A DNA stretch of 64,000 nucleotides, taken from the IMG/VR virus record IMGVR_UViG_3300005193_000001, positions 62,001 through 126,000 of that record; one strand, given 5' to 3'. Below the pieces are notes generated by a model. That model ran no database searches and had not been told where the DNA came from. It saw nothing but the letters and a program-made list of their open reading frames with translations. Made by a program: the position numbers and the translations under genes. This document shows positions 1-64,000 of this stretch, piece after piece (within the stretch, counting starts at the first letter, position 1; each line of letters opens with the position of its first letter). Source of the stretch: an uncultured virus (IMG/VR IMGVR_UViG_3300005193_000001). Lineage: Duplodnaviria > Heunggongvirae > Uroviricota > Caudoviricetes.

Positions 1-250
1 GACCGTTGGGATCCGGGTAATCGTTCTGAATTGTGAGGGTTACGTTTCCGCCAGCGGCATCCGTGTCAACGAGAAGGATAGACCCCACGTCGCTGCACGC
101 AACGTTGTAACTGGTGCTCTCAACGCGAGTTACACCGTAACTGGCTCTGTTCTGATCGACTGTAATACCAAGCTCGGGACTCTGAGAAAAAGAGAACTTC
201 TGGTCAGTCGTAGCAGAGTTTCCGTGAATAGGGCTAGAATTAGTGGACAT
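1..250 (-). CDS. Partial (runs off the left edge) putative virion protein, paralogue of 309..710
   Basis: Manual translation MSTNSSPIHGNSATTDQKF...SILLVDTDAAGGNVTLTI shares IHGNSxTTD and LVDTDx(0-2)GGxV with the neighbouring ORF. Confidence 0.7.
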   Translation of the reverse strand, partial: MSTNSSPIHGNSATTDQKFSFSQSPELGITVDQNRASYGVTRVESTSYNVACSDVGSILLVDTDAAGGNVTLTIQNDYPDPNG

Positions 251-308
251 AAAGTGTTAAGTTATTCGTAAATTACGAGTAACGGTTGGCTATTGGTGAA
301 AAGTTCCT

Positions 309-710
309 TTAATCGAGATCTCCGAAAATAAGAACTTCACCGTCCACAAGGTGGCGAACGGTGGCGTGACCATTTGCTTGAGAAACCTGTTGCTGGGAAC
401 CATCGACGACGAAAATCGAAGCGCCGTTAATTCCGGAAAAAGTAACGGTTCCACTTCCGTTGTTCACAACTTGAACCTTGAAGTGCTCGGGAAGTGGGAA
501 GTTCTCGGCATCCACAGACACGTCAACGTCTCCACCATCGGTGTCAACGAGAAAGGTGGAAAGCTTGTCCTCCGGGGTGATAGTAAAACCACTAGAAACC
601 TGCACCACGCCATCGGTAGGGGTGGCTGGCGTAGAAGAGACGCCGCCTTGATCACTTCTAGTAATGTTTCTGCGTACGTCCGTGGTAGAAGAATTTCCGT
701 GAATGAACAT
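309..710 (-). CDS. Small beta-rich putative virion/tail accessory protein
   Basis: 133 aa acidic ORF downstream of the sheath gene, preceded by a late-type motif at 738-747. Confidence 0.6.
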   Translation of the reverse strand: MFIHGNSSTTDVRRNITRSDQGGVSSTPATPTDGVVQVSSGFTITPEDKLSTFLVDTDGGDVDVSVDAENFPLPEHFKVQVVNNGSGTVTFSGINGASIFVVDGSQQQVSQANGHATVRHLVDGEVLIFGDLD

Positions 711-759
711 AATAGTTGTTTCTGGTTACGTTTGTTTTGTAAATATCAGTCAGAGCGCT

Positions 760-957
760 TTATTCGTCGTTAACTTGTTCCCACTGGCCGTCGTAGTTTT
801 TTCCGCCCCACTTTTCTTCGTCTCCCTTGTCAAGGGCCTCCTTGGGGCTCGTGGACTCTGCGTCTTCGTCCACCCAATCTACAAGCTCGTGACTGAGAAA
901 GCTAACTCCCTTCTGTTGATTCAAATACTTGTGAAAGTCACTCGGTTCACGACTCAT
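760..957 (-). CDS. Hypothetical protein
   Basis: 65 aa acidic ORF with ATG, co-oriented with neighbours. Confidence 0.5.
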   Translation of the reverse strand: MSREPSDFHKYLNQQKGVSFLSHELVDWVDEDAESTSPKEALDKGDEEKWGGKNYDGQWEQVNDE

Positions 958-1028
958 GATAATAGGATAATTTTATCTGAGGCTATGTCGATCCAGTTGC
1001 CTTTTATCACTCATTAGTAATTATTGGA

Positions 1029-4000
1029 TTAAATGTTTTCAAATTCCGCACCAGTCGGTAGAAGGTTGAACTGGATGCTAACGAATTCCGCCGTACGTGT
1101 GGGCTGGAGGAAAATCTGTCCTCGGAGTTCGTTTCTGTCAATAACCTCTGGTGGGTTATTGTCCGCGTTCATTTCTACCCTAAAGGCAAAGAGACCCTGC
1201 TGCTGCTGAATGTTTTCGAGGAAGGGGTTCACGATGTTCTTGAACCTGTTCCTCGTAGCGGGTACGTTCTGCTCGAATACCAAGAATCGACTGGTGGAAG
1301 CAACGAACTTCTTAACGTTAATGAGCAACCTCCTGACGTTCACCCTGTCGAGAGCGGAAGGAGCGACTTGAAGCGTCTTCTGCCCGAAGACCACAGTACC
1401 CTGTCCTTGGAACTCCGCAATTGGGTTCACGCGGTTGCTGTAAAGCTCGTCGCGCTCGTCCTTGCGGAGCCTAAGAACGGGCTCAATGACCTCGGGGATT
1501 CCTCCACGCTCAAGACCAGCGGGTGCGAACCACTCTGCCGAATTCCTGTCGCTGAACGCGTACACTCTCGGAATTACGGCGCTGGGTGGAACTTCTCTCT
1601 GCCTTCCCGTATCCCGGTCTCTAACTCGGACCCAAGGGAAGTAAGATGCAGCGTAGTTGGTATCGAGAGTCTGAATGGAATTCGTAGCCTCCTGAATCGT
1701 AGCATCCGGCCCAACGGGATCGAAGACGTAAAATACGTCGCCTCGGGCTTCCACCATATCGATACCGCTCTGAACAACGGTCTGGTGCTTGTCGTAAATT
1801 ACCCCAGGAGTAGCAAGCAAGTTAATGTCGAACCTGTCGTCGTTGGAGAGAATCCGGAAGGCGTCCCTGTAGGACTCGGCTCCGGGAGCGTTGTATCCGG
1901 AAAGATCGAGTCCCTGAGAGTTGCCCGAAGTGATGTCCTCGCCAAGAGCAACGGGAGTCGTTGGGTCCTGACCATCGAATCCGCCCTGGAAAGCTACTGC
2001 AAGATTTCGCTCTCGAACCGGGAAGCCTTCTTCCGGTCCGTCTCCATAATCGATGGACTCGACGGTGCCACCGTTGTTAACGAAGCCGTCGCTGAATACG
2101 AAGTTAAAGTTCTGATTCAAGAGATCCTGATCTCCAACGGCTTCTTGGTTGTTGGCGATAGCCTGGAGGAAGGTCTCGTTGTCCTCGAAATCAAAGTCGA
2201 ACCCGTAGTTGATGCGGGTATCGAAGATAGCGGTATTTGGATCAATGTCGGCCACAATGTCCTGCTCCAGAGTATCGGTGCCGTCCACAACTTCGGTATC
2301 GGGATCAGTGACCGTGTTGATTTTTCGAGTCTTGAGACCAGTAATCTGGTCCTTGAAATCAAGAGGAATCTGGTAGCTTTCAAAACCCCAAGGAATGAGG
2401 TGAGAAAGCTCGTTCCTGTTGCCGCCGTTAGCGTCTCGAAGCTGGTCACTGACCGAAACCCTGATATAGTCGCTGTTATTCTCGTATTCGCCAACGTCTC
2501 TTACCTTTTCGCCATCAAAGACCCTGTTCTTGTTTCCAATGACAGAAGCGATGAAGCTATCACTGTTAGGGTCGAGGTTTACTGCGGTGAAGGACTCCAA
2601 AACTTCTGGGTTTCTATCGCTATCATCAAACGCTCGAACAACGACGTCGAACGTACCGTATTCAGAACCGGGTACCTCTGATGGATACCTAATCGTTTGA
2701 AGCGAAACCTTAATCTCTCGATTAGAAGCCTCTCCATCGCTCAACGTGTGGAAACGAACAAGCCTCTGCCTGTCGGTTCCGGGCTGAGCGGGCTGCTGGT
2801 CCTGAGAAACTATCCAGGGGGTGCTGGCATTGTCGTACTGCTTGTCGGAGTAATCGATTTGAGCAGAATTGAACTCCACTCGCAATTCCTCGTCGAGAGT
2901 ACCAGAAGCCTCGTCAATGATTTCGGCCCAAAGGTTTGGGAACTTAGACTTAAAGAATATTTCTCGCACTCCTTCAACGCTTCCCCCAAAGAAGTCGAGA
3001 ACGTAATTGTTGTCGGCGTCGTCCAGAGAAAGAACGTAAGTCGTAGATTCTGGAAGCTCTCCAAGAGTAGCGAAGTCAGGGTTTCCAGTATCGTCAAGTG
3101 CGATTTCGTACTCAAGAACGGAACCTTCCGCCCAATCGGATACGTAGATCGATCCTTCCGAAACCTGATCTACAAGTCCACGAAGATCGTCAACGTCCTG
3201 AGAAAGATCGATTTCTCCACCGAAGGTAACTGTAGAACCGACGTCGTAGGCGTTGTCCAATCCAAAGGAATGAACGGTCTGATCAGAATCTGCAACCAAG
3301 AGCGTATTCCCGGAGTCTACGATATCGATGCTGGAGATCGAAGTAAGCTCGGTGGTGTTCGTGTAGCTGGCGGCTGGAGGAGTAGTAGCACCAGCGAGAT
3401 CGGGGAAGACTCCACCGCCAAGATCGTACTGATGAACCGTGCTACCACTACCGGAAACGAAGAGCCTGTTGTTGCTCTGATCTATCTCGATGCCAGTAGG
3501 CGCGGTAGTCTCGTTACTAACGTCAAGCTGGCTGGTGAAACCAGAAATGGTGGTGATATCGTAAGCGCTACTAATGTCGTACTCGTAAACCGAAGCGGGT
3601 GCGCTCGAACTTCCCACGTAGAGAAGAGTAGATCCACCGTTGGTTATTACCAGATCCTCCGGGCTTGGGTCTTCGCTGAGAATCTCCTCAGTAACGAACG
3701 AAGCCGAACTAACGTCATATGGAGTAGAGAGATCAAATTGAGCGACACGACCAGTACTTCCGTCGCTGGTAGTGGCGTAAAGCTTGCTTCCGCCATCTGC
3801 CAATTCGATATCGGTGATATTGCCCGTAAACCCGCTGAGAGCGGTGTCACCCACAAGATCCGTGAAGGACTGGTCAACACCAGCGGTCTGAATTTCGAGC
3901 CCGAAGCCTGTAGGATCGTCTCCATTGGCAACGATGTTAGCACCCACAATCCTGTCGTTATCTTCTCGCAGGGAACGTGTAGGCACAAGCGTTCCAAGAG

Positions 4001-4337
4001 TAAGGTCTTGTCCGGGATCATCCGTATCGAGAGCCCCGGCAGGAAGTTGAAGCTCAATAGCCTCGGCCTCGTATCCCTCAGAGCCCAAAAGACGAACTAC
4101 GTAAGCGCTACCCGCGTCTTCAAGGTAATTTGGAACTGTGAAGTCGGTGTAGAAGTCTCCATCACCAAAAGTCTCGATGTAGTCTCGTGGGCTGTCAACC
4201 AAAACGGGTTCAAAAGCGGGTCCCTTAGAGGTTCTTCCAACAAAGGCTCCAGCTATCTCTTGGATACCCTGTGGAAGAAACGTAAGGTCACGCTCCTGTG
4301 TGAACACGCCCGGAGACAAGAATTGCTCTTCAGCCAT
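1029..4337 (-). CDS. Contractile tail sheath protein (T4 gp18-like) with inserted beta-propeller
   Basis: N-terminal FLSPGVFTQERD and GRTSKGPAFEP; C-terminal YAASYFPW, WFAPAGLERG, LYSNRVNPI, GQKTLQ, LDRVNVRRLL, PTRTAEFV are typical sheath motifs. Confidence 0.95.
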   Translation of the reverse strand: MAEEQFLSPGVFTQERDLTFLPQGIQEIAGAFVGRTSKGPAFEPVLVDSPRDYIETFGDGDFYTDFTVPNYLEDAGSAYVVRLLGSEGYEAEAIELQLPAGALDTDDPGQDLTLGTLVPTRSLREDNDRIVGANIVANGDDPTGFGLEIQTAGVDQSFTDLVGDTALSGFTGNITDIELADGGSKLYATTSDGSTGRVAQFDLSTPYDVSSASFVTEEILSEDPSPEDLVITNGGSTLLYVGSSSAPASVYEYDISSAYDITTISGFTSQLDVSNETTAPTGIEIDQSNNRLFVSGSGSTVHQYDLGGGVFPDLAGATTPPAASYTNTTELTSISSIDIVDSGNTLLVADSDQTVHSFGLDNAYDVGSTVTFGGEIDLSQDVDDLRGLVDQVSEGSIYVSDWAEGSVLEYEIALDDTGNPDFATLGELPESTTYVLSLDDADNNYVLDFFGGSVEGVREIFFKSKFPNLWAEIIDEASGTLDEELRVEFNSAQIDYSDKQYDNASTPWIVSQDQQPAQPGTDRQRLVRFHTLSDGEASNREIKVSLQTIRYPSEVPGSEYGTFDVVVRAFDDSDRNPEVLESFTAVNLDPNSDSFIASVIGNKNRVFDGEKVRDVGEYENNSDYIRVSVSDQLRDANGGNRNELSHLIPWGFESYQIPLDFKDQITGLKTRKINTVTDPDTEVVDGTDTLEQDIVADIDPNTAIFDTRINYGFDFDFEDNETFLQAIANNQEAVGDQDLLNQNFNFVFSDGFVNNGGTVESIDYGDGPEEGFPVRERNLAVAFQGGFDGQDPTTPVALGEDITSGNSQGLDLSGYNAPGAESYRDAFRILSNDDRFDINLLATPGVIYDKHQTVVQSGIDMVEARGDVFYVFDPVGPDATIQEATNSIQTLDTNYAASYFPWVRVRDRDTGRQREVPPSAVIPRVYAFSDRNSAEWFAPAGLERGGIPEVIEPVLRLRKDERDELYSNRVNPIAEFQGQGTVVFGQKTLQVAPSALDRVNVRRLLINVKKFVASTSRFLVFEQNVPATRNRFKNIVNPFLENIQQQQGLFAFRVEMNADNNPPEVIDRNELRGQIFLQPTRTAEFVSIQFNLLPTGAEFENI

Positions 4338-4383
4338 GATACTCTGTTTTTATCATTAGTTTTTGGGTGCGTGTGTATAACTG

Positions 4384-4668
4384 TTACCGACCCAATTCTT
4401 CTGGAGACAGAATTTTTCCGGACTCGGGATCGATCCCAACGTCACCGTACTTTTTATAAATTTCTCTCATGAAGTCATCGTGTTCGGACTTCACGGTTTC
4501 AAGTTCCTGCTTTATGTCTTCTCTTTCTTCTTTCTCGTTCTCAAGCTCATCTTCCAAGGCACTAATGTAAAAGTTCTGCCTTCCATACTCGAACGTGAGA
4601 TCGTATATCTGATCTTGAAGATCGTTCAGCCTCTTCTTTTCACTGTCGGTAAGTTCATCATCGGGCAT
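4384..4668 (-). CDS. Small coiled-coil protein
   Basis: 94 aa, heptad-rich, ends KKYGDVGIDPESG; lies between the two sheath genes. Confidence 0.7.
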   Translation of the reverse strand: MPDDELTDSEKKRLNDLQDQIYDLTFEYGRQNFYISALEDELENEKEEREDIKQELETVKSEHDDFMREIYKKYGDVGIDPESGKILSPEELGR

Positions 4669-4700
4669 AACACTTTACACTTTTTGCTCGTGTTTATATA

Positions 4701-7097
4701 TCACTCTTCAACGGAGAAGCGCTCCCTCTCTATGACAAAGTCAAGGGAAATGATCTCTATAACCCCGACTGGAGAAAAGGAAACCTCAATGTTAAGGCGG
4801 TTCGGAGCTCTCCTTGAATCTCCTCTGTTAGATACGGGATCGACATTGACCTCGAAATTGCTGACTCCACTTCTGGATTGAACCTCGCCAAGAATTTCAA
4901 GCAAGTTAATACGCAAATTCCGTACCAACTCAGGAGTAGTTTGTTCAAAAAGAAAGTCTTGGGCAAGATCCCGAACTCTGGAAACGATGGAAGAAATAAG
5001 CCTCCTCACGTTCAAGAGCTCCCTCGGCGTTTGCCCCCTCGCATCCTGGAAGTAGGTCAAGTTACCCCAAAGCAAGACGCCGTAGTCGTCGAAAAAAGAA
5101 ACGGCGTTGAAATTCTGATCCTGCAGATTGTCTAGTTGATCACGACTGAGCCTGAATTGAACGTCAATTACGTTAGGAACCTGACCCCTATCGATTCCGG
5201 CTGCAGCGAACCAAGGAGCGGTTTCGGCGTCAGAAAGAGCAAAAGTTTGCGGAATAACCGAAGAGGCCGGAACGAAATCGAAGTCTGTTATCTCTTCTTC
5301 CACCCAACCGAAGTAAGTGGCCGACCGAGAAGAGTTAAAATCTATGCCTGAAATATCTCCGGGACGATCTCCGAGTTCATAAGAGTCGAAGACATAGGCT
5401 GCGTCCCCCCTTTCTTCCACCAGATTGTCGGCCTGTCTTATGAGTCTTTCATGATTCTGAAAATCAAGCTCCGGGGTAACAAGTAAATTAAATCCTATGC
5501 CAGCCTGTGGCTGATCTAAAAGCTCGTAAGCTCTTCTGTAGGCTTCTTGACCTCCGCTATCTCTCCCCTTGAAGTCAAACCCAAACGTGTTCTCGGGGCG
5601 TATGTCTCCTCCGGTGAACACCTCTCTATAAACGCTCTGTCCATCGGTTCCCCCCTGGAAACCAAGACTGAACTTTCGCTCCGAAACGCTGCTCGTGTTG
5701 GGATCTATGCCAGCCTCTTCATCGAGATAAAAACCGTCGTCCATGGGTTCGGAGTTTTCTGGAACGCCTTGAAATATGTTGTTATTCTGATCTTCTCTGA
5801 ATTCTATACCGAAGTGAAGCTGATTTGTAAGATCTGCGCCTCTATCAGGTCCGGCATTCACGTTTCCGACTTCAAGATAATCCGAAAGGGCACCGAATCG
5901 CTGCTCAGTCCTGTATACTGGAGTCTGAGTGGAATTCAAGAAAGTCCTCTGATAAGAATCAAATCCAAACGGCAAAATATCAGAATCTGCGGCTTCCAAC
6001 TCATCAGAAAGTTCTACCCTGATATCGAGGGATCGCGGCTCGTACTGCCCAAAGCTCTCGACCCTTCTAGAATTAAAGTTATATGAAGAAAACTTCGTGC
6101 CAATCTCGGATCCGATGAAATTTTCATCTTCCGGGTTGAGAGACAAGTTATCGAAGCTTTCTATTATGTCTTGGTTAAAGTCTGTATCGTCAAAGTCTCG
6201 AAGATTCACAGTGAATGTAGGCCATCCACTTTCGGAGAATGGAGAACCTATATCGGTAATCGAGATCTTAAATCTTCTATTTTGAGTTTCACCGTCTCCC
6301 CTAATAAAGAACCTGAACAAACGAATCCTCTCTTCCCCCGGAAGAAGCTGCGACTCTATCCAAGGAGTCCTCGGAGAATCGAAGTTGGGGAAAGTGAGAG
6401 GATTGGGTGAATCGCCGCTCTCCGATATGATGAGATTAACGAGAGACTGAACCGTTACGTCCCCGATGATTTCTCGTTGTCGTCGCGGGAAATTCTGATA
6501 GACCCTGATTTCGGGAGGAAGAACTCTGGTGATATACCTTGGACTTGTCGGGTCTAAGCTTAGAAGAAACTCGTCCAGAGGGTCGTCCTGACCGGGGGTA
6601 TCGTTCTCGGTGAAGGTCTGCAACGTGAAACGCTGTGCAAGGGCTTGTGTATTAGCGGTTGGAGAAAGAATGCGAGTCTTCGTAGGATCGGCACCCTGTT
6701 CTCTCTGATATCTGTCACTGAAAATGAACACCGCAAGAATCTGTCCGGCCTCGGAATCGATATTGGCCCAATCTACTCCAGCACGTCCTCGAATAGAGAT
6801 AGTAGTAGGGTCCCAACCATCGGTAGCGATGATTCTAGTGAAGTTGACTCGATCCGTCTGCTTTAAAACCTCAACTGCGGAAAAAGTAGAATAGGTAGTG
6901 GGCTCTCCGAATATTTTCTCAAACTCGTCAACGGTCCGAACTTGTGTCGGTACAAAAACGGGACCCCGCTGTGCGGGTCCAACTATCATAGCGTTCGTCT
7001 CGTCCTCGACCTCAGGAACTACGAACTCGGTTCTACCGCTAACATCTACTCTAGCGGCGGTGTTTCTGGGATCTGCTACAAAACTACTTCCGTTCAT
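4701..7097 (-). CDS. Second, divergent tail sheath-like protein
   Basis: VGPAQRGPVFVP, TPWIESQ, FQGGTDG, PWFAAAGIDRG, LNVRRL; collinear with 1029..4337 but lacks the propeller insertion. Confidence 0.9.
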   Translation of the reverse strand: MNGSSFVADPRNTAARVDVSGRTEFVVPEVEDETNAMIVGPAQRGPVFVPTQVRTVDEFEKIFGEPTTYSTFSAVEVLKQTDRVNFTRIIATDGWDPTTISIRGRAGVDWANIDSEAGQILAVFIFSDRYQREQGADPTKTRILSPTANTQALAQRFTLQTFTENDTPGQDDPLDEFLLSLDPTSPRYITRVLPPEIRVYQNFPRRQREIIGDVTVQSLVNLIISESGDSPNPLTFPNFDSPRTPWIESQLLPGEERIRLFRFFIRGDGETQNRRFKISITDIGSPFSESGWPTFTVNLRDFDDTDFNQDIIESFDNLSLNPEDENFIGSEIGTKFSSYNFNSRRVESFGQYEPRSLDIRVELSDELEAADSDILPFGFDSYQRTFLNSTQTPVYRTEQRFGALSDYLEVGNVNAGPDRGADLTNQLHFGIEFREDQNNNIFQGVPENSEPMDDGFYLDEEAGIDPNTSSVSERKFSLGFQGGTDGQSVYREVFTGGDIRPENTFGFDFKGRDSGGQEAYRRAYELLDQPQAGIGFNLLVTPELDFQNHERLIRQADNLVEERGDAAYVFDSYELGDRPGDISGIDFNSSRSATYFGWVEEEITDFDFVPASSVIPQTFALSDAETAPWFAAAGIDRGQVPNVIDVQFRLSRDQLDNLQDQNFNAVSFFDDYGVLLWGNLTYFQDARGQTPRELLNVRRLISSIVSRVRDLAQDFLFEQTTPELVRNLRINLLEILGEVQSRSGVSNFEVNVDPVSNRGDSRRAPNRLNIEVSFSPVGVIEIISLDFVIERERFSVEE

Positions 7098-7106
7098 AAA
7101 GATTTA

Positions 7107-8018
7107 TCAATTGTTTGGCCTACCACTCACCGTTTCTCCAGTAACTTCCACTTTAGCGGGTCCAAGCTTCTTTTCAGTTTCATCCTCGTCTGGGATGTTG
7201 TTCGGAACTACGAAGCCATCGAGATCGAGACTGATGCTAGCTTCTACGTATCTGGTCTCGTCGGCCATTTCTACCGAAAGATCAATAGAATCAAAATTGG
7301 CATAGAACACGTTCTTTTCTTCGTCTCCCCAATACTGCTCAGTTCTATACTTTAAAGCGTCCGTGATCTTGTCCATTTGCCACCTATACTCGGTGAATAT
7401 CGTGAGGTCGTAAGACGCTTGCACGTACTCGGGCACCCGCGAGACTTGAAACTCCTTCACTGGCTTTCTATCGTTCAGCACGGAGAAATTGTCATACCTG
7501 TTCTTAGACGAGTAACGCTGAACTCCAGTTACGGTACGTCCGAGAGAAGTCAGAGTATTGAGGTGTGGCTGGCTTCGAATGCTAGGGTTGTCGGAGAAAT
7601 CGGTGCGATCAATGACTATTAGAGGAAGAAGCACCTTCTCTTTCACGGATTTCAAGTCTAGATTCTTCCTAGCCCACGTCCAACGCTCTTGGTTGTCCCA
7701 GATAACGGGGACCTTCACAAGCTGGCCGTCTTGCTTAACGTGAAAGTCGTAATCCTCATCAAGCTCGTAGTTTACGGCCCAATCCATCTCGGTAGAGCCG
7801 ATTTGAAAATTATAGTCGTCCTCGTCCGTATCTCTACGAAGCTGCTTCTCTCTCTGGATTTCTCGCTGTCTCTCCCTGTTCTTTCGGACCTGCTCTTGCT
7901 GCTCGTTGAACCTGTCCGAAAGTTGATCTTCTCTACGCTCTTCGCCTCCGCGAAGCTCTTCTTCACGTGATCTTGAAGCTCCGTCGTCGTCTCTTATGTC
8001 TCCAAACTTGTCCTTCAT
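7107..8018 (-). CDS. Tail completion/sheath stabiliser-like protein (T4 gp15-like)
   Basis: VKVPVIW...ERW, LPLIVIDRT, PEYVQASYDLTIFT; position between neck and sheath genes. Confidence 0.65.
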   Translation of the reverse strand: MKDKFGDIRDDDGASRSREEELRGGEERREDQLSDRFNEQQEQVRKNRERQREIQREKQLRRDTDEDDYNFQIGSTEMDWAVNYELDEDYDFHVKQDGQLVKVPVIWDNQERWTWARKNLDLKSVKEKVLLPLIVIDRTDFSDNPSIRSQPHLNTLTSLGRTVTGVQRYSSKNRYDNFSVLNDRKPVKEFQVSRVPEYVQASYDLTIFTEYRWQMDKITDALKYRTEQYWGDEEKNVFYANFDSIDLSVEMADETRYVEASISLDLDGFVVPNNIPDEDETEKKLGPAKVEVTGETVSGRPNN

Positions 8019-8021
8019 AGG

Positions 8022-8525
8022 TTAAGGTCTGTTTCTTTGAACGAGTTCAATATTAGAATCGCGTGTGCGCTCGGCGTCGGCTACCAAGGAGTGCCTGTAG
8101 AAGTACTTGGAGCCGAGAAGCTCGTTATCCACGACATTTTGAATTTCGAAGAACTCTTCATCCCACTCTATGAAGTCTCCACGTTGTGGATAGAATTCCT
8201 TGTCTTTGAGGCGTTCGCGCTGAAAACCGAATTGAGCACTTCGAAGCACGTCAAAGGTACCTCGATCCTGCTCCGTGCGCTGGTCTTCGGGAACGACAAG
8301 AGCATGAAGCTGCACGGTTTTAGAAAACGTCTTGCCCTGCTCCGTGGTCTCTCCCCGAAACGTGGACTCGGTAGAATCAACGTCCATCTTGTAAAGCTGA
8401 ACAAGCACTTCGACGACGTCCTCTACAAACTCTTCATTTATGCCCTGAATGAAAGCGAAGTCTTGATCGGAAATGAAAAAGCCCTCGTCGGTTTGACTTG
8501 GACTTTGTTGCTCATCATCTGCCAT
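8022..8525 (-). CDS. Neck/head-closure protein (gp14-like)
   Basis: VQLYKMD...FRGE, PQRGDFIEWDEEFFEI; synteny with gp13-like and gp15-like genes. Confidence 0.6.
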   Translation of the reverse strand: MADDEQQSPSQTDEGFFISDQDFAFIQGINEEFVEDVVEVLVQLYKMDVDSTESTFRGETTEQGKTFSKTVQLHALVVPEDQRTEQDRGTFDVLRSAQFGFQRERLKDKEFYPQRGDFIEWDEEFFEIQNVVDNELLGSKYFYRHSLVADAERTRDSNIELVQRNRP

Positions 8526-8559
8526 ATGAGTTTATAAATATATGGTAAGTGTGAACAAT

Positions 8560-9147
8560 TTAGTCAGCTTCGTCGCCGTATTTGTTGACGAATCCTCGCT
8601 TGTCGTCGTCTCCGACGAACAAAGTCGTCATGCCTCTGCTGGGAACAGTGTCTTCTTTGTCAATTATGGTATCGTCGTTCTTTCTGAAATCGTCAACCCC
8701 GGAACCAGTGAAAGCAACGGTTATGTGAAAATCGGCTTTGTCGTACCCAAACCTTTCGCGTATGTCGTCTCCTTTAGGCCAATCTACGACAAAGAACCAC
8801 TCTTGCTCGGAGCTTCCACTCAATCCGCTGGATCTAGTTCCTGGACCTACCACGTGTCCAATGCCTTTGGACTGCATGTTGCCAAGATCTATCTTTCTGG
8901 CTATCTGCAGCATGATGTAATCGAAGGTCCTACCAAGCACTTCGCGAGAACCGTTGTATCCCCGTCTTTGTAGAGACCGGAAAAACTGGTTTCGAAGATC
9001 CCGCATTTCGGGAGCAGTGAAGAGAACCAAGTCGAAGTAAGGGTTGTGCTCCAGCTTTCGCTGTATAGCCATTTCGGGAACATACTCCGGAACCTCCAAA
9101 GATTCGAAGCGATAGACGAGTCTGTTATCAACGTGGGGCTTTGGCAT
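8560..9147 (-). CDS. 2H phosphoesterase-like protein with a degenerate first motif
   Basis: C-terminal DFHITVAF (HxT) and GIG...WFFVVDW...IRERFG pattern; the expected first HxT reads DLV. Confidence 0.5.
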   Translation of the reverse strand: MPKPHVDNRLVYRFESLEVPEYVPEMAIQRKLEHNPYFDLVLFTAPEMRDLRNQFFRSLQRRGYNGSREVLGRTFDYIMLQIARKIDLGNMQSKGIGHVVGPGTRSSGLSGSSEQEWFFVVDWPKGDDIRERFGYDKADFHITVAFTGSGVDDFRKNDDTIIDKEDTVPSRGMTTLFVGDDDKRGFVNKYGDEAD

Positions 9148-9172
9148 GTCTCAAGTGGTAAATAGCGGCGAT

Positions 9173-9655
9173 TTATCTAATCTCGACTTTTAGCTCAGAC
9201 CCGGATATGTCCACGCGAGCAGACGGAAACTGGCGTTCAACAAACCTTTTGTAGAGCTTGGCTCGAATGTTCTCGTCTTCTCCTTCTTTCGGTGCGGCGT
9301 CGATAAAGAACCCCTTCAACTTCTCGGGCTCCATAAAGAGTTCGCTCCTGTTTTCCCAAGCATGCCTAGCGATGGAAACTACGGTAGATACTACCTTAAA
9401 GGGCTTGCCCTCGTCCGTAACGGCACCGAACCTGTCCGGAAACTCGTCCGAGTGCCTACGATCAAGCTCAAATTCTATGGCCAGATATTCAGGCATGAAA
9501 TCTTCCACCGTAACGTCATAGGTATACTGTTCGGTCTGGAACGTGTAATAAGCGCCGAACCTGTCAGTTCGAGCCAATTTCCATTTGTAGCCTTCCGTCG
9601 TGTTTCCAATCTCCTGAATGACGAAAGATCGGATAACGCTTCTGAGTTGTTTCAT
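9173..9655 (-). CDS. Phage protein with N-terminal LRxxIRxxVxxE motif
   Basis: 160 aa ORF in the late operon; begins MKQLRSVIRSFVIQE. Confidence 0.6.
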   Translation of the reverse strand: MKQLRSVIRSFVIQEIGNTTEGYKWKLARTDRFGAYYTFQTEQYTYDVTVEDFMPEYLAIEFELDRRHSDEFPDRFGAVTDEGKPFKVVSTVVSIARHAWENRSELFMEPEKLKGFFIDAAPKEGEDENIRAKLYKRFVERQFPSARVDISGSELKVEIR

Positions 9656-9661
9656 ATCGAC

Positions 9662-11020
9662 TTATCCTCTGCTGTTGTCACTTCTGTAAATGAGAGTAGG
9701 AACGTGCTGCAAGTACCTGTTCAGGTTTTCAGCCATGTCAGCTTTACGCTTGATCCTTTCCTCCTTGCTGATCTTCTGGAGCCTGTCCTTGAGATTATCG
9801 ACAGAGCGCTCCATTTCCTGCTGTGCTTGCTGCTTCAAATCTTGACCATCAAGTTGAAATGGGTCCTGAGGACTCGGCATGTCCGAGAACTTGGACCTTA
9901 CGGTACCAAGCTTGTGTTTCGCGACAGCGAGAGCGTACTTGTAGATCCAACGCTTCCCGCTGGCGTTGATGTACCTATAAGGAATGAAGTCGTAAGGAGC
10001 GTCCGAGTAGTCGCTAACAACGTTGTTGATTTCGTCTCCCACCTCAGCACGGGCCGTAGATTCTCCAACGACTTCGACCCCAAGCGCTTCGTCCTTGGGA
10101 ACGAACTCTACCCATATCCTGAATCGAGAGTGTGGAGAAGGGTGAATCTTGATCTTGTCTCCGATTATGTCGAAGCTGTAATCGGAGGTATAAATCTTGT
10201 CGTACAGGTCAGCTTGCTGTGTAGCCAAGGTACTGTCGTAGAGCGGGTACATGGTGTAGTACGGAGCAGCGTCAACGGCATAGCTCCCGCCGCCTTGGTT
10301 TGTATACCCCGCTCCTCCGAGTGCACCGAATCCACTCAAACCTCCGAACGCCTGACCTCCGCCCGTTCCGCCGCCGAATCCAGCTCCACCCGCACCACCG
10401 AAGTGACCGTGAACAGAAGAAGGAATGCGCTGGTGAAATATGCGGTGGATGACCACTTCTTCTTCAACGGGAACGTACTCGAACTCGTTCATGGAGGTTT
10501 CCCGCGCTACTTTGATTTCACTCTTGGTATAGATCTGCCGATTGACTTCGGTTTCAAAGAATCCACGTTCCCAAGTCACATTTCCGCCCTCGCGACCACG
10601 AAGGGGTCCTCCGTAATCTCGGGCGAGTTGCAGCATCTGGCCACTACCACCGGAGGAGACCCAGCGACCCGTCAGATCTCTATTGGCATCAGAGCCAAGA
10701 ATAGCCTCCAAGTTGTCCTGGATGTTCTGGTCGTTAACGAGTCTACTGAATTCGTCTGTGGCCTCTTCAAGAGCGGCGTAAAAGTCGCGCTCGTCTATTT
10801 CTATGCTCATAGTAGGCCAACCAAGACGCCTTGCAGCCCAGAGAGTGAATTTCTTGGCGTCCTTTCTGAATTTGGGGTCCTTCTCGTACCGACCGAAGGG
10901 AGTGTTGTTTTCAACTGGCAACAGGTCTCCGGTATCGACGAGTTCTGGATTTATGTCGGGGGGATTCTCGACGTCGGGGTCAAGCCAAGGTCCTCGCGGA
11001 AATTTAATCTTAACAGCCAT
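9662..11020 (-). CDS. Neck/head-tail adaptor protein (T4 gp13-like)
   Basis: RRLGWPTMSIEID and WIYKYALAVAKHKLGTVRSKF...LDGQDL; Gly-rich insertion. Confidence 0.8.
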   Translation of the reverse strand: MAVKIKFPRGPWLDPDVENPPDINPELVDTGDLLPVENNTPFGRYEKDPKFRKDAKKFTLWAARRLGWPTMSIEIDERDFYAALEEATDEFSRLVNDQNIQDNLEAILGSDANRDLTGRWVSSGGSGQMLQLARDYGGPLRGREGGNVTWERGFFETEVNRQIYTKSEIKVARETSMNEFEYVPVEEEVVIHRIFHQRIPSSVHGHFGGAGGAGFGGGTGGGQAFGGLSGFGALGGAGYTNQGGGSYAVDAAPYYTMYPLYDSTLATQQADLYDKIYTSDYSFDIIGDKIKIHPSPHSRFRIWVEFVPKDEALGVEVVGESTARAEVGDEINNVVSDYSDAPYDFIPYRYINASGKRWIYKYALAVAKHKLGTVRSKFSDMPSPQDPFQLDGQDLKQQAQQEMERSVDNLKDRLQKISKEERIKRKADMAENLNRYLQHVPTLIYRSDNSRG

Positions 11021-11115
11021 TTAACAAGGAGGTCTTAGAAGCTTCATAGCATAACAGTTTCCTCGCTTTTATATAGTAAAAGAAGAGCCGCATCAAAACA
11101 AAAGGACCCGTATAT

Positions 11116-13962
11116 ATGGACATTTCTCGACTTAACAGCCGCTGGATACGTGTTAACTTCAGCGACGATTTCAGTTGGCATAAGGTAAATGAAGTGAAGA
11201 AAATACCGGGACGAGAATACGATCCCGAGACCGAAGACTGGAAAGTTCCATTAAAGACGAAAGGCAGTTGTGCTCAGTTCTTGCACTTCTGTAACGAATT
11301 CGATATAAAGCTTCCGGATTCAATCGAAAAGCTCATCAAGGAGCTAAGACAAGACTTTAAAGAGCGAGAAAGAAGGGAAGCTCGAAATAGGGAAATTATA
11401 AAAGGCGCGGACTCTTCTATCGATAGAATTTATGGAACGGCTCGCGGAATGCGGCTCCGAGATTACCAGAGAGCCGCTGTTGAATACGCGGCGGAGAACA
11501 AAAGAGTAATCATTGGGGACGAGCAAGGGCTCGGAAAGACCGTGGAGGCCATTGGTACCGTGCAGCACCTTGAATCCTACCCCGTACTCTGCGTAGTTCC
11601 CGCAGCAGTGCGTCCCCATTGGGAGAAAGAGTGGAACACTTGGATTCCGAGAAGAACGGTGAAAACGGTAAGGAGTGGAAGCCACTCAGACTTCCGTGGA
11701 AGCATCGTAATCTGCACCTACTCTTTGATCTACAAGTTCACCGACAGATTCAAAGACCACGGCTTTGAAGCATTGATTTGTGACGAGAGCCACAAGCTCA
11801 AAAATAACTCCGCCAAAAGATCAAAGGCGGTAAGGAAGATTTCAAAGGACATTCCGGTCCGAATGCTTCTTACTGGAACCCCGTCTATTAACAAACCAGC
11901 CGAATTCATCAACCAGCTTAAAATACTTGGGGTCTTCAAAGATGCATTCGGCGGCTGGATGCAATATACCGACAGATACTGCAACCGTAAGGATTCCCAA
12001 TTCGGCCAGTGGGACATATCTGGGGCATCGAATCTTGAAGAGCTCCATAACAGGCTCGTCGGTAACTGCTACGTGAGAAGAAACAAGGACGACGACGACA
12101 TACTGGACGAGCTTCCGGAGAAGCAAAGAACGGTGGTGGAGCTCGATATCAACAACAGAAAGAAATACGACGAAGTAGAGAACAACCTCGCCAAGCATCT
12201 GCGGGAAAAGTTCAAGGAGGACGAAGAGCTTTTGGAGAAGATAGAGCACCTGTCGGAACCCCTGCAAGAAGCCCACAAGGAGCAGCATGCGAATAGAAGG
12301 GTTGAACAGGCGCTCAACGCCGAACACCTCGTCAAGATCAACGAGCTACGAAAGGTAACGTCTCGTGGAAAGTTCAAAGAGTCGAAAAAGTGGATCAAGA
12401 ACTTCCTGGAAAGCGGCGAGAACCTGCTCCTGTTCGCCCACTACAAGGAGACCACGAGAAAGCTAGCAGACGAGTTCGACTGTCCAAGAATCACGGGAGA
12501 CGTGAGCACCAGCGAAAGAGAAGAGATCATAGAAGAGTTCCAGGATGGACAACACCAGCTTCTGGTCCTGAACATTGAGGCAGGAGGCGTTGGTATTACC
12601 CTGACGGAAGCCTCGAACGTCGCGTTCGTCGAGATCCCGTGGACGTTCGCAGAAATTGAACAGGCAGAAGACCGTTGTATACTGGAGGGAGAACCCATAA
12701 TGACTGAAAATGGGTGGGTTCCGGTAGAACAGGTAGGTGAAGGAGACCGCGTCATAGGTCACGATGGAAAGCCGCACGAAGTCCTGGATAGTTGGGACAG
12801 GAAGGCAAAGGGATCACACGCCCACAACAGCAAGAGCATAACAGAAATAAGCGTAATAGGGTGGCCCAAGAAGATCAAAACAACGTCAGACCATCGAATC
12901 CTAACGAACGAAGGATGGACTCAAGCCGGGGATATACACCCTCGGGACGAGATCAAGATGCCGGACCAATACGAGGGAGAAGAGAAGTCATTCGTGGAGG
13001 TTTCGAAGAGTAGCAGACTACCAAGCGAATACGAGACTCCGGAACAGGAGATGTTTGGAAGTCACTACGACGCCACGTACACGAAAAAGAAGACTACCCA
13101 AAAGAACCACGGCTTGATAAAGATACCAGACAGGCTGGAGCTTACAGACAAGATGCTGTTCTGCCTCGGCTACTATGTTGGGAATGGGCACTGCTACACT
13201 GGTACGGAAAAGGGGAGGTACGTATCACTTGCGGCACACGTCGATCAGATGAACACCCACCTCACAGAATGCCAGCAGTGGTTCGATAAACTGGATATAA
13301 ACTCCACGATAAGAGAGCACAGCGACCGCGACGGATGCGAACTCAGAGCATACTCCGGAGAACTCGCGTTATGGTTCGAGAACAACTTAGGAAGAAAGTT
13401 GGACGAGAAGACCGTCCCGGAGTGGATTCACGAATGTAGTAAAGAGCAAAGAGAAACGTTCGTGAACGGGTGGTTCGAGGCGGACGGATACGAGAGAAGA
13501 GGGAGAAAGCAAATCATTACCGCCAAAAAGGATCTCGCCAGTGAAGCCTGTAGGCTACTGATGGGACTTGGCAAGAAACCATCAATAACCTATGGTGAAG
13601 AGTCCGGTTCTTACACGGTTGGGTGGACAGAAGGCGTAGACCCAACCCTCAAGGTGACGGAAGTGAAGCACAGGACGTGCAACAGACAAGAGAGGGTGTA
13701 TGACTTGACCGTGGAGGACTCCAACTCCTTCGTGGTGGGTACTTCAGCTGTCCACAATTGCCACCGCTTTGGTCAAAAAGACACGGTGAACGTCTACTTC
13801 ATGCTGGCCGACGACACCATTGATCGAGAAATGTTCGACCTCGTGCGCAAGAAAAAAGCAATTACTGATCAGGTCAACAAAGGAAGAGAAGTCGAAGACA
13901 TTGAGCAGCAGGACATTATGGCTGGAATCGTAGAGAGAATTCTCAACAGGCAAGAAGAATAG
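11116..13962 (+). CDS. SNF2/SWI2-family (HARP-like) helicase containing an intein
   Basis: LRDYQ, DEQGLGKT (Walker A), DESH, LLTGTP, AGGVGITLT; motif VI QAEDR/CHRFGQ is split by the intein. Confidence 0.92.
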   Translation: MDISRLNSRWIRVNFSDDFSWHKVNEVKKIPGREYDPETEDWKVPLKTKGSCAQFLHFCNEFDIKLPDSIEKLIKELRQDFKERERREARNREIIKGADSSIDRIYGTARGMRLRDYQRAAVEYAAENKRVIIGDEQGLGKTVEAIGTVQHLESYPVLCVVPAAVRPHWEKEWNTWIPRRTVKTVRSGSHSDFRGSIVICTYSLIYKFTDRFKDHGFEALICDESHKLKNNSAKRSKAVRKISKDIPVRMLLTGTPSINKPAEFINQLKILGVFKDAFGGWMQYTDRYCNRKDSQFGQWDISGASNLEELHNRLVGNCYVRRNKDDDDILDELPEKQRTVVELDINNRKKYDEVENNLAKHLREKFKEDEELLEKIEHLSEPLQEAHKEQHANRRVEQALNAEHLVKINELRKVTSRGKFKESKKWIKNFLESGENLLLFAHYKETTRKLADEFDCPRITGDVSTSEREEIIEEFQDGQHQLLVLNIEAGGVGITLTEASNVAFVEIPWTFAEIEQAEDRCILEGEPIMTENGWVPVEQVGEGDRVIGHDGKPHEVLDSWDRKAKGSHAHNSKSITEISVIGWPKKIKTTSDHRILTNEGWTQAGDIHPRDEIKMPDQYEGEEKSFVEVSKSSRLPSEYETPEQEMFGSHYDATYTKKKTTQKNHGLIKIPDRLELTDKMLFCLGYYVGNGHCYTGTEKGRYVSLAAHVDQMNTHLTECQQWFDKLDINSTIREHSDRDGCELRAYSGELALWFENNLGRKLDEKTVPEWIHECSKEQRETFVNGWFEADGYERRGRKQIITAKKDLASEACRLLMGLGKKPSITYGEESGSYTVGWTEGVDPTLKVTEVKHRTCNRQERVYDLTVEDSNSFVVGTSAVHNCHRFGQKDTVNVYFMLADDTIDREMFDLVRKKKAITDQVNKGREVEDIEQQDIMAGIVERILNRQEE
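12676..13758 (+). mobile_element. Intein (361 aa) with LAGLIDADG-type endonuclease domain in helicase motif VI
   Basis: Starts CILEGEPI, block B TSDHRIL, blocks LGYYVGNG and FVNGWFEADG, ends VYDLTVE...AVHN followed by Cys+1. Confidence 0.93.
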
Positions 13963-13967
13963 TCGGC

Positions 13968-14239
13968 CTACCAAGGCTTCGAATGCCTATCCTTTTCCCT
14001 CTCGGCTATCTCGTTCCAATACTGCTCTTCCTCTTCCGTGGCCTGACGGACGTTGACTTCCTTGTCCTTGATGCTTTGTATGCCGATAGACATAACGTCA
14101 GACAAGCTCTTTTTATACCAACCGTCGCGGCCATGACGCCAGATCTTTCCCGGCCCAGCATGCGGTGCTTTACCGGAGTTGGACCTCCACATGCGCTTTT
14201 CACGATGACGCCACTTGAAAGAATATTCAGTAATTTTCA
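13968..14239 (-). CDS. Hypothetical protein
   Basis: ORF track 13968..14309; more likely start MKITEY (about 14240), overlapping the upstream stop. Confidence 0.45.
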
Positions 14240-14482
14240 TAGGTCCCAATTTGCTGATGAAAGAGAAGAAGACGACGAGTTGTCTTCGACGGAGGACACG
14301 TTCCCGCACTCCGCAATTCTAAGCCTCGAAGACGAAAGACTCCCCGGACGACTACCACTCGATCCTCCAGATATTTTGAAGGTTATGTCTTCCTCGTCCA
14401 CTTCGAGACCTTTTTCTGTCTTGAGATAAGTCCGAATCGCTTCCTTTACTTCGGAAGGCTCCAACTCTATGTTCATTTGCAT
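14237..14482 (-). CDS. Hypothetical protein with Ser-rich tail
   Basis: ORF track; MNIELEPSEVKEAIRTYL. Confidence 0.55.
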   Translation of the reverse strand: MQMNIELEPSEVKEAIRTYLKTEKGLEVDEEDITFKISGGSSGSRPGSLSSSRLRIAECGNVSSVEDNSSSSSLSSANWDL

Positions 14483-14516
14483 GACTGTGAGACTTTAATT
14501 CTAAAATATATTAATA

Positions 14517-14556
14517 TAGAAACGGGGACCGCAGCACAAATCGCCACGGTCCCCGT
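14517..14556 (-). terminator. Intrinsic terminator-like hairpin
   Basis: 10-bp inverted repeat ACGGGGACCG/CGGTCCCCGT (14523-14556) followed on the minus strand by TTCTAT, just after the stop of 14576..14794. Confidence 0.6.
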
Positions 14557-14575
14557 CACCACCACCAACCTACTC

Positions 14576-14794
14576 TTAAAGATCGTCTGTATTAATTTCT
14601 TGAACATCCACCGCCACGATTTCCAAATCTTCGTCACTTCGAAACACTTCAGGAAATCGAACGTGAGCCTCGGAACGTATTCCGCGTTTCGCGGCATCCG
14701 CCGATTCTTCGGATCGATTCTGCACGAACCTCATAACCCCGCTTTTGTCTCCCTTCACGTTGGCAGATGCTTCGTAGATCACGTCTTGGCTCAT
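14576..14794 (-). CDS. Hypothetical protein
   Basis: 72 aa acidic ORF between an ECF-like promoter and a terminator. Confidence 0.6.
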   Translation of the reverse strand: MSQDVIYEASANVKGDKSGVMRFVQNRSEESADAAKRGIRSEAHVRFPEVFRSDEDLEIVAVDVQEINTDDL

Positions 14795-14830
14795 GTCAAG
14801 TAGCGGTTTTTTCGTCGTTGTTGCGCCCTC

Positions 14831-14885
14831 TTTAACCCGCTCAATAAAAACGTGTTCCGAGCAGAAGTGTGAAGCCGACGTGAAG
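14831..14885 (-). promoter_or_regulatory. ECF-sigma-like promoter plus 11-bp tandem repeat
   Basis: Minus strand CTTCA-N6-CTTCA-N10-CGGAAC-N17-GTTAAA, upstream of ATG at 14794. Confidence 0.65.
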
Positions 14886-14886
14886 A

Positions 14887-15147
14887 TTAGACGTTACAAT
14901 GAATGTCGGATTTTCGATCCATCCACTCGTTCTCGTCAAAACACACGTTAAGACGGTCCGGGCGGTCTTCGGAAGCGTACTTCACGTGCTCTATGACAAG
15001 CTCGTTTTCTACCCGGTGGACGGAACGACCAACACCGGAACCCGTAGGTGTCGGGAGCAGGTCCTCGTCATAAGAACTCGGAGTGGTATTTCCAGTTTTG
15101 GACATGAAATAATCGAAAGCCTTGGTGCCTTCTTGTATCGTAAGCAT
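14887..15147 (-). CDS. Hypothetical protein
   Basis: 86 aa ORF with ATG. Confidence 0.55.
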   Translation of the reverse strand: MLTIQEGTKAFDYFMSKTGNTTPSSYDEDLLPTPTGSGVGRSVHRVENELVIEHVKYASEDRPDRLNVCFDENEWMDRKSDIHCNV

Positions 15148-15237
15148 GAGACGTTATAGCTGGTTTTGCAGTCTTGAGACGCGGAAGAAAGAAACGAAGG
15201 GGTCAATACCGATATATTGTATAGAACGAAAGAAAGA

Positions 15238-15519
15238 CTACGCTAAAGTGCCTATCATTTCCATCATCTTGTCCGCTCCCTCCTCAGTTCCGAATTCAAG
15301 GCGAAGTGAATTACGGTTGTCGGTTCTGATGTTCACCGTACCGATTCTGTTGGCGACTTTTCGGACCCTGTCTTCGAGCCTTCCCCCGATCTCGCTTTTC
15401 TGAAATCTGACGGTGTGTGGATCCTCTTTCACAACTTCAATCATGACAACTCTAGTGACCTGTGATTCTTTATACCGAGAAGGCTCCAGTTTGGCTTTGA
15501 TACGTGGGCTTTTAACCAC
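15238..15519 (-). CDS. Hypothetical protein (start uncertain)
   Basis: ORF track; internal MIEVVKE may be the real start. Confidence 0.4.
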   Translation of the reverse strand: MVKSPRIKAKLEPSRYKESQVTRVVMIEVVKEDPHTVRFQKSEIGGRLEDRVRKVANRIGTVNIRTDNRNSLRLEFGTEEGADKMMEMIGTLA

Positions 15520-15601
15520 CCACTCACCACTGGAGCCTTCTCTTGCTTCTCGAAAAAGTTGAAACCCTTTGCAATTTTAAGTATGCTGCCAGAAAGATTC
15601 G

Positions 15602-15610
15602 TGATATAAT
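15602..15610 (+). promoter_or_regulatory. sigma70-type extended -10 element
   Basis: TGaTATAAT about 45 nt upstream of ORF 15654..16469. Confidence 0.45.
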
Positions 15611-15653
15611 GCCTTCGTTAAGCTTTGATGAAGCTTCTTCAAATGGGGGGTAA

Positions 15654-16469
15654 TTGACACTCGGAGCTTCATACGTAAAGAGCGGACAAGATCAAAAGCG
15701 TTACTTGCAAAACCAGTCACTGAACATAAATGCCAAGGTAGCGGGAGAAGTGCTTCGGCGTGGTCTCGCTGACCAGTTTCGGACGCTGCTAGTTCTAAAG
15801 ACGGTAGCGGAGGGAAATGGCGCGTATTTCAAGCTAACGCCGGACTTGAAGAAGAAAATAGCAAAAGTACGCGACTGCTCCACCAGAACCGTAAATAGAG
15901 AAGTACAAAGACTACGGAATCTCGGTTGGGTGGGAAAAGACAAGAACGGAACTTGCTATATCAGAAGCTTCGACTTCATTCGAAGAAGTCTCGGTGTAAA
16001 GTCGAAGACTGTCCACAGAATCAACGTCTGGTTTTGCGTGGGAGACGGCCAATTCTTTCGAGCCGTGCTTTTCTCTATATTCCTCGGAAAAATCGTAGCT
16101 AACAGGAGATTCGCCCTAGTCCGAAAAACGAGCCGGACATATCAACAGGCGGGTTCCCACGGCTACAATCCGGGACTTGGAGAACAGTTCTCGCCCAACG
16201 CGATCAGCGTCTCGTTCCTGGCAAACAAGCTCCAGAAGTCGAAAGCCACAATACACAGGTGGAAGATGAAAGCTTTGGAGGCCGAGATCATCGACAGAGA
16301 AAAGGGAAAGTACGAATTCAAAGGCGAAACCAACCTGTCCAGAATACAAAGGGCTTTCCCAAAGGACTCCCACAGGACCTACCTTTCGCATGAGAGCGGG
16401 TGCGTGTGCGTGCGCCTGACGGACGAAATCGACGTGAACCTCAGCTACAAAACCGCATCCGGATGTTGA
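15654..16469 (+). CDS. Basic protein with two HTH/wHTH motifs (replication-initiator or regulator-like)
   Basis: KKIAKVRDCSTRTVNREVQRLRNLGWV and VSFLANKLQKSKATIHRWKMKALEAEII. Confidence 0.6.
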   Translation: MTLGASYVKSGQDQKRYLQNQSLNINAKVAGEVLRRGLADQFRTLLVLKTVAEGNGAYFKLTPDLKKKIAKVRDCSTRTVNREVQRLRNLGWVGKDKNGTCYIRSFDFIRRSLGVKSKTVHRINVWFCVGDGQFFRAVLFSIFLGKIVANRRFALVRKTSRTYQQAGSHGYNPGLGEQFSPNAISVSFLANKLQKSKATIHRWKMKALEAEIIDREKGKYEFKGETNLSRIQRAFPKDSHRTYLSHESGCVCVRLTDEIDVNLSYKTASGC

Positions 16470-16534
16470 CAGCCTTGAAACGAAAGCAGAGAGCACTCTC
16501 TCTGCGGCGTAGGTACATTTGTGCGCGTGCGTGC

Positions 16535-16807
16535 TTAGAAATCTCCGGCCATCTTTTGGATTTCTATCCAGTCGTGCATGGCTGGGGGCTGTGTGGTAGC
16601 GTTTAACACGGCTCCACCCGGAGAAACGAATATTATTTCTCGTTCTTCATCGGGAAGCTCCACGGCCCAACAGGTTCCTTCGACTTCAGGATTTGCTTGA
16701 TCCGTAAATTTCTCGTTCAGCCACCACTTGACTCCCTTGTCGTTCACGTAATCGGGCTCTCCGCTGAAGTACGGCTTGGGTATATTAGACATAGTGAAAT
16801 ATCTCAA
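16535..16807 (-). CDS. Hypothetical protein
   Basis: ORF track; PDYVNDKGVKWW. Confidence 0.55.
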   Translation of the reverse strand: MRYFTMSNIPKPYFSGEPDYVNDKGVKWWLNEKFTDQANPEVEGTCWAVELPDEEREIIFVSPGGAVLNATTQPPAMHDWIEIQKMAGDF

Positions 16808-16994
16808 GCTCTCCGACTTTGTTGCCGTTTACGTCGGTTAGAGGCAACCCAGCACCGTTAAGAGGAACCTCGTCTTTCAAGATCATGCTCTTGGCTTTGC
16901 CGAGTGCTTCGTTCAAAATACGGCGGCGTTCACTGAAGTTATTCTCGAATGCCGCCGAATCTTCGTTGAAATGAAACTTTATCTTTGCTTTCAT
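16785..16994 (-). CDS. Hypothetical phage protein
   Basis: AAFE...LTDVNGNKVG pattern; ATGA overlap with the Thg1 stop. Confidence 0.6.
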   Translation of the reverse strand: MKAKIKFHFNEDSAAFENNFSERRRILNEALGKAKSMILKDEVPLNGAGLPLTDVNGNKVGELEIFHYV

Positions 16995-17800
16995 GCTACT
17001 TGAGGTACTGGTGGATAAACGTGATGATCTATGTATCGCGGGTTCTTGTGAAATTGAGGAATCTCCGTGTCCACGACGACTTCGGACCTTTCCACAACTT
17101 CATCGGGCTCTATATATCCCTTCTCCAGCAGGTTCTCGTACTTTTCTTCCGACACGTGCTCTTCTATTGGAATCTTCTTGTCTTCGCGCTTTATGCACGC
17201 GCCCCTCTTTCTATGAGTCGGAATATCGTTGACATTGATATTGAACTCCTGAAACAGGAACTCCTGCTTTTCGTCAAGGCTCATACCTTGGAGGCGCTCG
17301 TGCGCGTGACCACGACTCGTCTCGTCGGCAAGCTCAAAGAAAGCCACCGAGTGCACGCAATTGTTCCAAGCGTCTTCCTGTCTCCAGATGAAGTAGTCCA
17401 GAACTTCGGACTTCGGAACCATAAACACCCTACCGTCAAACTGCACGGGTTCTCCGAGGACGCTCGTGAACTTCGACCCCGCGTATGAAGCCAAGAGGGA
17501 CGCCATCTTTTGTGTCCTGTTGGCAAGAAAGGGCTCGTCTGACGCCGGGATGTAAAGAGAGATTTCGTCCGATTGGACGTAAGCAACTTCCGACCCCGTG
17601 CAATACTCGAACACTTCCATCGCCGTCCGATTCATCATCTGCTCAAAGGACGGGTCGAAAGGTTTCGAGAATTCGTGGTCGTCCGTGAGCGTCGAGAAGT
17701 TGTGCCCGTCTACTCGGGCTATAATGTGAGTGTTACGAGGCAGCACTTGTTCACTCGACTGCTCGTAGTTTCGCATTCTTTCAGGCCGTGGCGAGTTCAT
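16991..17800 (-). CDS. tRNA(His) guanylyltransferase Thg1-like protein (3'-5' polymerase family)
   Basis: IIARVDGHNFS, KPFD, AYVQSDEISL, RTQKMASLLAS, FDGRVF, YFIWRQEDAWNN; catalytic Asp residues present. Confidence 0.93.
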   Translation of the reverse strand: MNSPRPERMRNYEQSSEQVLPRNTHIIARVDGHNFSTLTDDHEFSKPFDPSFEQMMNRTAMEVFEYCTGSEVAYVQSDEISLYIPASDEPFLANRTQKMASLLASYAGSKFTSVLGEPVQFDGRVFMVPKSEVLDYFIWRQEDAWNNCVHSVAFFELADETSRGHAHERLQGMSLDEKQEFLFQEFNINVNDIPTHRKRGACIKREDKKIPIEEHVSEEKYENLLEKGYIEPDEVVERSEVVVDTEIPQFHKNPRYIDHHVYPPVPQVA

Positions 17801-18174
17801 ATCGTTCTCATTTCCTGTGCTAGGGATTCAAACGCTACGCGAGTATCGTGGAAGTTGTCACCAACTTGACAAAGCAGGTTTTCATGCTCGTCGTAAATCT
17901 CGTCTCCGATTTCAGATTCGATCTCGTCCAGCATTTCTTTGATCTGCTCTACCATAGCGTCGTGGAAGGGACCGAGTTCTGGTTTCCCGTCTCGGCTGTG
18001 AACGGGCGGACCTTGGAAAGAAACAAAGCCCTCATCAATGATCTTCTGCAACACTTCTTTGGCATCTTTTTGGTCGTAGTTCTCTTTCAGGTCTTCGACT
18101 ACGGCCCACTCGTTGCCTCTGTGCTTAATGATGTAACCGACTCTATACTTTTTGTAGGTGAAAAGTTCTTTCAT
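17797..18174 (-). CDS. Hypothetical protein
   Basis: Translationally coupled ORF (ATGA overlaps). Confidence 0.6.
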   Translation of the reverse strand: MKELFTYKKYRVGYIIKHRGNEWAVVEDLKENYDQKDAKEVLQKIIDEGFVSFQGPPVHSRDGKPELGPFHDAMVEQIKEMLDEIESEIGDEIYDEHENLLCQVGDNFHDTRVAFESLAQEMRTI

Positions 18175-18524
18175 GATCCAAAGATTTCGTTCGTGATTAG
18201 CTGAATTTCCGATGGATCGACCCGTTCTATATCTTCCACTATGGAACCAAACCAGTTCACAACTCGTTCAGCTTGTTTCCGTCTTAGGGTACTTCCAACG
18301 GGCTTGGATCTCCAACCCGGAGTTCCGAGAAGATCAACCACAATAACGTACTCGTTTCTTCCGTGCCAACTGTCGAAAGTCATGGCGAAAGGTTCCGACT
18401 GTTTCGCCATCTTTTCCATGGCTTCGGTACCACCTCGCCTTTCACACCACTTTTCTACGGCACGTTTCGTGTTGGAGTCCGTGTCCGGACCTATGGCTTT
18501 CCCTTCCAGTTCTACTTTCGGCAT
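18171..18524 (-). CDS. Hypothetical protein
   Basis: Coupled ORF in the minus-strand operon. Confidence 0.6.
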   Translation of the reverse strand: MPKVELEGKAIGPDTDSNTKRAVEKWCERRGGTEAMEKMAKQSEPFAMTFDSWHGRNEYVIVVDLLGTPGWRSKPVGSTLRRKQAERVVNWFGSIVEDIERVDPSEIQLITNEIFGS

Positions 18525-18525
18525 T

Positions 18526-19059
18526 TTAGTTTATCAACTCTACTCCAAAGAAATCGAAAGTGGCGACAGTGGCGATAGGATTGCCTTCATACCACCAAGA
18601 CAGCGTTTCGCGACTCTTGCTGACCTTGAACGTGCCCTTGTTTCCAACGAGATCCCGCGTCATTCGCAGGGACAGGGCATCGGCCATGCAGTGCTCTTGG
18701 TAATTGCGGTAGGAAATGACAGCGACCCAAGTGGAATCCACGCCGTCCGAAGATCCCATACCGGGAGGACGAGTAACTTGACCTCGGGCGTCTCCAACCC
18801 AACGCTTTTCGGTTCGAAGATTTCCAAGGTGGGCATCAATCGTCTCGGAAGAAACCGAATCGTCGCTTTCTCGTTTCATGAACTCGTCGAGAAGATCGTG
18901 ATCTTCGACGTGCTCCTTGTCAACGAGAATGGTTCCGTCCGTGACGTATCTGTCGTCGGGGTCACTTTTCAGACCTCTCCAAGTCCTAATTTCCCGGTCC
19001 GTCATTTCCGAAAGCGGTGAAAGGTCGGATTTGGAGATTTCAATCGTGTAAACAGACAT
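18526..19059 (-). CDS. Hypothetical protein
   Basis: 177 aa acidic ORF in the operon. Confidence 0.6.
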   Translation of the reverse strand: MSVYTIEISKSDLSPLSEMTDREIRTWRGLKSDPDDRYVTDGTILVDKEHVEDHDLLDEFMKRESDDSVSSETIDAHLGNLRTEKRWVGDARGQVTRPPGMGSSDGVDSTWVAVISYRNYQEHCMADALSLRMTRDLVGNKGTFKVSKSRETLSWWYEGNPIATVATFDFFGVELIN

Positions 19060-19081
19060 CGGGTGGTGTGTGGTTTTGGAT

Positions 19082-19573
19082 TTAGCAGCGCTTAATTTCG
19101 AGTTCTACCTCGTTTCCAACTTCGTGACAATCGGGGCAGTATGCCTTTTTGCGGGGCTTGCCGTCGTAGTAGCAAGCCCAAGAGCATTCAGGACATTCGC
19201 GCTTCCACTTTGCCATAGCTTTTCTGGCTTCCTTGGGAAGCTCGGTGGTGCGGTTTGGGTTTGCGCCCACCTTTCGAGCCCAACTTTTCCAAGCTTCGTC
19301 GTGTCCGGAGGTACCTCTGTCTTCGAAGTCCAGAGCATGTGCTACCTCGTGGAGCACAATATCGACCAGAACCTCTTTGCTCACTTTGTCTTCGTGATCG
19401 ATAAAGAGGGAAGCCGAAAGCTCGATTATACGTTCTCGGCACTTGGCACGCCCCAAGGTCCTGCTGATATCGTTGTTGAACTCAACGTCCCACTCATCTA
19501 CGGGCCAATGGGCACCCGAAGCGTGAGTTTTAAGAGCAGACTTCGCGATTGCCTTGTACTGGTAGCTCTTCAT
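19082..19573 (-). CDS. SprT-like zinc metalloprotease
   Basis: LGRA, IELS, VLHEVAHAL (HExxH), GHDEAWK, C-terminal CPEC/CPDC. Confidence 0.88.
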   Translation of the reverse strand: MKSYQYKAIAKSALKTHASGAHWPVDEWDVEFNNDISRTLGRAKCRERIIELSASLFIDHEDKVSKEVLVDIVLHEVAHALDFEDRGTSGHDEAWKSWARKVGANPNRTTELPKEARKAMAKWKRECPECSWACYYDGKPRKKAYCPDCHEVGNEVELEIKRC

Positions 19574-19614
19574 GGGCTCAGGTTGGTTGGTGGTTGTTTC
19601 CGTTTTTCCACCCG

Positions 19615-19673
19615 TTTACACGCGTACGCGCCCACGCGGTTTCGCTCTCGCGTGATGCTTTACAAGGCCTTCA
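19615..19673 (-). promoter_or_regulatory. ECF-sigma-like promoter plus 11-bp tandem repeat
   Basis: Minus strand TGAAG-N6-TAAAG ... CGAAAC-N17-GTGTAAA, upstream of the SprT-like ATG at 19573. Confidence 0.6.
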
Positions 19674-19895
19674 CAAAAGCAGGTCTTTCAGCTCTTGCAG
19701 TCCATGCACCACCTCGCAGGTGCATTCTTCTATATTTTTGACTTCGTACCTTCCTCCTGGATGAATCTGAACGACAATCTTCGATCCCGGTTCCAGAAAT
19801 AGCACGCTGTCGTTGTTTATGACTTCGCAAGCGTGCTGTCCCGGTCCTTTCAGGGCTTTTGCTACTTTATCGGTTCCCTTCGATTCGGCAACCAT
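19671..19895 (-). CDS. Hypothetical protein
   Basis: 74 aa ORF after thyA. Confidence 0.5.
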   Translation of the reverse strand: MVAESKGTDKVAKALKGPGQHACEVINNDSVLFLEPGSKIVVQIHPGGRYEVKNIEECTCEVVHGLQELKDLLL

Positions 19896-19913
19896 GGCAT
19901 CTTTGGCGTTTAT

Positions 19914-20924
19914 TCAGGTAGCGATGGGCGCTTTTATGAATGGACCACACTTGTAGTTTTCAAGCTCGACTCCGAAGTCCTCCAAGGTCTCGAAGTCGAG
20001 ATCAATAGAAGGAGCGTTGTAAGCCGGGAGATCGATAAACTCGCGGCACTGCTCCAAGTGATTCTGGTAAACGTGCGTGTCACCTCCAATCCAAATAAAC
20101 CTTCCGGGTTCGTGTCCCGTGGCTCTAGACATGAGCAACAGCAGGAGACTATAAGATGTGAGATTGAAAGGAACGCCGAGAAACATGTCGGCACTTCTTT
20201 GGTACATCTGAAGGTGAAGCTTCCTTTTGTTCTCTCCGGGTTCGCTCCAGAACTGAAAGAGAACGTGACAAGGACTCAACGCTGCTTCTTCTGTTTCAAC
20301 GGGTCCGTGGTACTGCGGGTTCCAAGAGCTTACGACGTGCCGTCTGCTGTCCGGATTGTCTTGAAGCGAACTTTTGACCCTGCTTATTTGATCAATGGGC
20401 TCGTCGTATCCAATGACGGGCCAGCTTCTCCACATTTTGCCATAAATCGGACCGAGTTCATTTCCGAGAGCGTCCTTTTGGTCCCTATCCTTGATCTTTT
20501 CCACGTATTCCGACTTTGAAAGCGGCGTAGCGTCGAAATCCTTTTTCGCCACCTCCAACACTTTATCCTCGCTCATGTCCGCAACTTCGTCCATGTCATG
20601 AATTTTGACCATGGACTGGCGAGACATTTCAGCGAAATTGGACAGGTAAGCGTCGTAAGCGTTCGGTGTCCAGATCGATACCTCGTCGTCAAGAAGCGGC
20701 TTTATGTGGGTTTGTCCACGAAGAAACCACCTGAGTTCTGACACTATAGAGTCAAAGACTACACGTTTCTTGGTTATAATAGGGAACGAATCTTCGGATA
20801 CGTTCAATCGAATTCTGCGCCCAAATGCACTTCTCGTCCCTGTGTTTGTCCGGTCCTTTTTCTCCACACCTTCCGAGAGAACGCTTTTGAGAACTGAGGT
20901 GTATTCTTCGTCTATTCTAGCCAT
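19914..20924 (-). CDS. thyA: Thymidylate synthase (ThyA) with an internal insertion
   Basis: DRTNTGT, ELRWFLRG, LGPIYGKMWR, NPDSRRH, LSPCH (catalytic Cys), YQRSADMFLGVPFN (Asn indicates dUMP specificity), GDTHVYQNH. Confidence 0.96.
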   Translation of the reverse strand: MARIDEEYTSVLKSVLSEGVEKKDRTNTGTRSAFGRRIRLNVSEDSFPIITKKRVVFDSIVSELRWFLRGQTHIKPLLDDEVSIWTPNAYDAYLSNFAEMSRQSMVKIHDMDEVADMSEDKVLEVAKKDFDATPLSKSEYVEKIKDRDQKDALGNELGPIYGKMWRSWPVIGYDEPIDQISRVKSSLQDNPDSRRHVVSSWNPQYHGPVETEEAALSPCHVLFQFWSEPGENKRKLHLQMYQRSADMFLGVPFNLTSYSLLLLLMSRATGHEPGRFIWIGGDTHVYQNHLEQCREFIDLPAYNAPSIDLDFETLEDFGVELENYKCGPFIKAPIAT

Positions 20925-20928
20925 TATA

Positions 20929-21492
20929 TTATTTTCTGAATTCTAATTCGATAGAAGAACGCCTGTTTGTCGCTGGTTGATTGGTAACAATACCCTGTAA
21001 CCGCCCATTATCGCCGTTTTTCTCGTTGTTTCTAGCCAGTGCTACTTTGAATTCGTCTTTGTCTTCGTTACTCGTAGAATTGTGCTGGCTGTGAAACATG
21101 GGGTCTATGTCGTGGAAACCGATCTTGTCAAAATCGGGCTTGCCATCGAAGTGCCCGTTCCAAGTTTTCTTCCAGTATATGGCCTCGACGTGTTCTCTCA
21201 TTTCCATCGGATTTCCTATATTCGCGGCCCATTTAAATGATATACAGCTTGAAGGATTTGACTTCTTCAGCTTGTTCTTCATAAATTCTACGTTAGTTCC
21301 GAAGTTATCAGCCCACCTGAACATCCACCACTCTTTCGACACTTTATGTTTCAGCTTGTCTCTCCACTCTGGAAGTTCTTTCGCATATTCATAAGCAACT
21401 TCGGAAAAACTGACGGTACGAATAATGTACTCTATTTCCCAAGGTTTTAGACTGTTAAACAGAGACTTGGGATGTACGCGGTTCTTTACCAT
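20929..21492 (-). CDS. Hypothetical protein with short helical repeats
   Basis: Repeated F(R/K)WAxN(F/I)G motif. Confidence 0.55.
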   Translation of the reverse strand: MVKNRVHPKSLFNSLKPWEIEYIIRTVSFSEVAYEYAKELPEWRDKLKHKVSKEWWMFRWADNFGTNVEFMKNKLKKSNPSSCISFKWAANIGNPMEMREHVEAIYWKKTWNGHFDGKPDFDKIGFHDIDPMFHSQHNSTSNEDKDEFKVALARNNEKNGDNGRLQGIVTNQPATNRRSSIELEFRK

Positions 21493-21494
21493 TT

Positions 21495-21935
21495 TTAGAA
21501 CGGATCGTATTTGCCTTCTCGAACTGCAATTTCTGTTAACATTTGATACACGCGACTACTATAATTTTGCCACTTGTCCGTAGGCTTGCGATCACCGTCT
21601 GTCAAGATTTCGGTGAGACCCAAAGCCACTGCAGCGGACCTGCTCTGCCCCGCCAAACAGTGAACGTGCAGCGTGTGATTTTCGTCCTCCGTAGGTACCG
21701 AGTTTTGAACGAATCCAAGTATCTTTTTTGCGTGACCGCTATCAAATGACGACAGCCCCGTCATATCTCCTTCCGTGTCGTGAAAGTAAGTCCGAAGAAG
21801 CCTACCGTCAAAGTCTTCGGAGTCCAGATCAGCTTCCTTTCCCGGAGCCTGGATGGAGATCATGGAACTGTTCTCTTTCTCTTCATCAGAAAGATTCTCG
21901 GCCTCCGAGAGCGAATGGATCTTTACGTTGATCAT
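21495..21935 (-). CDS. Protein-tyrosine/dual-specificity phosphatase-like protein
   Basis: HVHCLAGQSRSAAVA (CX5R) and upstream FHD acid loop. Confidence 0.88.
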   Translation of the reverse strand: MINVKIHSLSEAENLSDEEKENSSMISIQAPGKEADLDSEDFDGRLLRTYFHDTEGDMTGLSSFDSGHAKKILGFVQNSVPTEDENHTLHVHCLAGQSRSAAVALGLTEILTDGDRKPTDKWQNYSSRVYQMLTEIAVREGKYDPF

Positions 21936-21936
21936 T

Positions 21937-23730
21937 TTATCTGCTGAGTTCTATTTCGAGTTGTTGTGGTGGACTCACCGCTAGTGATGGCGGAGAGGTG
22001 TCGGTGATTCCAACGTGCATAACGCTGTAGTTCGTTTCAACGTAGTCCTTGAAGAATCTGTAAAAGTCTCCAAGAATGCTTGTACCCTCGTCAACCTCTT
22101 CCCGGTTTTCGCTTTCGTAGTTCATAGCCCTCGCGCCGAATCCCTGATATTCTATGTTGAAAGCTTTGTCAACTATGGGGTCCGGAGCGTCTTCTATTCC
22201 GAGATCGGGGTCAAACTGTTTAGCTTTCACGTCTATGTCTTGAAGCTGCTGAGGTGGTGTGGCCAGTTCTCTCGAAACAAACTTCCACTCGTCGTTGTTC
22301 TCAATGTCGAAAAATGGAGCGTTGCGAAGTATCTGTTCGTTGCTAGTGCTTTGAAAAGTCTCCGGTCCGAGGGCCGTTAAACTGTTGATCTGGTCTCCGG
22401 GAACGAACAATTGTAAATTAATGATGGCGGTCACGCTTCCAGATGTGGTACTGTCGGTGACATATGGAGACTCGAAGTCGTAGAAGTATGCATTCCCCGT
22501 AGCTACTACCTTGTCGTTGTCGCTTCCGGAAACCTCGAAGGTCACGTAATCGCTGTCGAGTTTATCGTTGAAGAAGTCTGCTAGATTTTGGGGGTCACTA
22601 AAAGAAGACGGCAAAGACTGCAGATCAAATGCTTGCTCGTCGCTATCAATCGTGAAAGTGGTAAAAGAGACGGATTCGAATTGTCCGAGACCAAAAGTAG
22701 AGTCGTCGTTGAAGTCGTGAACTAAGAGGTCATTGGCTATCGTCTTGACATAAGCGTTTCTGCCCCATTCTACACCTATTGACTCCGATATTTGCAGATC
22801 ACCTTGTCCAGCGTCGATGCTCGTTTCGAAGTCGCTAAAGGGGGCATTCGTATCGAGGTTCATCGTGGCTTCGAATAACACGGCTCCGGTTGATCCCCTC
22901 GTCGTGGTGTTGGGAAAGTTGAAGGTTATGTCCTGTTCTTCCAATTCTTCGTTTGCCGTGGCTCTTGGGCTGAAAACGCTTTGAAGTTTGTCTTCCAAGG
23001 AGTCTGTGGGATTTGTCTTCCAGACAAACCTGTTCTCGGGATCTGGGTTCGACACCGTGAAGTCTATGTCTTTGAAAATCTCCGCGCTTTCTGCCGGGAT
23101 GATCGTTGAAACGAGGACTCTTCTAAATCCATTCGGAGCATTTTTGGGAAGAATGTTGAATATCGGAATGGGATTTCCGCCATCCGGGTCTGTTCGAACA
23201 GGAAATGTCTTAACGAGACCCAAAACGGCTATGGCCTGGAATACACGGCTCAGATAGCATTCCGTCAAAGTTCTTCTGTCGGGGTAGGAGAGACCGCCTA
23301 TGTACGGATCTACGGGGTCTTGACCGGGATCGAGGATTTGGTTAATGCATTCGTCCGCTACGCCGCTGTTTTGGATCAGAATCTTTGCGGCGTTGGGGCT
23401 GTAGGTGTCGGGTAGGTTAGAGTAAAACGTCTCCGCTATTGGGCGAAACGCGGTTTCCGCATACAGGTTCTTTTCTTGATCCACGATTCCCCATTGAACC
23501 TGTACCGCTCGTTTCTTACCAAAGTTAAAAGAACGAGCGGCTTCGATTACGTTATCGAGCCCGAAATCCCGATAGAGTTCCTTGTTCTTGCTGTTATTCA
23601 AGACCACACCATCGATATCTCGGTCTACCAACTTGTCGTCTTCAAAATCCAGTCTACCGAGTTCTACTGGAAACTCGTCGTCCGCAAGCAGCAGGAAATC
23701 GTGTATCGTATCTGGATCTCCTTGTATCAT
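21937..23730 (-). CDS. Large acidic hypothetical protein, possibly virion-associated
   Basis: 597 aa, D/S/T/F-rich; no motif recognised. Confidence 0.65.
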   Translation of the reverse strand: MIQGDPDTIHDFLLLADDEFPVELGRLDFEDDKLVDRDIDGVVLNNSKNKELYRDFGLDNVIEAARSFNFGKKRAVQVQWGIVDQEKNLYAETAFRPIAETFYSNLPDTYSPNAAKILIQNSGVADECINQILDPGQDPVDPYIGGLSYPDRRTLTECYLSRVFQAIAVLGLVKTFPVRTDPDGGNPIPIFNILPKNAPNGFRRVLVSTIIPAESAEIFKDIDFTVSNPDPENRFVWKTNPTDSLEDKLQSVFSPRATANEELEEQDITFNFPNTTTRGSTGAVLFEATMNLDTNAPFSDFETSIDAGQGDLQISESIGVEWGRNAYVKTIANDLLVHDFNDDSTFGLGQFESVSFTTFTIDSDEQAFDLQSLPSSFSDPQNLADFFNDKLDSDYVTFEVSGSDNDKVVATGNAYFYDFESPYVTDSTTSGSVTAIINLQLFVPGDQINSLTALGPETFQSTSNEQILRNAPFFDIENNDEWKFVSRELATPPQQLQDIDVKAKQFDPDLGIEDAPDPIVDKAFNIEYQGFGARAMNYESENREEVDEGTSILGDFYRFFKDYVETNYSVMHVGITDTSPPSLAVSPPQQLEIELSR

Positions 23731-23789
23731 AACATTTTCACAAAAGCTTAAAGAAACTTCACGACCTTCAGAGTCGTGAAAGACCTGAC

Positions 23790-24026
23790 ATGATGAAGTC
23801 CTGGGAGGTTAATTACTTGAAAGACTTGCTCAAAGACGGAGAAGTGTATCCTGTCGGTGCATCTTACCAGATGATGGTCTTTAAAGACAGGATTATGGTG
23901 GCGTTACCTGAAAGGACGGAGAAGCCCGATTTTCTGCTTTCGAAACCTGATTTTCCGAAAGACCCAGACGGGTGTGAACGCTACTGGTGGGGCTTCACAG
24001 ACGAGAAGCTGGGCGTTGAGAAGTAA
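23790..24026 (+). CDS. Hypothetical protein
   Basis: ATG 8 nt after an AGAAAC-N18-GTGAAA element (23752-23781). Confidence 0.5.
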   Translation: MMKSWEVNYLKDLLKDGEVYPVGASYQMMVFKDRIMVALPERTEKPDFLLSKPDFPKDPDGCERYWWGFTDEKLGVEK

Positions 24027-24027
24027 A

Positions 24028-24543
24028 TTACTCTATTTCGTTCATCGGATCATCGAACCACCACGGAACTTCCGTTTCTTTTATTCTTCTGCCATACTCT
24101 TCCTTGTCCGGCGTTTCTCTTCCCTTAACCACGTCTTCGACGAATCCAAGCGTGATCGCGTTTGCGACAATATCTCCGCACCTCGCAGTCACCTCTTTTT
24201 TAAGTCCATCGATGATGATGCTTCCAGTCACGCCAGCGAATTCTGAATAGAGCTCGTTCGGTACTTCGATTTCTCTCGTGGAATACACGAAATCGTAGTG
24301 GGTCATCGGGAAGTTATGGACAACGTACTCGTCTCGAACGCAAATCCGCTTGAACCCCGCTACGTTGATCCACTCGGCGTACCCGTTTTCCGAAAGAACT
24401 TTCGGTTCTCCGAACGTTTCGGCAAGCTTCTGGGTATATTCCGCTGGAGGGTCGTGCGTCCACCTTTCCGTAGCTTCACGAACACGCTCCTGTTCTCGGA
24501 TAACGCGCCTTACGTTTTCTTTGATGAATTTGCGCAACGACAT
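24028..24543 (-). CDS. Viral protein with N-terminal LRKFIKENVRRVIRE motif
   Basis: 171 aa; DEYVVH...HYDFVYS...GSIIIDGLKKEVTARCG. Confidence 0.7.
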   Translation of the reverse strand: MSLRKFIKENVRRVIREQERVREATERWTHDPPAEYTQKLAETFGEPKVLSENGYAEWINVAGFKRICVRDEYVVHNFPMTHYDFVYSTREIEVPNELYSEFAGVTGSIIIDGLKKEVTARCGDIVANAITLGFVEDVVKGRETPDKEEYGRRIKETEVPWWFDDPMNEIE

Positions 24544-24561
24544 AGCTATCTTCCTTGATTT

Positions 24562-24912
24562 TTAAGTTCTCGCCATGAATGGAACGTCGAGCTTCTCAGC
24601 TTCTCCGTTCTTGATTTGTCTTTTAATCATTTCGCGACTTCTGGCATTGTCGATAGCGACTGGCTTCCCGGACTCGTAACCAAGAATTCGCTCGATCTCG
24701 ATATCTTCTCCGCGTCGAACAACGTCAACGGCAAGCATGTCGCCGCCGTAACGGGAGTCGGGGTTAGCTACTCCATAGACTTCGCCCTTTTCTTCTGCGG
24801 ACCGCCTACCGCCGACACCCGTTCGTGCTCGTGCTTCTGAAATTTCTTCTCGTACCAAATTCTTGATCAAAGATCTCAATTTGGCTTCCTTACTCGTCTC
24901 GTTAAATCTCAT
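24562..24912 (-). CDS. Small protein with KLRSLIKNLVREEI motif
   Basis: 35/42 nt identity with the 5' part of 24918..25115. Confidence 0.65.
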   Translation of the reverse strand: MRFNETSKEAKLRSLIKNLVREEISEARARTGVGGRRSAEEKGEVYGVANPDSRYGGDMLAVDVVRRGEDIEIERILGYESGKPVAIDNARSREMIKRQIKNGEAEKLDVPFMART

Positions 24913-24917
24913 AGTTA

Positions 24918-25115
24918 TTATTTGTATTTATCGCTTTTCCTTTTTTCTCCATCCGAACGTTCGATGTATCCCTGCGCTTTGCAGCTTGCTCTTTGAGTGA
25001 ACCCCATTTCTGACTTCGGGGTGTTCTTGCAGTATTCTTCGCTCGTCTTCTCTTTTAGGATTTCCTCTCGTACCAAACCTTTAATCAAGGATCTTAATTT
25101 GGATCTTTTGCTCAT
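24918..25115 (-). CDS. Small protein with KLRSLIKGLVREEI motif
   Basis: YCKNTP..MGFTQRASCKAQG. Confidence 0.65.
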   Translation of the reverse strand: MSKRSKLRSLIKGLVREEILKEKTSEEYCKNTPKSEMGFTQRASCKAQGYIERSDGEKRKSDKYK

Positions 25116-25154
25116 AATTCTTTGTAAATTTGGTCTATCCTTACGTAGTTTCGT

Positions 25155-25367
25155 TCAAATTTTATCCGCCAGATTCTCGATAAAGTCTTTGGATACTACT
25201 AGCCGCCTGTTAATATCGTGAATTCCTTCTTTATCGACTCCACCTATCTGTTCGAAGACCTCGTACTTATCGTCCTCCAGCTTTTTCGCACAGACATAGA
25301 TTTCATGGCCTTCCCCTTCGTCGGAGAAATCGGAACCATCTTCATCGCATTTCTGTCTGAAAACCAT
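25155..25367 (-). CDS. Hypothetical protein
   Basis: ATG 23 nt after the late-type motif GATACTTATA (25391-25400). Confidence 0.55.
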   Translation of the reverse strand: MVFRQKCDEDGSDFSDEGEGHEIYVCAKKLEDDKYEVFEQIGGVDKEGIHDINRRLVVSKDFIENLADKI

Positions 25368-25408
25368 TGTTGTCGCGGGTTGAAGTCACTTATAAGTATC
25401 AGCCGATA

Positions 25409-25455
25409 TGAAGCCTCTTTGAAGACCGGAACAAGACTCATGAACGTCGGTTAAC
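25409..25455 (+). promoter_or_regulatory. ECF-sigma-like promoter plus 11-bp tandem repeat upstream of the purZ-like operon
   Basis: TGAAG-N6-TGAAG-AC-CGGAAC-N17-GTTAAC. Confidence 0.65.
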
Positions 25456-25505
25456 AATAATCGCACGAAGGCACTGAACCTACAAATTACTTTATTGATT
25501 TTAAT

Positions 25506-26606
25506 ATGAGTGATACGTTAGAACAACCAAGAAGTTATGCGGACGTAGTTGTCGGCGGACAAGCCGGAAGTGAGGGAAAGGGCGCACTCGTCGCTCACCT
25601 CCTCCGAGAAGAAGATTACGCCGCTGCCGTACGTCCCGGATCTTCTAACGCCGGACACACGGTTTACGACGACGAAGGAGAGCCCTACGTTCATCAAGTC
25701 ATTCCATCAGCAGCTACCGTCACCGACGACGTCCACTGCTACATGGCCCCCGAATCTTCGTTTGGGCTCGACGAGTTCTTCGAAGAGTACCAAGATATGG
25801 TTGATCGATGGGGAGCCGAGAATGCCCGAGATCGTATGCGGATTGACAAAAAGGCCGCTATCATCACGCATGAACACCGGGCTACAGAAACGAACAAGAA
25901 ACTCGGAAAGGACATTGGTTCTACGGTTCATGGTTGCGGCGCTGTGCGAGTGGAGAAGATCTGGCGCTCCGCTGGAGACGTGAGACTCGCTGAACAGTAC
26001 GAAGGTCTCGACGACTTCGTCACCGGACGACGGGTTCCGGAAATGCTGACCCAACACGGACAACGAGACGAGTCTGTAATCGTGGAGGGAACGCAGGGTA
26101 CCCTTCTTTCCATGAACCAGTCTCCTCACTGGCCGTTTTCTACGAGCCGTGACTGCGTGGCGTCTTCTTTCCTTTCTTCTTGTGGGCTCCCACCTTCGGC
26201 TGCGAACGACGTATGGGCGGTGTTCCGTACTTACCCGATTCGAGTTGGAGGGTACAGTGGACCCATGGACGGAGAAGAGATCGACTTTGAAACAATCGCT
26301 GAGAGGGCTGGTCACGAAGTTCCTCCAGTAGAGTTCACTTCGGTCACGAACAAGAAGCGCCGAATCTTCGAGTGGTCTTGGGAACAGTTTGAGTATACTA
26401 TCACGCTCAACGACCCCAACAAGCTCGCGATCACGTTCATCGACTACCTCAATGCTGACGACTTCGGCGTCGAGGAATGGGAGAACCTGTCCGATACTTC
26501 CAAGATGTTCGTTCAAAAGGTAGATCAGAGGGCCGAAGACATGAACGGCTCTTCTGTCGAATTCTTGAAGACCGGACCGCGTCCTGAGCACAGTATCGTA
26601 CTCTAA
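25506..26606 (+). CDS. purZ: Adenylosuccinate synthetase family protein of PurZ/PurZ0 type (candidate dSMP synthetase)
   Basis: GGQAGSEGKG (PurA GDEGKG with Asp->Ser), NAGHT, IGSTVHGCG, EGTQG, TSRD, FRTYPIRVGG, TSVTNKKRR, TFIDY; short 366-aa form. Family membership is secure; the PurZ0 assignment is by motif only. Confidence 0.75.
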   Translation: MSDTLEQPRSYADVVVGGQAGSEGKGALVAHLLREEDYAAAVRPGSSNAGHTVYDDEGEPYVHQVIPSAATVTDDVHCYMAPESSFGLDEFFEEYQDMVDRWGAENARDRMRIDKKAAIITHEHRATETNKKLGKDIGSTVHGCGAVRVEKIWRSAGDVRLAEQYEGLDDFVTGRRVPEMLTQHGQRDESVIVEGTQGTLLSMNQSPHWPFSTSRDCVASSFLSSCGLPPSAANDVWAVFRTYPIRVGGYSGPMDGEEIDFETIAERAGHEVPPVEFTSVTNKKRRIFEWSWEQFEYTITLNDPNKLAITFIDYLNADDFGVEEWENLSDTSKMFVQKVDQRAEDMNGSSVEFLKTGPRPEHSIVL

Positions 26607-26610
26607 ACCC

Positions 26611-27735
26611 ATGGGTGGCAACGCTCTAAATGTGGAGACCGAAAGGGCGTCTCCACACCATTATCTTAACGTCTTTGTTCAGGTTCAACACAAAATTCTG
26701 AACGAGTGGCCTAATGCCCAATTGTACCTGCCGCGCAAGCACAGGTACAAGCAGGACCATGGAGACCTTGATCTCCTCGTCCGGAGGGACACGGTTGATC
26801 TCTCGCGGGATTGGATAAAGGAGAGCTTCGGCGTCGAAGAGGTCCACGTCAATGATGGCGTCTGGACTTTCGGCGTCGGGCTCCCTTTCCCCGCGAGTGA
26901 CACTTATGAGGTAAGCAATCTACAGGTTGACCTTGTCACAAAACGTCAGGAGCATTGGGGAATGGCGAAGGCGTTCTTCGATCAGAGCGGACTTGGCAAC
27001 CTCCAAGGCAAACTCGCTCGTTGGCTCAGGTACAAGTGGGGTTTCCAAGGGCTGCGAATGCCCGTCTACAAGGACCCCGATGGCGAAAGGAGCATCAAAT
27101 ACGGCGAGTACGTGCTCACCCAAGATCCCCAAGAAGCCTTCGAGTTCCTTGGTTTCGATTGGGACAGATTTGAAGAAGGCTTCCAGAATATGAGCCAGAT
27201 CTTCGAATATGTGAAGTCGAGCGAGTACTTCTGCCGGGAGCCGTTCATGCCAAAAAATATGACCGCCGACCAGAAACAAAGGGACCGCAAGCGTCCCGTT
27301 TGGGACCAGTTCGGTAGTTACCTTAAAGATCTCGAAAAGCTTGGTGAGCTTCCGTCGAAACCCGACAGCAGACCTACGCAGGAAGAGGCAATAGAGAAAG
27401 CGAAAGAAGCCTTCCCGTTCTGCGATCTTCACGATCAACTTTCTTTGGACAGAGAGCGCGTGCTACTTCGGGGAAAAGCGAAAGAAACCTTCACCGGACG
27501 CGATCCTATGGAGGAGTTTGGCGTGGAAGGCAAAGAGCTTGGAGAAATGCTCAGCAACTTCTACGAGACCTTCAACACCTCTAGGCACCGCTACGAGTGG
27601 TTGGTGCGAAACAGCCGCGAAGAAGCACTTGAGCGGTTCAAATTCGCAAATTCCGACGAGTTTGAAGATGTAGATCTCGAAAAGGCCCAAGGCGACGAAA
27701 AATCAATCACTATGGGTAATCGCAAACGATACTAA
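26611..27735 (+). CDS. DNA polymerase beta-superfamily nucleotidyltransferase
   Basis: KQDHGDLDLLV (GDxD) plus third Asp in QVDLV; starts 4 nt after the purZ stop. Confidence 0.75.
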   Translation: MGGNALNVETERASPHHYLNVFVQVQHKILNEWPNAQLYLPRKHRYKQDHGDLDLLVRRDTVDLSRDWIKESFGVEEVHVNDGVWTFGVGLPFPASDTYEVSNLQVDLVTKRQEHWGMAKAFFDQSGLGNLQGKLARWLRYKWGFQGLRMPVYKDPDGERSIKYGEYVLTQDPQEAFEFLGFDWDRFEEGFQNMSQIFEYVKSSEYFCREPFMPKNMTADQKQRDRKRPVWDQFGSYLKDLEKLGELPSKPDSRPTQEEAIEKAKEAFPFCDLHDQLSLDRERVLLRGKAKETFTGRDPMEEFGVEGKELGEMLSNFYETFNTSRHRYEWLVRNSREEALERFKFANSDEFEDVDLEKAQGDEKSITMGNRKRY

Positions 27736-27752
27736 ATCCGTTCACGCAACTT

Positions 27753-27989
27753 ATGGACACGGAACAGTTGCACGACTTCATAGACGACGCGATTCGCTGG
27801 ACAGTAATTGGCACGGTATCCTTCATGTTCATTTCCGTGAGCATGGTATCGCTCGTCGTATCCATACCCTTCCTTATCGCGCTGGCTCTGTGTTTGATAA
27901 CCGTGCTTTTCATTTCTGGAGCCACATGGCTTGTGATTGTGGTTCCTAAAGTCGCTTGGGAAGAGTACCAGAACTACAAAAACAAATAG
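27753..27989 (+). CDS. Small membrane protein
   Basis: Long hydrophobic stretch (about 2 TM). Confidence 0.55.
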   Translation: MDTEQLHDFIDDAIRWTVIGTVSFMFISVSMVSLVVSIPFLIALALCLITVLFISGATWLVIVVPKVAWEEYQNYKNK

Positions 27990-27990
27990 C

Positions 27991-28425
27991 ATGAAAACAA
28001 GCACCGATCTAGCGTTAAAACGCGAAGAACTTATTGAATCCGGAAAGCTTCTGAACACCGCCGAGACCTTTACCGCCCGCGTGTATGTGGGGCTTTACGA
28101 CACCGAAAGTGATTTGGAACAAAGTCAGATCAAGCTGCGAAGATCTTGTCAGCAGTTTGTTGAAGAAGTAGGTCTCTGTGTCAACGTTCAGGAAACGGTC
28201 TATCAATATGGCTCCAATAGAACGGGAGGAAAAGAAAAGGGAGCAGTTGTTGAGCTTATACACTATCCTAGATTCGAGCATGGGAATCCGGAGGAGAAGA
28301 TAACCGTGAACGCGCTGGACTTGGCGGAAATGTTGATGGAAGAATTTCATCAAAAGCGAGTATCAGTAGTAACCAATACGGAGACTTACACTCTTCAGAA
28401 TCCCGACCACGAAGACGTGTTGTAA
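27991..28425 (+). CDS. Hypothetical phage protein
   Basis: Likely start MKTSTD; LCVNV...GKEKGAVVELIHYPRF...FHQKRVSVV. Confidence 0.65.
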   Translation: MKTSTDLALKREELIESGKLLNTAETFTARVYVGLYDTESDLEQSQIKLRRSCQQFVEEVGLCVNVQETVYQYGSNRTGGKEKGAVVELIHYPRFEHGNPEEKITVNALDLAEMLMEEFHQKRVSVVTNTETYTLQNPDHEDVL

Positions 28426-28426
28426 C

Positions 28427-28720
28427 GTGGAATTTTCCGTTTTCGTTGTAGCCGTAGTTATCTTAGGCACTCTCGTTGTGCCGAGAGCTACGTTTGTCAT
28501 TTTCTGGTTGTGTGCTACCGAAGTTGTAAGTGGTGTCTTCGCGGGTCACGAGATCATGGCCGCTTTCGCCTGGATCTTTTTTCCGACCGCTTTGATGACG
28601 GTTTTTCTCGTAGAATCTTTGTTTCCGGAAATGTCTGCTGCATTATATGTCCTTTTAATCTTCATGGCAGTCGCTAACGATTTAGAAGAACAAAGCAAAA
28701 GATACAATGACAGTTTCTAG
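28427..28720 (+). CDS. Small membrane protein
   Basis: Hydrophobic 97 aa ORF with GTG start. Confidence 0.5.
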   Translation: MEFSVFVVAVVILGTLVVPRATFVIFWLCATEVVSGVFAGHEIMAAFAWIFFPTALMTVFLVESLFPEMSAALYVLLIFMAVANDLEEQSKRYNDSF

Positions 28721-28952
28721 AGAAAAAATACGAAAATGGCTCGATAGGAGATCAGATGCCAAGTATATGACGATCCACAGCGATAATTTCTCCTACGAGT
28801 ATTATCCGTCTTATGTTTCTTCTGACGAAGAACTGGAAGACGAGATCAAAGAGGCAAGAGAGCGGAACATGCATTCTATCAAAGAAATCTACTGTTACGA
28901 CGACGATATCGAGCAACAACTGGATGAAAACAAGACTTGGCATTCACCATGA
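28707..28952 (+). CDS. Hypothetical phage protein
   Basis: Acidic ORF; DNFSYEYYPSYV. Confidence 0.6.
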   Translation: MTVSREKIRKWLDRRSDAKYMTIHSDNFSYEYYPSYVSSDEELEDEIKEARERNMHSIKEIYCYDDDIEQQLDENKTWHSP

Positions 28953-29179
28953 AAGGACTTTTAGAGGATTTAAAAGAAAGGATAAACGTTAACACTCGTG
29001 CTCGTACGCGGATAAAGAGAATGAAGAGAGACGAGCCTCTTCCCATCGAGCAGGTGCACGAGAACGCGCCCGAGTCTTGCAGAGACAGGGTTCGGTATCA
29101 CAGGAATCTCTATCGCTACAAGATAGTCTACAAACGAACTCGGATTCCTCTTCTTGACCCAAGGCTGGAAGACCTCTAG
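28949..29179 (+). CDS. Hypothetical basic protein
   Basis: ATGA overlap with the upstream stop. Confidence 0.5.
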   Translation: MKGLLEDLKERINVNTRARTRIKRMKRDEPLPIEQVHENAPESCRDRVRYHRNLYRYKIVYKRTRIPLLDPRLEDL

Positions 29180-29188
29180 TGACTTTGT

Positions 29189-29590
29189 TTGTCGTCAACT
29201 TCCGTTTCCAGAATGATAAAGCTTAGCAACCTTCTGCAGAATATTAAAGAATTCGGAGTGCGGATTGGAGAAAGGATGCCGTCTCTTTTGAAGTATCCCT
29301 TCGCGACTGTGTTTATCCCACTTCATTGTATCGTCGTATCTCAACTTATTGCCGATTTAGTCGTCGGACTCGGTATCATCGCTAGTGTCCTGTTTTTCAC
29401 GAAAGTGTTCGCCGTTCCTCAAGTCATTTTCATCGTCACGGTTCTGTACCACCTCTCTTGTCTCGCTCTATATCCCTTCTTTTTGGGTTTAGCTGAGACC
29501 AGCAAAAACGTGATAGGGAACACTTTGAAGGGTTACGGCTACGCCTGTCTACTTCTGCTTTTGACTTGGCTCATGCTACCTCTCTTTTAA
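29189..29590 (+). CDS. Membrane protein
   Basis: Several hydrophobic segments; start uncertain. Confidence 0.5.
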   Translation: MSSTSVSRMIKLSNLLQNIKEFGVRIGERMPSLLKYPFATVFIPLHCIVVSQLIADLVVGLGIIASVLFFTKVFAVPQVIFIVTVLYHLSCLALYPFFLGLAETSKNVIGNTLKGYGYACLLLLLTWLMLPLF

Positions 29591-29596
29591 CAGCTG

Positions 29597-29651
29597 CTTC
29601 ATAGGCGCTTCACATAACCTACGGAACGGCCTATATCTCTGCACGTGTAAA
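29597..29651 (+). promoter_or_regulatory. ECF-sigma-like promoter plus 11-bp tandem repeat
   Basis: CTTCA-N6-CTTCA-N9-CGGAAC-N17-GTGTAAA. Confidence 0.65.
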
Positions 29652-29695
29652 TGGATGAAGCAAGCTTTACCAACCACCAACTAAAAGAGGTCACC

Positions 29696-30061
29696 ATGAT
29701 TGGTCAGATGCGAAAGGGAGAGGACATTGAGCACTACGCAGACAAGAAGGAGGAACAGGAAGCCGTTCTGCGTCGGGAGAACCTGCTCGATGCCCTCAAC
29801 GTTGTCGATTCACAGGGCAATTGGATTTTGGGAGAGATCTTCGGCTACGGATTCAACGCCAAGGTCTACACCGAAGCCAACGAGAACTACGGCATCACTT
29901 CTCACGGTGCCGATGGTCACATTTCGAAGCTCACGGTGAAGGAGGATGGAGAGAAGGTGGTATTCAATTATGACCGTGGTTTCGACTCCAGCGATCTTTC
30001 CGTGACCGAAGAGGCGGACATTATCGAAGCCATCGAACTTTACATCAATCGCAACCTGTAA
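29696..30061 (+). CDS. Hypothetical protein
   Basis: Likely start MIGQMR; FNAKVY...YGI...ISKLTVK...FNYDRGFD. Confidence 0.65.
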   Translation: MIGQMRKGEDIEHYADKKEEQEAVLRRENLLDALNVVDSQGNWILGEIFGYGFNAKVYTEANENYGITSHGADGHISKLTVKEDGEKVVFNYDRGFDSSDLSVTEEADIIEAIELYINRNL

Positions 30062-30062
30062 C

Positions 30063-30311
30063 ATGTCGTCGCTCTACAACGAGCCTTATCACCCGCTGAA
30101 GCCCCCGAAGTCAGAAGAGGTTCGAGACGCGAAGCTCATGACTGTCAAGAACCTCTCGGGGGTCGAATGTCGAATTCATCGGCTTTCGGACAGGTACTTC
30201 GGTGTCTTCGAGATTGAGGGCACGGTCTTCATGACCGAAGGTCACGACAACAGAGAAGATGCAGAGGAGTCGGCGGAGCAAGTCGCAAGTCTTTTTCCGG
30301 ATAATTCGTAG
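30063..30311 (+). CDS. Hypothetical protein
   Basis: Tightly packed operon ORF. Confidence 0.55.
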   Translation: MSSLYNEPYHPLKPPKSEEVRDAKLMTVKNLSGVECRIHRLSDRYFGVFEIEGTVFMTEGHDNREDAEESAEQVASLFPDNS

Positions 30312-30317
30312 GTTCCC

Positions 30318-30584
30318 ATGTTCGTCAAGTTTGGAGCCTTAGCATTTCTTGTCGTTACCGGAGCGTGTTGGGCAACTGCCCTTTGGAGAATGAACGAGCC
30401 TGGAATCCGGCTTTTCCATACCTTCGCTGGCCTCATAGTCATCGGGCCGTTCCCGCTTCTTCTCTTGTGGCTTGTGGAATACGGGCATCTTCCCGCCTAC
30501 CACGAAGGCTATGCCCTTTTGATTCCCGGAGGTCTTCTTCTAATGTTAGCTGTAGCTTTCATAGGCGACGTGTTCAATCTTTAA
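30318..30584 (+). CDS. Small membrane protein (about 3 TM)
   Basis: Hydrophobic segments. Confidence 0.55.
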   Translation: MFVKFGALAFLVVTGACWATALWRMNEPGIRLFHTFAGLIVIGPFPLLLLWLVEYGHLPAYHEGYALLIPGGLLLMLAVAFIGDVFNL

Positions 30585-30585
30585 C

Positions 30586-31275
30586 ATGGAAAAGTTAGGA
30601 ACTTACTACGGCATTAAGAAGGGCGGAATTATCAACGGCTACGGTCGTAGCACGGGTAGAATGAGCGAGTGGAACGTGTCTTCGTACTCGAAGCTCTTTG
30701 AAACGATGGGTAGTTGGGACAAGCTCAAGTTTAACTGGTATGAAGACCAAATGAGAGAGAAATTCGGTGGGACTCCCACCAAGATAGAAGTCTTCAAAGA
30801 GAAAGTGGACAGAGAAGATCTCGAAAAAGAACTTATGAACGCGAAGAAGCGCACTGCGCTGGACAAACTGAACGAAAAAGAAGCGGAAGCGCTCCGAAAC
30901 CAGATGGATTCCGAACCACCGAAAGAGCCGAACAGAAGCGCGATAACGGGAGGCTACGACGACCTTTCGTTTCGTGGTCTGGTTCCTACGAATTCGGAGG
31001 GGAAGATCATCAAGAAAGATGGCGAAGTGGGCTCTTGGAAATACAACACGTTCGAGAATCTCTTTAGGTCTCATGGAAGCAGGGGGTTCCGCGCATCTAC
31101 GCTTTCCAAAGTACTTTCAATAGCGACAAAGAACGAAGGGGACGTTATGCGCATTCTGGTCCGCATGCAAGATGCAGATTACCAGAAATTGAGGGAACTC
31201 GCTAAAGAAGCGAACGCGGAGAAAGGGAAGTCAAAACTCGATCCTCAAGAAAAAGAAGCACTCGGAATATCATGA
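30586..31275 (+). CDS. Hypothetical protein with internal duplication
   Basis: Two halves ending ALDKLNEKEAEAL and GKSKLDPQEKEAL. Confidence 0.65.
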   Translation: MEKLGTYYGIKKGGIINGYGRSTGRMSEWNVSSYSKLFETMGSWDKLKFNWYEDQMREKFGGTPTKIEVFKEKVDREDLEKELMNAKKRTALDKLNEKEAEALRNQMDSEPPKEPNRSAITGGYDDLSFRGLVPTNSEGKIIKKDGEVGSWKYNTFENLFRSHGSRGFRASTLSKVLSIATKNEGDVMRILVRMQDADYQKLRELAKEANAEKGKSKLDPQEKEALGIS

Positions 31276-31595
31276 CTCGTTACGGAGTATACCACCTGTC
31301 TCAAGATCTTTTGGAAGAAGACCCGGACCTTTACGAGAATCTGAATTTCGGGGACTTCGAAGGTTCGTTTCTGGAGATTCGGGAGCATCTGGACTTCATC
31401 GCCACTGTTGAAGATGTGGAAAGTCCGGAGGAGGTATTCGAGGCTACTCAGAACAGGGATGAGAATTGGTCCAATGAAAGTAAAGTTACGGATCTTCAAG
31501 ACGAGAGCCCACGATCCTCGATGGTGGGCGACGTCTTCGTTTCCATCAAAGGAGACGCTTACATGGTCGATATAGATGGATTCAAACGCATTTAA
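31272..31595 (+). CDS. YodL-like domain protein
   Basis: YGVYHL...PEEVFEATQN...RSSMVGDVFV...AYMVDIDGFKRI. Confidence 0.55.
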   Translation: MTRYGVYHLSQDLLEEDPDLYENLNFGDFEGSFLEIREHLDFIATVEDVESPEEVFEATQNRDENWSNESKVTDLQDESPRSSMVGDVFVSIKGDAYMVDIDGFKRI

Positions 31596-31599
31596 CACC

Positions 31600-31968
31600 A
31601 TGCCCCACTTTAACAGAACCGAAATGACGAGCGACCAGATAGATCACTATTTCGAAGTTAGAGAAGCCAGAAAAGAAAGGGGGCTTCCGGTACACATCAA
31701 GTCCAAGATTTGGGACCGAAGACGTGGGGACGAACACCCTCTTCTCGGCATGCGTCTACTCAATACTCAGAACGATGAAGAGTATGTGGTAGATGAAGTG
31801 ACGAACGAGTGGTACGACGGTTTCTTCATTGGCCTCGTGGTACGAAAGATGGGCACCAACAGCCACGGAATTCTGGTTTGGGAGAACGTAAGTAGCCGAA
31901 GTTCGTTGATAATGGAAAGTATCGAAACCGATAGAGGCAAATACGAGATTCTCGATTACGATTCCTGA
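31600..31968 (+). CDS. Hypothetical protein
   Basis: Likely start MPHFNR. Confidence 0.55.
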   Translation: MPHFNRTEMTSDQIDHYFEVREARKERGLPVHIKSKIWDRRRGDEHPLLGMRLLNTQNDEEYVVDEVTNEWYDGFFIGLVVRKMGTNSHGILVWENVSSRSSLIMESIETDRGKYEILDYDS

Positions 31969-32010
31969 GATACCCAACGACTTCTGCGCCTTGAAGGTAG
32001 AAATAACGCT

Positions 32011-32454
32011 ATGATTACCGTTCTTGCATTTATTCTCGGCGTCGGAATTCTGGCCGCCACCTTCACTCGTAGCATATATGTTACGTTGATAGCCGTAGCG
32101 TTGTCCGTTTCGGTAGGGCTCCTTTTGGCGTTCGAAGATACACCGAGAGTACCGGAACACGAGGTCGGGCGCGACGTTGTGCTGGTGGACTCTTTGACTT
32201 CGAATAGAGTTGTAACGGGGGACTTTTTCCTCGGAAACGGAGAAGTGGATACCAGAGAGCGGTATGTCTATTGGGTTCCAGATTCCACGAGAAATGAAGG
32301 CGCGATGCGTCGTCAGGTGTTGGAAAAGGAGCATGTGGAAGTAATAACTGGAGCCGAGAGCCCGAGAATTGAGTTCGTGAAGTACCAGAAGAAACCGACC
32401 TATTGGAAACTTTACACCCACGAAGTCGTAGCGCAGGTATACACTTCAAATTAA
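32011..32454 (+). CDS. Membrane-anchored protein
   Basis: Two N-terminal TM segments followed by a GDFFLGNG-containing soluble domain. Confidence 0.6.
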   Translation: MITVLAFILGVGILAATFTRSIYVTLIAVALSVSVGLLLAFEDTPRVPEHEVGRDVVLVDSLTSNRVVTGDFFLGNGEVDTRERYVYWVPDSTRNEGAMRRQVLEKEHVEVITGAESPRIEFVKYQKKPTYWKLYTHEVVAQVYTSN

Positions 32455-32582
32455 TAAGCCGCCATGAACAAAGTGTACGCGGAAGCGGTGCGAAAGAACC
32501 TGAGCGGCGAAGAAGAGGTTCAATAGGTACCACGTTGCACAGAACCCAAAAGAAACCTCAAAAAACAGACACGTGCTATTTT

Positions 32583-33044
32583 ATGACGGTTGCTGAAATC
32601 AAGTCGGAAATGAGATCGGAAGAGTACGAAGAACTGTTGGAGAAGTACTCCGATCTCATGAAGGGCCTCTTGGAAGAGGGTTTTATGATCGTAACCGAGT
32701 CTTCGTACATGGACTACCACAAAAACATAGAAAAGACTCGAACCCACCGATATCTCGGCGTTCAATGGAATGGAGAAGTTAAGAGACTAAAGTACAAAGA
32801 CGAAAAGCGAAAGTTGAGGCACTTTGCGGAGCACCAGCCATCGGATATCGTTGTACAATTTGAACCCAAAGAGTCCGGAGAAGGAGAGTTCGTGGAGGCC
32901 AAAAGACTCAGTGAATTGGAGCCGGGTGTAACCAGTCGATTGTTGACTCCACTCCTTGACACGATTCGGACGAGAGAGCAAGCAGCAAATTACTTGAAAG
33001 AGAAGAACCAGATGCTGAAAGAGTTTCTGATGAAGCTCGTGTGA
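32583..33044 (+). CDS. Hypothetical protein
   Basis: Likely start MTVAEI within track ORF 32403..33044. Confidence 0.6.
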   Translation: MTVAEIKSEMRSEEYEELLEKYSDLMKGLLEEGFMIVTESSYMDYHKNIEKTRTHRYLGVQWNGEVKRLKYKDEKRKLRHFAEHQPSDIVVQFEPKESGEGEFVEAKRLSELEPGVTSRLLTPLLDTIRTREQAANYLKEKNQMLKEFLMKLV

Positions 33045-33087
33045 AGGCCACGAAAGTCCGGAACAGCATTCGGTCTCGTGCGTGAAA
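33031..33087 (+). promoter_or_regulatory. ECF-sigma-like promoter plus 11-bp tandem repeat
   Basis: TGAAG(33031)-N6-TGAAG(33042) ... CGGAAC-N17-GTGAAA. Confidence 0.6.
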
Positions 33088-33126
33088 GATGGTGCACAAG
33101 AGAGAGAAACAAACCACCACGAGCCA

Positions 33127-33393
33127 ATGAGTCGGGATCTTTCGGACGAAGATCGTAACGCTTTCAACAATCAGGCTGATCGAGTAGTTGACGCTCTCGA
33201 CGGAGTTGAGGAAGTAGCTCGGGAAAACAACTCTCGTTCGGTTCAGGTTACTCTTTCTCGGGGAGACGAAATGGCGGAGCTCAAGGTACTGCCTCGGCAC
33301 CGCTTTCTCGCGAAGTCCTTCTTTGGTACGGAGCGCGAGACCTTTTATCGCCGTGACGATACCGCTGATTTTCTCGATGATCTTCTTCTTTGA
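33127..33393 (+). CDS. Hypothetical protein
   Basis: Likely start MSRDLS. Confidence 0.55.
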   Translation: MSRDLSDEDRNAFNNQADRVVDALDGVEEVARENNSRSVQVTLSRGDEMAELKVLPRHRFLAKSFFGTERETFYRRDDTADFLDDLLL

Positions 33394-33400
33394 TAACACG

Positions 33401-33643
33401 ATGTTTCTTCTTCTGGCGATGATTGCCGGGTCCATTATCGTTTTGGCGGCAACTTCCGGCACAGTATTTTTTCGAGGGAGCGACAAAAAATCGGAACCAG
33501 AGACAATCGACGAAATTGTAGAAGAGAAGTTCACCGACAGGCAGATAAAGAAGACCAAGATTGGGGCTGAACGCGACTTGGTTTCGAGGGAGGATAGGAA
33601 ACCAGAAACGATGCACGAAGCCCTGCTTCACTTTGCGACATAA
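33401..33643 (+). CDS. Small membrane-anchored protein
   Basis: Likely start MFLLLA; N-terminal TM. Confidence 0.5.
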   Translation: MFLLLAMIAGSIIVLAATSGTVFFRGSDKKSEPETIDEIVEEKFTDRQIKKTKIGAERDLVSREDRKPETMHEALLHFAT

Positions 33644-33670
33644 ACCACGACTTGGTTGGTGATGGCAGAG

Positions 33671-33707
33671 CGTCCTGGCGTCCCACACGGGAGGCCGGGG
33701 CGTTTCT
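33671..33707 (+). terminator. Intrinsic terminator-like hairpin ending the plus-strand accessory operon
   Basis: CGTCCTGGCGTCCC-ACAC-GGGAGGCCGGGGCG followed by TTTCT. Confidence 0.55.
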
Positions 33708-33727
33708 GTATTGGAGGATGCCGATAT

Positions 33728-33763
33728 ACAGAAAGAGGGAGCACCGTCTCCGATGCTCCCTCT
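33728..33763 (-). terminator. Intrinsic terminator after the major capsid gene
   Basis: Perfect 10-bp stem AGAGGGAGCA/TGCTCCCTCT (33734-33763) followed on the minus strand by TTCTGT. Confidence 0.7.
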
Positions 33764-33809
33764 CCGTTAATTTCCGTAAGTTCGTCCAGATCCCGGACGA
33801 GCCAAGACG

Positions 33810-35576
33810 TTACACGTTGTCGTCGTTGGCGATAACAACGAGTCCGTAGAATTCCGGACGTACAATCCTCTTGGCGTACCTCGTCATGACTCCACGGCGC
33901 GGCGTGAAGTTGTTGGGGTCGTAGACGATAGGCGTCATCATCAGTGGCACGTAAGGTGCGTAGACCGCTCCGGTTTCGAGGAAGTTCTGGCCTCTAAACC
34001 CGACGAGCATGATGTTCTCAAGCATGTACGGGTTCTTGTAGACCTGAAACCTGTTGTAGAGCGTTCCAACGCGCTGGACACCCATGGCGAAGTTGAACTC
34101 GTCGCCTCCGGTGTCGACCCTGTATCCCTCGATGCTCTCAAGGATGGTAGCAACGTCAGGGGAGCAAACGATGAAGTTAGCCCCACCTCGCATCGTCTTT
34201 TGGTGGATGCGGTTGCTGACGCGCTGGATCTTGTTCCCGAGAGTCTCGAACCACTCGTTCTTGGTTCCAGTGTGAGTACCACGGTCCTCGAACGTTCCGG
34301 TGTTCTCGTTGTACTCGTAGCCCGGAAGTGCGCTCCAGTACTCCTTCGTGAGCGCGTTCTGAATGAGCATGTCCAGAATCTCAAGGTCAATCTCCATCGA
34401 GATGTACTCCGAGAGCATGGAAGTAAGCTCCGCCTCGGCGTCAATGGAGTGGTAAGCGTTGAGGTCCTGAGCAAGCTCTGGAGTCCAGACTGCCTTGAGC
34501 TTCCTCGTCTTTGCGACGATTGGTACCTGCTCAAGGTCAAAGTCGATCTCCGGAATGTCGAGGATCTCGTATGTGTTGTTGGTTGCGTCACGGAAGCTAT
34601 CGGGACCGTGAGTATCACCACCAGCAACGTTCGGGTTAGGAGAACGATCTTCGAAGTCACCTCGGTCGGGAGCGTCAGGCTGCTCGTGCCAGATGACCGT
34701 CACGGTGTCTCCGGAGTCAAGGCCGGAAGTGACAGAGCCATCAGTGAAGTCGTCCGGGGTTCCGTTGTCGTCCCAAACGCTTTCGGAGACCTGAGCTACG
34801 AACTCCACCTCGGTGGGTCCTCCACTTTCGTTACGTGGGTTAGGCCCACCGCCAGCGTCAACCTGCCTCGTGTGACGTGGGAAGAACTGGTCAATCCTGT
34901 CGTCTTCGATAACGAAAGCTCGGTGCCCGTCCATGTCCGCCGTGTTCTCCACGTCAACCGTGACGAGAGCGAGACGGTCAAGGGTGAGGTCAAAGTCACC
35001 GTCTTCCTGAATTACGAGGTTCGGGTCAGTGCGAAGCCTCTCGTTGACGAAGCTGCCACCGAGATTGGTAAGTGCAGTGACGTCGAGAACCTCTGCGCTG
35101 TCGTCCGTACGGTCGTTGATCGAGTAACCGAAGCGTCCCTCACCGTAAAGACCTCCTTGCGGCTGCTCCTCCGTCGAGGTGTCTCCGTGTACGAAGTCAC
35201 CAGCGTTGAACTGACTCTGGCTTGTTCCGTATTTGAAATCGAGGTAGAAGATAAGGCCGGAAGGAAGGTTCATCGGCTGAACCGAGACAAACTCCTTGGC
35301 TACAATTTCACCAAAGATGCGGCGAACGAGAGGAAGAGCAACTCCGCTCCACTCCTCGCTACCTTCTGAGGTTCCGGTGCGTGTCGCCTCTTGAATTAGC
35401 TGATTATACTGGTTCTCCAGGAGGACGGCGACACCGTGTACTTCGTGATCGTCTTCGAGTCCGTCCAGGAGTCCCGTTGGTGCCCACTTGTTAACAAGCT
35501 CTCGACTCTGTTCGAGAAGAGCTTTCTGAGGTGAGCTACCCTGCGAAAATTTGGATAGATCCAACTGAGTGCTCAT
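33810..35576 (-). CDS. Major capsid protein (T4 gp23-like) with an acidic insertion
   Basis: KWAPTGLL, LLENQ, PLVRR, VSVQPMNLPSGLIFYL, AKTRKLKAVWTPELAQDLNAYHSIDAEAEL, YAPYVPL, FTPRRGVMTRYA. Confidence 0.97.
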   Translation of the reverse strand: MSTQLDLSKFSQGSSPQKALLEQSRELVNKWAPTGLLDGLEDDHEVHGVAVLLENQYNQLIQEATRTGTSEGSEEWSGVALPLVRRIFGEIVAKEFVSVQPMNLPSGLIFYLDFKYGTSQSQFNAGDFVHGDTSTEEQPQGGLYGEGRFGYSINDRTDDSAEVLDVTALTNLGGSFVNERLRTDPNLVIQEDGDFDLTLDRLALVTVDVENTADMDGHRAFVIEDDRIDQFFPRHTRQVDAGGGPNPRNESGGPTEVEFVAQVSESVWDDNGTPDDFTDGSVTSGLDSGDTVTVIWHEQPDAPDRGDFEDRSPNPNVAGGDTHGPDSFRDATNNTYEILDIPEIDFDLEQVPIVAKTRKLKAVWTPELAQDLNAYHSIDAEAELTSMLSEYISMEIDLEILDMLIQNALTKEYWSALPGYEYNENTGTFEDRGTHTGTKNEWFETLGNKIQRVSNRIHQKTMRGGANFIVCSPDVATILESIEGYRVDTGGDEFNFAMGVQRVGTLYNRFQVYKNPYMLENIMLVGFRGQNFLETGAVYAPYVPLMMTPIVYDPNNFTPRRGVMTRYAKRIVRPEFYGLVVIANDDNV

Positions 35577-35626
35577 TTTGAGTTGTGTTATTTGGTTCTA
35601 TGTAACTGTTTGAGAATTTTGTTAAT

Positions 35627-37183
35627 TTAGTCAACTAGTCCAGCAAGCTTCTGGAGTCGGTCCTTGGTATCGGCGTCCTCGTTGAGGATCTGCTTCTTGT
35701 CCTCACTTGGGGTAGTGCTTCCACCAGTCTTCTTGGAACCGAGTCCACCCTTCAGAGCTTCAACCAACTGGTCCTTCTTGGAGGACTTCCTACTCTCCTG
35801 GATTTCCTCCTGTCCGTTGTCGTTGAGATTCTCGGAAAGGGTCTTGTAGACCAACTTAGCTTCGCGAACGCTGGAGGTCTCATCAAACGATTCGATGATC
35901 CTCATCTTTTGGCGCTCGTCGAGCGTGTGCTTCTTGAATAATCTGTTGGTATAGAGGAGTTTGCTGTTGATGAGATTGACCTCATTAATCTTATTTCGCA
36001 GGATTTTGACTGCCTGTCGATGTTTCTTAAGCTCCTCTCTCAAGTTCTTGTTCTGCTGACCGCTTCGGTCAGACTCGAATAGACCGGAAACTGAAATGTC
36101 TTCCGTTACAGGCTCTTCGGAATCAATATCTCCTGTTCCGCTATCTTCCGATCCAGCGTCGTAGGGCTCAGTGGAAACGTCGAGTCCGTCACCATCTGCA
36201 ACGTCTGCTGACGTGTCGTAGGGGTCGGAGACGTTTGCTGTGCCGGGACGCTCGGGCTGGTCAACGGTACCTGATCCGAACTCATTCAGATCAATTTCAT
36301 AAACCGTCTCTTCCATTTCTTCTTCTTCTTCTTCTTCGTCTTCCATTTCCATGGCGTCCATGAACTCGTCCATGTCCATGCCAACCATGTCCATGAACTC
36401 ACCCATATCCATATCTTCCATTTCTTCCTGGTCCATCATTTCTCCGTGGCCCATCATTTCGTCGTAGTCTCCCATTCCTTCACCATGGCCCATCATTTCA
36501 TCATAGTCGCCCATGGCTTCTTCGCCATGACCTCCCATCATTTCGTCGTAGTCGCCCATGGCCTCTCCACCGTGTTCGGCTTCTCCGAGAACGTCAAGGA
36601 AGACATCAACCATTTCGTCTTCGAGTTCCTCGGAGAGTTCGTCCTCCTCTCCAAGTGCCTCTGCAATCTTGTCTACGTCACTCATGTTAGTGTTGTTTTG
36701 ATCTAATTCTGAAGTTAAGTCCTCGATGCTGTCATATCCACCTTCGAATTCGTCGGTTTCAAGGTCTTCATCATCGTACTGATGAGGGTTTTGAGAGACC
36801 TCGTCTGCAGCATCGGGGTCCGAATGTCTGTCGTCGATTGTAGCCGCTTCAAGGAATTCCATTACGGAACCCAGATTAAGCTCTTGTTGATCTGAGATAT
36901 CTTCCGTTTCCTCCATTTCCTCCTCTTCTCCTTCTTCGTCTTGCTCCTCATCTTCCATTTCATCTTCGATATCATCAAGGTCGAGTTCTACCTCTTCCCC
37001 TTCATCTTCATGGCCTTCTTCCTCTTCCATTTCTTGTTGAATGGTCTGAGAGAGCATCGACTGGAGCTTCGGAGTAAACTCTTCTTCAAGGTAGTCCTTG
37101 GCATTTTCAATTGCTGTCTGCCGAACTCTCTTGGCATCAGCAACGGACTCTCGGAAGAAATCAGAGTCTTTGTTCTTGCTCAT
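35627..37183 (-). CDS. Prohead core scaffolding protein
   Basis: ESVADAKRVRQTAIENAK..LEEEFTPKLQSML, very acidic middle, EVNLINSKLLYTNRLF, RLQKLAGL; directly upstream of MCP. Confidence 0.85.
   Translation of the reverse strand: MSKNKDSDFFRESVADAKRVRQTAIENAKDYLEEEFTPKLQSMLSQTIQQEMEEEEGHEDEGEEVELDLDDIEDEMEDEEQDEEGEEEEMEETEDISDQQELNLGSVMEFLEAATIDDRHSDPDAADEVSQNPHQYDDEDLETDEFEGGYDSIEDLTSELDQNNTNMSDVDKIAEALGEEDELSEELEDEMVDVFLDVLGEAEHGGEAMGDYDEMMGGHGEEAMGDYDEMMGHGEGMGDYDEMMGHGEMMDQEEMEDMDMGEFMDMVGMDMDEFMDAMEMEDEEEEEEEMEETVYEIDLNEFGSGTVDQPERPGTANVSDPYDTSADVADGDGLDVSTEPYDAGSEDSGTGDIDSEEPVTEDISVSGLFESDRSGQQNKNLREELKKHRQAVKILRNKINEVNLINSKLLYTNRLFKKHTLDERQKMRIIESFDETSSVREAKLVYKTLSENLNDNGQEEIQESRKSSKKDQLVEALKGGLGSKKTGGSTTPSEDKKQILNEDADTKDRLQKLAGLVD
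36432..36575 (-). repeat. Coding tandem repeat (MGDYDEMMG(G)HGE) x3 within the scaffold
   Basis: GEAMGDYDEMMGGHGEEAMGDYDEMMGHGEGMGDYDEMMGHGEMM, conserved at the DNA level. Confidence 0.9.
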
Positions 37184-37213
37184 ATCAGTCTTTGCGTTTA
37201 GTGTACGGGGTTA

Positions 37214-37310
37214 GAAGTCATTCGTGACTTCAATTACTACGAGGATGTGTTCGATACTCCGTATTGACGACGACAGAGTATTCGAGCTTGTCCTTCACCC
37301 TTTAAGTATA
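37214..37310 (-). promoter_or_regulatory. Late-type promoter motif and structured 5' leader of the scaffold-MCP operon
   Basis: TATACTTAAA at 37301-37310; hairpins at 37251-37285 and 37214-37231 (perfect GAAGTCA-N4-TGACTTC). Confidence 0.55.
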
Positions 37311-37415
37311 AAGCTCTTCACAAGCTTTTCGTTTGATGATCTTAGAGTGGTCTATCAACCCCGAGAGCATATCTTCTGATATAGCGCCCATTGTATAAAG
37401 TGTAAGATGTGGGTA

Positions 37416-37799
37416 TCAAGGCGTAGGAGGCATTCGAGCAGTTTGAAATACCCAAATGCGTGATTTCGTCGTATCGGAATCGCTGTCAAACAAAACTCTA
37501 ACGTATCGCCCGAAAGTGACGACTTCAAACGTGTTTCCGTCAACCTCAACAGTATTAGAGATAGAGACGGTCTGTTCTATATCAACTTCGTCTCCGTCAA
37601 TGGACTCCTGTATAGTGAGAGTTCCGGTAGAACCCTCGTTCACTATAATGCCAGAGATCAGGTTGTTTCCGAATGTGGCCTTCCAGCCAGAATCCAAGGT
37701 ACGACTCTCGGACATTCCATTCGGAAGCTTCTTCTTTATGAGTTTTTTGCGGGGTGGTATAACGTCAACCGACCCTCTGTTAACTTGATTGCTTGCCAT
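37416..37799 (-). CDS. Small beta-rich protein (possible head decoration)
   Basis: GTLTIQESIDG...GRYVRVLF pattern; in the head gene cluster. Confidence 0.55.
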   Translation of the reverse strand: MASNQVNRGSVDVIPPRKKLIKKKLPNGMSESRTLDSGWKATFGNNLISGIIVNEGSTGTLTIQESIDGDEVDIEQTVSISNTVEVDGNTFEVVTFGRYVRVLFDSDSDTTKSRIWVFQTARMPPTP

Positions 37800-37802
37800 G
37801 GG

Positions 37803-38045
37803 TTATTCGATGTTGAGGTGCTTTTCTCTTTTCCAAGGCTGACTCTCGGCCATAGCCTTGCGCATTCTGCGCTCTTCAACTTCTCTCTGCCTCCTCTTCT
37901 CTTCCGAAGGTTTGGTGTGATATTGATTCAATTTCCAGTGAAGAAGACGCTTGGACTTGCCTACCCTACGATTGAAAACCTTTAGGGCCTTGTCAACATT
38001 GTCGTTCTTGACTTCGACTCCAATTCCGTTATCATGTTTTGCCAT
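37803..38045 (-). CDS. rpsU: Phage-encoded ribosomal protein bS21
   Basis: VEVKNDNVDKALKVFNRRV...YHTKPSEEKRRQR matches the bS21 pattern (ALrrFkr...YeKPSekrr). Confidence 0.88.
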   Translation of the reverse strand: MAKHDNGIGVEVKNDNVDKALKVFNRRVGKSKRLLHWKLNQYHTKPSEEKRRQREVEERRMRKAMAESQPWKREKHLNIE

Positions 38046-38071
38046 AACTTGCTTAATGTTTTTGATTCATG

Positions 38072-38338
38072 CTATTTTCTCTTTCTCCTACTTCCTCTTA
38101 TGCGGCTCTTTGCGGCATCCGCCATGTGCTCTCCTACATTTCCTGCTGCGTAGAGTGCAAAGAGCCAGCGGACGAGCTCCACCCAAAGAGCACCGGACAA
38201 CATTCCGAAATAAAAGAAAAGCGTGGCGGCTATGAATCCAATTACAGCCACGTGAAGCTTTCTGGAGGTGAGCCTTCTTTTCAGGTCTTTCTTTATGTCC
38301 TCTTTTACTATCTTTTCTCTTTGCTCTTCGTCACCCAT
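38072..38338 (-). CDS. Holin-like small membrane protein
   Basis: LTSRKLHVAV, two TM segments, YAAGNVGEH, basic C-terminus. Confidence 0.55.
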   Translation of the reverse strand: MGDEEQREKIVKEDIKKDLKRRLTSRKLHVAVIGFIAATLFFYFGMLSGALWVELVRWLFALYAAGNVGEHMADAAKSRIRGSRRKRK

Positions 38339-38391
38339 AGCTCTTTTTATATTTCTGTAAATGGGTGTAACGGAGCCGTTTGGCTTTTTCG

Positions 38392-39015
38392 TTATCTCAT
38401 GTTCTTGTATTTTCGCTCTGTAGATCGGTCTCCAATGACGTAATCGTCGAAGACGGTCTTTAGAGTCTCTCGGCTGGGTGAATCCGGGTCTTCTCCCTTC
38501 CTGGTCGCGGTGTCTCGAATTGTGTGATTAATGAACGTGTCTTTGTCTCTAAGCTTTTTCATCTTTCTCGGGTCAAAGGCTATTCTCTCTTTTAGCACCC
38601 GCTTCACCGTCTCTCTGATCTTGGAACGGAGTTTGCTTTTCTTTGACTCCTGCAACTTTTTCTCCCCGACTCCAAAGTACCTGTCGAAGATCCTGCCAAT
38701 GTCGTCGTAGAGGGCCGTGAGCCTTTCTTGATGTTTCTGAGCCTTCTCCGCTTCCTTCTTGAACTTTCGGACTTTCTTGTTCAACTCCTTCACGTTCTTG
38801 TTGACGGTCACTTTATCGAACCCGTCAGACTTCTCGTTCAGGTATCTCGCCGCAAACTCCGCAAGGGCATCAAATTTCTTCCCAAGTTCTTTCAAATCGA
38901 CTTCTTGATATATGGCGTCACCATACTCGGTGAACTTCTCCATTTCTCGGAACAGGATCTGTTTCTGGTCCTCGGAGAGCCGATCATAATTTTCAAACCA
39001 ATTGCTGTCGCTCAT
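38392..39015 (-). CDS. Head-cluster coiled-coil protein
   Basis: FDKVTVNKNVKEL...LTALYDDIGRIFDRYF; internal KLRSKIRETVKRVLKE. Confidence 0.7.
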   Translation of the reverse strand: MSDSNWFENYDRLSEDQKQILFREMEKFTEYGDAIYQEVDLKELGKKFDALAEFAARYLNEKSDGFDKVTVNKNVKELNKKVRKFKKEAEKAQKHQERLTALYDDIGRIFDRYFGVGEKKLQESKKSKLRSKIRETVKRVLKERIAFDPRKMKKLRDKDTFINHTIRDTATRKGEDPDSPSRETLKTVFDDYVIGDRSTERKYKNMR

Positions 39016-39020
39016 GTTAC

Positions 39021-39479
39021 CTATCCTCTCATTTGAGTCAGTTTCCTTCCGTCGATCTCGTAGTCAAGCGGGTGAGAACCGGAGTCCGGCTCTTCTACGC
39101 TATAACCTTGCTCTTCCGCCCACTCGATGGCACTCATAAGGGCCTGATTAATCGTCCTGCCTTCGAAGTATTCTTCAATTTCGTAATCCTCGGCGTCGGG
39201 GGCAAGAAGCCCGATTTCGACGGAACTAAGACCCGTTCTTCTGGACTTCTCGAAGACCACCTCTCTTGCACTCGCCACGAGCTTCTGCCGGATAAGGGGC
39301 CTGTCTCCTTCCGAGTATTCGTACAAGTCCCATGCCATACGTTCGAGATTGTCAACCTCTCGCCCGTACTTTTCTTTAATAATCGGCTCCGCTTCCTCCA
39401 TGCCGGGGGGCATGAAAGTCTCGAAGAGCCGGGTCAGAACGTCCTCTACAAACTCTTGCTTCTGCATTTTATTCAACAT
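39021..39479 (-). CDS. Hypothetical protein
   Basis: Acidic ORF in the late operon. Confidence 0.6.
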   Translation of the reverse strand: MLNKMQKQEFVEDVLTRLFETFMPPGMEEAEPIIKEKYGREVDNLERMAWDLYEYSEGDRPLIRQKLVASAREVVFEKSRRTGLSSVEIGLLAPDAEDYEIEEYFEGRTINQALMSAIEWAEEQGYSVEEPDSGSHPLDYEIDGRKLTQMRG

Positions 39480-40518
39480 CTGGGTCTTGAACGTTCAACT
39501 TCTTCGCCACGCCCTCAATATCGGGGTCACTGACGTTATCGTAATATCTGGCCACCGATTTTCGGAGAACCTCGGCCTCCTCGGAAGTAACCCCGAGTTC
39601 GAGACCATCTTCGGATTCTCCAAGCTCGTCCGCCAACTTGTCGATCATAGAGTCCTCGATATTTGGCGTTTCTTCCTTCATCTGGTACTGCCTCAGTGCT
39701 TTCTTGACCGCGCTGGCTTCGTGATTGTTAAGGTCAAGATTTTCCGCATTTTCTCTTAGGGCAAGTTCCCTTGAAAGCTCCTCGTGAATTATCTTGTTAA
39801 GGAAGGTGGCCACATCGTCTTCAAGATCTCTGTCCGTTGTAAGGCCATGGTCTGTATCAATATCTGTCGCAATATCTCGGGCCTTTTCTCTCTTTTCCTC
39901 GTCTTCTATTTGACTTAGATCAATGTCTCCACGACTAGCGGCCACAGCCAAGTGAATCGGGTCCGTCTCTGCGCTCTCGGTCAAAATCTCGTCTTCTGCA
40001 AGGTCTGCAGCGACGTTGGCGGTATAGTCTTCGTCGTCGATGGGGATCTCTCCGAGTGCCCTCATGTACTCTGGCCGGATTTTCTGGATAACGCCATAAG
40101 GATCGGTTATCATGTTTTCCGCCGTTTCCTCCGTAACGGCCACTTTTCCGGAACCCGGAATCGACATGTCCATCCAGCGGTAGTCCTTCGAGTATCCTCT
40201 TGCTGCTTTAAGACCAAACTGGACTACGGGAGAAAAGTCAACCTGCTCGTAAGCTTCTGCGCCGTCTTTCGGCATCATGACCAGCACGTTGATTGTGGGG
40301 TTATAACAGACTTTGTTGTACCCGTTGTCGTGGTGAACGGTTCGGTAAGTGACGTTATAAACGTCCGTTAGGTCCAGCCACCTTTCTTCTCCCGAAGCCT
40401 GTCCGGAAGCATACTCTGCGGTGTGAGAGAATGGAGACCGGATAGGCGTGGTACGGTTAGAGGACGAAACTTTCATGTAGTCCTCCAAAAGTGTTTGAAG
40501 TTCGTCCTGTACGCTCAT
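39469..40518 (-). CDS. Hypothetical acidic protein with C-terminal repeat
   Basis: EASAVKKALRQY / EAEVLRKSVARY duplication. Confidence 0.65.
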   Translation of the reverse strand: MSVQDELQTLLEDYMKVSSSNRTTPIRSPFSHTAEYASGQASGEERWLDLTDVYNVTYRTVHHDNGYNKVCYNPTINVLVMMPKDGAEAYEQVDFSPVVQFGLKAARGYSKDYRWMDMSIPGSGKVAVTEETAENMITDPYGVIQKIRPEYMRALGEIPIDDEDYTANVAADLAEDEILTESAETDPIHLAVAASRGDIDLSQIEDEEKREKARDIATDIDTDHGLTTDRDLEDDVATFLNKIIHEELSRELALRENAENLDLNNHEASAVKKALRQYQMKEETPNIEDSMIDKLADELGESEDGLELGVTSEEAEVLRKSVARYYDNVSDPDIEGVAKKLNVQDPDVE

Positions 40519-40539
40519 AGAAATTCCAGTTAGTTATAT

Positions 40540-41241
40540 TTAAGATGTAGCTCCGATTTCGTCGTCAACGTTAATGTCACATTGTCCTCGGAAATCGCAA
40601 TTCATTTCTTGAATGATCTCCGACACCCTGTTTTCGACCGGAGCCCAAACGTCCTGCCTCTTTTTCGCTTTCTTCGCTTCTTTGATAAGGCGTGGATCGG
40701 AACTTTCGTTAATGCCTTCGGGCTCCATGAACGCTCCGTGGGTCGAAGGGTTGCTGACGAAATCGAAGGCGATGAGCTCGAAGTCGTCGTCGACGATCAA
40801 CGTTCCATCGGCGCTTTCTTTCACGCTTCCGAGTCCTCGGGAACTGATTCCTACATTAACGTTGTTACGAAAAAGGTCTTGTAGAATATTTCCCGCAGGA
40901 GTAGAAAGAATCTGGACTTCACCGACGAGGTCGTTTCCCTGCCACTCCACCGAAAGCACGTTGTGGCTTACGTTCTGGAGATTGACAACACTGTCGTCCG
41001 GGTGGTCGAGCTCCCCCAAAGCACGTCTCTGCTTCACGTTGTCACGCCTGTAGCGCTCAACTTCTTCTTTCAGCACGTCTTTGGGGTATATCCTCCCGTT
41101 TTGATTTTTGGCTTCTGCACGCTGGAGGACGCCTTGAACCACCATGGGTTCGTTGTTTTCTGCAGCCTCGTCGAGCCTCTGTTTTTGAGGATCGAATGGC
41201 ATCCAATCAATAAGAAGCTCTTTACCGTCTTCTTGACTCAT
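40540..41241 (-). CDS. Prohead core protease (T4 gp21-like)
   Basis: GVLQRAEAKNQNGRIYP, ALGELDHP, VSH, TPAG, VGISSRGLGS, FDFVSNPSTHGA. Confidence 0.95.
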   Translation of the reverse strand: MSQEDGKELLIDWMPFDPQKQRLDEAAENNEPMVVQGVLQRAEAKNQNGRIYPKDVLKEEVERYRRDNVKQRRALGELDHPDDSVVNLQNVSHNVLSVEWQGNDLVGEVQILSTPAGNILQDLFRNNVNVGISSRGLGSVKESADGTLIVDDDFELIAFDFVSNPSTHGAFMEPEGINESSDPRLIKEAKKAKKRQDVWAPVENRVSEIIQEMNCDFRGQCDINVDDEIGATS

Positions 41242-41246
41242 ATCTG

Positions 41247-41501
41247 TTACTGTTCTTTAGATTCAATGACTTCGAGGTGTCGAGGCTCGAAAAATTGACC
41301 ATCTTCCTGGCCTTCAAGAGAAACCCAATATCTGTTTTCGATCTTTTCGTCGATCTTTCCTTTCCTGTTCGCCCCCACGATTTTCACCGAGTCTCCGACG
41401 TCGAGTTCGTCGTCTTCCGTGGTCTGTTCCAGAAGTTCTTGAGCTACCTCAGGAACGACCTCTCTTATCATTTGTTCAAGTTCTTCCTCGGTTATCTGCA
41501 T
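41247..41501 (-). CDS. Small protein, MQITEEELEQMIRE leader plus SH3/KOW-like domain
   Basis: LDVGDSVKI...GKI...YWVSL. Confidence 0.6.
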   Translation of the reverse strand: MQITEEELEQMIREVVPEVAQELLEQTTEDDELDVGDSVKIVGANRKGKIDEKIENRYWVSLEGQEDGQFFEPRHLEVIESKEQ

Positions 41502-41502
41502 A

Positions 41503-41691
41503 TTAGGCCCAAAAGTTTCTTTTTCTGTAGAACTCGTGAAAAACGCGAGCAAGCTCCGCTCTGATGATTTCAACTACCTGTTCATACTCTTTATCCGTCA
41601 ACTCTTCTTTCAGAGACTGACGGTCATCTTGGAGCATTCTCTCGGCCTCCTCCTTAATGAGACCTTTAAGTTCCGATTCTGTTATCTTCAT
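41503..41691 (-). CDS. Small protein (MKITESELKGLIKEE)
   Basis: IIRAELARVFHEFYRKRNFW. Confidence 0.65.
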   Translation of the reverse strand: MKITESELKGLIKEEAERMLQDDRQSLKEELTDKEYEQVVEIIRAELARVFHEFYRKRNFWA

Positions 41692-42428
41692 TAATCGAGG
41701 TATTGAAAAACGTCGTTAATTTCTCTCGCGTGTACCGCAAGTTTGCCCATGATCCAGTCCGGAAGCTCGTCGTTCTCATCGATAAGACGAGCAAGCATTC
41801 TGGAAAACTTGTTAATGGTCTGGAGTCGTTTAAGGGCAGTCTTACCGTCGTTGTCCTCGTGTCCTAATTCTTCTCGGATTTGGGACCGGACGGTTCTGCG
41901 GAGTTTCTTTTCCTCGTTTTCATCAAGAATATCTGAAACACTCATATCTTTTCTCCAAAATAAGCAAGACCAGAAGGTGGCCTCGTGTTTATCGCTTTGA
42001 TCATAATCGTCGCAACTAAATCGTGACCTGAAGTTTTCTAGGTTCGATTCTTGATCCCGCTTGATCTCCATCGAGTCGGAACCGAACTTCAATTTGTTCA
42101 CGTTCCCGGTGTCCGGGTTTCTGACGTAAACGGCAAACTTCTTTTCGTCGTCGTCAATTCTGAATGGATCGTAAAGTACAACATCTTCACCCTCGTATTC
42201 GGCTTGCTCTTGATCCGGAAGCTTGGGGGTGTCGTACTCGTTGTCTTCGTTTAGGGGGTAATAATTGCTTTTCTTTCTATAATCTTCAACTCCACTGCCT
42301 CTCATGGATCTAATCTTGTCAAAGTACCGACGAAGCTTTTCTGACTCTTCATCGTCGAGTTCAGTATCCGGGTCTTCACTGATTCCTCCTAACCTTCTTA
42401 GAATCTTTAGCCTATCAAATCCTTCCAT
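41691..42428 (-). CDS. Multi-module phage protein of unknown function
   Basis: KKFAVYVRNPDTGNVNKLKFG...FRSRFSC...FWSC and C-terminal LPDWIMGKL. Confidence 0.7.
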   Translation of the reverse strand: MEGFDRLKILRRLGGISEDPDTELDDEESEKLRRYFDKIRSMRGSGVEDYRKKSNYYPLNEDNEYDTPKLPDQEQAEYEGEDVVLYDPFRIDDDEKKFAVYVRNPDTGNVNKLKFGSDSMEIKRDQESNLENFRSRFSCDDYDQSDKHEATFWSCLFWRKDMSVSDILDENEEKKLRRTVRSQIREELGHEDNDGKTALKRLQTINKFSRMLARLIDENDELPDWIMGKLAVHAREINDVFQYLD

Positions 42429-42640
42429 TATTCATTCGCCAACATTTCTAGAATTTCGGCCAACTCGTAACCGTAAGTGTCGAGAAAGTCTTCTATGTCG
42501 TCCTTTCTTTTCTCATCGTCCTTATCGGAAAATGCGAACGGTGTCTGATAACCGGGCACATTGGCAGTGGTGGTTGCCTCGTCGAGTTCAGATTTTATAA
42601 ACTGCCTTACTACTTTACGAAGCTCTTCTTTGTTGTTCAT
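42428..42640 (-). CDS. Small head-cluster protein
   Basis: Likely start MNNKEE; EATTTANVPGYQTPFAF. Confidence 0.65.
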   Translation of the reverse strand: MNNKEELRKVVRQFIKSELDEATTTANVPGYQTPFAFSDKDDEKRKDDIEDFLDTYGYELAEILEMLANE

Positions 42641-43535
42641 CGCTGTCTTTTTGCTTTTCGAGTGCGTTTTCAATGTCTTCTCGAAGTTGGTAGTACATCA
42701 TGAGGTTACTGACTTCGTTGTCTTTAACAATGCCTTTGTTGCCTCCGATCTCGTCAAGAAGCTTTAGGGCTTCGTTGACCTTGATCTGCACCACCTTCTC
42801 GTCAACCTCACCAATAAGATTCTTAATGTCTTCTTCGACCTTCTCCGCCTTTTCGTTGACGAATTCTCTGAGATCGTTAGTATTTGAGACGTTGTTAATG
42901 TATTTCCGAAGAAGCTGGCGTTGTTCGGGAAGGAGTGTTCCGTACTTTTCGTTGAACTTCTCGATCATGACTTTCTGAGTCAAGAGGCGAAGATCGGAGC
43001 TTTGCTCCTGCAGCCTCTCCTTGACCTGCTTCTCGATTTCGTCTTCTCTGTCACCAGCGGACTTCCCGGTAACGTGCTCAACGATTGTGTACTTGGAGCG
43101 AACGACGTCGGAAGGATCATACTCCACTTCTTCGTCTTCTGTCATGGCCTTGAAGACTTTGTAGACGCTGGCGAGTTCTCTGTAATTGTCAACTCTACTC
43201 TTAAAGAACTCTTTCAGGGGATAATGCTTCTTGATATCCCCAATGACGTCGTACTTTTGTTCGTGGAGCTTGTCGAAGTCCAGCCTCTTTCTGGTCTCCA
43301 CCACCTCTTCGATGAAATCCTTAGCTTTATCTTCGTCAGGAAACGTCTCCTCCATCAAAACCCGATAAAGGTTGAGCTCCTTCGAAAGCTCGTTATCACC
43401 GTCAAAGTGCTCTTTGACGATATCGATGGCCGGAGACTCGTCTCGCTCATTTAACACATCAGCAGTAATCTGACGTGTCAACATTTCGAAGATGAGGCCA
43501 GTATTCCTGTATTTCTTATGTTTAATCTTCTTCAT
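42615..43535 (-). CDS. Protein immediately downstream of portal
   Basis: MKKIKHKKYRNTGLIFEMLTRQIT, LSKELNLY, FNEKY..L..EQRQLL. Confidence 0.75.
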   Translation of the reverse strand: MKKIKHKKYRNTGLIFEMLTRQITADVLNERDESPAIDIVKEHFDGDNELSKELNLYRVLMEETFPDEDKAKDFIEEVVETRKRLDFDKLHEQKYDVIGDIKKHYPLKEFFKSRVDNYRELASVYKVFKAMTEDEEVEYDPSDVVRSKYTIVEHVTGKSAGDREDEIEKQVKERLQEQSSDLRLLTQKVMIEKFNEKYGTLLPEQRQLLRKYINNVSNTNDLREFVNEKAEKVEEDIKNLIGEVDEKVVQIKVNEALKLLDEIGGNKGIVKDNEVSNLMMYYQLREDIENALEKQKDSDEQQRRAS

Positions 43536-43560
43536 AATGCGTTGTGAGGTTCGGTCTTTT

Positions 43561-45462
43561 TTATATATCGTCCAGTGGATTCTCGTGGCCTAGAACTTCT
43601 TCTTCCTGCATCCAATCAATGTCTTCCAGCATGTCATCAACCTCTTCTTCGGTCAACGACTCTCTGTTGAACTCTTCTCGTTCTCTTTCGTAAGTCTCGC
43701 TGATAAGCCGTCTGTGTTTTTCCATACCCTCAGCGGAAAGTGGACCAGTTCCTTGGTATTCGTGGTCCACGTCTCCCGGAGTAGTCCTCATGTCGTCGCT
43801 TGATGGCATTTCGTGAGAACTGCCAGGATCAAGAGGGTTATATTCAGGGTCTTCTTCTTTTGGAACGTCTTCGTTCTCTTCACCCTCAAGATCAAAGCCC
43901 TCGACTTCACTCTTTCCACTCATAGCTAAGTCGCCGGGAGTTCCAAAGCTTTGTCCCGTCTTTATTGGATCGTTACCTTCACGGGTAAGCTGGTCTTTTC
44001 TGAACTCTCTCTTCCAATCGTCGACTTTAAGTCTTCTTTCTCTCTCGATCTCTTCTTCCGTCATGTTGAAGACGTTCTTCATAATCCAATCCGTAGAGTG
44101 GAGATTTCTGTCTTCAATGTCACGGGCGAGCTTGTACTTTTGTTCGAGTATATTAATTCTCTGTTCCTCAACGAAATGAGAAGGATGTGTTAGCCCGAGT
44201 TTAAAGTCAACGAGTCTTTCGTCTCGAATTCCCTGAGAAAAGAGGTGGATGATACCAATCTTCGTTAGCTCAGAAGTCATGACCTTCTGAATCTGCTCCA
44301 CCATATTTGCGAACTTAATCGACTCCTGAGCAAGTGTCGCTTTCCCTTCGATATCTCTTTCGTATCCGAGAAAAGCGTTGGGAACTCGGAGACCGGACAT
44401 GAGCTTTTGTCTCAGATATTCAATGTCATTAATCCCGTCCCAATTGAGTCCTCCAAGAGTGTTAATCTCGGTAGCGTCGTCTCGACCCCTCACTGGCATG
44501 TAGTAGTCGTCCATCATGTTCATGAGGTTAAAGTCGAGGTCGTATTCCCCGGTGTCCGGGTCCACGAGAGGCTGGGACTTCAGCTCTTCAATGGTTCTAT
44601 TGATATAAGGCTCTACGGCTTTGGGCTCTATGTTACCAACGTCGATCTTGAATACCCTTCTTTCGGGCGCACGCATGAGCCTGTGTATAAGCATAGCGTC
44701 TTCCATCATCGTAAGACGACGCCAAGTTTGCCTTCCACCTTCGAGAACGGAACGTCCATATGGAGCGTATTGCGTGTCTCTAAGGCTGAAGTGAGCGAGT
44801 TCCCAATAGCCGAACTCTTCTTCTCCACCGGGGCCATCGTATTGAAAAGTGACTTCGTATGGATCGGAAGGATCGTTTCCTTCTACTCTAGTAACATGAT
44901 ACGGAGACAGAGGTTGAACGTTGATAACCCCGTAGCTTTGCTTGTTAGAGTAGTCAATATCGACTTTGAGATAGGTGTCTCCGTATTTGACCATTTCTCT
45001 AACCCAAGACCTGAGGTTGTGCTCGATATTGAGAATATCGTTGTACAGGTTCTTGAGGATACGCTCCACGCTTGCATGTGGGGATTTGATAGTGACCACG
45101 TCTCCGTGCTCGTCCTTTCTAACGGACTCGTCGGCATAGAAATCAAGAGCCGAAGAAACGATGGGGTCTTGATCCATGAGTTCATAATCGTGGTACCTGT
45201 GGAATCTCGGATAGTCGTCCGGATACGGACTACCGCCTCCGATACCGCCCCCAAAGCCTTGGGTTTGGCTCCCTCCTCTTGCATTGTATCCGGCGCTTCC
45301 ACCACCTGCGCCACCGAAGCCACCTCCATTTGAGTAGTCTCTGGATATGTCTTGTATATTGGAGGTATCTACGATTTTGATCTCGTCTCCCCCAACGTTT
45401 CTTACAACAACGTTAGAAGAGAAAAGGCGAGATAGAGCATCACGCAGTCCCGAATCGGCCAT
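43561..45462 (-). CDS. Portal protein (T4 gp20-like)
   Basis: YELMDQDPIVSSALD, PYGRSVLE, MMEDAMLIHRLMRAPERRVFKIDVGN, DDYYMPVRG, DIEYLRQKLMSGLRVP. Confidence 0.96.
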   Translation of the reverse strand: MADSGLRDALSRLFSSNVVVRNVGGDEIKIVDTSNIQDISRDYSNGGGFGGAGGGSAGYNARGGSQTQGFGGGIGGGSPYPDDYPRFHRYHDYELMDQDPIVSSALDFYADESVRKDEHGDVVTIKSPHASVERILKNLYNDILNIEHNLRSWVREMVKYGDTYLKVDIDYSNKQSYGVINVQPLSPYHVTRVEGNDPSDPYEVTFQYDGPGGEEEFGYWELAHFSLRDTQYAPYGRSVLEGGRQTWRRLTMMEDAMLIHRLMRAPERRVFKIDVGNIEPKAVEPYINRTIEELKSQPLVDPDTGEYDLDFNLMNMMDDYYMPVRGRDDATEINTLGGLNWDGINDIEYLRQKLMSGLRVPNAFLGYERDIEGKATLAQESIKFANMVEQIQKVMTSELTKIGIIHLFSQGIRDERLVDFKLGLTHPSHFVEEQRINILEQKYKLARDIEDRNLHSTDWIMKNVFNMTEEEIERERRLKVDDWKREFRKDQLTREGNDPIKTGQSFGTPGDLAMSGKSEVEGFDLEGEENEDVPKEEDPEYNPLDPGSSHEMPSSDDMRTTPGDVDHEYQGTGPLSAEGMEKHRRLISETYEREREEFNRESLTEEEVDDMLEDIDWMQEEEVLGHENPLDDI

Positions 45463-45511
45463 AATAGACGAAGAAAGATTATTCTTTTAATTTAAATAGA
45501 TCGCTTTGAGT

Positions 45512-47074
45512 TTATTTGATAGGGTTCTCGACGTCGTCGCCCCAAATTATGTTGTTGAATTCATCGTCGAGGGAGTATTGAGGCTCAGCAGGGGCGTTGT
45601 CTGCAAAAGAGTTGCCGAACACCTTGATTTGATTAGGCCAGTTGCTTCCCACTGAACCAGATATAGAAGGTGAAGAGTTCCCGTTTCCGCATATGAGCCA
45701 AGAGTCGTGAAGAACCGGGTCTATTTCATTAAAGTCGCCAACGAGCCTTATTGGTGAAGACTGTCCGGTGTTAGAAACGTCAACTACGGAGTCCTTAACG
45801 AAAAGTTTGGTAGAACCTGTACCGTCTCCGGAGAGAACGATCCCTTTAACACTTCCACGACTCTCGGTGTTTCGAAGAACAAGCAGACTTGGAGAAGCTT
45901 CAGTCTCGAAATCGAGAAGATAGGGAACCTCGGTGAAGGAATTTCTTATTACTACGTCTTCGACTTCAAAATCAAGTCTCCCCTTGAACGTTTCCACTCT
46001 ATCGCTCGTATTAGCTCCGTAGGCGAAGCTAGCACCGAATCCGTCATATATTATGGAGTTGATATCGGCTTTAACTTCTCCACCACTTATGTTCAATGCT
46101 CCTCCACCGTTAAAGACGAAGGCACCCGGAGAATCGATAGGTATGGAACCCGTGCTTTCAAGGCCGTCTTCCACTACAATTTCGTCAAAGTCAAAGTCCA
46201 GTCTACTTCCGCCTGACGCTTTGACCAGTCCATCGGCGTCTCCAGACATAACAAGACGTTTGCCCTCGACCGAGACTCTGGAACCTGCGGCATTAACTGC
46301 CAGAAAAGAATAAAGGTTCCAGCTGTCCCAATCAAGATCTTCAGCTCCAGAAGGTGGGGCTATTCCCGTAGGCTGTGGCTCTGGGGGCTCAACTCTTATC
46401 TCCGCATTCCCAAGAATTTCCATGTTTTTTGCACCGCCACTAAAGTTCTCTCCTGAAACGTCCTTGTTATCGTCGAAAAGAGCGTGTGGATAAATGGAAC
46501 CTCCGTCGAAGTTCTTGTTATACGTAACGGTGGTTCCATCGAGAAAGTTCCAAGTCACTCCGTCCACGTACAAGTTCTTCTTCGGGAAGTATTCTCCCGG
46601 AAACACTACCACGGTATCTCCTGGGTCTACCTGTTCTACGGCCTCATCAAGGGTATCAAAGCCGAAGAACGGAACTTCCTGTCCAGAAAGAGCGGTAACG
46701 TCTCGTGGATAAATGCGAACCCTCGGAGCTTGTCTTTCAACTTCCGTGGCATAAAGGTTCGATATTTCCAAATCAGCTATATTTTCTATTTCGCCTTCGA
46801 TATAGCTGTACCTGTTCGTAATGTCGTCAACATTGTCGTACCCGACCAAAGCTCCGGGAAGAATCGTGACCGTAACGTCAGTGGGTATTGTAATCGGCCC
46901 ATCGCTGGAAAGCGTTGGCTGAAAGTCACCGGGGTACAAAACAACATGATCTCCGCTTTCCAAGCTGGGTGGACTGATTGCGGGATCGAACAGGTCAACA
47001 ATGTCTGAAGGTTGCTCAAGTATGCGGACGGACTGTCCGATTCGAGCTACAGAAATCTGTCCAGTTACTCCCAT
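45512..47074 (-). CDS. Beta-helix-like protein (tail spike/fibre candidate)
   Basis: Duplicated GDxVV(L/V)xPG(D/E)(F/Y) motif typical of pectate-lyase-like N-caps; beta-rich body. Confidence 0.55.
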   Translation of the reverse strand: MGVTGQISVARIGQSVRILEQPSDIVDLFDPAISPPSLESGDHVVLYPGDFQPTLSSDGPITIPTDVTVTILPGALVGYDNVDDITNRYSYIEGEIENIADLEISNLYATEVERQAPRVRIYPRDVTALSGQEVPFFGFDTLDEAVEQVDPGDTVVVFPGEYFPKKNLYVDGVTWNFLDGTTVTYNKNFDGGSIYPHALFDDNKDVSGENFSGGAKNMEILGNAEIRVEPPEPQPTGIAPPSGAEDLDWDSWNLYSFLAVNAAGSRVSVEGKRLVMSGDADGLVKASGGSRLDFDFDEIVVEDGLESTGSIPIDSPGAFVFNGGGALNISGGEVKADINSIIYDGFGASFAYGANTSDRVETFKGRLDFEVEDVVIRNSFTEVPYLLDFETEASPSLLVLRNTESRGSVKGIVLSGDGTGSTKLFVKDSVVDVSNTGQSSPIRLVGDFNEIDPVLHDSWLICGNGNSSPSISGSVGSNWPNQIKVFGNSFADNAPAEPQYSLDDEFNNIIWGDDVENPIK

Positions 47075-47099
47075 ATCCTATTGATTTGAGTATTTGAAA

Positions 47100-47145
47100 G
47101 CGAAAGGGAAGGGACCACCCCGGTCAGAGGTCCCGGCCCATTCGC
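47100..47145 (-). terminator. Bulged GC-rich hairpin (terminator or leader structure)
   Basis: GCGAA.GGG..GGGACC / GGTCCC..CCC.TTCGC inverted repeat followed by TTTC on the minus strand. Confidence 0.45.
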
Positions 47146-47151
47146 TGGATG

Positions 47152-47403
47152 TTACAGTAGACTTTTCATTTCTTCTTTGACAATCGGGTACAAAACCTCT
47201 TCTTTGAATTGCTCTCGCATCTTCTCCCTCCTTTCTTCTTCTTGTACTTTTTCGCGAAGGTTCCTATACGCGTCTTCGAATTCGTCACAGAGCTGTTGAA
47301 GTTCGGGGTCGTTATCGTATTCTTCTCGGACCCTACTGCTGAAGTATATGCCGTGTTCGTGCCAAACGCAGTGTAGGGATTCGTGAAGATCTTTGTGTTT
47401 CAT
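47152..47403 (-). CDS. Hypothetical protein
   Basis: 83 aa ORF after the terminase. Confidence 0.6.
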   Translation of the reverse strand: MKHKDLHESLHCVWHEHGIYFSSRVREEYDNDPELQQLCDEFEDAYRNLREKVQEEERREKMREQFKEEVLYPIVKEEMKSLL

Positions 47404-47421
47404 AAGATTTGGCTTTTGGTT

Positions 47422-50211
47422 TTAATCTAACAACCATCTTAGATCTTCGGTGCCGTCTCCGACCTGCTGGGTGTACGGATCTTGTCCACCCGAACCCCTT
47501 GGAGAATAGGCGAGTTTGTTGCCCTTGATGTTAGACACCGACTGTTTGGATCGCTGCATGAGTTCTGCCCTGTATTTCAGAGCCTTGTCTCTGACCCAAC
47601 AGGCAAACGCGGCTGCGATAACGAGGTCGTCGTTGTAGCCTTCCATGTGCTCTGGTTTTTGCCTCGTTCCTTTGTTTTTCCAAATGAAGGTGTGAAGCTC
47701 GTCTATGAACCTCTGAGACTTACACCGGAGCCATTTGTTGCGCATGAATTCTTGAAGCCTGGAAATGATGAGACCTCTGGTGTTGGTGTTCGTGTCTATT
47801 CCGGGCTTTAGATTTTTGTCGCTTGCGTGGGCAACGTCTTTGTCTATCTCTACCAACTTTAAGTCGTTACTGGTGTAGAGAAGGTTGGGGTACTGTCTGT
47901 CAATGACTTTCTGCATCGCCGCCCAACCGTAGCTGTCTCTCTCTATGACAAGAAGAGAGTTGTTGTACATCGTGCCGTAAGTGACGAGCAGGTCTCCGAA
48001 GTCAGAAGGCGGTATCTTGCCCTTGTATTCCGCCACCTGCTCCATATTTCTGGCCTTGTAGATCTGGAAAGTAGAATAGTCGGAAGCGTCTCCTCGTGCA
48101 ACGTCGGAAGCCATCATGTAGACGGTTTCGGACTGGACTGGCTCCCATATCCAAACGTCGCCTTTACCGCTACGTTGCTTCTGAATTGGGTCTTCAACGG
48201 CTTTGTTTTCGTACCACTTGATGATCTTCTGGTCGATGACCGTATCTCCAGACGTGGAGAAGTCGCAGTCGCAATTATGTGCCACGAAATGCTCGGTGAC
48301 ATATGTGTGGTCTTCCTCCACCTCAAGATTAAATACCTTCGTCCTCTCCGAATCTTCGATTTCATTAATTCGGCAAACACTGTAATCTCCGTTTCCGTAT
48401 GTGTGCCCTCTGTCGTTCTTATCTCTGAATCCACCTCCTACTACCTCGGTTATGCGGCTGCAAGACTGACGTTTCGTGTCGAGGAAGGATGCCACATGCT
48501 GCGTGGATTTACAATCTACTTCTTTACCTTCTATTTCCTCGGTCTTCACCTCTCTAAACTTTCTGGAGACCAGAGGATACCCGAGGACAGACGCTATGAA
48601 AATAACGTCGTCTACAATGTGAGAACTTGTGCTGGAGAGGGTCTTGTTCGCGGTGTTGGTGAGGCAACCGTCGCCCTTCATAACACCGTCAAGGACTCCT
48701 TCAAAGTAATCTTCAGAGCCGATCTCATACGATAGATCAGATAGCCCCTTGTCCTCTCCGGTACCAGTTCTCACGAACTTGTCAATGACGAGAGACAGGA
48801 GCTTGTTGCAAACCGAAAGGTGTCTACCCCTTCCCACGTTCTTGCGGGTCTGGAAGTTGGAGACTCCAAACTCGTCTTCTACAATTTTCTTTACTTCATC
48901 GGACCACTCGTCGTTTTTGTCGTGAGTGAAGACAATTCGCCTGTTGTTTTTCTTCTTGTAGCCATCCGCCAGATATAGCCCGACGAGATATCCGAAGTCG
49001 TAGTCTACCTCTATGTGGCTATTGATCTTCGTCTTGTGCTTGTCCGAAAGCCACACCTTGTCGTCTCCTTCAAGGATAGAGTGGCGGCCCTCGTAGTCCA
49101 CGTCAGATACGTTGAACATGGAATTGAACTCCCACTTCGGATTCGAGACGTTGGAAGGGAAGTGAGAAAGTTTGTCGCCTTCGGAGAAGTCCCCGAATTC
49201 GTTCCAATTGGTATCGAGATCCAGAACCGGGTGGTCAAGTGTGACTCTGCTCTTTTTCTTGTTGAGGCTGGTGTTGAACCCAAGCGTTTCGGCCTTCCGG
49301 TTGAAGGTTCTGATAACTTTCCTGAACCTGCCCTCGTGAGTAAGGACTCGGTCCCCGACCTCCACGTTTCGAATGGGAACGAATCCTTCGTCCGTATAGA
49401 TCTTAGTGTCGCCATCAAAGCACTCTCTCGCAGCTTTCTTTTTGCCCATCGTCTCCGTCTGTTCGTCTCTCCAGTCCTGATTTCTCTCGGGGTGAAGGCT
49501 CCAGTGAAGCTTGATGGGGTGAAAATTGTTTTCTCCTTCACCGACCCAAGTTTCAGGATCGTTAGAAGTCTTTTCAACTTCGTCTCCCGAAGTCGCTTTC
49601 TGCCACATTTCGTGAAACCAAGTTCCGACACCCGTTGGCGTAGAGAGCACCATGCAGTCTCCATCACCAATGTCAAGGGTGAGGTTAACGGCGCTCCAGA
49701 CCTCTTCGGCGTTGTCGATGAACGCGGCCTCGTCAATGATCACGAGACTCGCGGACTCCGATCTTCCGGCCTCTTTGGTGGTTGACTCCGCTCTAATTCT
49801 GGAGCCATTTTCAAACTTGGCTGCGAGTTGATTGTCAATGTCCAAGCCCTCCTTCATCCAAGAAGGAAGGTGGACGCGCATATTTTTGACCTTGGAGACG
49901 ATGTTTTTGGCCTTGTCCTGTTTATAGGAAAGGGCCAAGACCTCTTTGTTCTTGTGGAAGGTCATTAGCCACAAGGCGTAGGCTGATACGAGGGTAGTGA
50001 GACCCATCTGCCTAGCCTTCAAGACGATGTTGTACTTGTGTTCCAGAAGATCTTCGAACACTCTATCTTGAAAATCGTAAAGGTCGAAGAGGATTAGCCC
50101 TCTCTTCTGATGGACGATGTATACATAGTTCTGTATGAAATACCTCGGCCTTCTCAGGCACTTGAGGTATTCCTCCATCCTCTTCTGTCTAAGAGTCTTA
50201 CCATCACTCAT
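47422..50211 (-). CDS. Terminase large subunit (T4 gp17-like) containing an intein
   Basis: FDLYDFQ, LKARQMGLTT (Walker A), IIDEAAF, LSTP, nuclease SDVARG..DYS and YNDDLVIA. Confidence 0.96.
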   Translation of the reverse strand: MSDGKTLRQKRMEEYLKCLRRPRYFIQNYVYIVHQKRGLILFDLYDFQDRVFEDLLEHKYNIVLKARQMGLTTLVSAYALWLMTFHKNKEVLALSYKQDKAKNIVSKVKNMRVHLPSWMKEGLDIDNQLAAKFENGSRIRAESTTKEAGRSESASLVIIDEAAFIDNAEEVWSAVNLTLDIGDGDCMVLSTPTGVGTWFHEMWQKATSGDEVEKTSNDPETWVGEGENNFHPIKLHWSLHPERNQDWRDEQTETMGKKKAARECFDGDTKIYTDEGFVPIRNVEVGDRVLTHEGRFRKVIRTFNRKAETLGFNTSLNKKKSRVTLDHPVLDLDTNWNEFGDFSEGDKLSHFPSNVSNPKWEFNSMFNVSDVDYEGRHSILEGDDKVWLSDKHKTKINSHIEVDYDFGYLVGLYLADGYKKKNNRRIVFTHDKNDEWSDEVKKIVEDEFGVSNFQTRKNVGRGRHLSVCNKLLSLVIDKFVRTGTGEDKGLSDLSYEIGSEDYFEGVLDGVMKGDGCLTNTANKTLSSTSSHIVDDVIFIASVLGYPLVSRKFREVKTEEIEGKEVDCKSTQHVASFLDTKRQSCSRITEVVGGGFRDKNDRGHTYGNGDYSVCRINEIEDSERTKVFNLEVEEDHTYVTEHFVAHNCDCDFSTSGDTVIDQKIIKWYENKAVEDPIQKQRSGKGDVWIWEPVQSETVYMMASDVARGDASDYSTFQIYKARNMEQVAEYKGKIPPSDFGDLLVTYGTMYNNSLLVIERDSYGWAAMQKVIDRQYPNLLYTSNDLKLVEIDKDVAHASDKNLKPGIDTNTNTRGLIISRLQEFMRNKWLRCKSQRFIDELHTFIWKNKGTRQKPEHMEGYNDDLVIAAAFACWVRDKALKYRAELMQRSKQSVSNIKGNKLAYSPRGSGGQDPYTQQVGDGTEDLRWLLD
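48274..49422 (-). mobile_element. Intein (383 aa) with LAGLIDADG endonuclease in the terminase
   Basis: ARE/CFDGDT start, TLDHPVL, LVGLYLADG and LDGVMKGDG, VFNLEVEEDHTY...AHN/CDCDF end. Confidence 0.94.
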
Positions 50212-50220
50212 CTAGACTTT

Positions 50221-50595
50221 TTAGGAAAAGAATTGCTGTACCTTGGAAGCCGTATCCCTATCGATTTCGTAGGCTTTCTCTTGGCTTCCCTCTCTCACCA
50301 CCACCTCAAACTCTTGAGGCGTGTTTTGCTTCAAAGTGATAGAGCTTTCATTGTCTTCGTAGATCACGACGCTATCGGTGCTCCGGTTCACGTCGGTCTC
50401 TTGAAAAGCGCTTTTGTCACTCGGCTGGTTGTCGCTATGAGGCATACCGTCTGGATTAAACTCGAATCCGTACTTCTCTTGATCAGAAGTCTCGGTGTAC
50501 CCAAGCCCGCCTTGAGTATTGATGGCTGGCATATCGACTACGCCTCCAGCTACTTCTTTTAGTAGTTGCTTAAACTTGCTACTTTGTTCTGCCAT
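50221..50595 (-). CDS. Hypothetical protein upstream of the terminase
   Basis: 124 aa acidic ORF. Confidence 0.6.
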   Translation of the reverse strand: MAEQSSKFKQLLKEVAGGVVDMPAINTQGGLGYTETSDQEKYGFEFNPDGMPHSDNQPSDKSAFQETDVNRSTDSVVIYEDNESSITLKQNTPQEFEVVVREGSQEKAYEIDRDTASKVQQFFS

Positions 50596-50616
50596 AATGT
50601 GTTCTAATTAAAAGAT

Positions 50617-51000
50617 TCATGCTCCGCCAAGCAAGAAGCCAATGACTATGCCTCCAACGGTCCAAGCATATCCTCGGATTCGGAGCCAAAGGTTTTTGTC
50701 TTCCAACTCCTTAGCTTCATCTTCGCGGAGTTGAACTCGCTTTTTAGCAATATCTATGCGCTTATTGCTAAGTGCCAAGAGCGTCGAGTCCTGTCGGGCT
50801 TTTTCCCGCCACAACCGGATTTGCTTCGATTGCTCGGTAATGATGCTATCCTGAATAGTGACCTTTTCTGAAAGCTCGTTGAACTCGGACTGGATGTTCT
50901 GAATGGCTTCCACGGAAACTGTAATGCTGTCCTTTTCTTGTGCCACCGCAGGTTGTACGAGGGCAAAGGAAAAGCAAAGCAAAAAGATGTAACGGTTCAT
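50617..51000 (-). CDS. Exported coiled-coil protein with C-terminal TM (spanin-like candidate)
   Basis: Signal peptide ...PAVA/QEKD, coiled coil, C-terminal hydrophobic helix. Confidence 0.55.
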   Translation of the reverse strand: MNRYIFLLCFSFALVQPAVAQEKDSITVSVEAIQNIQSEFNELSEKVTIQDSIITEQSKQIRLWREKARQDSTLLALSNKRIDIAKKRVQLREDEAKELEDKNLWLRIRGYAWTVGGIVIGFLLGGA

Positions 51001-51004
51001 TGTC

Positions 51005-51328
51005 CTATTTGTTTTTATCAGAGAAATCTTCTACCCAATCTTTCAGTTCTTCGGGATCGTCGGTGTTTTCTCCCTCAACGTTATCAAGGTCTTTCTTCAA
51101 CTCGTCCACTTTATCTTGGGACCTTTCGATTTCTTCTTTAGTCTTCTCCTTTTCCTTCTTGACCTCTTGCTCCTTGTTTTTAACTTCGTCCTCTTTCTTT
51201 CGAAGCTTCTTGTCGGCCTCTTCGTATGCCTTACCGCTATCTCTACCAAGAACGAAATACAAGACGGCAAGTACGGCCACTGCCGCTCCAACAAGCCACT
51301 CCCAAATTTTAGCAAGAATTTTCCACAT
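51005..51328 (-). CDS. N-terminal TM plus coiled coil (i-spanin-like candidate)
   Basis: WLVGAAVAVLAVLYFVLG followed by a K/E-rich coiled coil. Confidence 0.55.
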   Translation of the reverse strand: MWKILAKIWEWLVGAAVAVLAVLYFVLGRDSGKAYEEADKKLRKKEDEVKNKEQEVKKEKEKTKEEIERSQDKVDELKKDLDNVEGENTDDPEELKDWVEDFSDKNK

Positions 51329-51329
51329 G

Positions 51330-51983
51330 TTAACTCAGCATTTTGCGGAGCGTGATACGAACGGCGCTCCTAATCTCTGTTTCACTCAGACCCTCCTTAA
51401 CCATGTCGGGAGCAGATCCCGTGAAGTCGTCAGGTTCGAAGTGGGATGCGATCTCTTCGTCGTCCACGTCTTCGATGGAGTCCGTGGTTTCGTCCCAATT
51501 AGCCTCAATGAAGGAGAAGTACTTGCGCTTGCCGTCCTCGGTGAAGCCAGCAAGACCGTCAACTCCAAGCTTGTCAATGAGACCAGTAGTAAACTGCTGA
51601 AACTCGGTCTCTTCGTTGAGGACGCTACGGACGGCGTTTCGAACGGCTTCTCGCACCCTGACCTGCTCTTCAAAATCAATTTCGTCGATAGCGTCGAGAG
51701 CGTCGTCGAAAATGTTGTCGTCGGGATCAATGTTCGCCGCGTAAGCAATCATGCCGCTAGCCTCCTGCTCGTCTCCTGTAGCGTCTACAAGATCACGAGC
51801 AAGCTGTTCTCCACTGTCGTAGGTGTCCGAAATGTTTTCGTCCTGAGGAACATCGAGAAGATCGTGCATCTTTCCTTCTTCAACGTCAACGTCGGACAGA
51901 TCTTCGTCCTCCATAAGAAGCCGCGCTAGGTTTCGCTTCTGACTCTCCGTAAGTCCTTTACTGTCTGAGCAATTACAACTCAT
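51330..51983 (-). CDS. Acidic late protein with repeated helical motif
   Basis: VREAVRNAVRSVLNE and IRSAVRITLRKML. Confidence 0.65.
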   Translation of the reverse strand: MSCNCSDSKGLTESQKRNLARLLMEDEDLSDVDVEEGKMHDLLDVPQDENISDTYDSGEQLARDLVDATGDEQEASGMIAYAANIDPDDNIFDDALDAIDEIDFEEQVRVREAVRNAVRSVLNEETEFQQFTTGLIDKLGVDGLAGFTEDGKRKYFSFIEANWDETTDSIEDVDDEEIASHFEPDDFTGSAPDMVKEGLSETEIRSAVRITLRKMLS

Positions 51984-51986
51984 GGT

Positions 51987-52646
51987 TTACTGTTGTTGTT
52001 CTTTAATTCGTTCTTCTATGTCTCCATAATAAAGGAGCCCTCCAAGCAAATTCGCCTTCTTGTTTAAATAGTCTATCTTATCCTCAGAGAGTTCCGGTAC
52101 TTCCCTCATATGATCGACACCCAAAACCCCCACTAACTTCTCGTCAAGATTCTTCATGCTGCAAAGGTCCATAGCTCTAGCCCCCCGCTGTCGAAAAAGA
52201 ACGTCAACCTCGTTCGGAGATTCTTCGTTTTCGGAAGCGAGATATCTTATGTGATCGTGTTCAGAAACGTCCAGAACCATTTCAGAAAAGAACGAAACCA
52301 ACATGTCGGAAAAGGTGTTCCTTTCTTTAGAAACCCCGGCAGAAGTCACTTCATGGGTGACGGACAGTTTCTTCATTGAATTTCCAGAGTTCGGAGGGTA
52401 ATACTGCTTACCATTGTGAAACTGAGCGATCCAAACCCTGTCAGCTTCTATGGTATCTAGTATAGTCTTGAGTTCCTTGTCTACCTTTTTTGCATACTCT
52501 ATATGATCACCAAGATCTTCTTCATCCCTTCTACCTTCTTCGTTATCGTCTTTAAACTTTAACCTGTAGTAGATGTAGGAAGAAATGATTCCGCCTGCTG
52601 CACTAATGATTGCAGCCGCGATCTTAGCGATAAAGTCCCACATCAT
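51987..52646 (-). CDS. TM-anchored GAF-like domain protein (holin T-like candidate)
   Basis: N-terminal TM; ADRVWIAQFHNG...KLSVTHEV...LVGVLGVD GAF-like pattern. Confidence 0.55.
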   Translation of the reverse strand: MMWDFIAKIAAAIISAAGGIISSYIYYRLKFKDDNEEGRRDEEDLGDHIEYAKKVDKELKTILDTIEADRVWIAQFHNGKQYYPPNSGNSMKKLSVTHEVTSAGVSKERNTFSDMLVSFFSEMVLDVSEHDHIRYLASENEESPNEVDVLFRQRGARAMDLCSMKNLDEKLVGVLGVDHMREVPELSEDKIDYLNKKANLLGGLLYYGDIEERIKEQQQ

Positions 52647-53332
52647 GATTCAATTAAGCTCAGGTCTTTGCCCTCCTCTTTAGCCTCTTCACGAAGTCGT
52701 TCTACTTCTTCACGAGACTCTTCGAGGTGCTGTTCAAATTCCTCTATAAACTCTTTTGCGTCATGAAACATTTCTTCTTTCTGTTCTTCCGAGATTTTGC
52801 TCCACTCTATCACCTGTCCAGACTCCGTGACGTCGTGGTTGGCGTCCATTTGACTTCTAAAACTTTCGAGACCCTGCTTTATGTCTTCGATCCAAGATTC
52901 CTTGTTACGAAGAATGGTAAGCTTCTCGTAGAGGTCGTAGAGCCCCTCGACCTTAAGTTTGGTCTCGTATTTTTGGACGCAGTCCATACATTTTCCCCTC
53001 TTCTTGTAAAAAGACTGATCCATGTCGTTCATGATGACTTCACATTCGGGACAGAAGAGAGGTGTTCGGATCTGTTGAAAAGAACTAACCTTCATGGGTC
53101 CACCTCGACCCATTTCCCAGAGATCCCCGCTCTCGTCTTTCCACTTGTCTCCAACCTCGGCGTCTTTGGGTCTGTGTTCGTAGACGCCGTCTTCGTTTTG
53201 ATCCGGGTCTTTATAAGCCCCTCCGCCACGGTTGTAAGTCTCGGGAACTCTAATTTGCCGTGGATTTTCTGGAATGCCACCCTGTAGGATAGTTTCTAGG
53301 GCTTCTCTTTGCTCGGTGCTTTGTGTTTCCAT
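52643..53332 (-). CDS. Zinc-binding phage protein
   Basis: PLFCPEC...KCMDC; GDKWKDESGDLW. Confidence 0.7.
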   Translation of the reverse strand: METQSTEQREALETILQGGIPENPRQIRVPETYNRGGGAYKDPDQNEDGVYEHRPKDAEVGDKWKDESGDLWEMGRGGPMKVSSFQQIRTPLFCPECEVIMNDMDQSFYKKRGKCMDCVQKYETKLKVEGLYDLYEKLTILRNKESWIEDIKQGLESFRSQMDANHDVTESGQVIEWSKISEEQKEEMFHDAKEFIEEFEQHLEESREEVERLREEAKEEGKDLSLIES

Positions 53333-53384
53333 AACTTTTTAGATTCGCGAATTAATTCACTTTGTAAATATAGAACCAGAGAGA

Positions 53385-54533
53385 TCACTCCACGAACTCT
53401 TCCTGGAGCCAGTGTGTGCGTGTAGGTCCAAGCGCTATTTTCACTAGGGGAATCAAGGACTCTTCAACCATGAAGGTTTTCGTGTAGTTCATAACGCGAG
53501 TCCAGCCATGTTTGATTTTATGCTCCGCAACGGCGGTAGGAATCTCCCCCATAATCTCGGCGTTAGAGTCTAAAAACCCGCGCTTCGCTAACGTAGCGTC
53601 TTTTATCCAAGAAGAGACGCAATCCGTGTAGATCTCAAGGCACTTCATAAACGGTTTTACATGACCTTCAGAGTCCAGGTCGTGAATTATAGCTTCGAAC
53701 ACCTCGCTGGGGTCGTCGAATCCACTTTCTCGACGAGCCGCCAACTCTTCCACTACCTTCTCTCTGGTCTTGCTCTTGTTTGTGAGGACGTCGGCATTGT
53801 CGAAAACCTGTTGTCGGACTTCGACTTTCAAGTTCCTGTTCGCGTCCTCCATCGCGTTAGAGAAGCGATGCATATCCTCGTTTTCTTCCGTGAATCTGCT
53901 TTTGTCCACGACCTTGGCGATAGCGTCGTTTTCGGTGTTGCGAACCACGTAACCTTCGGGCTCCCCGGCTCCAAGTATGCTGTCTTCACTTTTCAGCCTT
54001 TGGTGGAGTTCATTCAAGGTATCACACTCCATGAAGTCCGCCGATTTCCTCAGCACGGTAAAGTCCGTGTGAGACGTGAGCTCGGACGCCAGATGCTTGA
54101 GACGGAACAGGTGGTCTTCCGGCCTCTCGCCATCGATGAAGAGGTCAAACAACACCAAGGCTCCGTCGTCGTCAAAAAAGTCGGGATCGTACTTGACGGT
54201 ATTGGTGTGCGGGTATGGCAAGAGCTCCGCGAAGATTTGAAAGTTGGACTCGGAAACTGGTGTCGTCCAATGCCTCGTTTCTACGTCCTCCAAAGAGCGA
54301 TGGAAGCGCTCGAAACCTTCAAGATAAGGCACGTCCGTGTGCACGGAAGCGTCGTACGCGGGTGTGCCTCTCTTAGTTTTGGTGAAGAACTCACCTTCGG
54401 CGTCCAAACCGAAAGAAAGGTTTTGTCCGTCTATCTTTTCACTGACCTCGACCAGACCGAGAAGCTTTTGGACCTCCTCTTCTTCCAACTCGTCTATGTG
54501 AGGTATCTTTCTTTGCCATTTGACTTGAGACAT
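53385..54533 (-). CDS. RNA ligase/capping enzyme-superfamily nucleotidyltransferase
   Basis: Motif I SEKIDGQN, III FAEL, IIIa LFDL, IV EGYVVR, V AKVV. Confidence 0.7.
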   Translation of the reverse strand: MSQVKWQRKIPHIDELEEEEVQKLLGLVEVSEKIDGQNLSFGLDAEGEFFTKTKRGTPAYDASVHTDVPYLEGFERFHRSLEDVETRHWTTPVSESNFQIFAELLPYPHTNTVKYDPDFFDDDGALVLFDLFIDGERPEDHLFRLKHLASELTSHTDFTVLRKSADFMECDTLNELHQRLKSEDSILGAGEPEGYVVRNTENDAIAKVVDKSRFTEENEDMHRFSNAMEDANRNLKVEVRQQVFDNADVLTNKSKTREKVVEELAARRESGFDDPSEVFEAIIHDLDSEGHVKPFMKCLEIYTDCVSSWIKDATLAKRGFLDSNAEIMGEIPTAVAEHKIKHGWTRVMNYTKTFMVEESLIPLVKIALGPTRTHWLQEEFVE

Positions 54534-54539
54534 AAGGTA

Positions 54540-55577
54540 CTAAGAACCGACTTCAACAGAAAACGAATCTTCTACAATTTCTTCCAGATCTTCGTTCCAG
54601 AAACCGTCGCTGGAGAGCTTGTTCTTGTAGTCCAGAAGAGCGTGACGAACTCTGAAATCGGGAATTCGAGTTCTAGACAAATTACCCAACGTCCCGAAGA
54701 AGGAAGAAATGCTATGTTCTCCTAACCCAACAAAGTCTTCGAGAACGAGAGCCCAATCTAGATGTTCTAGACTCCGCATGTTGGTCAACTCTCTTTCCAG
54801 AGTTTTGGCGGCGTACTTTCCGCTAACAGAGCCGACGCCAGCTCTGTTAACGAGGTATTTGCGTTTAACGAGGGGACTCGTATCGAAAAGCTCGTCTCGG
54901 ACCTCTTCGAGACTGGAAAATTTCTCCATGTAGTCCATCAGATCTTCTAAAAGACGCAAGTTCTTTTCTTTCCGGGTTCTGCTGTGTTTGTCTTCCAGAC
55001 GATCCATAAGACCGGAAAGATCGTCGTGGTCCGGTGCCCAGACGTAAACGGCGAATCCTTTAGTAGCCATCGAGAGTCCGAATACTCTGGAAAAGCTGCG
55101 AATGAGTTCGGTCCTGTGAAGACCTTTGATTTCGAATTCAACGTCTCGACGAGTTGAGGGAGAACTATAATATTTGAGATCCCGGAGATATCTGAACATC
55201 TTTCTGCCTGGATCTCGTTCGGAGATCACCAAATCAACTTGAACTGGCTCTTCGGTAACTTCGTTATTGAACGATACCGAAAATATGTTCTTGAAGAAGT
55301 GCTTGTGAGGGATCTCCTCGTTTTCGAAGTGTTCATGAAGGTCCGCCCTTACGTCCAGAATCGTGTCTTCTTCGTCTTCCGCCAATACCAGAAGGTCTAA
55401 ATCCCCTGCCTCTTCTGGAGCGGAAGGAAGACGCTTCAAGATGGATCTTGTGGACCCGAGAAAGGCGGTTTCAGGGTGATCCAAAGAGCCGATTTGCTCC
55501 AAATGGGAACTGAACTCTTCAAAGACGCCCTCTACCTTCGATGCAGGTACAGATGGAGTGTCGAATTCGCCGGACAT
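54540..55577 (-). CDS. DNA polymerase beta-superfamily nucleotidyltransferase
   Basis: FLGST...AGDLDLLV...VQVDLV. Confidence 0.75.
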   Translation of the reverse strand: MSGEFDTPSVPASKVEGVFEEFSSHLEQIGSLDHPETAFLGSTRSILKRLPSAPEEAGDLDLLVLAEDEEDTILDVRADLHEHFENEEIPHKHFFKNIFSVSFNNEVTEEPVQVDLVISERDPGRKMFRYLRDLKYYSSPSTRRDVEFEIKGLHRTELIRSFSRVFGLSMATKGFAVYVWAPDHDDLSGLMDRLEDKHSRTRKEKNLRLLEDLMDYMEKFSSLEEVRDELFDTSPLVKRKYLVNRAGVGSVSGKYAAKTLERELTNMRSLEHLDWALVLEDFVGLGEHSISSFFGTLGNLSRTRIPDFRVRHALLDYKNKLSSDGFWNEDLEEIVEDSFSVEVGS

Positions 55578-55618
55578 ATGTTAGTAGCGTGTGACCTTTT
55601 GCAAAATAGACTCACCAA

Positions 55619-55664
55619 ATGAACGAGCATGGGCTGGTCTTGTTTCCGCTACACAAGATCTTCA
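55619..55664 (-). promoter_or_regulatory. ECF-sigma-like promoter plus 11-bp tandem repeat
   Basis: Minus strand TGAAG-N6-TGTAG-C-GGAAAC-N17-GTTCAT, upstream of ATG at 55577. Confidence 0.55.
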
Positions 55665-55670
55665 CTCGTC

Positions 55671-57653
55671 TCAAGACTTGGCTATTCTACCGGACTTGTG
55701 GATAGCTCGTTCCAGTTCTCTCTTGACGTTTTTGCTGAAGTTTACCACATTACCTTTTTCGTCTACTTCAACGCTTCCCAGACACTGGAAAAGAGACCTT
55801 CCATCATCTTCATTGACCATAGTTACTATCCATCTTCTTCCGTTTTCGCAGTATCTGTCCGCGATGGAGCTATTTTCAAGCTCCGATCTCAGTTCTCTCT
55901 CCGCTAATTCCAGTTGGGTCTCGTTTCCGACTTCCCGTTTTCTATCCAGCTTTCTTGCGCTTCCTCCATAGCTCATAAGTTCGTCCTCGTTTTCAGCCAC
56001 AACCACGTCTCCATCTTTGTAAGAAAAGATAAGTCTGTCGTTGCTGGAAGCCGGGGTAGAAACGACGCCGCGAGAAATCTCTTGAATCATTTCGTCCAAA
56101 GTGTCGTCAGACTGGTCGGACTGCTTGTCGTCAATGTTCTCCAATTCGTCTTCAACTTCTTCGGCTTCCTCTTCCTGTTCTTCGCTGTCAAGTTCTGCCG
56201 TATCTGGTTCGCCTTCCTCGGCGGTACCCTCTTCTCCAGCCTCCTGAGCGGTTCGGGCCTTTCCAACGGTCTTTGCGAGCCTGTCTTCTATGTTCAGAGA
56301 CTGAATGAAGCCCTCCTCTTGAGCTCCCATGTAGTTGAGAACTTCCCACCCCACTCCGTCCGCGATTGCGTCCATGAAAGACATGTAAGTCTCGGTAGGA
56401 TCGTCAACCTTCGACTGAGGAGAAACACCGATTGGATAGAAAGAAGTGAAGGGAAGCCCATCGGATTTCAAGTCGTAAGGTCTTTCGTCCGGACCTTCAT
56501 CAAGAAGAAAATCTAGGACTTCGTAGCCAAACACGTTAGCGATGGGTTCCATAGTGTCCTTGTAATCTTCTCTGGTTCCATACCAAGTCGTAGGCCCATC
56601 GTCTATAATATTGCTACCAATTGTCAACGTGCTTACCTCCTCGTTTAGCAAAGCCCCGGAACCGGATCTGACGAGAAATTCCGTAATGAAGTTGTCGGGA
56701 AGAATCCTTCTCTCCGTCAATCTTCTGTTCATCATGTCGTACACGTTCTCGTCGAACTTGCCGTACAGATACTCGAAGAATTCCTCTTTGTCGCGTTCGT
56801 CAACGTCCTGACTTCGGAATACTTCAAGAATGCGCTCGGAAGTAATGGGGTAGCCTTCGAATTCAAACGACTTTTCAGATACCGGATAATGGTACCGACC
56901 TCCGCCATCGTGATAGTATTCACTGTCCCACTTCTCCAAACCCAAGTTATCTTCGGTGGCGAAAACTATTATATCCTGATCGTCTTCGAACAACTCGTCC
57001 AGATCTGATGGATCTTCCGCTTCCACGACGTGCTCGTGCGGAATGTCGAACAGGGAAGTCATTATGTCCTTCTTCTGACTGAAGGTAAAGGGGTTCTGTC
57101 GAGGCTCTACCCTGTCGTTAGTAGCTATGTGCACCTTGTTTCTTCCGAACCTGTTAACGAGCTCTTCATAAGCTTCGTAGTGGCCTCTATGAAAAGGCTG
57201 AAATTCGCCAGGGAGTACGACGTTAAAGTTAATATCAACGTCTCCTTCAAATTCGAACTCTATCTCTTCGTTTATGTCCGAAAGAAGGCCAGATGCGGGT
57301 TCTCGCGGCACGTGGAGTCTGAGGACAACGGCCTTCGCATCACCTCCCATGGACTCTCTGATGGCCTGAACGGTGTGTTTACCGTCAAGTATCCTGTACT
57401 CGTCCGACACTATGACGGGCTTCGCGGTTCCATCCTCTTTTATGCTCTCCGCTTTTTCTTCAACCACGTCCTCTTCGAGATCGGCTCTATTCAGAGCCAA
57501 TTCCGACACTTCCATTCGCTCTACAGTGTACAGAACCCCCCTTTCGTGAAGACGATCTTGAATCTCTCCGATTCTTTCTTCATCGACTTGAGGATTAAGC
57601 TCGTCTTCAAGCACGAGTTCGGCTACCTGTTCTCCTAAATCTTTCGGGTCCAT
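55671..57653 (-). CDS. Multidomain protein: ParB/Srx-like domain plus HIGH-motif cytidylyltransferase-like domain
   Basis: KPVIVSDEYRILDGKH (ParB-like), LPGEFQPFHRGH (HxGH), NPFTFSQKK; likely start MDPKD. Confidence 0.7.
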   Translation of the reverse strand: MDPKDLGEQVAELVLEDELNPQVDEERIGEIQDRLHERGVLYTVERMEVSELALNRADLEEDVVEEKAESIKEDGTAKPVIVSDEYRILDGKHTVQAIRESMGGDAKAVVLRLHVPREPASGLLSDINEEIEFEFEGDVDINFNVVLPGEFQPFHRGHYEAYEELVNRFGRNKVHIATNDRVEPRQNPFTFSQKKDIMTSLFDIPHEHVVEAEDPSDLDELFEDDQDIIVFATEDNLGLEKWDSEYYHDGGGRYHYPVSEKSFEFEGYPITSERILEVFRSQDVDERDKEEFFEYLYGKFDENVYDMMNRRLTERRILPDNFITEFLVRSGSGALLNEEVSTLTIGSNIIDDGPTTWYGTREDYKDTMEPIANVFGYEVLDFLLDEGPDERPYDLKSDGLPFTSFYPIGVSPQSKVDDPTETYMSFMDAIADGVGWEVLNYMGAQEEGFIQSLNIEDRLAKTVGKARTAQEAGEEGTAEEGEPDTAELDSEEQEEEAEEVEDELENIDDKQSDQSDDTLDEMIQEISRGVVSTPASSNDRLIFSYKDGDVVVAENEDELMSYGGSARKLDRKREVGNETQLELAERELRSELENSSIADRYCENGRRWIVTMVNEDDGRSLFQCLGSVEVDEKGNVVNFSKNVKRELERAIHKSGRIAKS

Positions 57654-57773
57654 AGTTGTTCTTTGGTTGGATTTGCCTTCTTTCTTAGGTATCGAACCTC
57701 TCATCTGCTCCAGAAATGAACAAGCGATAACTCGTCCATACTTAAAGGCGAATCAGTCATACAGCGTAATACA

Positions 57774-58589
57774 ATGTTAAACATTAGGCTAGAATCGGAA
57801 CAGGAGACCTATCTCGATAACTTCATAGACAACAAGTCAGAATATGTTAGGGGTCTCATACAAGAAGACTTAGAAAGTGAAGAAAGAGACGTGAAAGCGT
57901 TTCTCGAATGCGAAGAGAACTTTATGAGATTCTACTCAGAATACACTCAAGATATTGGAATTGAGTCCGTGCGCCGATACGACGAAGAAATAGGGTATTA
58001 CTTCGACAACGGCAAAAACGTCTTCGTAAACAAAGGTAGGCAACTTGGCATTACGTCCATTTTTTCTCTGTGTGCACTGTGGCACGCGGTGTTCAACCCA
58101 GACAGAAGAGTAGTGATGATGTCTTTTTCGTTGAACAAAGCCCGAAATTTGACCAAACGAGTTGTGAAAGAATACAGGGCCGTTTCTCCGGTCGGCATGA
58201 TGCCGGACATATCCACTCATCACTCGTCGTACAACGTCGAGTTTGAAAACGGGTCTTCCGTAAAAGCAGAAAGTGGGGACTACGAAGTGATGAAAGACCT
58301 CGAAGAAGGAGATTTGCTGATAATAGACGAGATGGGACACATTTCCAGTCTCGGACCTCTACCCGAACAGCCTCAAGTTCTCGTGTCTTCTACGGGCATA
58401 GCAAAAAACCATAATAATTATGAGACCATGTTGGAAATGACGAAGCCCGGTGGAAACTTCGAATACTTGGAAATCCCGACAATGACCTCAACAAGTCGTA
58501 ACGAGGATTGGTTCCAGAAAACTGAAGACTTGTCAGAAGGAGAAGGAATACCTGACGAGCATAAAGCCGTAAGAGAAGTTAGAGATTGA
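57774..58589 (+). CDS. RHH-like domain fused to a terminase-type ATPase domain (no nuclease domain)
   Basis: MLNIRL...NKSEYVRGLIQEDL (RHH-like), NKGRQLGITS, LIIDEMGH, VSST. Confidence 0.7.
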   Translation: MLNIRLESEQETYLDNFIDNKSEYVRGLIQEDLESEERDVKAFLECEENFMRFYSEYTQDIGIESVRRYDEEIGYYFDNGKNVFVNKGRQLGITSIFSLCALWHAVFNPDRRVVMMSFSLNKARNLTKRVVKEYRAVSPVGMMPDISTHHSSYNVEFENGSSVKAESGDYEVMKDLEEGDLLIIDEMGHISSLGPLPEQPQVLVSSTGIAKNHNNYETMLEMTKPGGNFEYLEIPTMTSTSRNEDWFQKTEDLSEGEGIPDEHKAVREVRD

Positions 58590-59034
58590 ACTTATCGTCC
58601 AGGAACTCTCTGGCTTCTTCGGCATCGGGACCGCTGATCTCGTCGTCTTGAACCTCAACGTCGAAGCCCTCGTCTTCGAGATAGCCCTCGATTTCGATGG
58701 TGAAGTCCTGCTCTATCACCTCAACGTCTCCAGCCTTGATAACCACGCTGGTATTTTCGAGATCGTGGTCCATGAGCTTAAAGACGCCGTCCCACTTGTT
58801 GATAGCGAGAGAGTAGACGTTTCCGTTCACTCGGACGTTATACTGACTAACAATGTCGTCGTCAGAAGAAGTCGTAAGAGAAAACGCCACCTCTTCTTTA
58901 CCGTCTCCGAGAGCTCCCTTCGCGGCCTCCGCCGCTCTCAGTATTAGATTGGGCGAAATCTGCGAGTTCTCGATCTCGCCTTCGTTGTACTGTACGGTAA
59001 TGTTCTCGGAAAACGGAGAATAATTGTCAAACAT
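58579..59034 (-). CDS. Hypothetical acidic protein
   Basis: 151 aa ORF after sbcC. Confidence 0.6.
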   Translation of the reverse strand: MFDNYSPFSENITVQYNEGEIENSQISPNLILRAAEAAKGALGDGKEEVAFSLTTSSDDDIVSQYNVRVNGNVYSLAINKWDGVFKLMDHDLENTSVVIKAGDVEVIEQDFTIEIEGYLEDEGFDVEVQDDEISGPDAEEAREFLDDKFNL

Positions 59035-59039
59035 ATCGG

Positions 59040-61613
59040 TTAATATTGGATTGAACTGAACTGCTCTCCGACGTTGATATCCATGAGGTCATCCACCTCG
59101 TCCCTCATAACGTCGATGTGAGAAATGACAACGATGAAGTCAAAGTTGGATTTCAGGAACTCGAAGAGGTTGTAGACGCTCGACATGTTGTCGCTGTCAA
59201 GGTTTCCAAATCCTTCGTCGATAGCGAGAAAGTTGGCCCTTGGAAGATTCGAGACGTTCATGAGTGCAGCGCGAATAGCAAGACCACAGACGAACTTCTC
59301 CATTCCGCTTCCGAGTTCAACAGCCCAAAAGTTGTCTTCGTCATAGACGATATAGGCATTGATGTTCTTTCCGTCCATTTCCAGCATAACGTCGAAATTG
59401 ACGATCTGACCGAGAATGGAGTTGACGTGCTGCTCGATCTGCGGAATGAACTTGCTGATGATCTCGTAAGGAATGCCGTCTTTCTTCACAGATTGGATGT
59501 AGTACTCGTAGGCTTGGAACTTCTTCGACAAGCCACGGACCTTCTCCATGTCGTCTTCGGCTTGGTTCCTCCTTTCTTTCAACATCTTAATCTCGCTGTG
59601 AAGATCTCGGAACTGGTTGTCGATCCTTTCCATTTCGGATTTCACTTCCGTAAGCTCCTCATCGAGATCGTTGATTTCTCCTTGAATCTGGTCGTTACGT
59701 TCTATCTTGTCTTTGATCTCGTTGTAGCGCTCGACCTTGTTCTCGATCTCCTCAATGCGCCCCTGCTTGTCTTTCTTCTTTGACTCGATCCTCGAAAGCT
59801 CGACCTGCAAGGACGAGAGCTTGTTCTCCTGCTTCTGGAGCCTGTTAGACTTGTGTTGATAAGTTTCGTAGTGATCCGAGATATCGGGATTTAACTGCGC
59901 TTTCTTTTCTTCTATGGTACTTTCCATCCGGTCTTTCTGTTCTCGCAGATCTTCGATCTCCTCCACGAGTTCATCCAACTTCTTCTTGTCACGCTCGTTT
60001 CGAGCTACGCAGTATTCGCACTCGGGATCGAACTCGGAATGTTCTTCCAGATGCTGCTTTTCCTCCACCGTCTCTGAAAGGTCTCTCTTGACGTACCGGA
60101 GCTTGGTTTCGAGGTCCGAAATGTCGGCCTTCGTCTTTTCCTGCTCTTTGTATGCCCTTTCAAGTTCGTCTCCTTCGTGGTCGTCAAGCCACGACTCCAG
60201 AGCTTCAATCGCGTGGTTGATCTCGCGTTCCTTGATCTCCTTTTCTGAGATCTTGTCTTCCAGATCTCCAACCTCTTCTTTCAAACTCACGTATTCGGCC
60301 TTGAGTTCCTCAACGTTGATATTGGGCTCGTCTTCGATATCTGAAAGCTTCTTGTTGAGCTCCATGATCTCCGAAGTGATTTCGTCTCTGCGTTCGTCCA
60401 AGGATTCTCGCTTCCTATCGAGACCACCAAGTTTGCCTGACTTCTTCTGAATATCCTCCTTGCAAGTTTCGATGGTCTCTTGAAGTTCCTCCTTGTCGTG
60501 TTCCTCCAGCAGAACTCGAATATCTCTGACCTCCTTCTTCGCCAGCGAATAGAGTTCATCGAACACGTCGATACCCATGAAACGCCCAAGAATGTCCTTT
60601 CTGGCGCTCTGGCTCTTCTCGATGAAGATCGTATTATCGTTCTGGATGCTGAGGGTGGAGAGGATAAAATCCTCGTATGCCCCAACGTAGTCTTCGATGT
60701 TGGAGTTGGTCTCGTACCTCTGGTTTCCATTCAGACTTGTCGTGGTTCCGTCGTCGTTGATCCTGTAGAAATCAACGTCCACGGGAATGCGTCCTCTCTC
60801 CTTCTCTCCCTTTCTATGGATGATGTACTCGGTGCCCTCGATCTCGAACCTGAGCTTGCACTCGAACCACTCCTTGTTGTTGTTGAGAACTTGATTGGTC
60901 TTCGAGGCACGGATCGACTTGTCGAAAAGGCAGAAGCAAAGGGCATCGAAGATAGAAGATTTCCCGGTGGCGTTCTCCGAAAAGAGCCCAATAACTCCAT
61001 TCATCTTCTCGAAGTTGATGGCGTTGTCCTCACCGTAGGAGAACATGTTGGAGAACTCGAAACGCTTTGGCTTCCACCTTATGTTGTTGGCAAGATCTTC
61101 CTCATCCAGTTGCTTGTTGAGTTCGCCATTGATTTCGCGGATCTTCTCGACGATATCGTCAGTGGCGGGAAAGTTCCTGGAAACGTAGTCCGTTATCAAG
61201 GAGTTCTGGTAGGAGACGGAAGAAAGATCTCCGATAGAAGCTGCGTCTTCATCCTCCGGAACTGAATCCTCCTCGTCCTCCATGCGCATCACCGAAAGCC
61301 TCTCGGGATCGTAGATGTTGCGGACGTCCTTAATGATTCTACGGACTTCAACACCGCTAGTTCCTTGAATGCGGAGACGAAGTCTCGGTCTTTCGGGAAC
61401 GTCCGGGCGGACGGGGAGCACGGAATTCTCGACGTCGATGGTGTAGAAACCATAAGGGTTGTCGAGTTCAATATATTCAGGCTCGTCTTCATCGGTGTCC
61501 CAAACCAGAAAACCATGGCCTCTATCTTCTCCGTGGTTCTGCTGAATGGTGCTACCAACGTACCAAGCTTCCGGCCACTTGCGAGTTATTGTAACCGTAT
61601 TTTCATCACTCAT
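59040..61613 (-). CDS. SbcC/Rad50 (gp46-like) ATPase carrying the C-terminal part of the SbcD nuclease at its N-terminus
   Basis: N-terminal WYVGSTIQQNHGE..HGFLVWD; FSNMFSYG, ENATGKSS, Zn-hook CEYC, GSGMEK, AIDEGFGNLD, VISH. Confidence 0.9.
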   Translation of the reverse strand: MSDENTVTITRKWPEAWYVGSTIQQNHGEDRGHGFLVWDTDEDEPEYIELDNPYGFYTIDVENSVLPVRPDVPERPRLRLRIQGTSGVEVRRIIKDVRNIYDPERLSVMRMEDEEDSVPEDEDAASIGDLSSVSYQNSLITDYVSRNFPATDDIVEKIREINGELNKQLDEEDLANNIRWKPKRFEFSNMFSYGEDNAINFEKMNGVIGLFSENATGKSSIFDALCFCLFDKSIRASKTNQVLNNNKEWFECKLRFEIEGTEYIIHRKGEKERGRIPVDVDFYRINDDGTTTSLNGNQRYETNSNIEDYVGAYEDFILSTLSIQNDNTIFIEKSQSARKDILGRFMGIDVFDELYSLAKKEVRDIRVLLEEHDKEELQETIETCKEDIQKKSGKLGGLDRKRESLDERRDEITSEIMELNKKLSDIEDEPNINVEELKAEYVSLKEEVGDLEDKISEKEIKEREINHAIEALESWLDDHEGDELERAYKEQEKTKADISDLETKLRYVKRDLSETVEEKQHLEEHSEFDPECEYCVARNERDKKKLDELVEEIEDLREQKDRMESTIEEKKAQLNPDISDHYETYQHKSNRLQKQENKLSSLQVELSRIESKKKDKQGRIEEIENKVERYNEIKDKIERNDQIQGEINDLDEELTEVKSEMERIDNQFRDLHSEIKMLKERRNQAEDDMEKVRGLSKKFQAYEYYIQSVKKDGIPYEIISKFIPQIEQHVNSILGQIVNFDVMLEMDGKNINAYIVYDEDNFWAVELGSGMEKFVCGLAIRAALMNVSNLPRANFLAIDEGFGNLDSDNMSSVYNLFEFLKSNFDFIVVISHIDVMRDEVDDLMDINVGEQFSSIQY

Positions 61614-61634
61614 ATTAGAATTAGATGTAAAGAT

Positions 61635-62336
61635 TCACTCAATTTCCCAACCAGCTTCGAGATACTCATCGACTTCGCTTTCGGGAACCTCCATGGCTTC
61701 CGTTCTGGACTTCACGACTTGTTGACGCCTGTGAACGTCACCAAGAAGAGCATAATCGAACCCAATGAAAGCATGCTCTGTAACTTCGCTATCCAGCACA
61801 TAACCGTACTCGGTCTCAGACTGATTAACAATGTCGTGAAACAGAGCTACCTTGGTGTACTCGTCCGGGATTTCTGAAGCCGGAACGTACTCCGAGGGAT
61901 CGTCCAAAAAGCTCATGTGAGAAAACACCGTATCTCCGACTCTGTACAACCCGCTCTCGTACACGTAGTGAACGTTCTCGTGGTCCAAAGCCGTTATGAT
62001 GGGCGTCAAAGCATCGAGACGATCAGGATTGTTGGTCATCATGTCGTGATTTCCGGGCGTTAAAATCACCGGAACCCGCTCTCCGAGATTGGAAAGAAAG
62101 TCCACCACCATTTCCACGAGCTCGGGGCTCATGTCGGCTTTAGAGTGCACGACGTCGCCCACTACTGCGGCTATGGAATTGGGATCCTTTCTTTCGTCTA
62201 TTTCTTCGTAGATCTGATCGAATACGTGCCTGTATTCGTCGTGTCTCTTAAAGTTTCTGATGTGAAGATCAGCAATATGAAAGACGTTGCTCACTTCTTC
62301 CAAATCTATAGGCAGATCTTGAATTTGAGAATCCAT
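61635..62336 (-). CDS. SbcD/Mre11 (gp47-like) metallophosphoesterase, N-terminal part
   Basis: HIADLHIR, VGDVVH, PGNHD, LFHD, LGDVH; likely start MDSQIQ. Confidence 0.9.
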   Translation of the reverse strand: MDSQIQDLPIDLEEVSNVFHIADLHIRNFKRHDEYRHVFDQIYEEIDERKDPNSIAAVVGDVVHSKADMSPELVEMVVDFLSNLGERVPVILTPGNHDMMTNNPDRLDALTPIITALDHENVHYVYESGLYRVGDTVFSHMSFLDDPSEYVPASEIPDEYTKVALFHDIVNQSETEYGYVLDSEVTEHAFIGFDYALLGDVHRRQQVVKSRTEAMEVPESEVDEYLEAGWEIE

Positions 62337-62416
62337 ATTAGAGAAGTGTTGTAACTGGTCCACAAATAAATATACGCCGAAGACACGGCGCGAGATGAAC
62401 TCTTCTTGAAGCCTCG

Positions 62417-63379
62417 TTACGTGGACCAGAGGCGACGTTCAATGAGATCGGACCTGGAAAGTACCTCCGTGTTTCGAATCAATTCCCAAGTCTTTTTGAA
62501 TCCGAGATCGTCCGGGTCCTTTCCTGCTGGTAAATCGACGACGCGAACACCTATTCCTTCTTCTATCAGACTCTCAGCTATGTCCGTAGCCGTGTCTCGC
62601 ATGTCGGGATCAAGCACCACATTCACCAAATCCAGTGAAGCCCTTATAATCCGGGCTTCGAGCTTGTCGGAAAGACGATTTCCAAGAAGTGGAACACAGT
62701 TTCTCCGGACGCTAATGGCATCGAAAGGACCTTCCACCAGAGTTAAAGGAAAGGTCCAGTTGATAGTGTTTTCAAAGGGAATAATCTTAGATTTAGGTGC
62801 CGAACAATTTTTGTATTTCGGCTTTTGAGAGCTCCATATGGCTCGACCAACGATATAATTCAATTCCCCTTCGCTATCGTAACTAGGGATAACGATGCGG
62901 TTCTTGTACCTTCCTTCACCGCTATAACCCATGCGATACTTCACAATATCACCGTAGTTCACGCCCCGCTTTTTGAGCCTATTGATGGCGTGCTTAAACA
63001 AAATGTCGTTCTGGTTCTCCCAAAGCGGAGTGAAATCCTCCGGTGGATCGATAGAAACGCCTTCCTCTTCTTCGTCCTCCTCGTCTTCGGAACTGACATA
63101 AGCGGGAACGTCTATAACTTCTTTAAGCCTTTCAACGAGCGTCTGTGGGGCACTGGTTTCATCCAAAAGACTGAACAAAGATCCCCCACTCTTCTCGCAT
63201 ACCCAACAGTGCCAAGCTTGAAAGGTGTCACCATCCGGGTCGAGATTTACCCACAGCTTCTTTTTGCTTTCCGGATGCTGGCACCAAGGACAACTAAAGG
63301 CGTATTCTCCGTTTCTTCCCTTCTTTTCGGACTCGCTGTCAACGGCGCTTTCTATTATGGAAATGATCTCCTCGTTCAT
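62417..63379 (-). CDS. DNA primase (Zn finger plus TOPRIM)
   Basis: CPWC...HCWVC, RIVIPSYD, KYKN, LVEGPFDA, LDPD, KDPDD. Confidence 0.9.
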   Translation of the reverse strand: MNEEIISIIESAVDSESEKKGRNGEYAFSCPWCQHPESKKKLWVNLDPDGDTFQAWHCWVCEKSGGSLFSLLDETSAPQTLVERLKEVIDVPAYVSSEDEEDEEEEGVSIDPPEDFTPLWENQNDILFKHAINRLKKRGVNYGDIVKYRMGYSGEGRYKNRIVIPSYDSEGELNYIVGRAIWSSQKPKYKNCSAPKSKIIPFENTINWTFPLTLVEGPFDAISVRRNCVPLLGNRLSDKLEARIIRASLDLVNVVLDPDMRDTATDIAESLIEEGIGVRVVDLPAGKDPDDLGFKKTWELIRNTEVLSRSDLIERRLWST

Positions 63380-63897
63380 TGTTGCTCAACGTAAGCGGAA
63401 CCAAGGACAATAGCGTCGGCTTCATCTTCGTGTTGCTTTCTAATATTGTCGTATCGAGTCATGGACCACTCGATACCAAATTCTTCGGACACGGCGTCGA
63501 GGATCCACTGCTTGGTGTCGTCGTAGGAATCGGGCTTAATACCACGATCAAGACGAGACTGCTTTCGAGCCGTGTTAGGATGGTATCGAAGTACGTCTTT
63601 GCCCCTTCGATTCATTTCGTACCGGATCACGGCATTGAACTCGACGAGGACGGTAATGGATCTTCTAGTAGTCATTCCACCGTACTTCTTCGCCGCATCT
63701 TCGACGATAACAACGTCCGCTTGGTTGATTTGTTTCTCTATATCTGCGGTCAGAAGCTCTACGAGATCGTAGTGCCTCCAATCGTCGGGCTTCTCTTTCC
63801 CAATCCGAGAATATCCATGGTTTTCGACCCCGTTCTCGTCTCCGGTTGCCCACCCCACACAGGAGGTAGAAACGTCAAGCGCTAAAAAATCTGTCAT
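63376..63897 (-). CDS. RuvC-like Holliday junction resolvase
   Basis: FLALDVSTSCVGWA, IVED, EDEADAIVLG. Confidence 0.8.
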   Translation of the reverse strand: MTDFLALDVSTSCVGWATGDENGVENHGYSRIGKEKPDDWRHYDLVELLTADIEKQINQADVVIVEDAAKKYGGMTTRRSITVLVEFNAVIRYEMNRRGKDVLRYHPNTARKQSRLDRGIKPDSYDDTKQWILDAVSEEFGIEWSMTRYDNIRKQHEDEADAIVLGSAYVEQQ

Positions 63898-63914
63898 AAG
63901 GAATGTAAGTAACT

Positions 63915-64000
63915 TTATTCGATTTCCTCTCCGTTGACTCGGATTCTTCCTATCTTGGAAGATCCGTCGCCATCAAATCCAAATTTGTCTTCACCGTCGT
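63915..64000 (-). CDS. 3' end of a CDS entering from the right edge
   Basis: Open frame ...DGEDKFGFDGDGSSKIGRIRVNGEEIE*. Confidence 0.45.
   Translation of the reverse strand, partial: DGEDKFGFDGDGSSKIGRIRVNGEEIE

What the first reader, a model, noticed from the sequence alone, without database searches (positions are those of the whole stretch)
25506..26606. PurZ0-type enzyme: candidate 2-aminoadenine (Z) DNA pathway in a halophilic T4-like myovirus
Seen: a short (366 aa) PurA-family protein whose catalytic GDEGKG reads GSEGKG, with RTYPIRV (Arg, and Ile where PurA has Thr), TSVTNKKRR and TFIDY. Established: the Asp13->Ser change marks PurZ, which condenses dGMP and aspartate on the way to dZTP. 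ATP-using PurZ has Asn at the nucleotide-specificity position (PurA TKLD), whereas GTP-using PurZ0 keeps Asp. Inference: this is a PurZ0-like enzyme and the phage may place Z in its DNA. The characterised Z-genome phages I know of are small sipho/podoviruses, so a large T4-like phage of a halophile would be a new context. No datZ (HD dATPase) or mazZ (MazG-like) partner is recognisable in this window, so partners lie elsewhere, substitution is partial, or the product has another use.
Basis: partly seen in the sequence, partly recalled or inferred. Interest (0 to 1): 0.9.

Follow-up and report, generated by a model that had tools for sequence, protein, structure and literature searches.

The report
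PurZ-like enzyme in brine jumbo phage
A 263-kb T4-like phage from brine carries a gene for the kind of enzyme that some phages use to replace adenine with 2-aminoadenine in their DNA, but none of the usual helper genes, so whether its DNA is really altered remains open.

Summary
ORF 25506..26606 (+) encodes a 366-aa PurA-family protein with GSEGKG, RTYPIRV, TSVTNKKRR and TFIDY exactly as described. In a maximum-likelihood tree it lies inside a Ser-type clade (100/99) that excludes both long PurA and short archaeal PurA. An AU test rejects joining it to short archaeal PurA (p 0.009).

It is not a member of the published PurZ0 or PurZ clades. It heads a separate clade of 47 metagenomic clusters. 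It scores 233.9 bits on NCBI's PurZ model, whose cut-off is 300. It has Ala where other relatives have an aromatic residue.

The host genome is a complete 263-kb T4-like phage from brine with a family B polymerase. Six-frame searches find no DatZ, MazG/MazZ, DUF550, DUF5664 or NDT. Its dUTPase resembles that of a purZ-less relative more than DutZ.

Best reading: a dGMP-using PurZ-group synthase with a GTP-type donor pocket. Z in the DNA is possible, perhaps only partial, and unproven. This is a new variant in a new context, with moderate-to-high interest.

The parts
25506..26606 (+). PurZ-group (Ser-type PurA-like) synthase gene, 366 aa
   Evidence: ORF. PF00709 at 2.3e-39. phrog_1211 '2-aminooxy adenylosuccinate synthetase' at 1.2e-65. 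Tree placement. AF2 model with pLDDT 92.9.
25566..25583 (+). P-loop GSEGKG. Ser22 (25569-25571) replaces the catalytic Asp13 of PurA. Ala20, just upstream, replaces the aromatic residue of other relatives.
   Evidence: Ser in 47 of 47 own-clade proteins and 206 of 217 other relatives. Ala20 in 47 of 47 own-clade proteins, against an aromatic residue in 198 of 217 others.
26226..26246 (+). RTYPIRV. Matches P233-I234-R235 of phiVC8 PurZ. Canonical PurA has Lys and Thr here.
26337..26363 (+). TSVTNKKRR. T278 corresponds to phiVC8 T262 (E. coli has Gly). R285 and R286 correspond to the aspartate-site arginines.
   Evidence: The role of T262 is taken from bioRxiv 10.1101/2025.10.22.683976, section 8.
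26433..26447 (+). TFIDY, the nucleotide-base pocket. D313 is as in PurA and PurZ0 (phiVC8 has Asn297). F311 and Y314 are as phiVC8 F295 and Y298.
26611..27735 (+). Downstream ORF, 374 aa, 4 bases after the stop. Pol-beta-type nucleotidyltransferase-like (GDLDLLV). Probably a lineage gene, not a partner.
   Evidence: phrog_24943 'DNA polymerase' at 2.1e-27. No Pfam, NCBIfam or PDB sequence match. Its homologues list many longest-contig lengths that do not appear in the purZ-like list.
19914..20924 (-). Thymidylate synthase, the nearest nucleotide-metabolism gene
   Evidence: PF00303 at 5.5e-79. TIGR03284 at 274.9 bits against a cut-off of 108.
33810..35576 (-). T4-type major capsid protein (context marker)
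   Evidence: PF07068 at 4.1e-81. Nearest records: LR756508.1 at 65.6%, then Microcystis, Flavobacterium and Rhodothermus phages.
43561..45462 (-). T4-type portal gp20 (context marker)
   Evidence: PF07230 at 4.5e-72.

Best explanation
The ORF encodes an active enzyme of the PurZ group. It most likely condenses dGMP with aspartate to give N6-succino-2-amino-2'-deoxyadenylate. Its donor pocket keeps the guanine-reading Asp, so the donor is probably GTP or both GTP and ATP. Host adenylosuccinate lyase and kinases, or the phage dNMP kinase, would carry the product to dZTP. The T4-type family B polymerase would then place Z opposite T.

A T4-like phage that breaks down host DNA would have dGMP to hand without a MazZ. 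No dATP-removing enzyme is recognisable, so replacement of A may be partial rather than complete.

Shown here: family, clade, residues, conservation, genome context and absence of known partners. Inferred: substrate, donor, fate of the product and any Z in the virion DNA.
For: Ser22 stands at the Asp13 position. P244-I245, T278, F311 and Y314 equal the phiVC8 PurZ residues P233-I234, T262, F295 and Y298.

I compared 12 short archaeal PurA with 8 PurZ/PurZ0-group references. Of the 8 columns that separate them, the query has the PurZ state at 6, including all 5 where long PurA agrees with archaeal PurA.

In the ML tree of 81 rows the Ser-type clade has 100/99 support and is sister to short archaeal PurA. 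An AU test rejects query clade plus short PurA (p 0.0092).

Catalytic His51, Gln197 and Arg285/Arg286 are kept in 47 of 47 own-clade proteins.

NCBI's PurZ model is the top hit (233.9 bits). PHROGs names the family 2-aminooxy adenylosuccinate synthetase.

The genome also encodes a dNMP kinase, RNR, ThyA and a dUTPase.

[quoted passage not shown] All 147 phage PurZ-group sequences carry Ser (PMC12884076, section 24).
Against: The score on NF038379 is below its cut-off (233.9 against 300). Wayne (366.7), phiVC8 (397.2) and Archimedes (325) pass. The short-PurA model scores almost the same, 229.9.

Ala20 replaces the aromatic residue (phiVC8 F12) said to line the 2-amino pocket.

No DatZ/YfbR-like/HD_3, MazG, DUF550, DUF5664 or NDT was found at E<=1 in six frames. 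The one small HD protein is a MESH1/alarmone-hydrolase type.

The dUTPase is 41% identical to that of purZ-less Microcystis phage Mel-JY01 and only 25-29% identical to DutZ.

None of the 4 nearest GenBank T4-like relatives has a PurA-family gene.

CGATCG is wholly avoided, although PvuI is mostly blocked by Z.

Ser-type relatives occur in cellular operons and in a biosynthetic-cluster-like setting.
Confidence: 0.5

Rival explanations
1. The enzyme acts on a guanine (or other 2-substituted purine) nucleotide, but the product does not go into virion DNA. It would instead reshape the nucleotide pool, or make a nucleotide used in conflict with the host. This would parallel the kinase / PurZ-like / dCTP-deaminase-like modules of cellular genomes.
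For: 554 confirmed Ser-type loci lie in bacterial and archaeal species genomes. In 4 of 5 genomes checked they stand beside a normal full-length PurA. 4 of 6 annotated loci show RNase_H_2-like, PurZ-like and DCD-like genes in a row, with ADK, dNK or AAA_18 kinases. 13 of 18 long relatives are fused to a P-loop kinase and 1 of 18 to a DCD-like domain. The phage lacks every known Z-pathway partner. Ala20 is unique to this clade.
Against: The phage has no DCD-like or fused-kinase partner next to the gene. No defence or counter-defence model matches it. All characterised members of the Ser-type group feed DNA synthesis (PMC12884076).
Confidence: 0.27
2. It is an ordinary adenylosuccinate synthetase, an auxiliary gene that boosts AMP and dATP supply from IMP for an AT-richer phage.
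For: The best solved matches by sequence and fold are P. horikoshii PurA (1.5e-41; TM 0.85). The short-PurA model scores 229.9 bits, and within the clade P0033 and P0047 score higher on it than on the PurZ model. The GTP-type Asp313 is kept.
Against: The catalytic Asp is Ser in 47 of 47 clade members. The score is below every PurA cut-off: 229.9 against 368, and 160.5 against 395.55. The tree and AU test separate it from short PurA (p 0.0092) and from long PurA.
Confidence: 0.08
3. The gene is a decaying or inactive passenger picked up from high-GC brine viruses.
For: Its closest relatives outside the nearest phages (66-72% identity) lie on 67-71% GC contigs that share only a PolB with this phage. 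The nearest GenBank relatives lack it.
Against: The frame is intact. All checked catalytic and binding residues are conserved across 47 clusters down to 50% identity. The AF2 model is confident, with pLDDT 92.9. The gene's base composition is close to the genome's.
Confidence: 0.05

Closest known systems
PurZ0 (Gordonia phage Archimedes, PDB 7VF6; Arthrobacter phage Wayne)
   Same: Short PurA-like fold. Ser at the Asp13 position. Asp kept at the nucleotide-base position. P-I-R and T-x-V-T-x-x-x-R-R motifs. 31-32% identity by tblastn. Fold TM 0.81.
   Different: Not grouped with them in the free tree, though AU does not exclude it (p 0.27). The pocket reads F-I-D-Y rather than M-L/A-D-Q, and Ala20 stands for Phe. 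The genome has no DmtZ/NDT, no DUF5664 and no PolA-type DpoZ. The host virus is a 263-kb T4-like phage, not a ~44-kb actinophage.
PurZ (Vibrio phage phiVC8, PDB 6FM1/6FKO; cyanophage S-2L, 7ODX)
   Same: Ser14, P233-I234, T262, F295 and Y298 equivalents are all present. Fold TM 0.82-0.83.
   Different: Asp313 where phiVC8 has Asn297, the ATP-type state. Only 9 of 217 other relatives have Asn. No DatZ next door or anywhere in the genome. In phiVC8 the HD hydrolase lies about 260 bases downstream of purZ.
Short archaeal adenylosuccinate synthetase (P. horikoshii PH0438, PDB 5K7X/2D7U; NCBIfam NF003295)
   Same: Best solved match by sequence (1.5e-41) and fold (TM 0.85). Same length class and C-terminal region. 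Asp at the guanine-reading position.
   Different: Asp13 changed to Ser, Lys to Arg241, Thr to Ile245, Gly to Thr278. 229.9 bits against a cut-off of 368. AU rejects a common clade.
Ser-type PurA-like genes of bacterial and archaeal genomes (kinase / PurZ-like / dCTP-deaminase-like modules)
   Same: Same Ser-type clade. G-S-E-G-K-G, P-I-R and D-Y motifs. 33-40% identity.
   Different: They sit in cellular chromosomes beside RNase_H_2-like, DCD-like and kinase genes, or are fused to them. The phage gene stands alone. They have an aromatic residue at position 20.

Membership tests
PurZ group (succino-amino-deoxyadenylate synthase, NCBIfam NF038379) | Ser in place of the catalytic Asp13 of PurA | tested here: met
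   S22 aligns with E. coli Asp13 and phiVC8 S14. Ser in 47 of 47 clade members.
PurZ group (succino-amino-deoxyadenylate synthase, NCBIfam NF038379) | Score at or above the curated cut-off (300 bits) | tested here: not met
   233.9 bits. The controls Wayne (366.7), phiVC8 (397.2) and Archimedes (325) pass.
PurZ group (succino-amino-deoxyadenylate synthase, NCBIfam NF038379) | Branches with Ser-type enzymes, apart from long and short PurA | tested here: met
   The Ser-type clade has 100/99 support. AU rejects query clade plus short archaeal PurA at p 0.0092.
PurZ group (succino-amino-deoxyadenylate synthase, NCBIfam NF038379) | dGMP + aspartate gives dSMP in vitro | not testable with these tools
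   Needs an enzyme assay.
PurZ (ATP-using, phiVC8/S-2L type) | Asn at the nucleotide-base position (phiVC8 N297) | tested here: not met
   D313.
PurZ (ATP-using, phiVC8/S-2L type) | Companion DatZ (HD dATPase) and MazZ/DUF550 | tested here: not met
   PF03819, PF04447, PF13023, PF12917 and phiVC8 DatZ give no match at E<=1 in six frames of the complete genome. The HD_4 protein is MESH1-like.
PurZ0 (GTP-using, Wayne/Archimedes type) | Ser13 together with Asp kept at the guanine-reading position | tested here: met
   S22 and D313. That PurZ0 uses GTP is recalled from Tong et al. 2023, which is not held.
PurZ0 (GTP-using, Wayne/Archimedes type) | Monophyly with characterised PurZ0 | tested here: inconclusive
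   The free tree puts it in another 27-row group (99/99). Forcing the clade costs 20.9 lnL, p-AU 0.266.
PurZ0 (GTP-using, Wayne/Archimedes type) | dutZ in the genome (all 98 PurZ0 genomes; PMC12884076 section 24) | tested here: inconclusive
   One dUTPase homologue is present. It scores 88.2 bits on TIGR00576, like the DutZ references (90.8 and 88.5). It is 41% identical to the Dut of purZ-less Mel-JY01, against 25-29% to DutZ.
PurZ0 (GTP-using, Wayne/Archimedes type) | DmtZ (NDT-like), DUF5664 and PolA-type DpoZ-1 | tested here: not met
   PF05014 and PF18909 give no match at E<=1. The replicase is a T4-type PolB. The only PolA-like match is weak, in a 438-aa ORF.
Canonical adenylosuccinate synthetase (TIGR00184; short form NF003295) | Catalytic Asp13 and a score above the cut-off | tested here: not met
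   Ser22. 160.5 against 395.55 bits, and 229.9 against 368 bits.
T4-like myovirus | gp23 capsid, gp20 portal, prohead protease, T4-type terminase, sheath, gp43-type PolB, gp32, gp25, baseplate | tested here: met
   The MCP and PolB have nearest relatives among T4-like phages.

The most novel reading that the evidence does not exclude
This T4-like brine phage makes a natural hybrid A/Z genome. It has no dATPase and uses a family B replicase. Its stand-alone PurZ-group enzyme would turn surplus dGMP into an adenine-equivalent. The surplus is assumed to arise because the genome is 48.7% GC and the host DNA it breaks down is presumed GC-rich (host unidentified). This would be the purine counterpart of the dCMP-to-dTMP route and would give partial Z substitution. 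It would be the first Z-DNA in a myovirus or jumbo phage, the first with a PolB replicase, and the first natural partial substitution.
Probability: 0.2. Interest if true: 0.85.

Novelty: new variant of a known kind. Interest (0 to 1): 0.6.

Why it matters
All proven Z-genome phages are small sipho- or podoviruses. They carry a purZ / datZ / mazZ (or dutZ / dmtZ) set and, in many cases, a PolA-type DpoZ (PMC12884076 passages; abstract of PMC8599892 in the listing).

A conserved PurZ-group enzyme standing alone in a complete 263-kb T4-like genome with a family B polymerase raises a direct question. Can Z, whole or partial, be made and copied without any of the known helpers?

It also shows that the Ser-plus-Asp ('PurZ0-like') state is the common one among metagenomic relatives (206 of 217), not a rare intermediate. 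The Ser-type family also reaches into cellular operons. Both points bear on how the Z pathway arose. Each question can be tested with one enzyme assay and one nucleoside analysis.

Tried and rejected
- Megablast of window 20000-40000 against GenBank phages found no match.
- An IMG/VR scan with the protein returned only two weak 35-residue matches, so no close viral context came from that collection.
- A look-up of earlier notes on this genome returned nothing.
- Tong et al. 2023 (PurZ0) is not held, so the statement that PurZ0 uses GTP rests on recall. PMC12884076 section 24 gives the ATP/GTP preference in the opposite order to its own introduction.
- Fold search does not discriminate. PurA, PurZ and PurZ0 all give TM 0.78-0.85.
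- I considered the downstream 374-aa nucleotidyltransferase-like ORF as a partner. I set this aside because its homologues list many longest-contig lengths absent from the purZ-like list, and only three lengths coincide.
- I checked the HD_4 protein as a possible DatZ. It is a MESH1/small-alarmone-hydrolase type.
- ESM Atlas on two unknown ORFs beside thyA gave no nucleotide-pathway lead. The 186-aa ORF scored under 0.9, and the 145-aa ORF is a phage Cys-phosphatase type.
- PADLOC has no model for the PurZ-like or DCD-like proteins.
- I tried palindrome avoidance as a proxy for Z protection. It is inconclusive, because GC-rich sites may simply reflect the hosts' enzymes.
- Sequencing runs: no RNA holder is listed. 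The four DNA rows are kept as contigs, which cannot show base modification.
- ORF calls on the 67-71% GC relatives (L117-L121) are crude and some long ORFs there are probably spurious.
Full report
**The observation.** Window 25506..26606 (+) is an intact ORF of 366 aa. It matches Pfam Adenylsucc_synt at E 2.3e-39. Among solved structures it matches P. horikoshii short PurA (1.5e-41), phiVC8 PurZ (3.7e-33), Gordonia phage Archimedes PurZ0 (2.3e-28) and S-2L PurZ (1e-25). S22 lies on Asp13 of PurA and S14 of PurZ. I245 lies on Thr of PurA and I234 of PurZ. T278 lies on phiVC8 T262. D313 lies on E. coli Asp333, where phiVC8 has Asn297.

**The genome.** The window is bases 62001-126000 of a single 263,015-bp contig with 48.7% GC. 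It is an IMG/VR virus record that CheckV rates 100% complete.

I scanned 57 of the window's 77 ORFs of 60 aa or more against Pfam, and all 292 ORFs of 70 aa or more outside the window. The scan shows a T4-like phage:
- Structural genes: gp23 capsid, gp20 portal, prohead protease, T4-type terminase, sheath, gp25 and baseplate.
- Replication genes: gp43-type PolB, gp32, a RecA/UvsX-like protein, a DnaB-like helicase, primase and SbcCD-like proteins.
- Nucleotide metabolism genes: RNR, ThyA, dUTPase and dNMP kinase.

ARAGORN finds 47 tRNA genes. The capsid protein is closest to an uncultured 484-kb phage (65.6%), then to Microcystis phage Mel-JY01, Flavobacterium immuto phages and Rhodothermus phage RM378. 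Peptide deformylase, GroES, IF-1 and DnaJ homologues add to this picture. Together they point to a bacterial host, perhaps among halophilic Bacteroidota or Rhodothermales. This is inference; the host is not identified.

Four run rows from one study, labelled 'brine metagenome', hold the DNA and may be its source. The proteome is moderately acidic, with median pI 5.08.

**Where the protein belongs.**
- *Database neighbourhood.* A word-indexed search of 5.8 billion proteins gave 853 hits, of which the best 120 are listed. P0002-P0047 are 50-87% identical to the query. A full HMMER scan of 1.84 billion representatives gave 3794 hits, of which 150 are listed.
- *Residue states.* I aligned the 264 full or near-full proteins in hand. 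Ser occupies the Asp13 column in 47 of 47 members of the query's own clade and in 206 of 217 others; the rest are 4 Asp, 3 Gly and 4 gaps. Asp occupies the nucleotide-base column in 47 of 47 and 206 of 217, with Asn in only 9. The 'Ser plus Asp' state that defines PurZ0 by residues is therefore the common state in this neighbourhood.
- *Tree.* I built a careful IQ-TREE tree of 81 rows under LG+G4. The rows were the query, 9 own-clade proteins and 48 other relatives that I picked from the 265. To these I added 8 Ser-type proteins from named cellular genomes, 4 phage references, 5 long PurA and 6 of the 12 short archaeal PurA fetched. The other 6 short PurA were dropped as near-duplicates. Rooted on long PurA, short archaeal PurA (100/98) is sister to one clade of all 70 remaining rows (100/99). 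The query clade (100/100) sits in a 27-row subgroup (99/99). It is separate from the PurZ0 references (100/99) and from the phiVC8 group (100/99).
- *AU tests.* They reject query clade plus short archaeal PurA (lnL difference 86, p 0.0092). They do not reject query clade plus PurZ0 references (lnL difference 20.9, p 0.266).
- *Curated models.* The query scores 233.9 bits on NF038379 (PurZ), whose cut-off is 300. It scores 229.9 on NF003295 (short PurA), whose cut-off is 368. The three characterised phage enzymes pass the PurZ cut-off.
- *Signature columns.* Of 8 columns that separate 12 short archaeal PurA from 8 PurZ/PurZ0-group references, the query has the PurZ state at 6.
- *A clade-specific change.* Ala20 is found in 47 of 47 own-clade proteins. 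phiVC8 has F12 there, and 198 of 217 other relatives have Tyr, Phe or Trp. [quoted passage not shown]
- *Fold.* The AF2 model is confident (pLDDT 92.9). Fold search cannot tell PurA from PurZ, with TM 0.78-0.85 for all.

The verdict on family is as follows. The protein is a member of the Ser-type PurZ group in the broad sense. It forms a distinct subfamily. It is not demonstrably a member of the published PurZ0 clade, and it is not a canonical PurA.

**Partners.** Published Z phages carry one of two helper sets. PurZ lineages carry DatZ plus MazZ/MazZ-2/DUF550, sometimes with DUF5664. PurZ0 lineages carry DutZ (98 of 98 genomes), DmtZ (85 of 98) and DUF5664, with PolA-type DpoZ-1 or DpoZ-2 (PMC12884076, sections 24 and 25).
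- Six-frame profile searches of the complete genome found no match at E<=1 for MazG, DUF550, DUF5664, NDT, HD_3 or YfbR-like, nor for phiVC8 DatZ itself.
- The 201-aa HD_4 protein matches MESH1 and small alarmone hydrolases (7.9e-16), not DatZ.
- The single dUTPase scores 88.2 bits on TIGR00576, the same range as the DutZ references (90.8 and 88.5), and all are below the cut-off. However, it is 41% identical to the Dut of purZ-less Mel-JY01 and only 25-29% identical to DutZ. It is more likely the lineage's own Dut.
- The replicase is a T4-type PolB. The only PolA-like match is weak, in a 438-aa ORF.
- None of the four nearest GenBank T4-like relatives has any PF00709 match.

**Relatives' contexts.**
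- *Metagenome loci.* Five loci encode proteins 66-72% identical. They have 67-71% GC. With this phage they share only the purZ-like gene and a PolB at about 25% identity; the PolB was found in 3 of the 5 loci. One locus has a weak MazG-like ORF 3 kb away, and one has a DUF6378 domain next door.
- *Downstream ORF.* The 374-aa ORF next to the gene hits phrog_24943 (2.1e-27). Only three longest-contig lengths (263015, 6478 and 26647) appear in both its homologue list and the purZ-like list. I read the adjacency as lineage history rather than function. This is inference.
- The purZ-like gene therefore looks like an accessory gene that moved between brine viruses carrying family B polymerases.

**How it most likely works.** The residue pattern and clade support a dGMP-and-aspartate ligase with a guanine-type donor pocket. 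A T4-like phage that degrades host DNA to dNMPs would not need a MazZ to obtain dGMP. This follows from established T4 biology and is not shown here. Host PurB and kinases, or the phage dNMP kinase, would finish dZTP. Without a dATPase, A would still compete, so partial substitution is the simplest expectation. I put 0.5 on this reading as a whole, somewhat more on the substrate assignment, and less on Z actually being in the virion DNA.

**Evidence that cuts the other way.**
- Ser-type PurA-like genes are not confined to phages. A pattern scan of 185,579 species genomes confirmed 554 loci; the pattern itself required G-S-E.
- In 4 of 5 genomes checked, the Ser-type gene stands beside a normal full-length PurA.
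- In 4 of 6 annotated loci it is flanked by an RNase_H_2-like gene and followed by a dCTP-deaminase-like gene, with ADK, dNK or AAA_18 kinases nearby. One actinomycete locus instead shows P450s, a PPDK-like enzyme and a NUDIX protein.
- 13 of 18 long relatives are fused to an N-terminal P-loop kinase, 1 of 18 to a DCD-like domain, and 4 of 18 show no extra Pfam domain.
- PADLOC 2023 has no model for these proteins. My literature searches found no description of them.

Ser therefore marks a chemistry, probably a 2-amino purine substrate, more safely than it marks a Z genome.

**A side test.** Only 12 of 4096 hexamers are absent from the genome, and all 12 are palindromes. They are the 8 pure G/C palindromes (0 seen, 436 expected from composition) plus ACCGGT, CCTAGG, CGATCG and CTCGAG. 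Palindromes with four A/T letters are not depleted (1639 seen, 1622 expected).

Pure G/C sites would not be shielded by Z, which fits a Z genome. But CGATCG is fully avoided even though PvuI is 'mostly resistant' on dZ DNA. AvaI (CYCGRG) is sensitive. XhoI, AgeI and AvrII were not tested (PMC12944874, supplementary Table S1 passages). GC-rich sites may also simply mirror the enzymes of GC-rich hosts. The test is inconclusive.

**Novelty.**
[quoted passage not shown] A metagenomic PurZ homologue is therefore not new in itself, and this IMG/VR record may already be in such lists. I could not check this, because the supplements of the relevant papers and Tong et al. 2023 were not seen.
- Four searches paired PurZ with other terms. 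'Jumbo' gave 3 papers, none read. 'Myovir' gave 3 papers, and the one relevant paper, read in passages, is a podovirus study. 'T4-like' gave 1 review, seen in the listing only. Archaeal virus, haloarchaea and family B polymerase terms gave no paper combining PurZ with PolB. None places PurZ in a T4-like, PolB or jumbo phage.
- I rate this a new variant of a known kind: a separate subfamily (Ala20, below the curated cut-off), standing alone in a new type of virus.

Noticed in passing
whole genome G000:C1 (window included): Extreme palindrome avoidance. Only 12 of 4096 hexamers are absent on both strands and all 12 are palindromes: the 8 pure G/C palindromes (0 seen, 436 expected) plus ACCGGT, CCTAGG, CGATCG and CTCGAG. 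AGGCCT occurs 2 times, GCTAGC 10, CAGCTG 11 and GTCGAC 14. CTAG has O/E 0.5.
   Followed up: partly
L023-L102, e.g. L082:4355-8786, L030:508-4167, L047:3885-8143, L029:3923-8637: Ser-type PurA-like genes are widespread in bacterial and archaeal chromosomes (554 confirmed loci). They form a recurring module of RNase_H_2-like, PurZ-like and dCTP-deaminase-like genes, with ADK, dNK or AAA_18 kinases. Some sit near restriction, HsdM, TniB or HD-dGTPase-like genes. Many relatives are fused to a P-loop kinase or to a DCD-like domain. There is no PADLOC model, and the papers I searched give no description.
   Followed up: partly
L097:8-12976 (Actinophytocola xanthii): Here a Ser-type PurA-like gene (identical to P0122) lies between two P450s, a thioesterase, an 1151-aa PPDK-like enzyme, an HPr-kinase-like ORF and a NUDIX protein. 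This looks like a small-molecule biosynthetic cluster.
   Followed up: no
proteins P0143, P0164, P0184, P0215: A short PurA-like group that keeps Asp in the P-loop but has NAEHRF in place of NAGHT and QTDSGxxER in place of TxVTxxxRR, so its aspartate/IMP site is remodelled. It branches, with weak support (87/66), next to the query clade and shares the FEWSW motif.
   Followed up: no
genome 150-198 kb and 50.2 kb (L003, L007-L009); suppressor at genome 151425-151500, minus strand: 47 tRNA genes. One has anticodon CUA, which ARAGORN calls tRNA-Pyl; it may be an amber suppressor. The genome also has a Thg1-like tRNA-His guanylyltransferase (window 16991-17800), a CCA-adding-type enzyme, three RNA ligases and 2H/HD/HAD 'Swiss Army Knife' RNA-repair domains.
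   Followed up: no
window 11116-13962 (+), window 47422-50211 (-), L002:3720-6158 (-): Inteins with LAGLIDADG homing-endonuclease domains interrupt the SNF2-type helicase, the large terminase and the DnaB-like helicase.
   Followed up: no
window 26611-27735 (+): A 374-aa ORF with a GDLDLLV nucleotidyltransferase-like motif. It hits phrog_24943 'DNA polymerase' (2.1e-27) but has no Pfam, NCBIfam or PDB sequence match. It is conserved at 60-80% identity on many brine contigs.
   Followed up: partly
window 1029-4337 (-) and 4701-7097 (-): Two large adjacent proteins (1102 and 798 aa) both end in a tail-sheath C-terminal domain.
   Followed up: no
L010:7583-8938 (-) = genome 211583-212938: A MESH1/small-alarmone-hydrolase-like HD_4 protein lies next to an NT5C-type 5'-deoxynucleotidase. 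This may be a (p)ppGpp/(p)ppApp and dNMP pool-control pair.
   Followed up: partly
window 15654-16469, 29651-30061; L009:11660-11938: Domains otherwise typical of haloarchaea occur in a phage whose other genes point to a bacterial host: HVO_A0261_N (below its cut-off), DUF7678, and DUF7387 (below its cut-off). This hints at gene exchange within the brine community.
   Followed up: no
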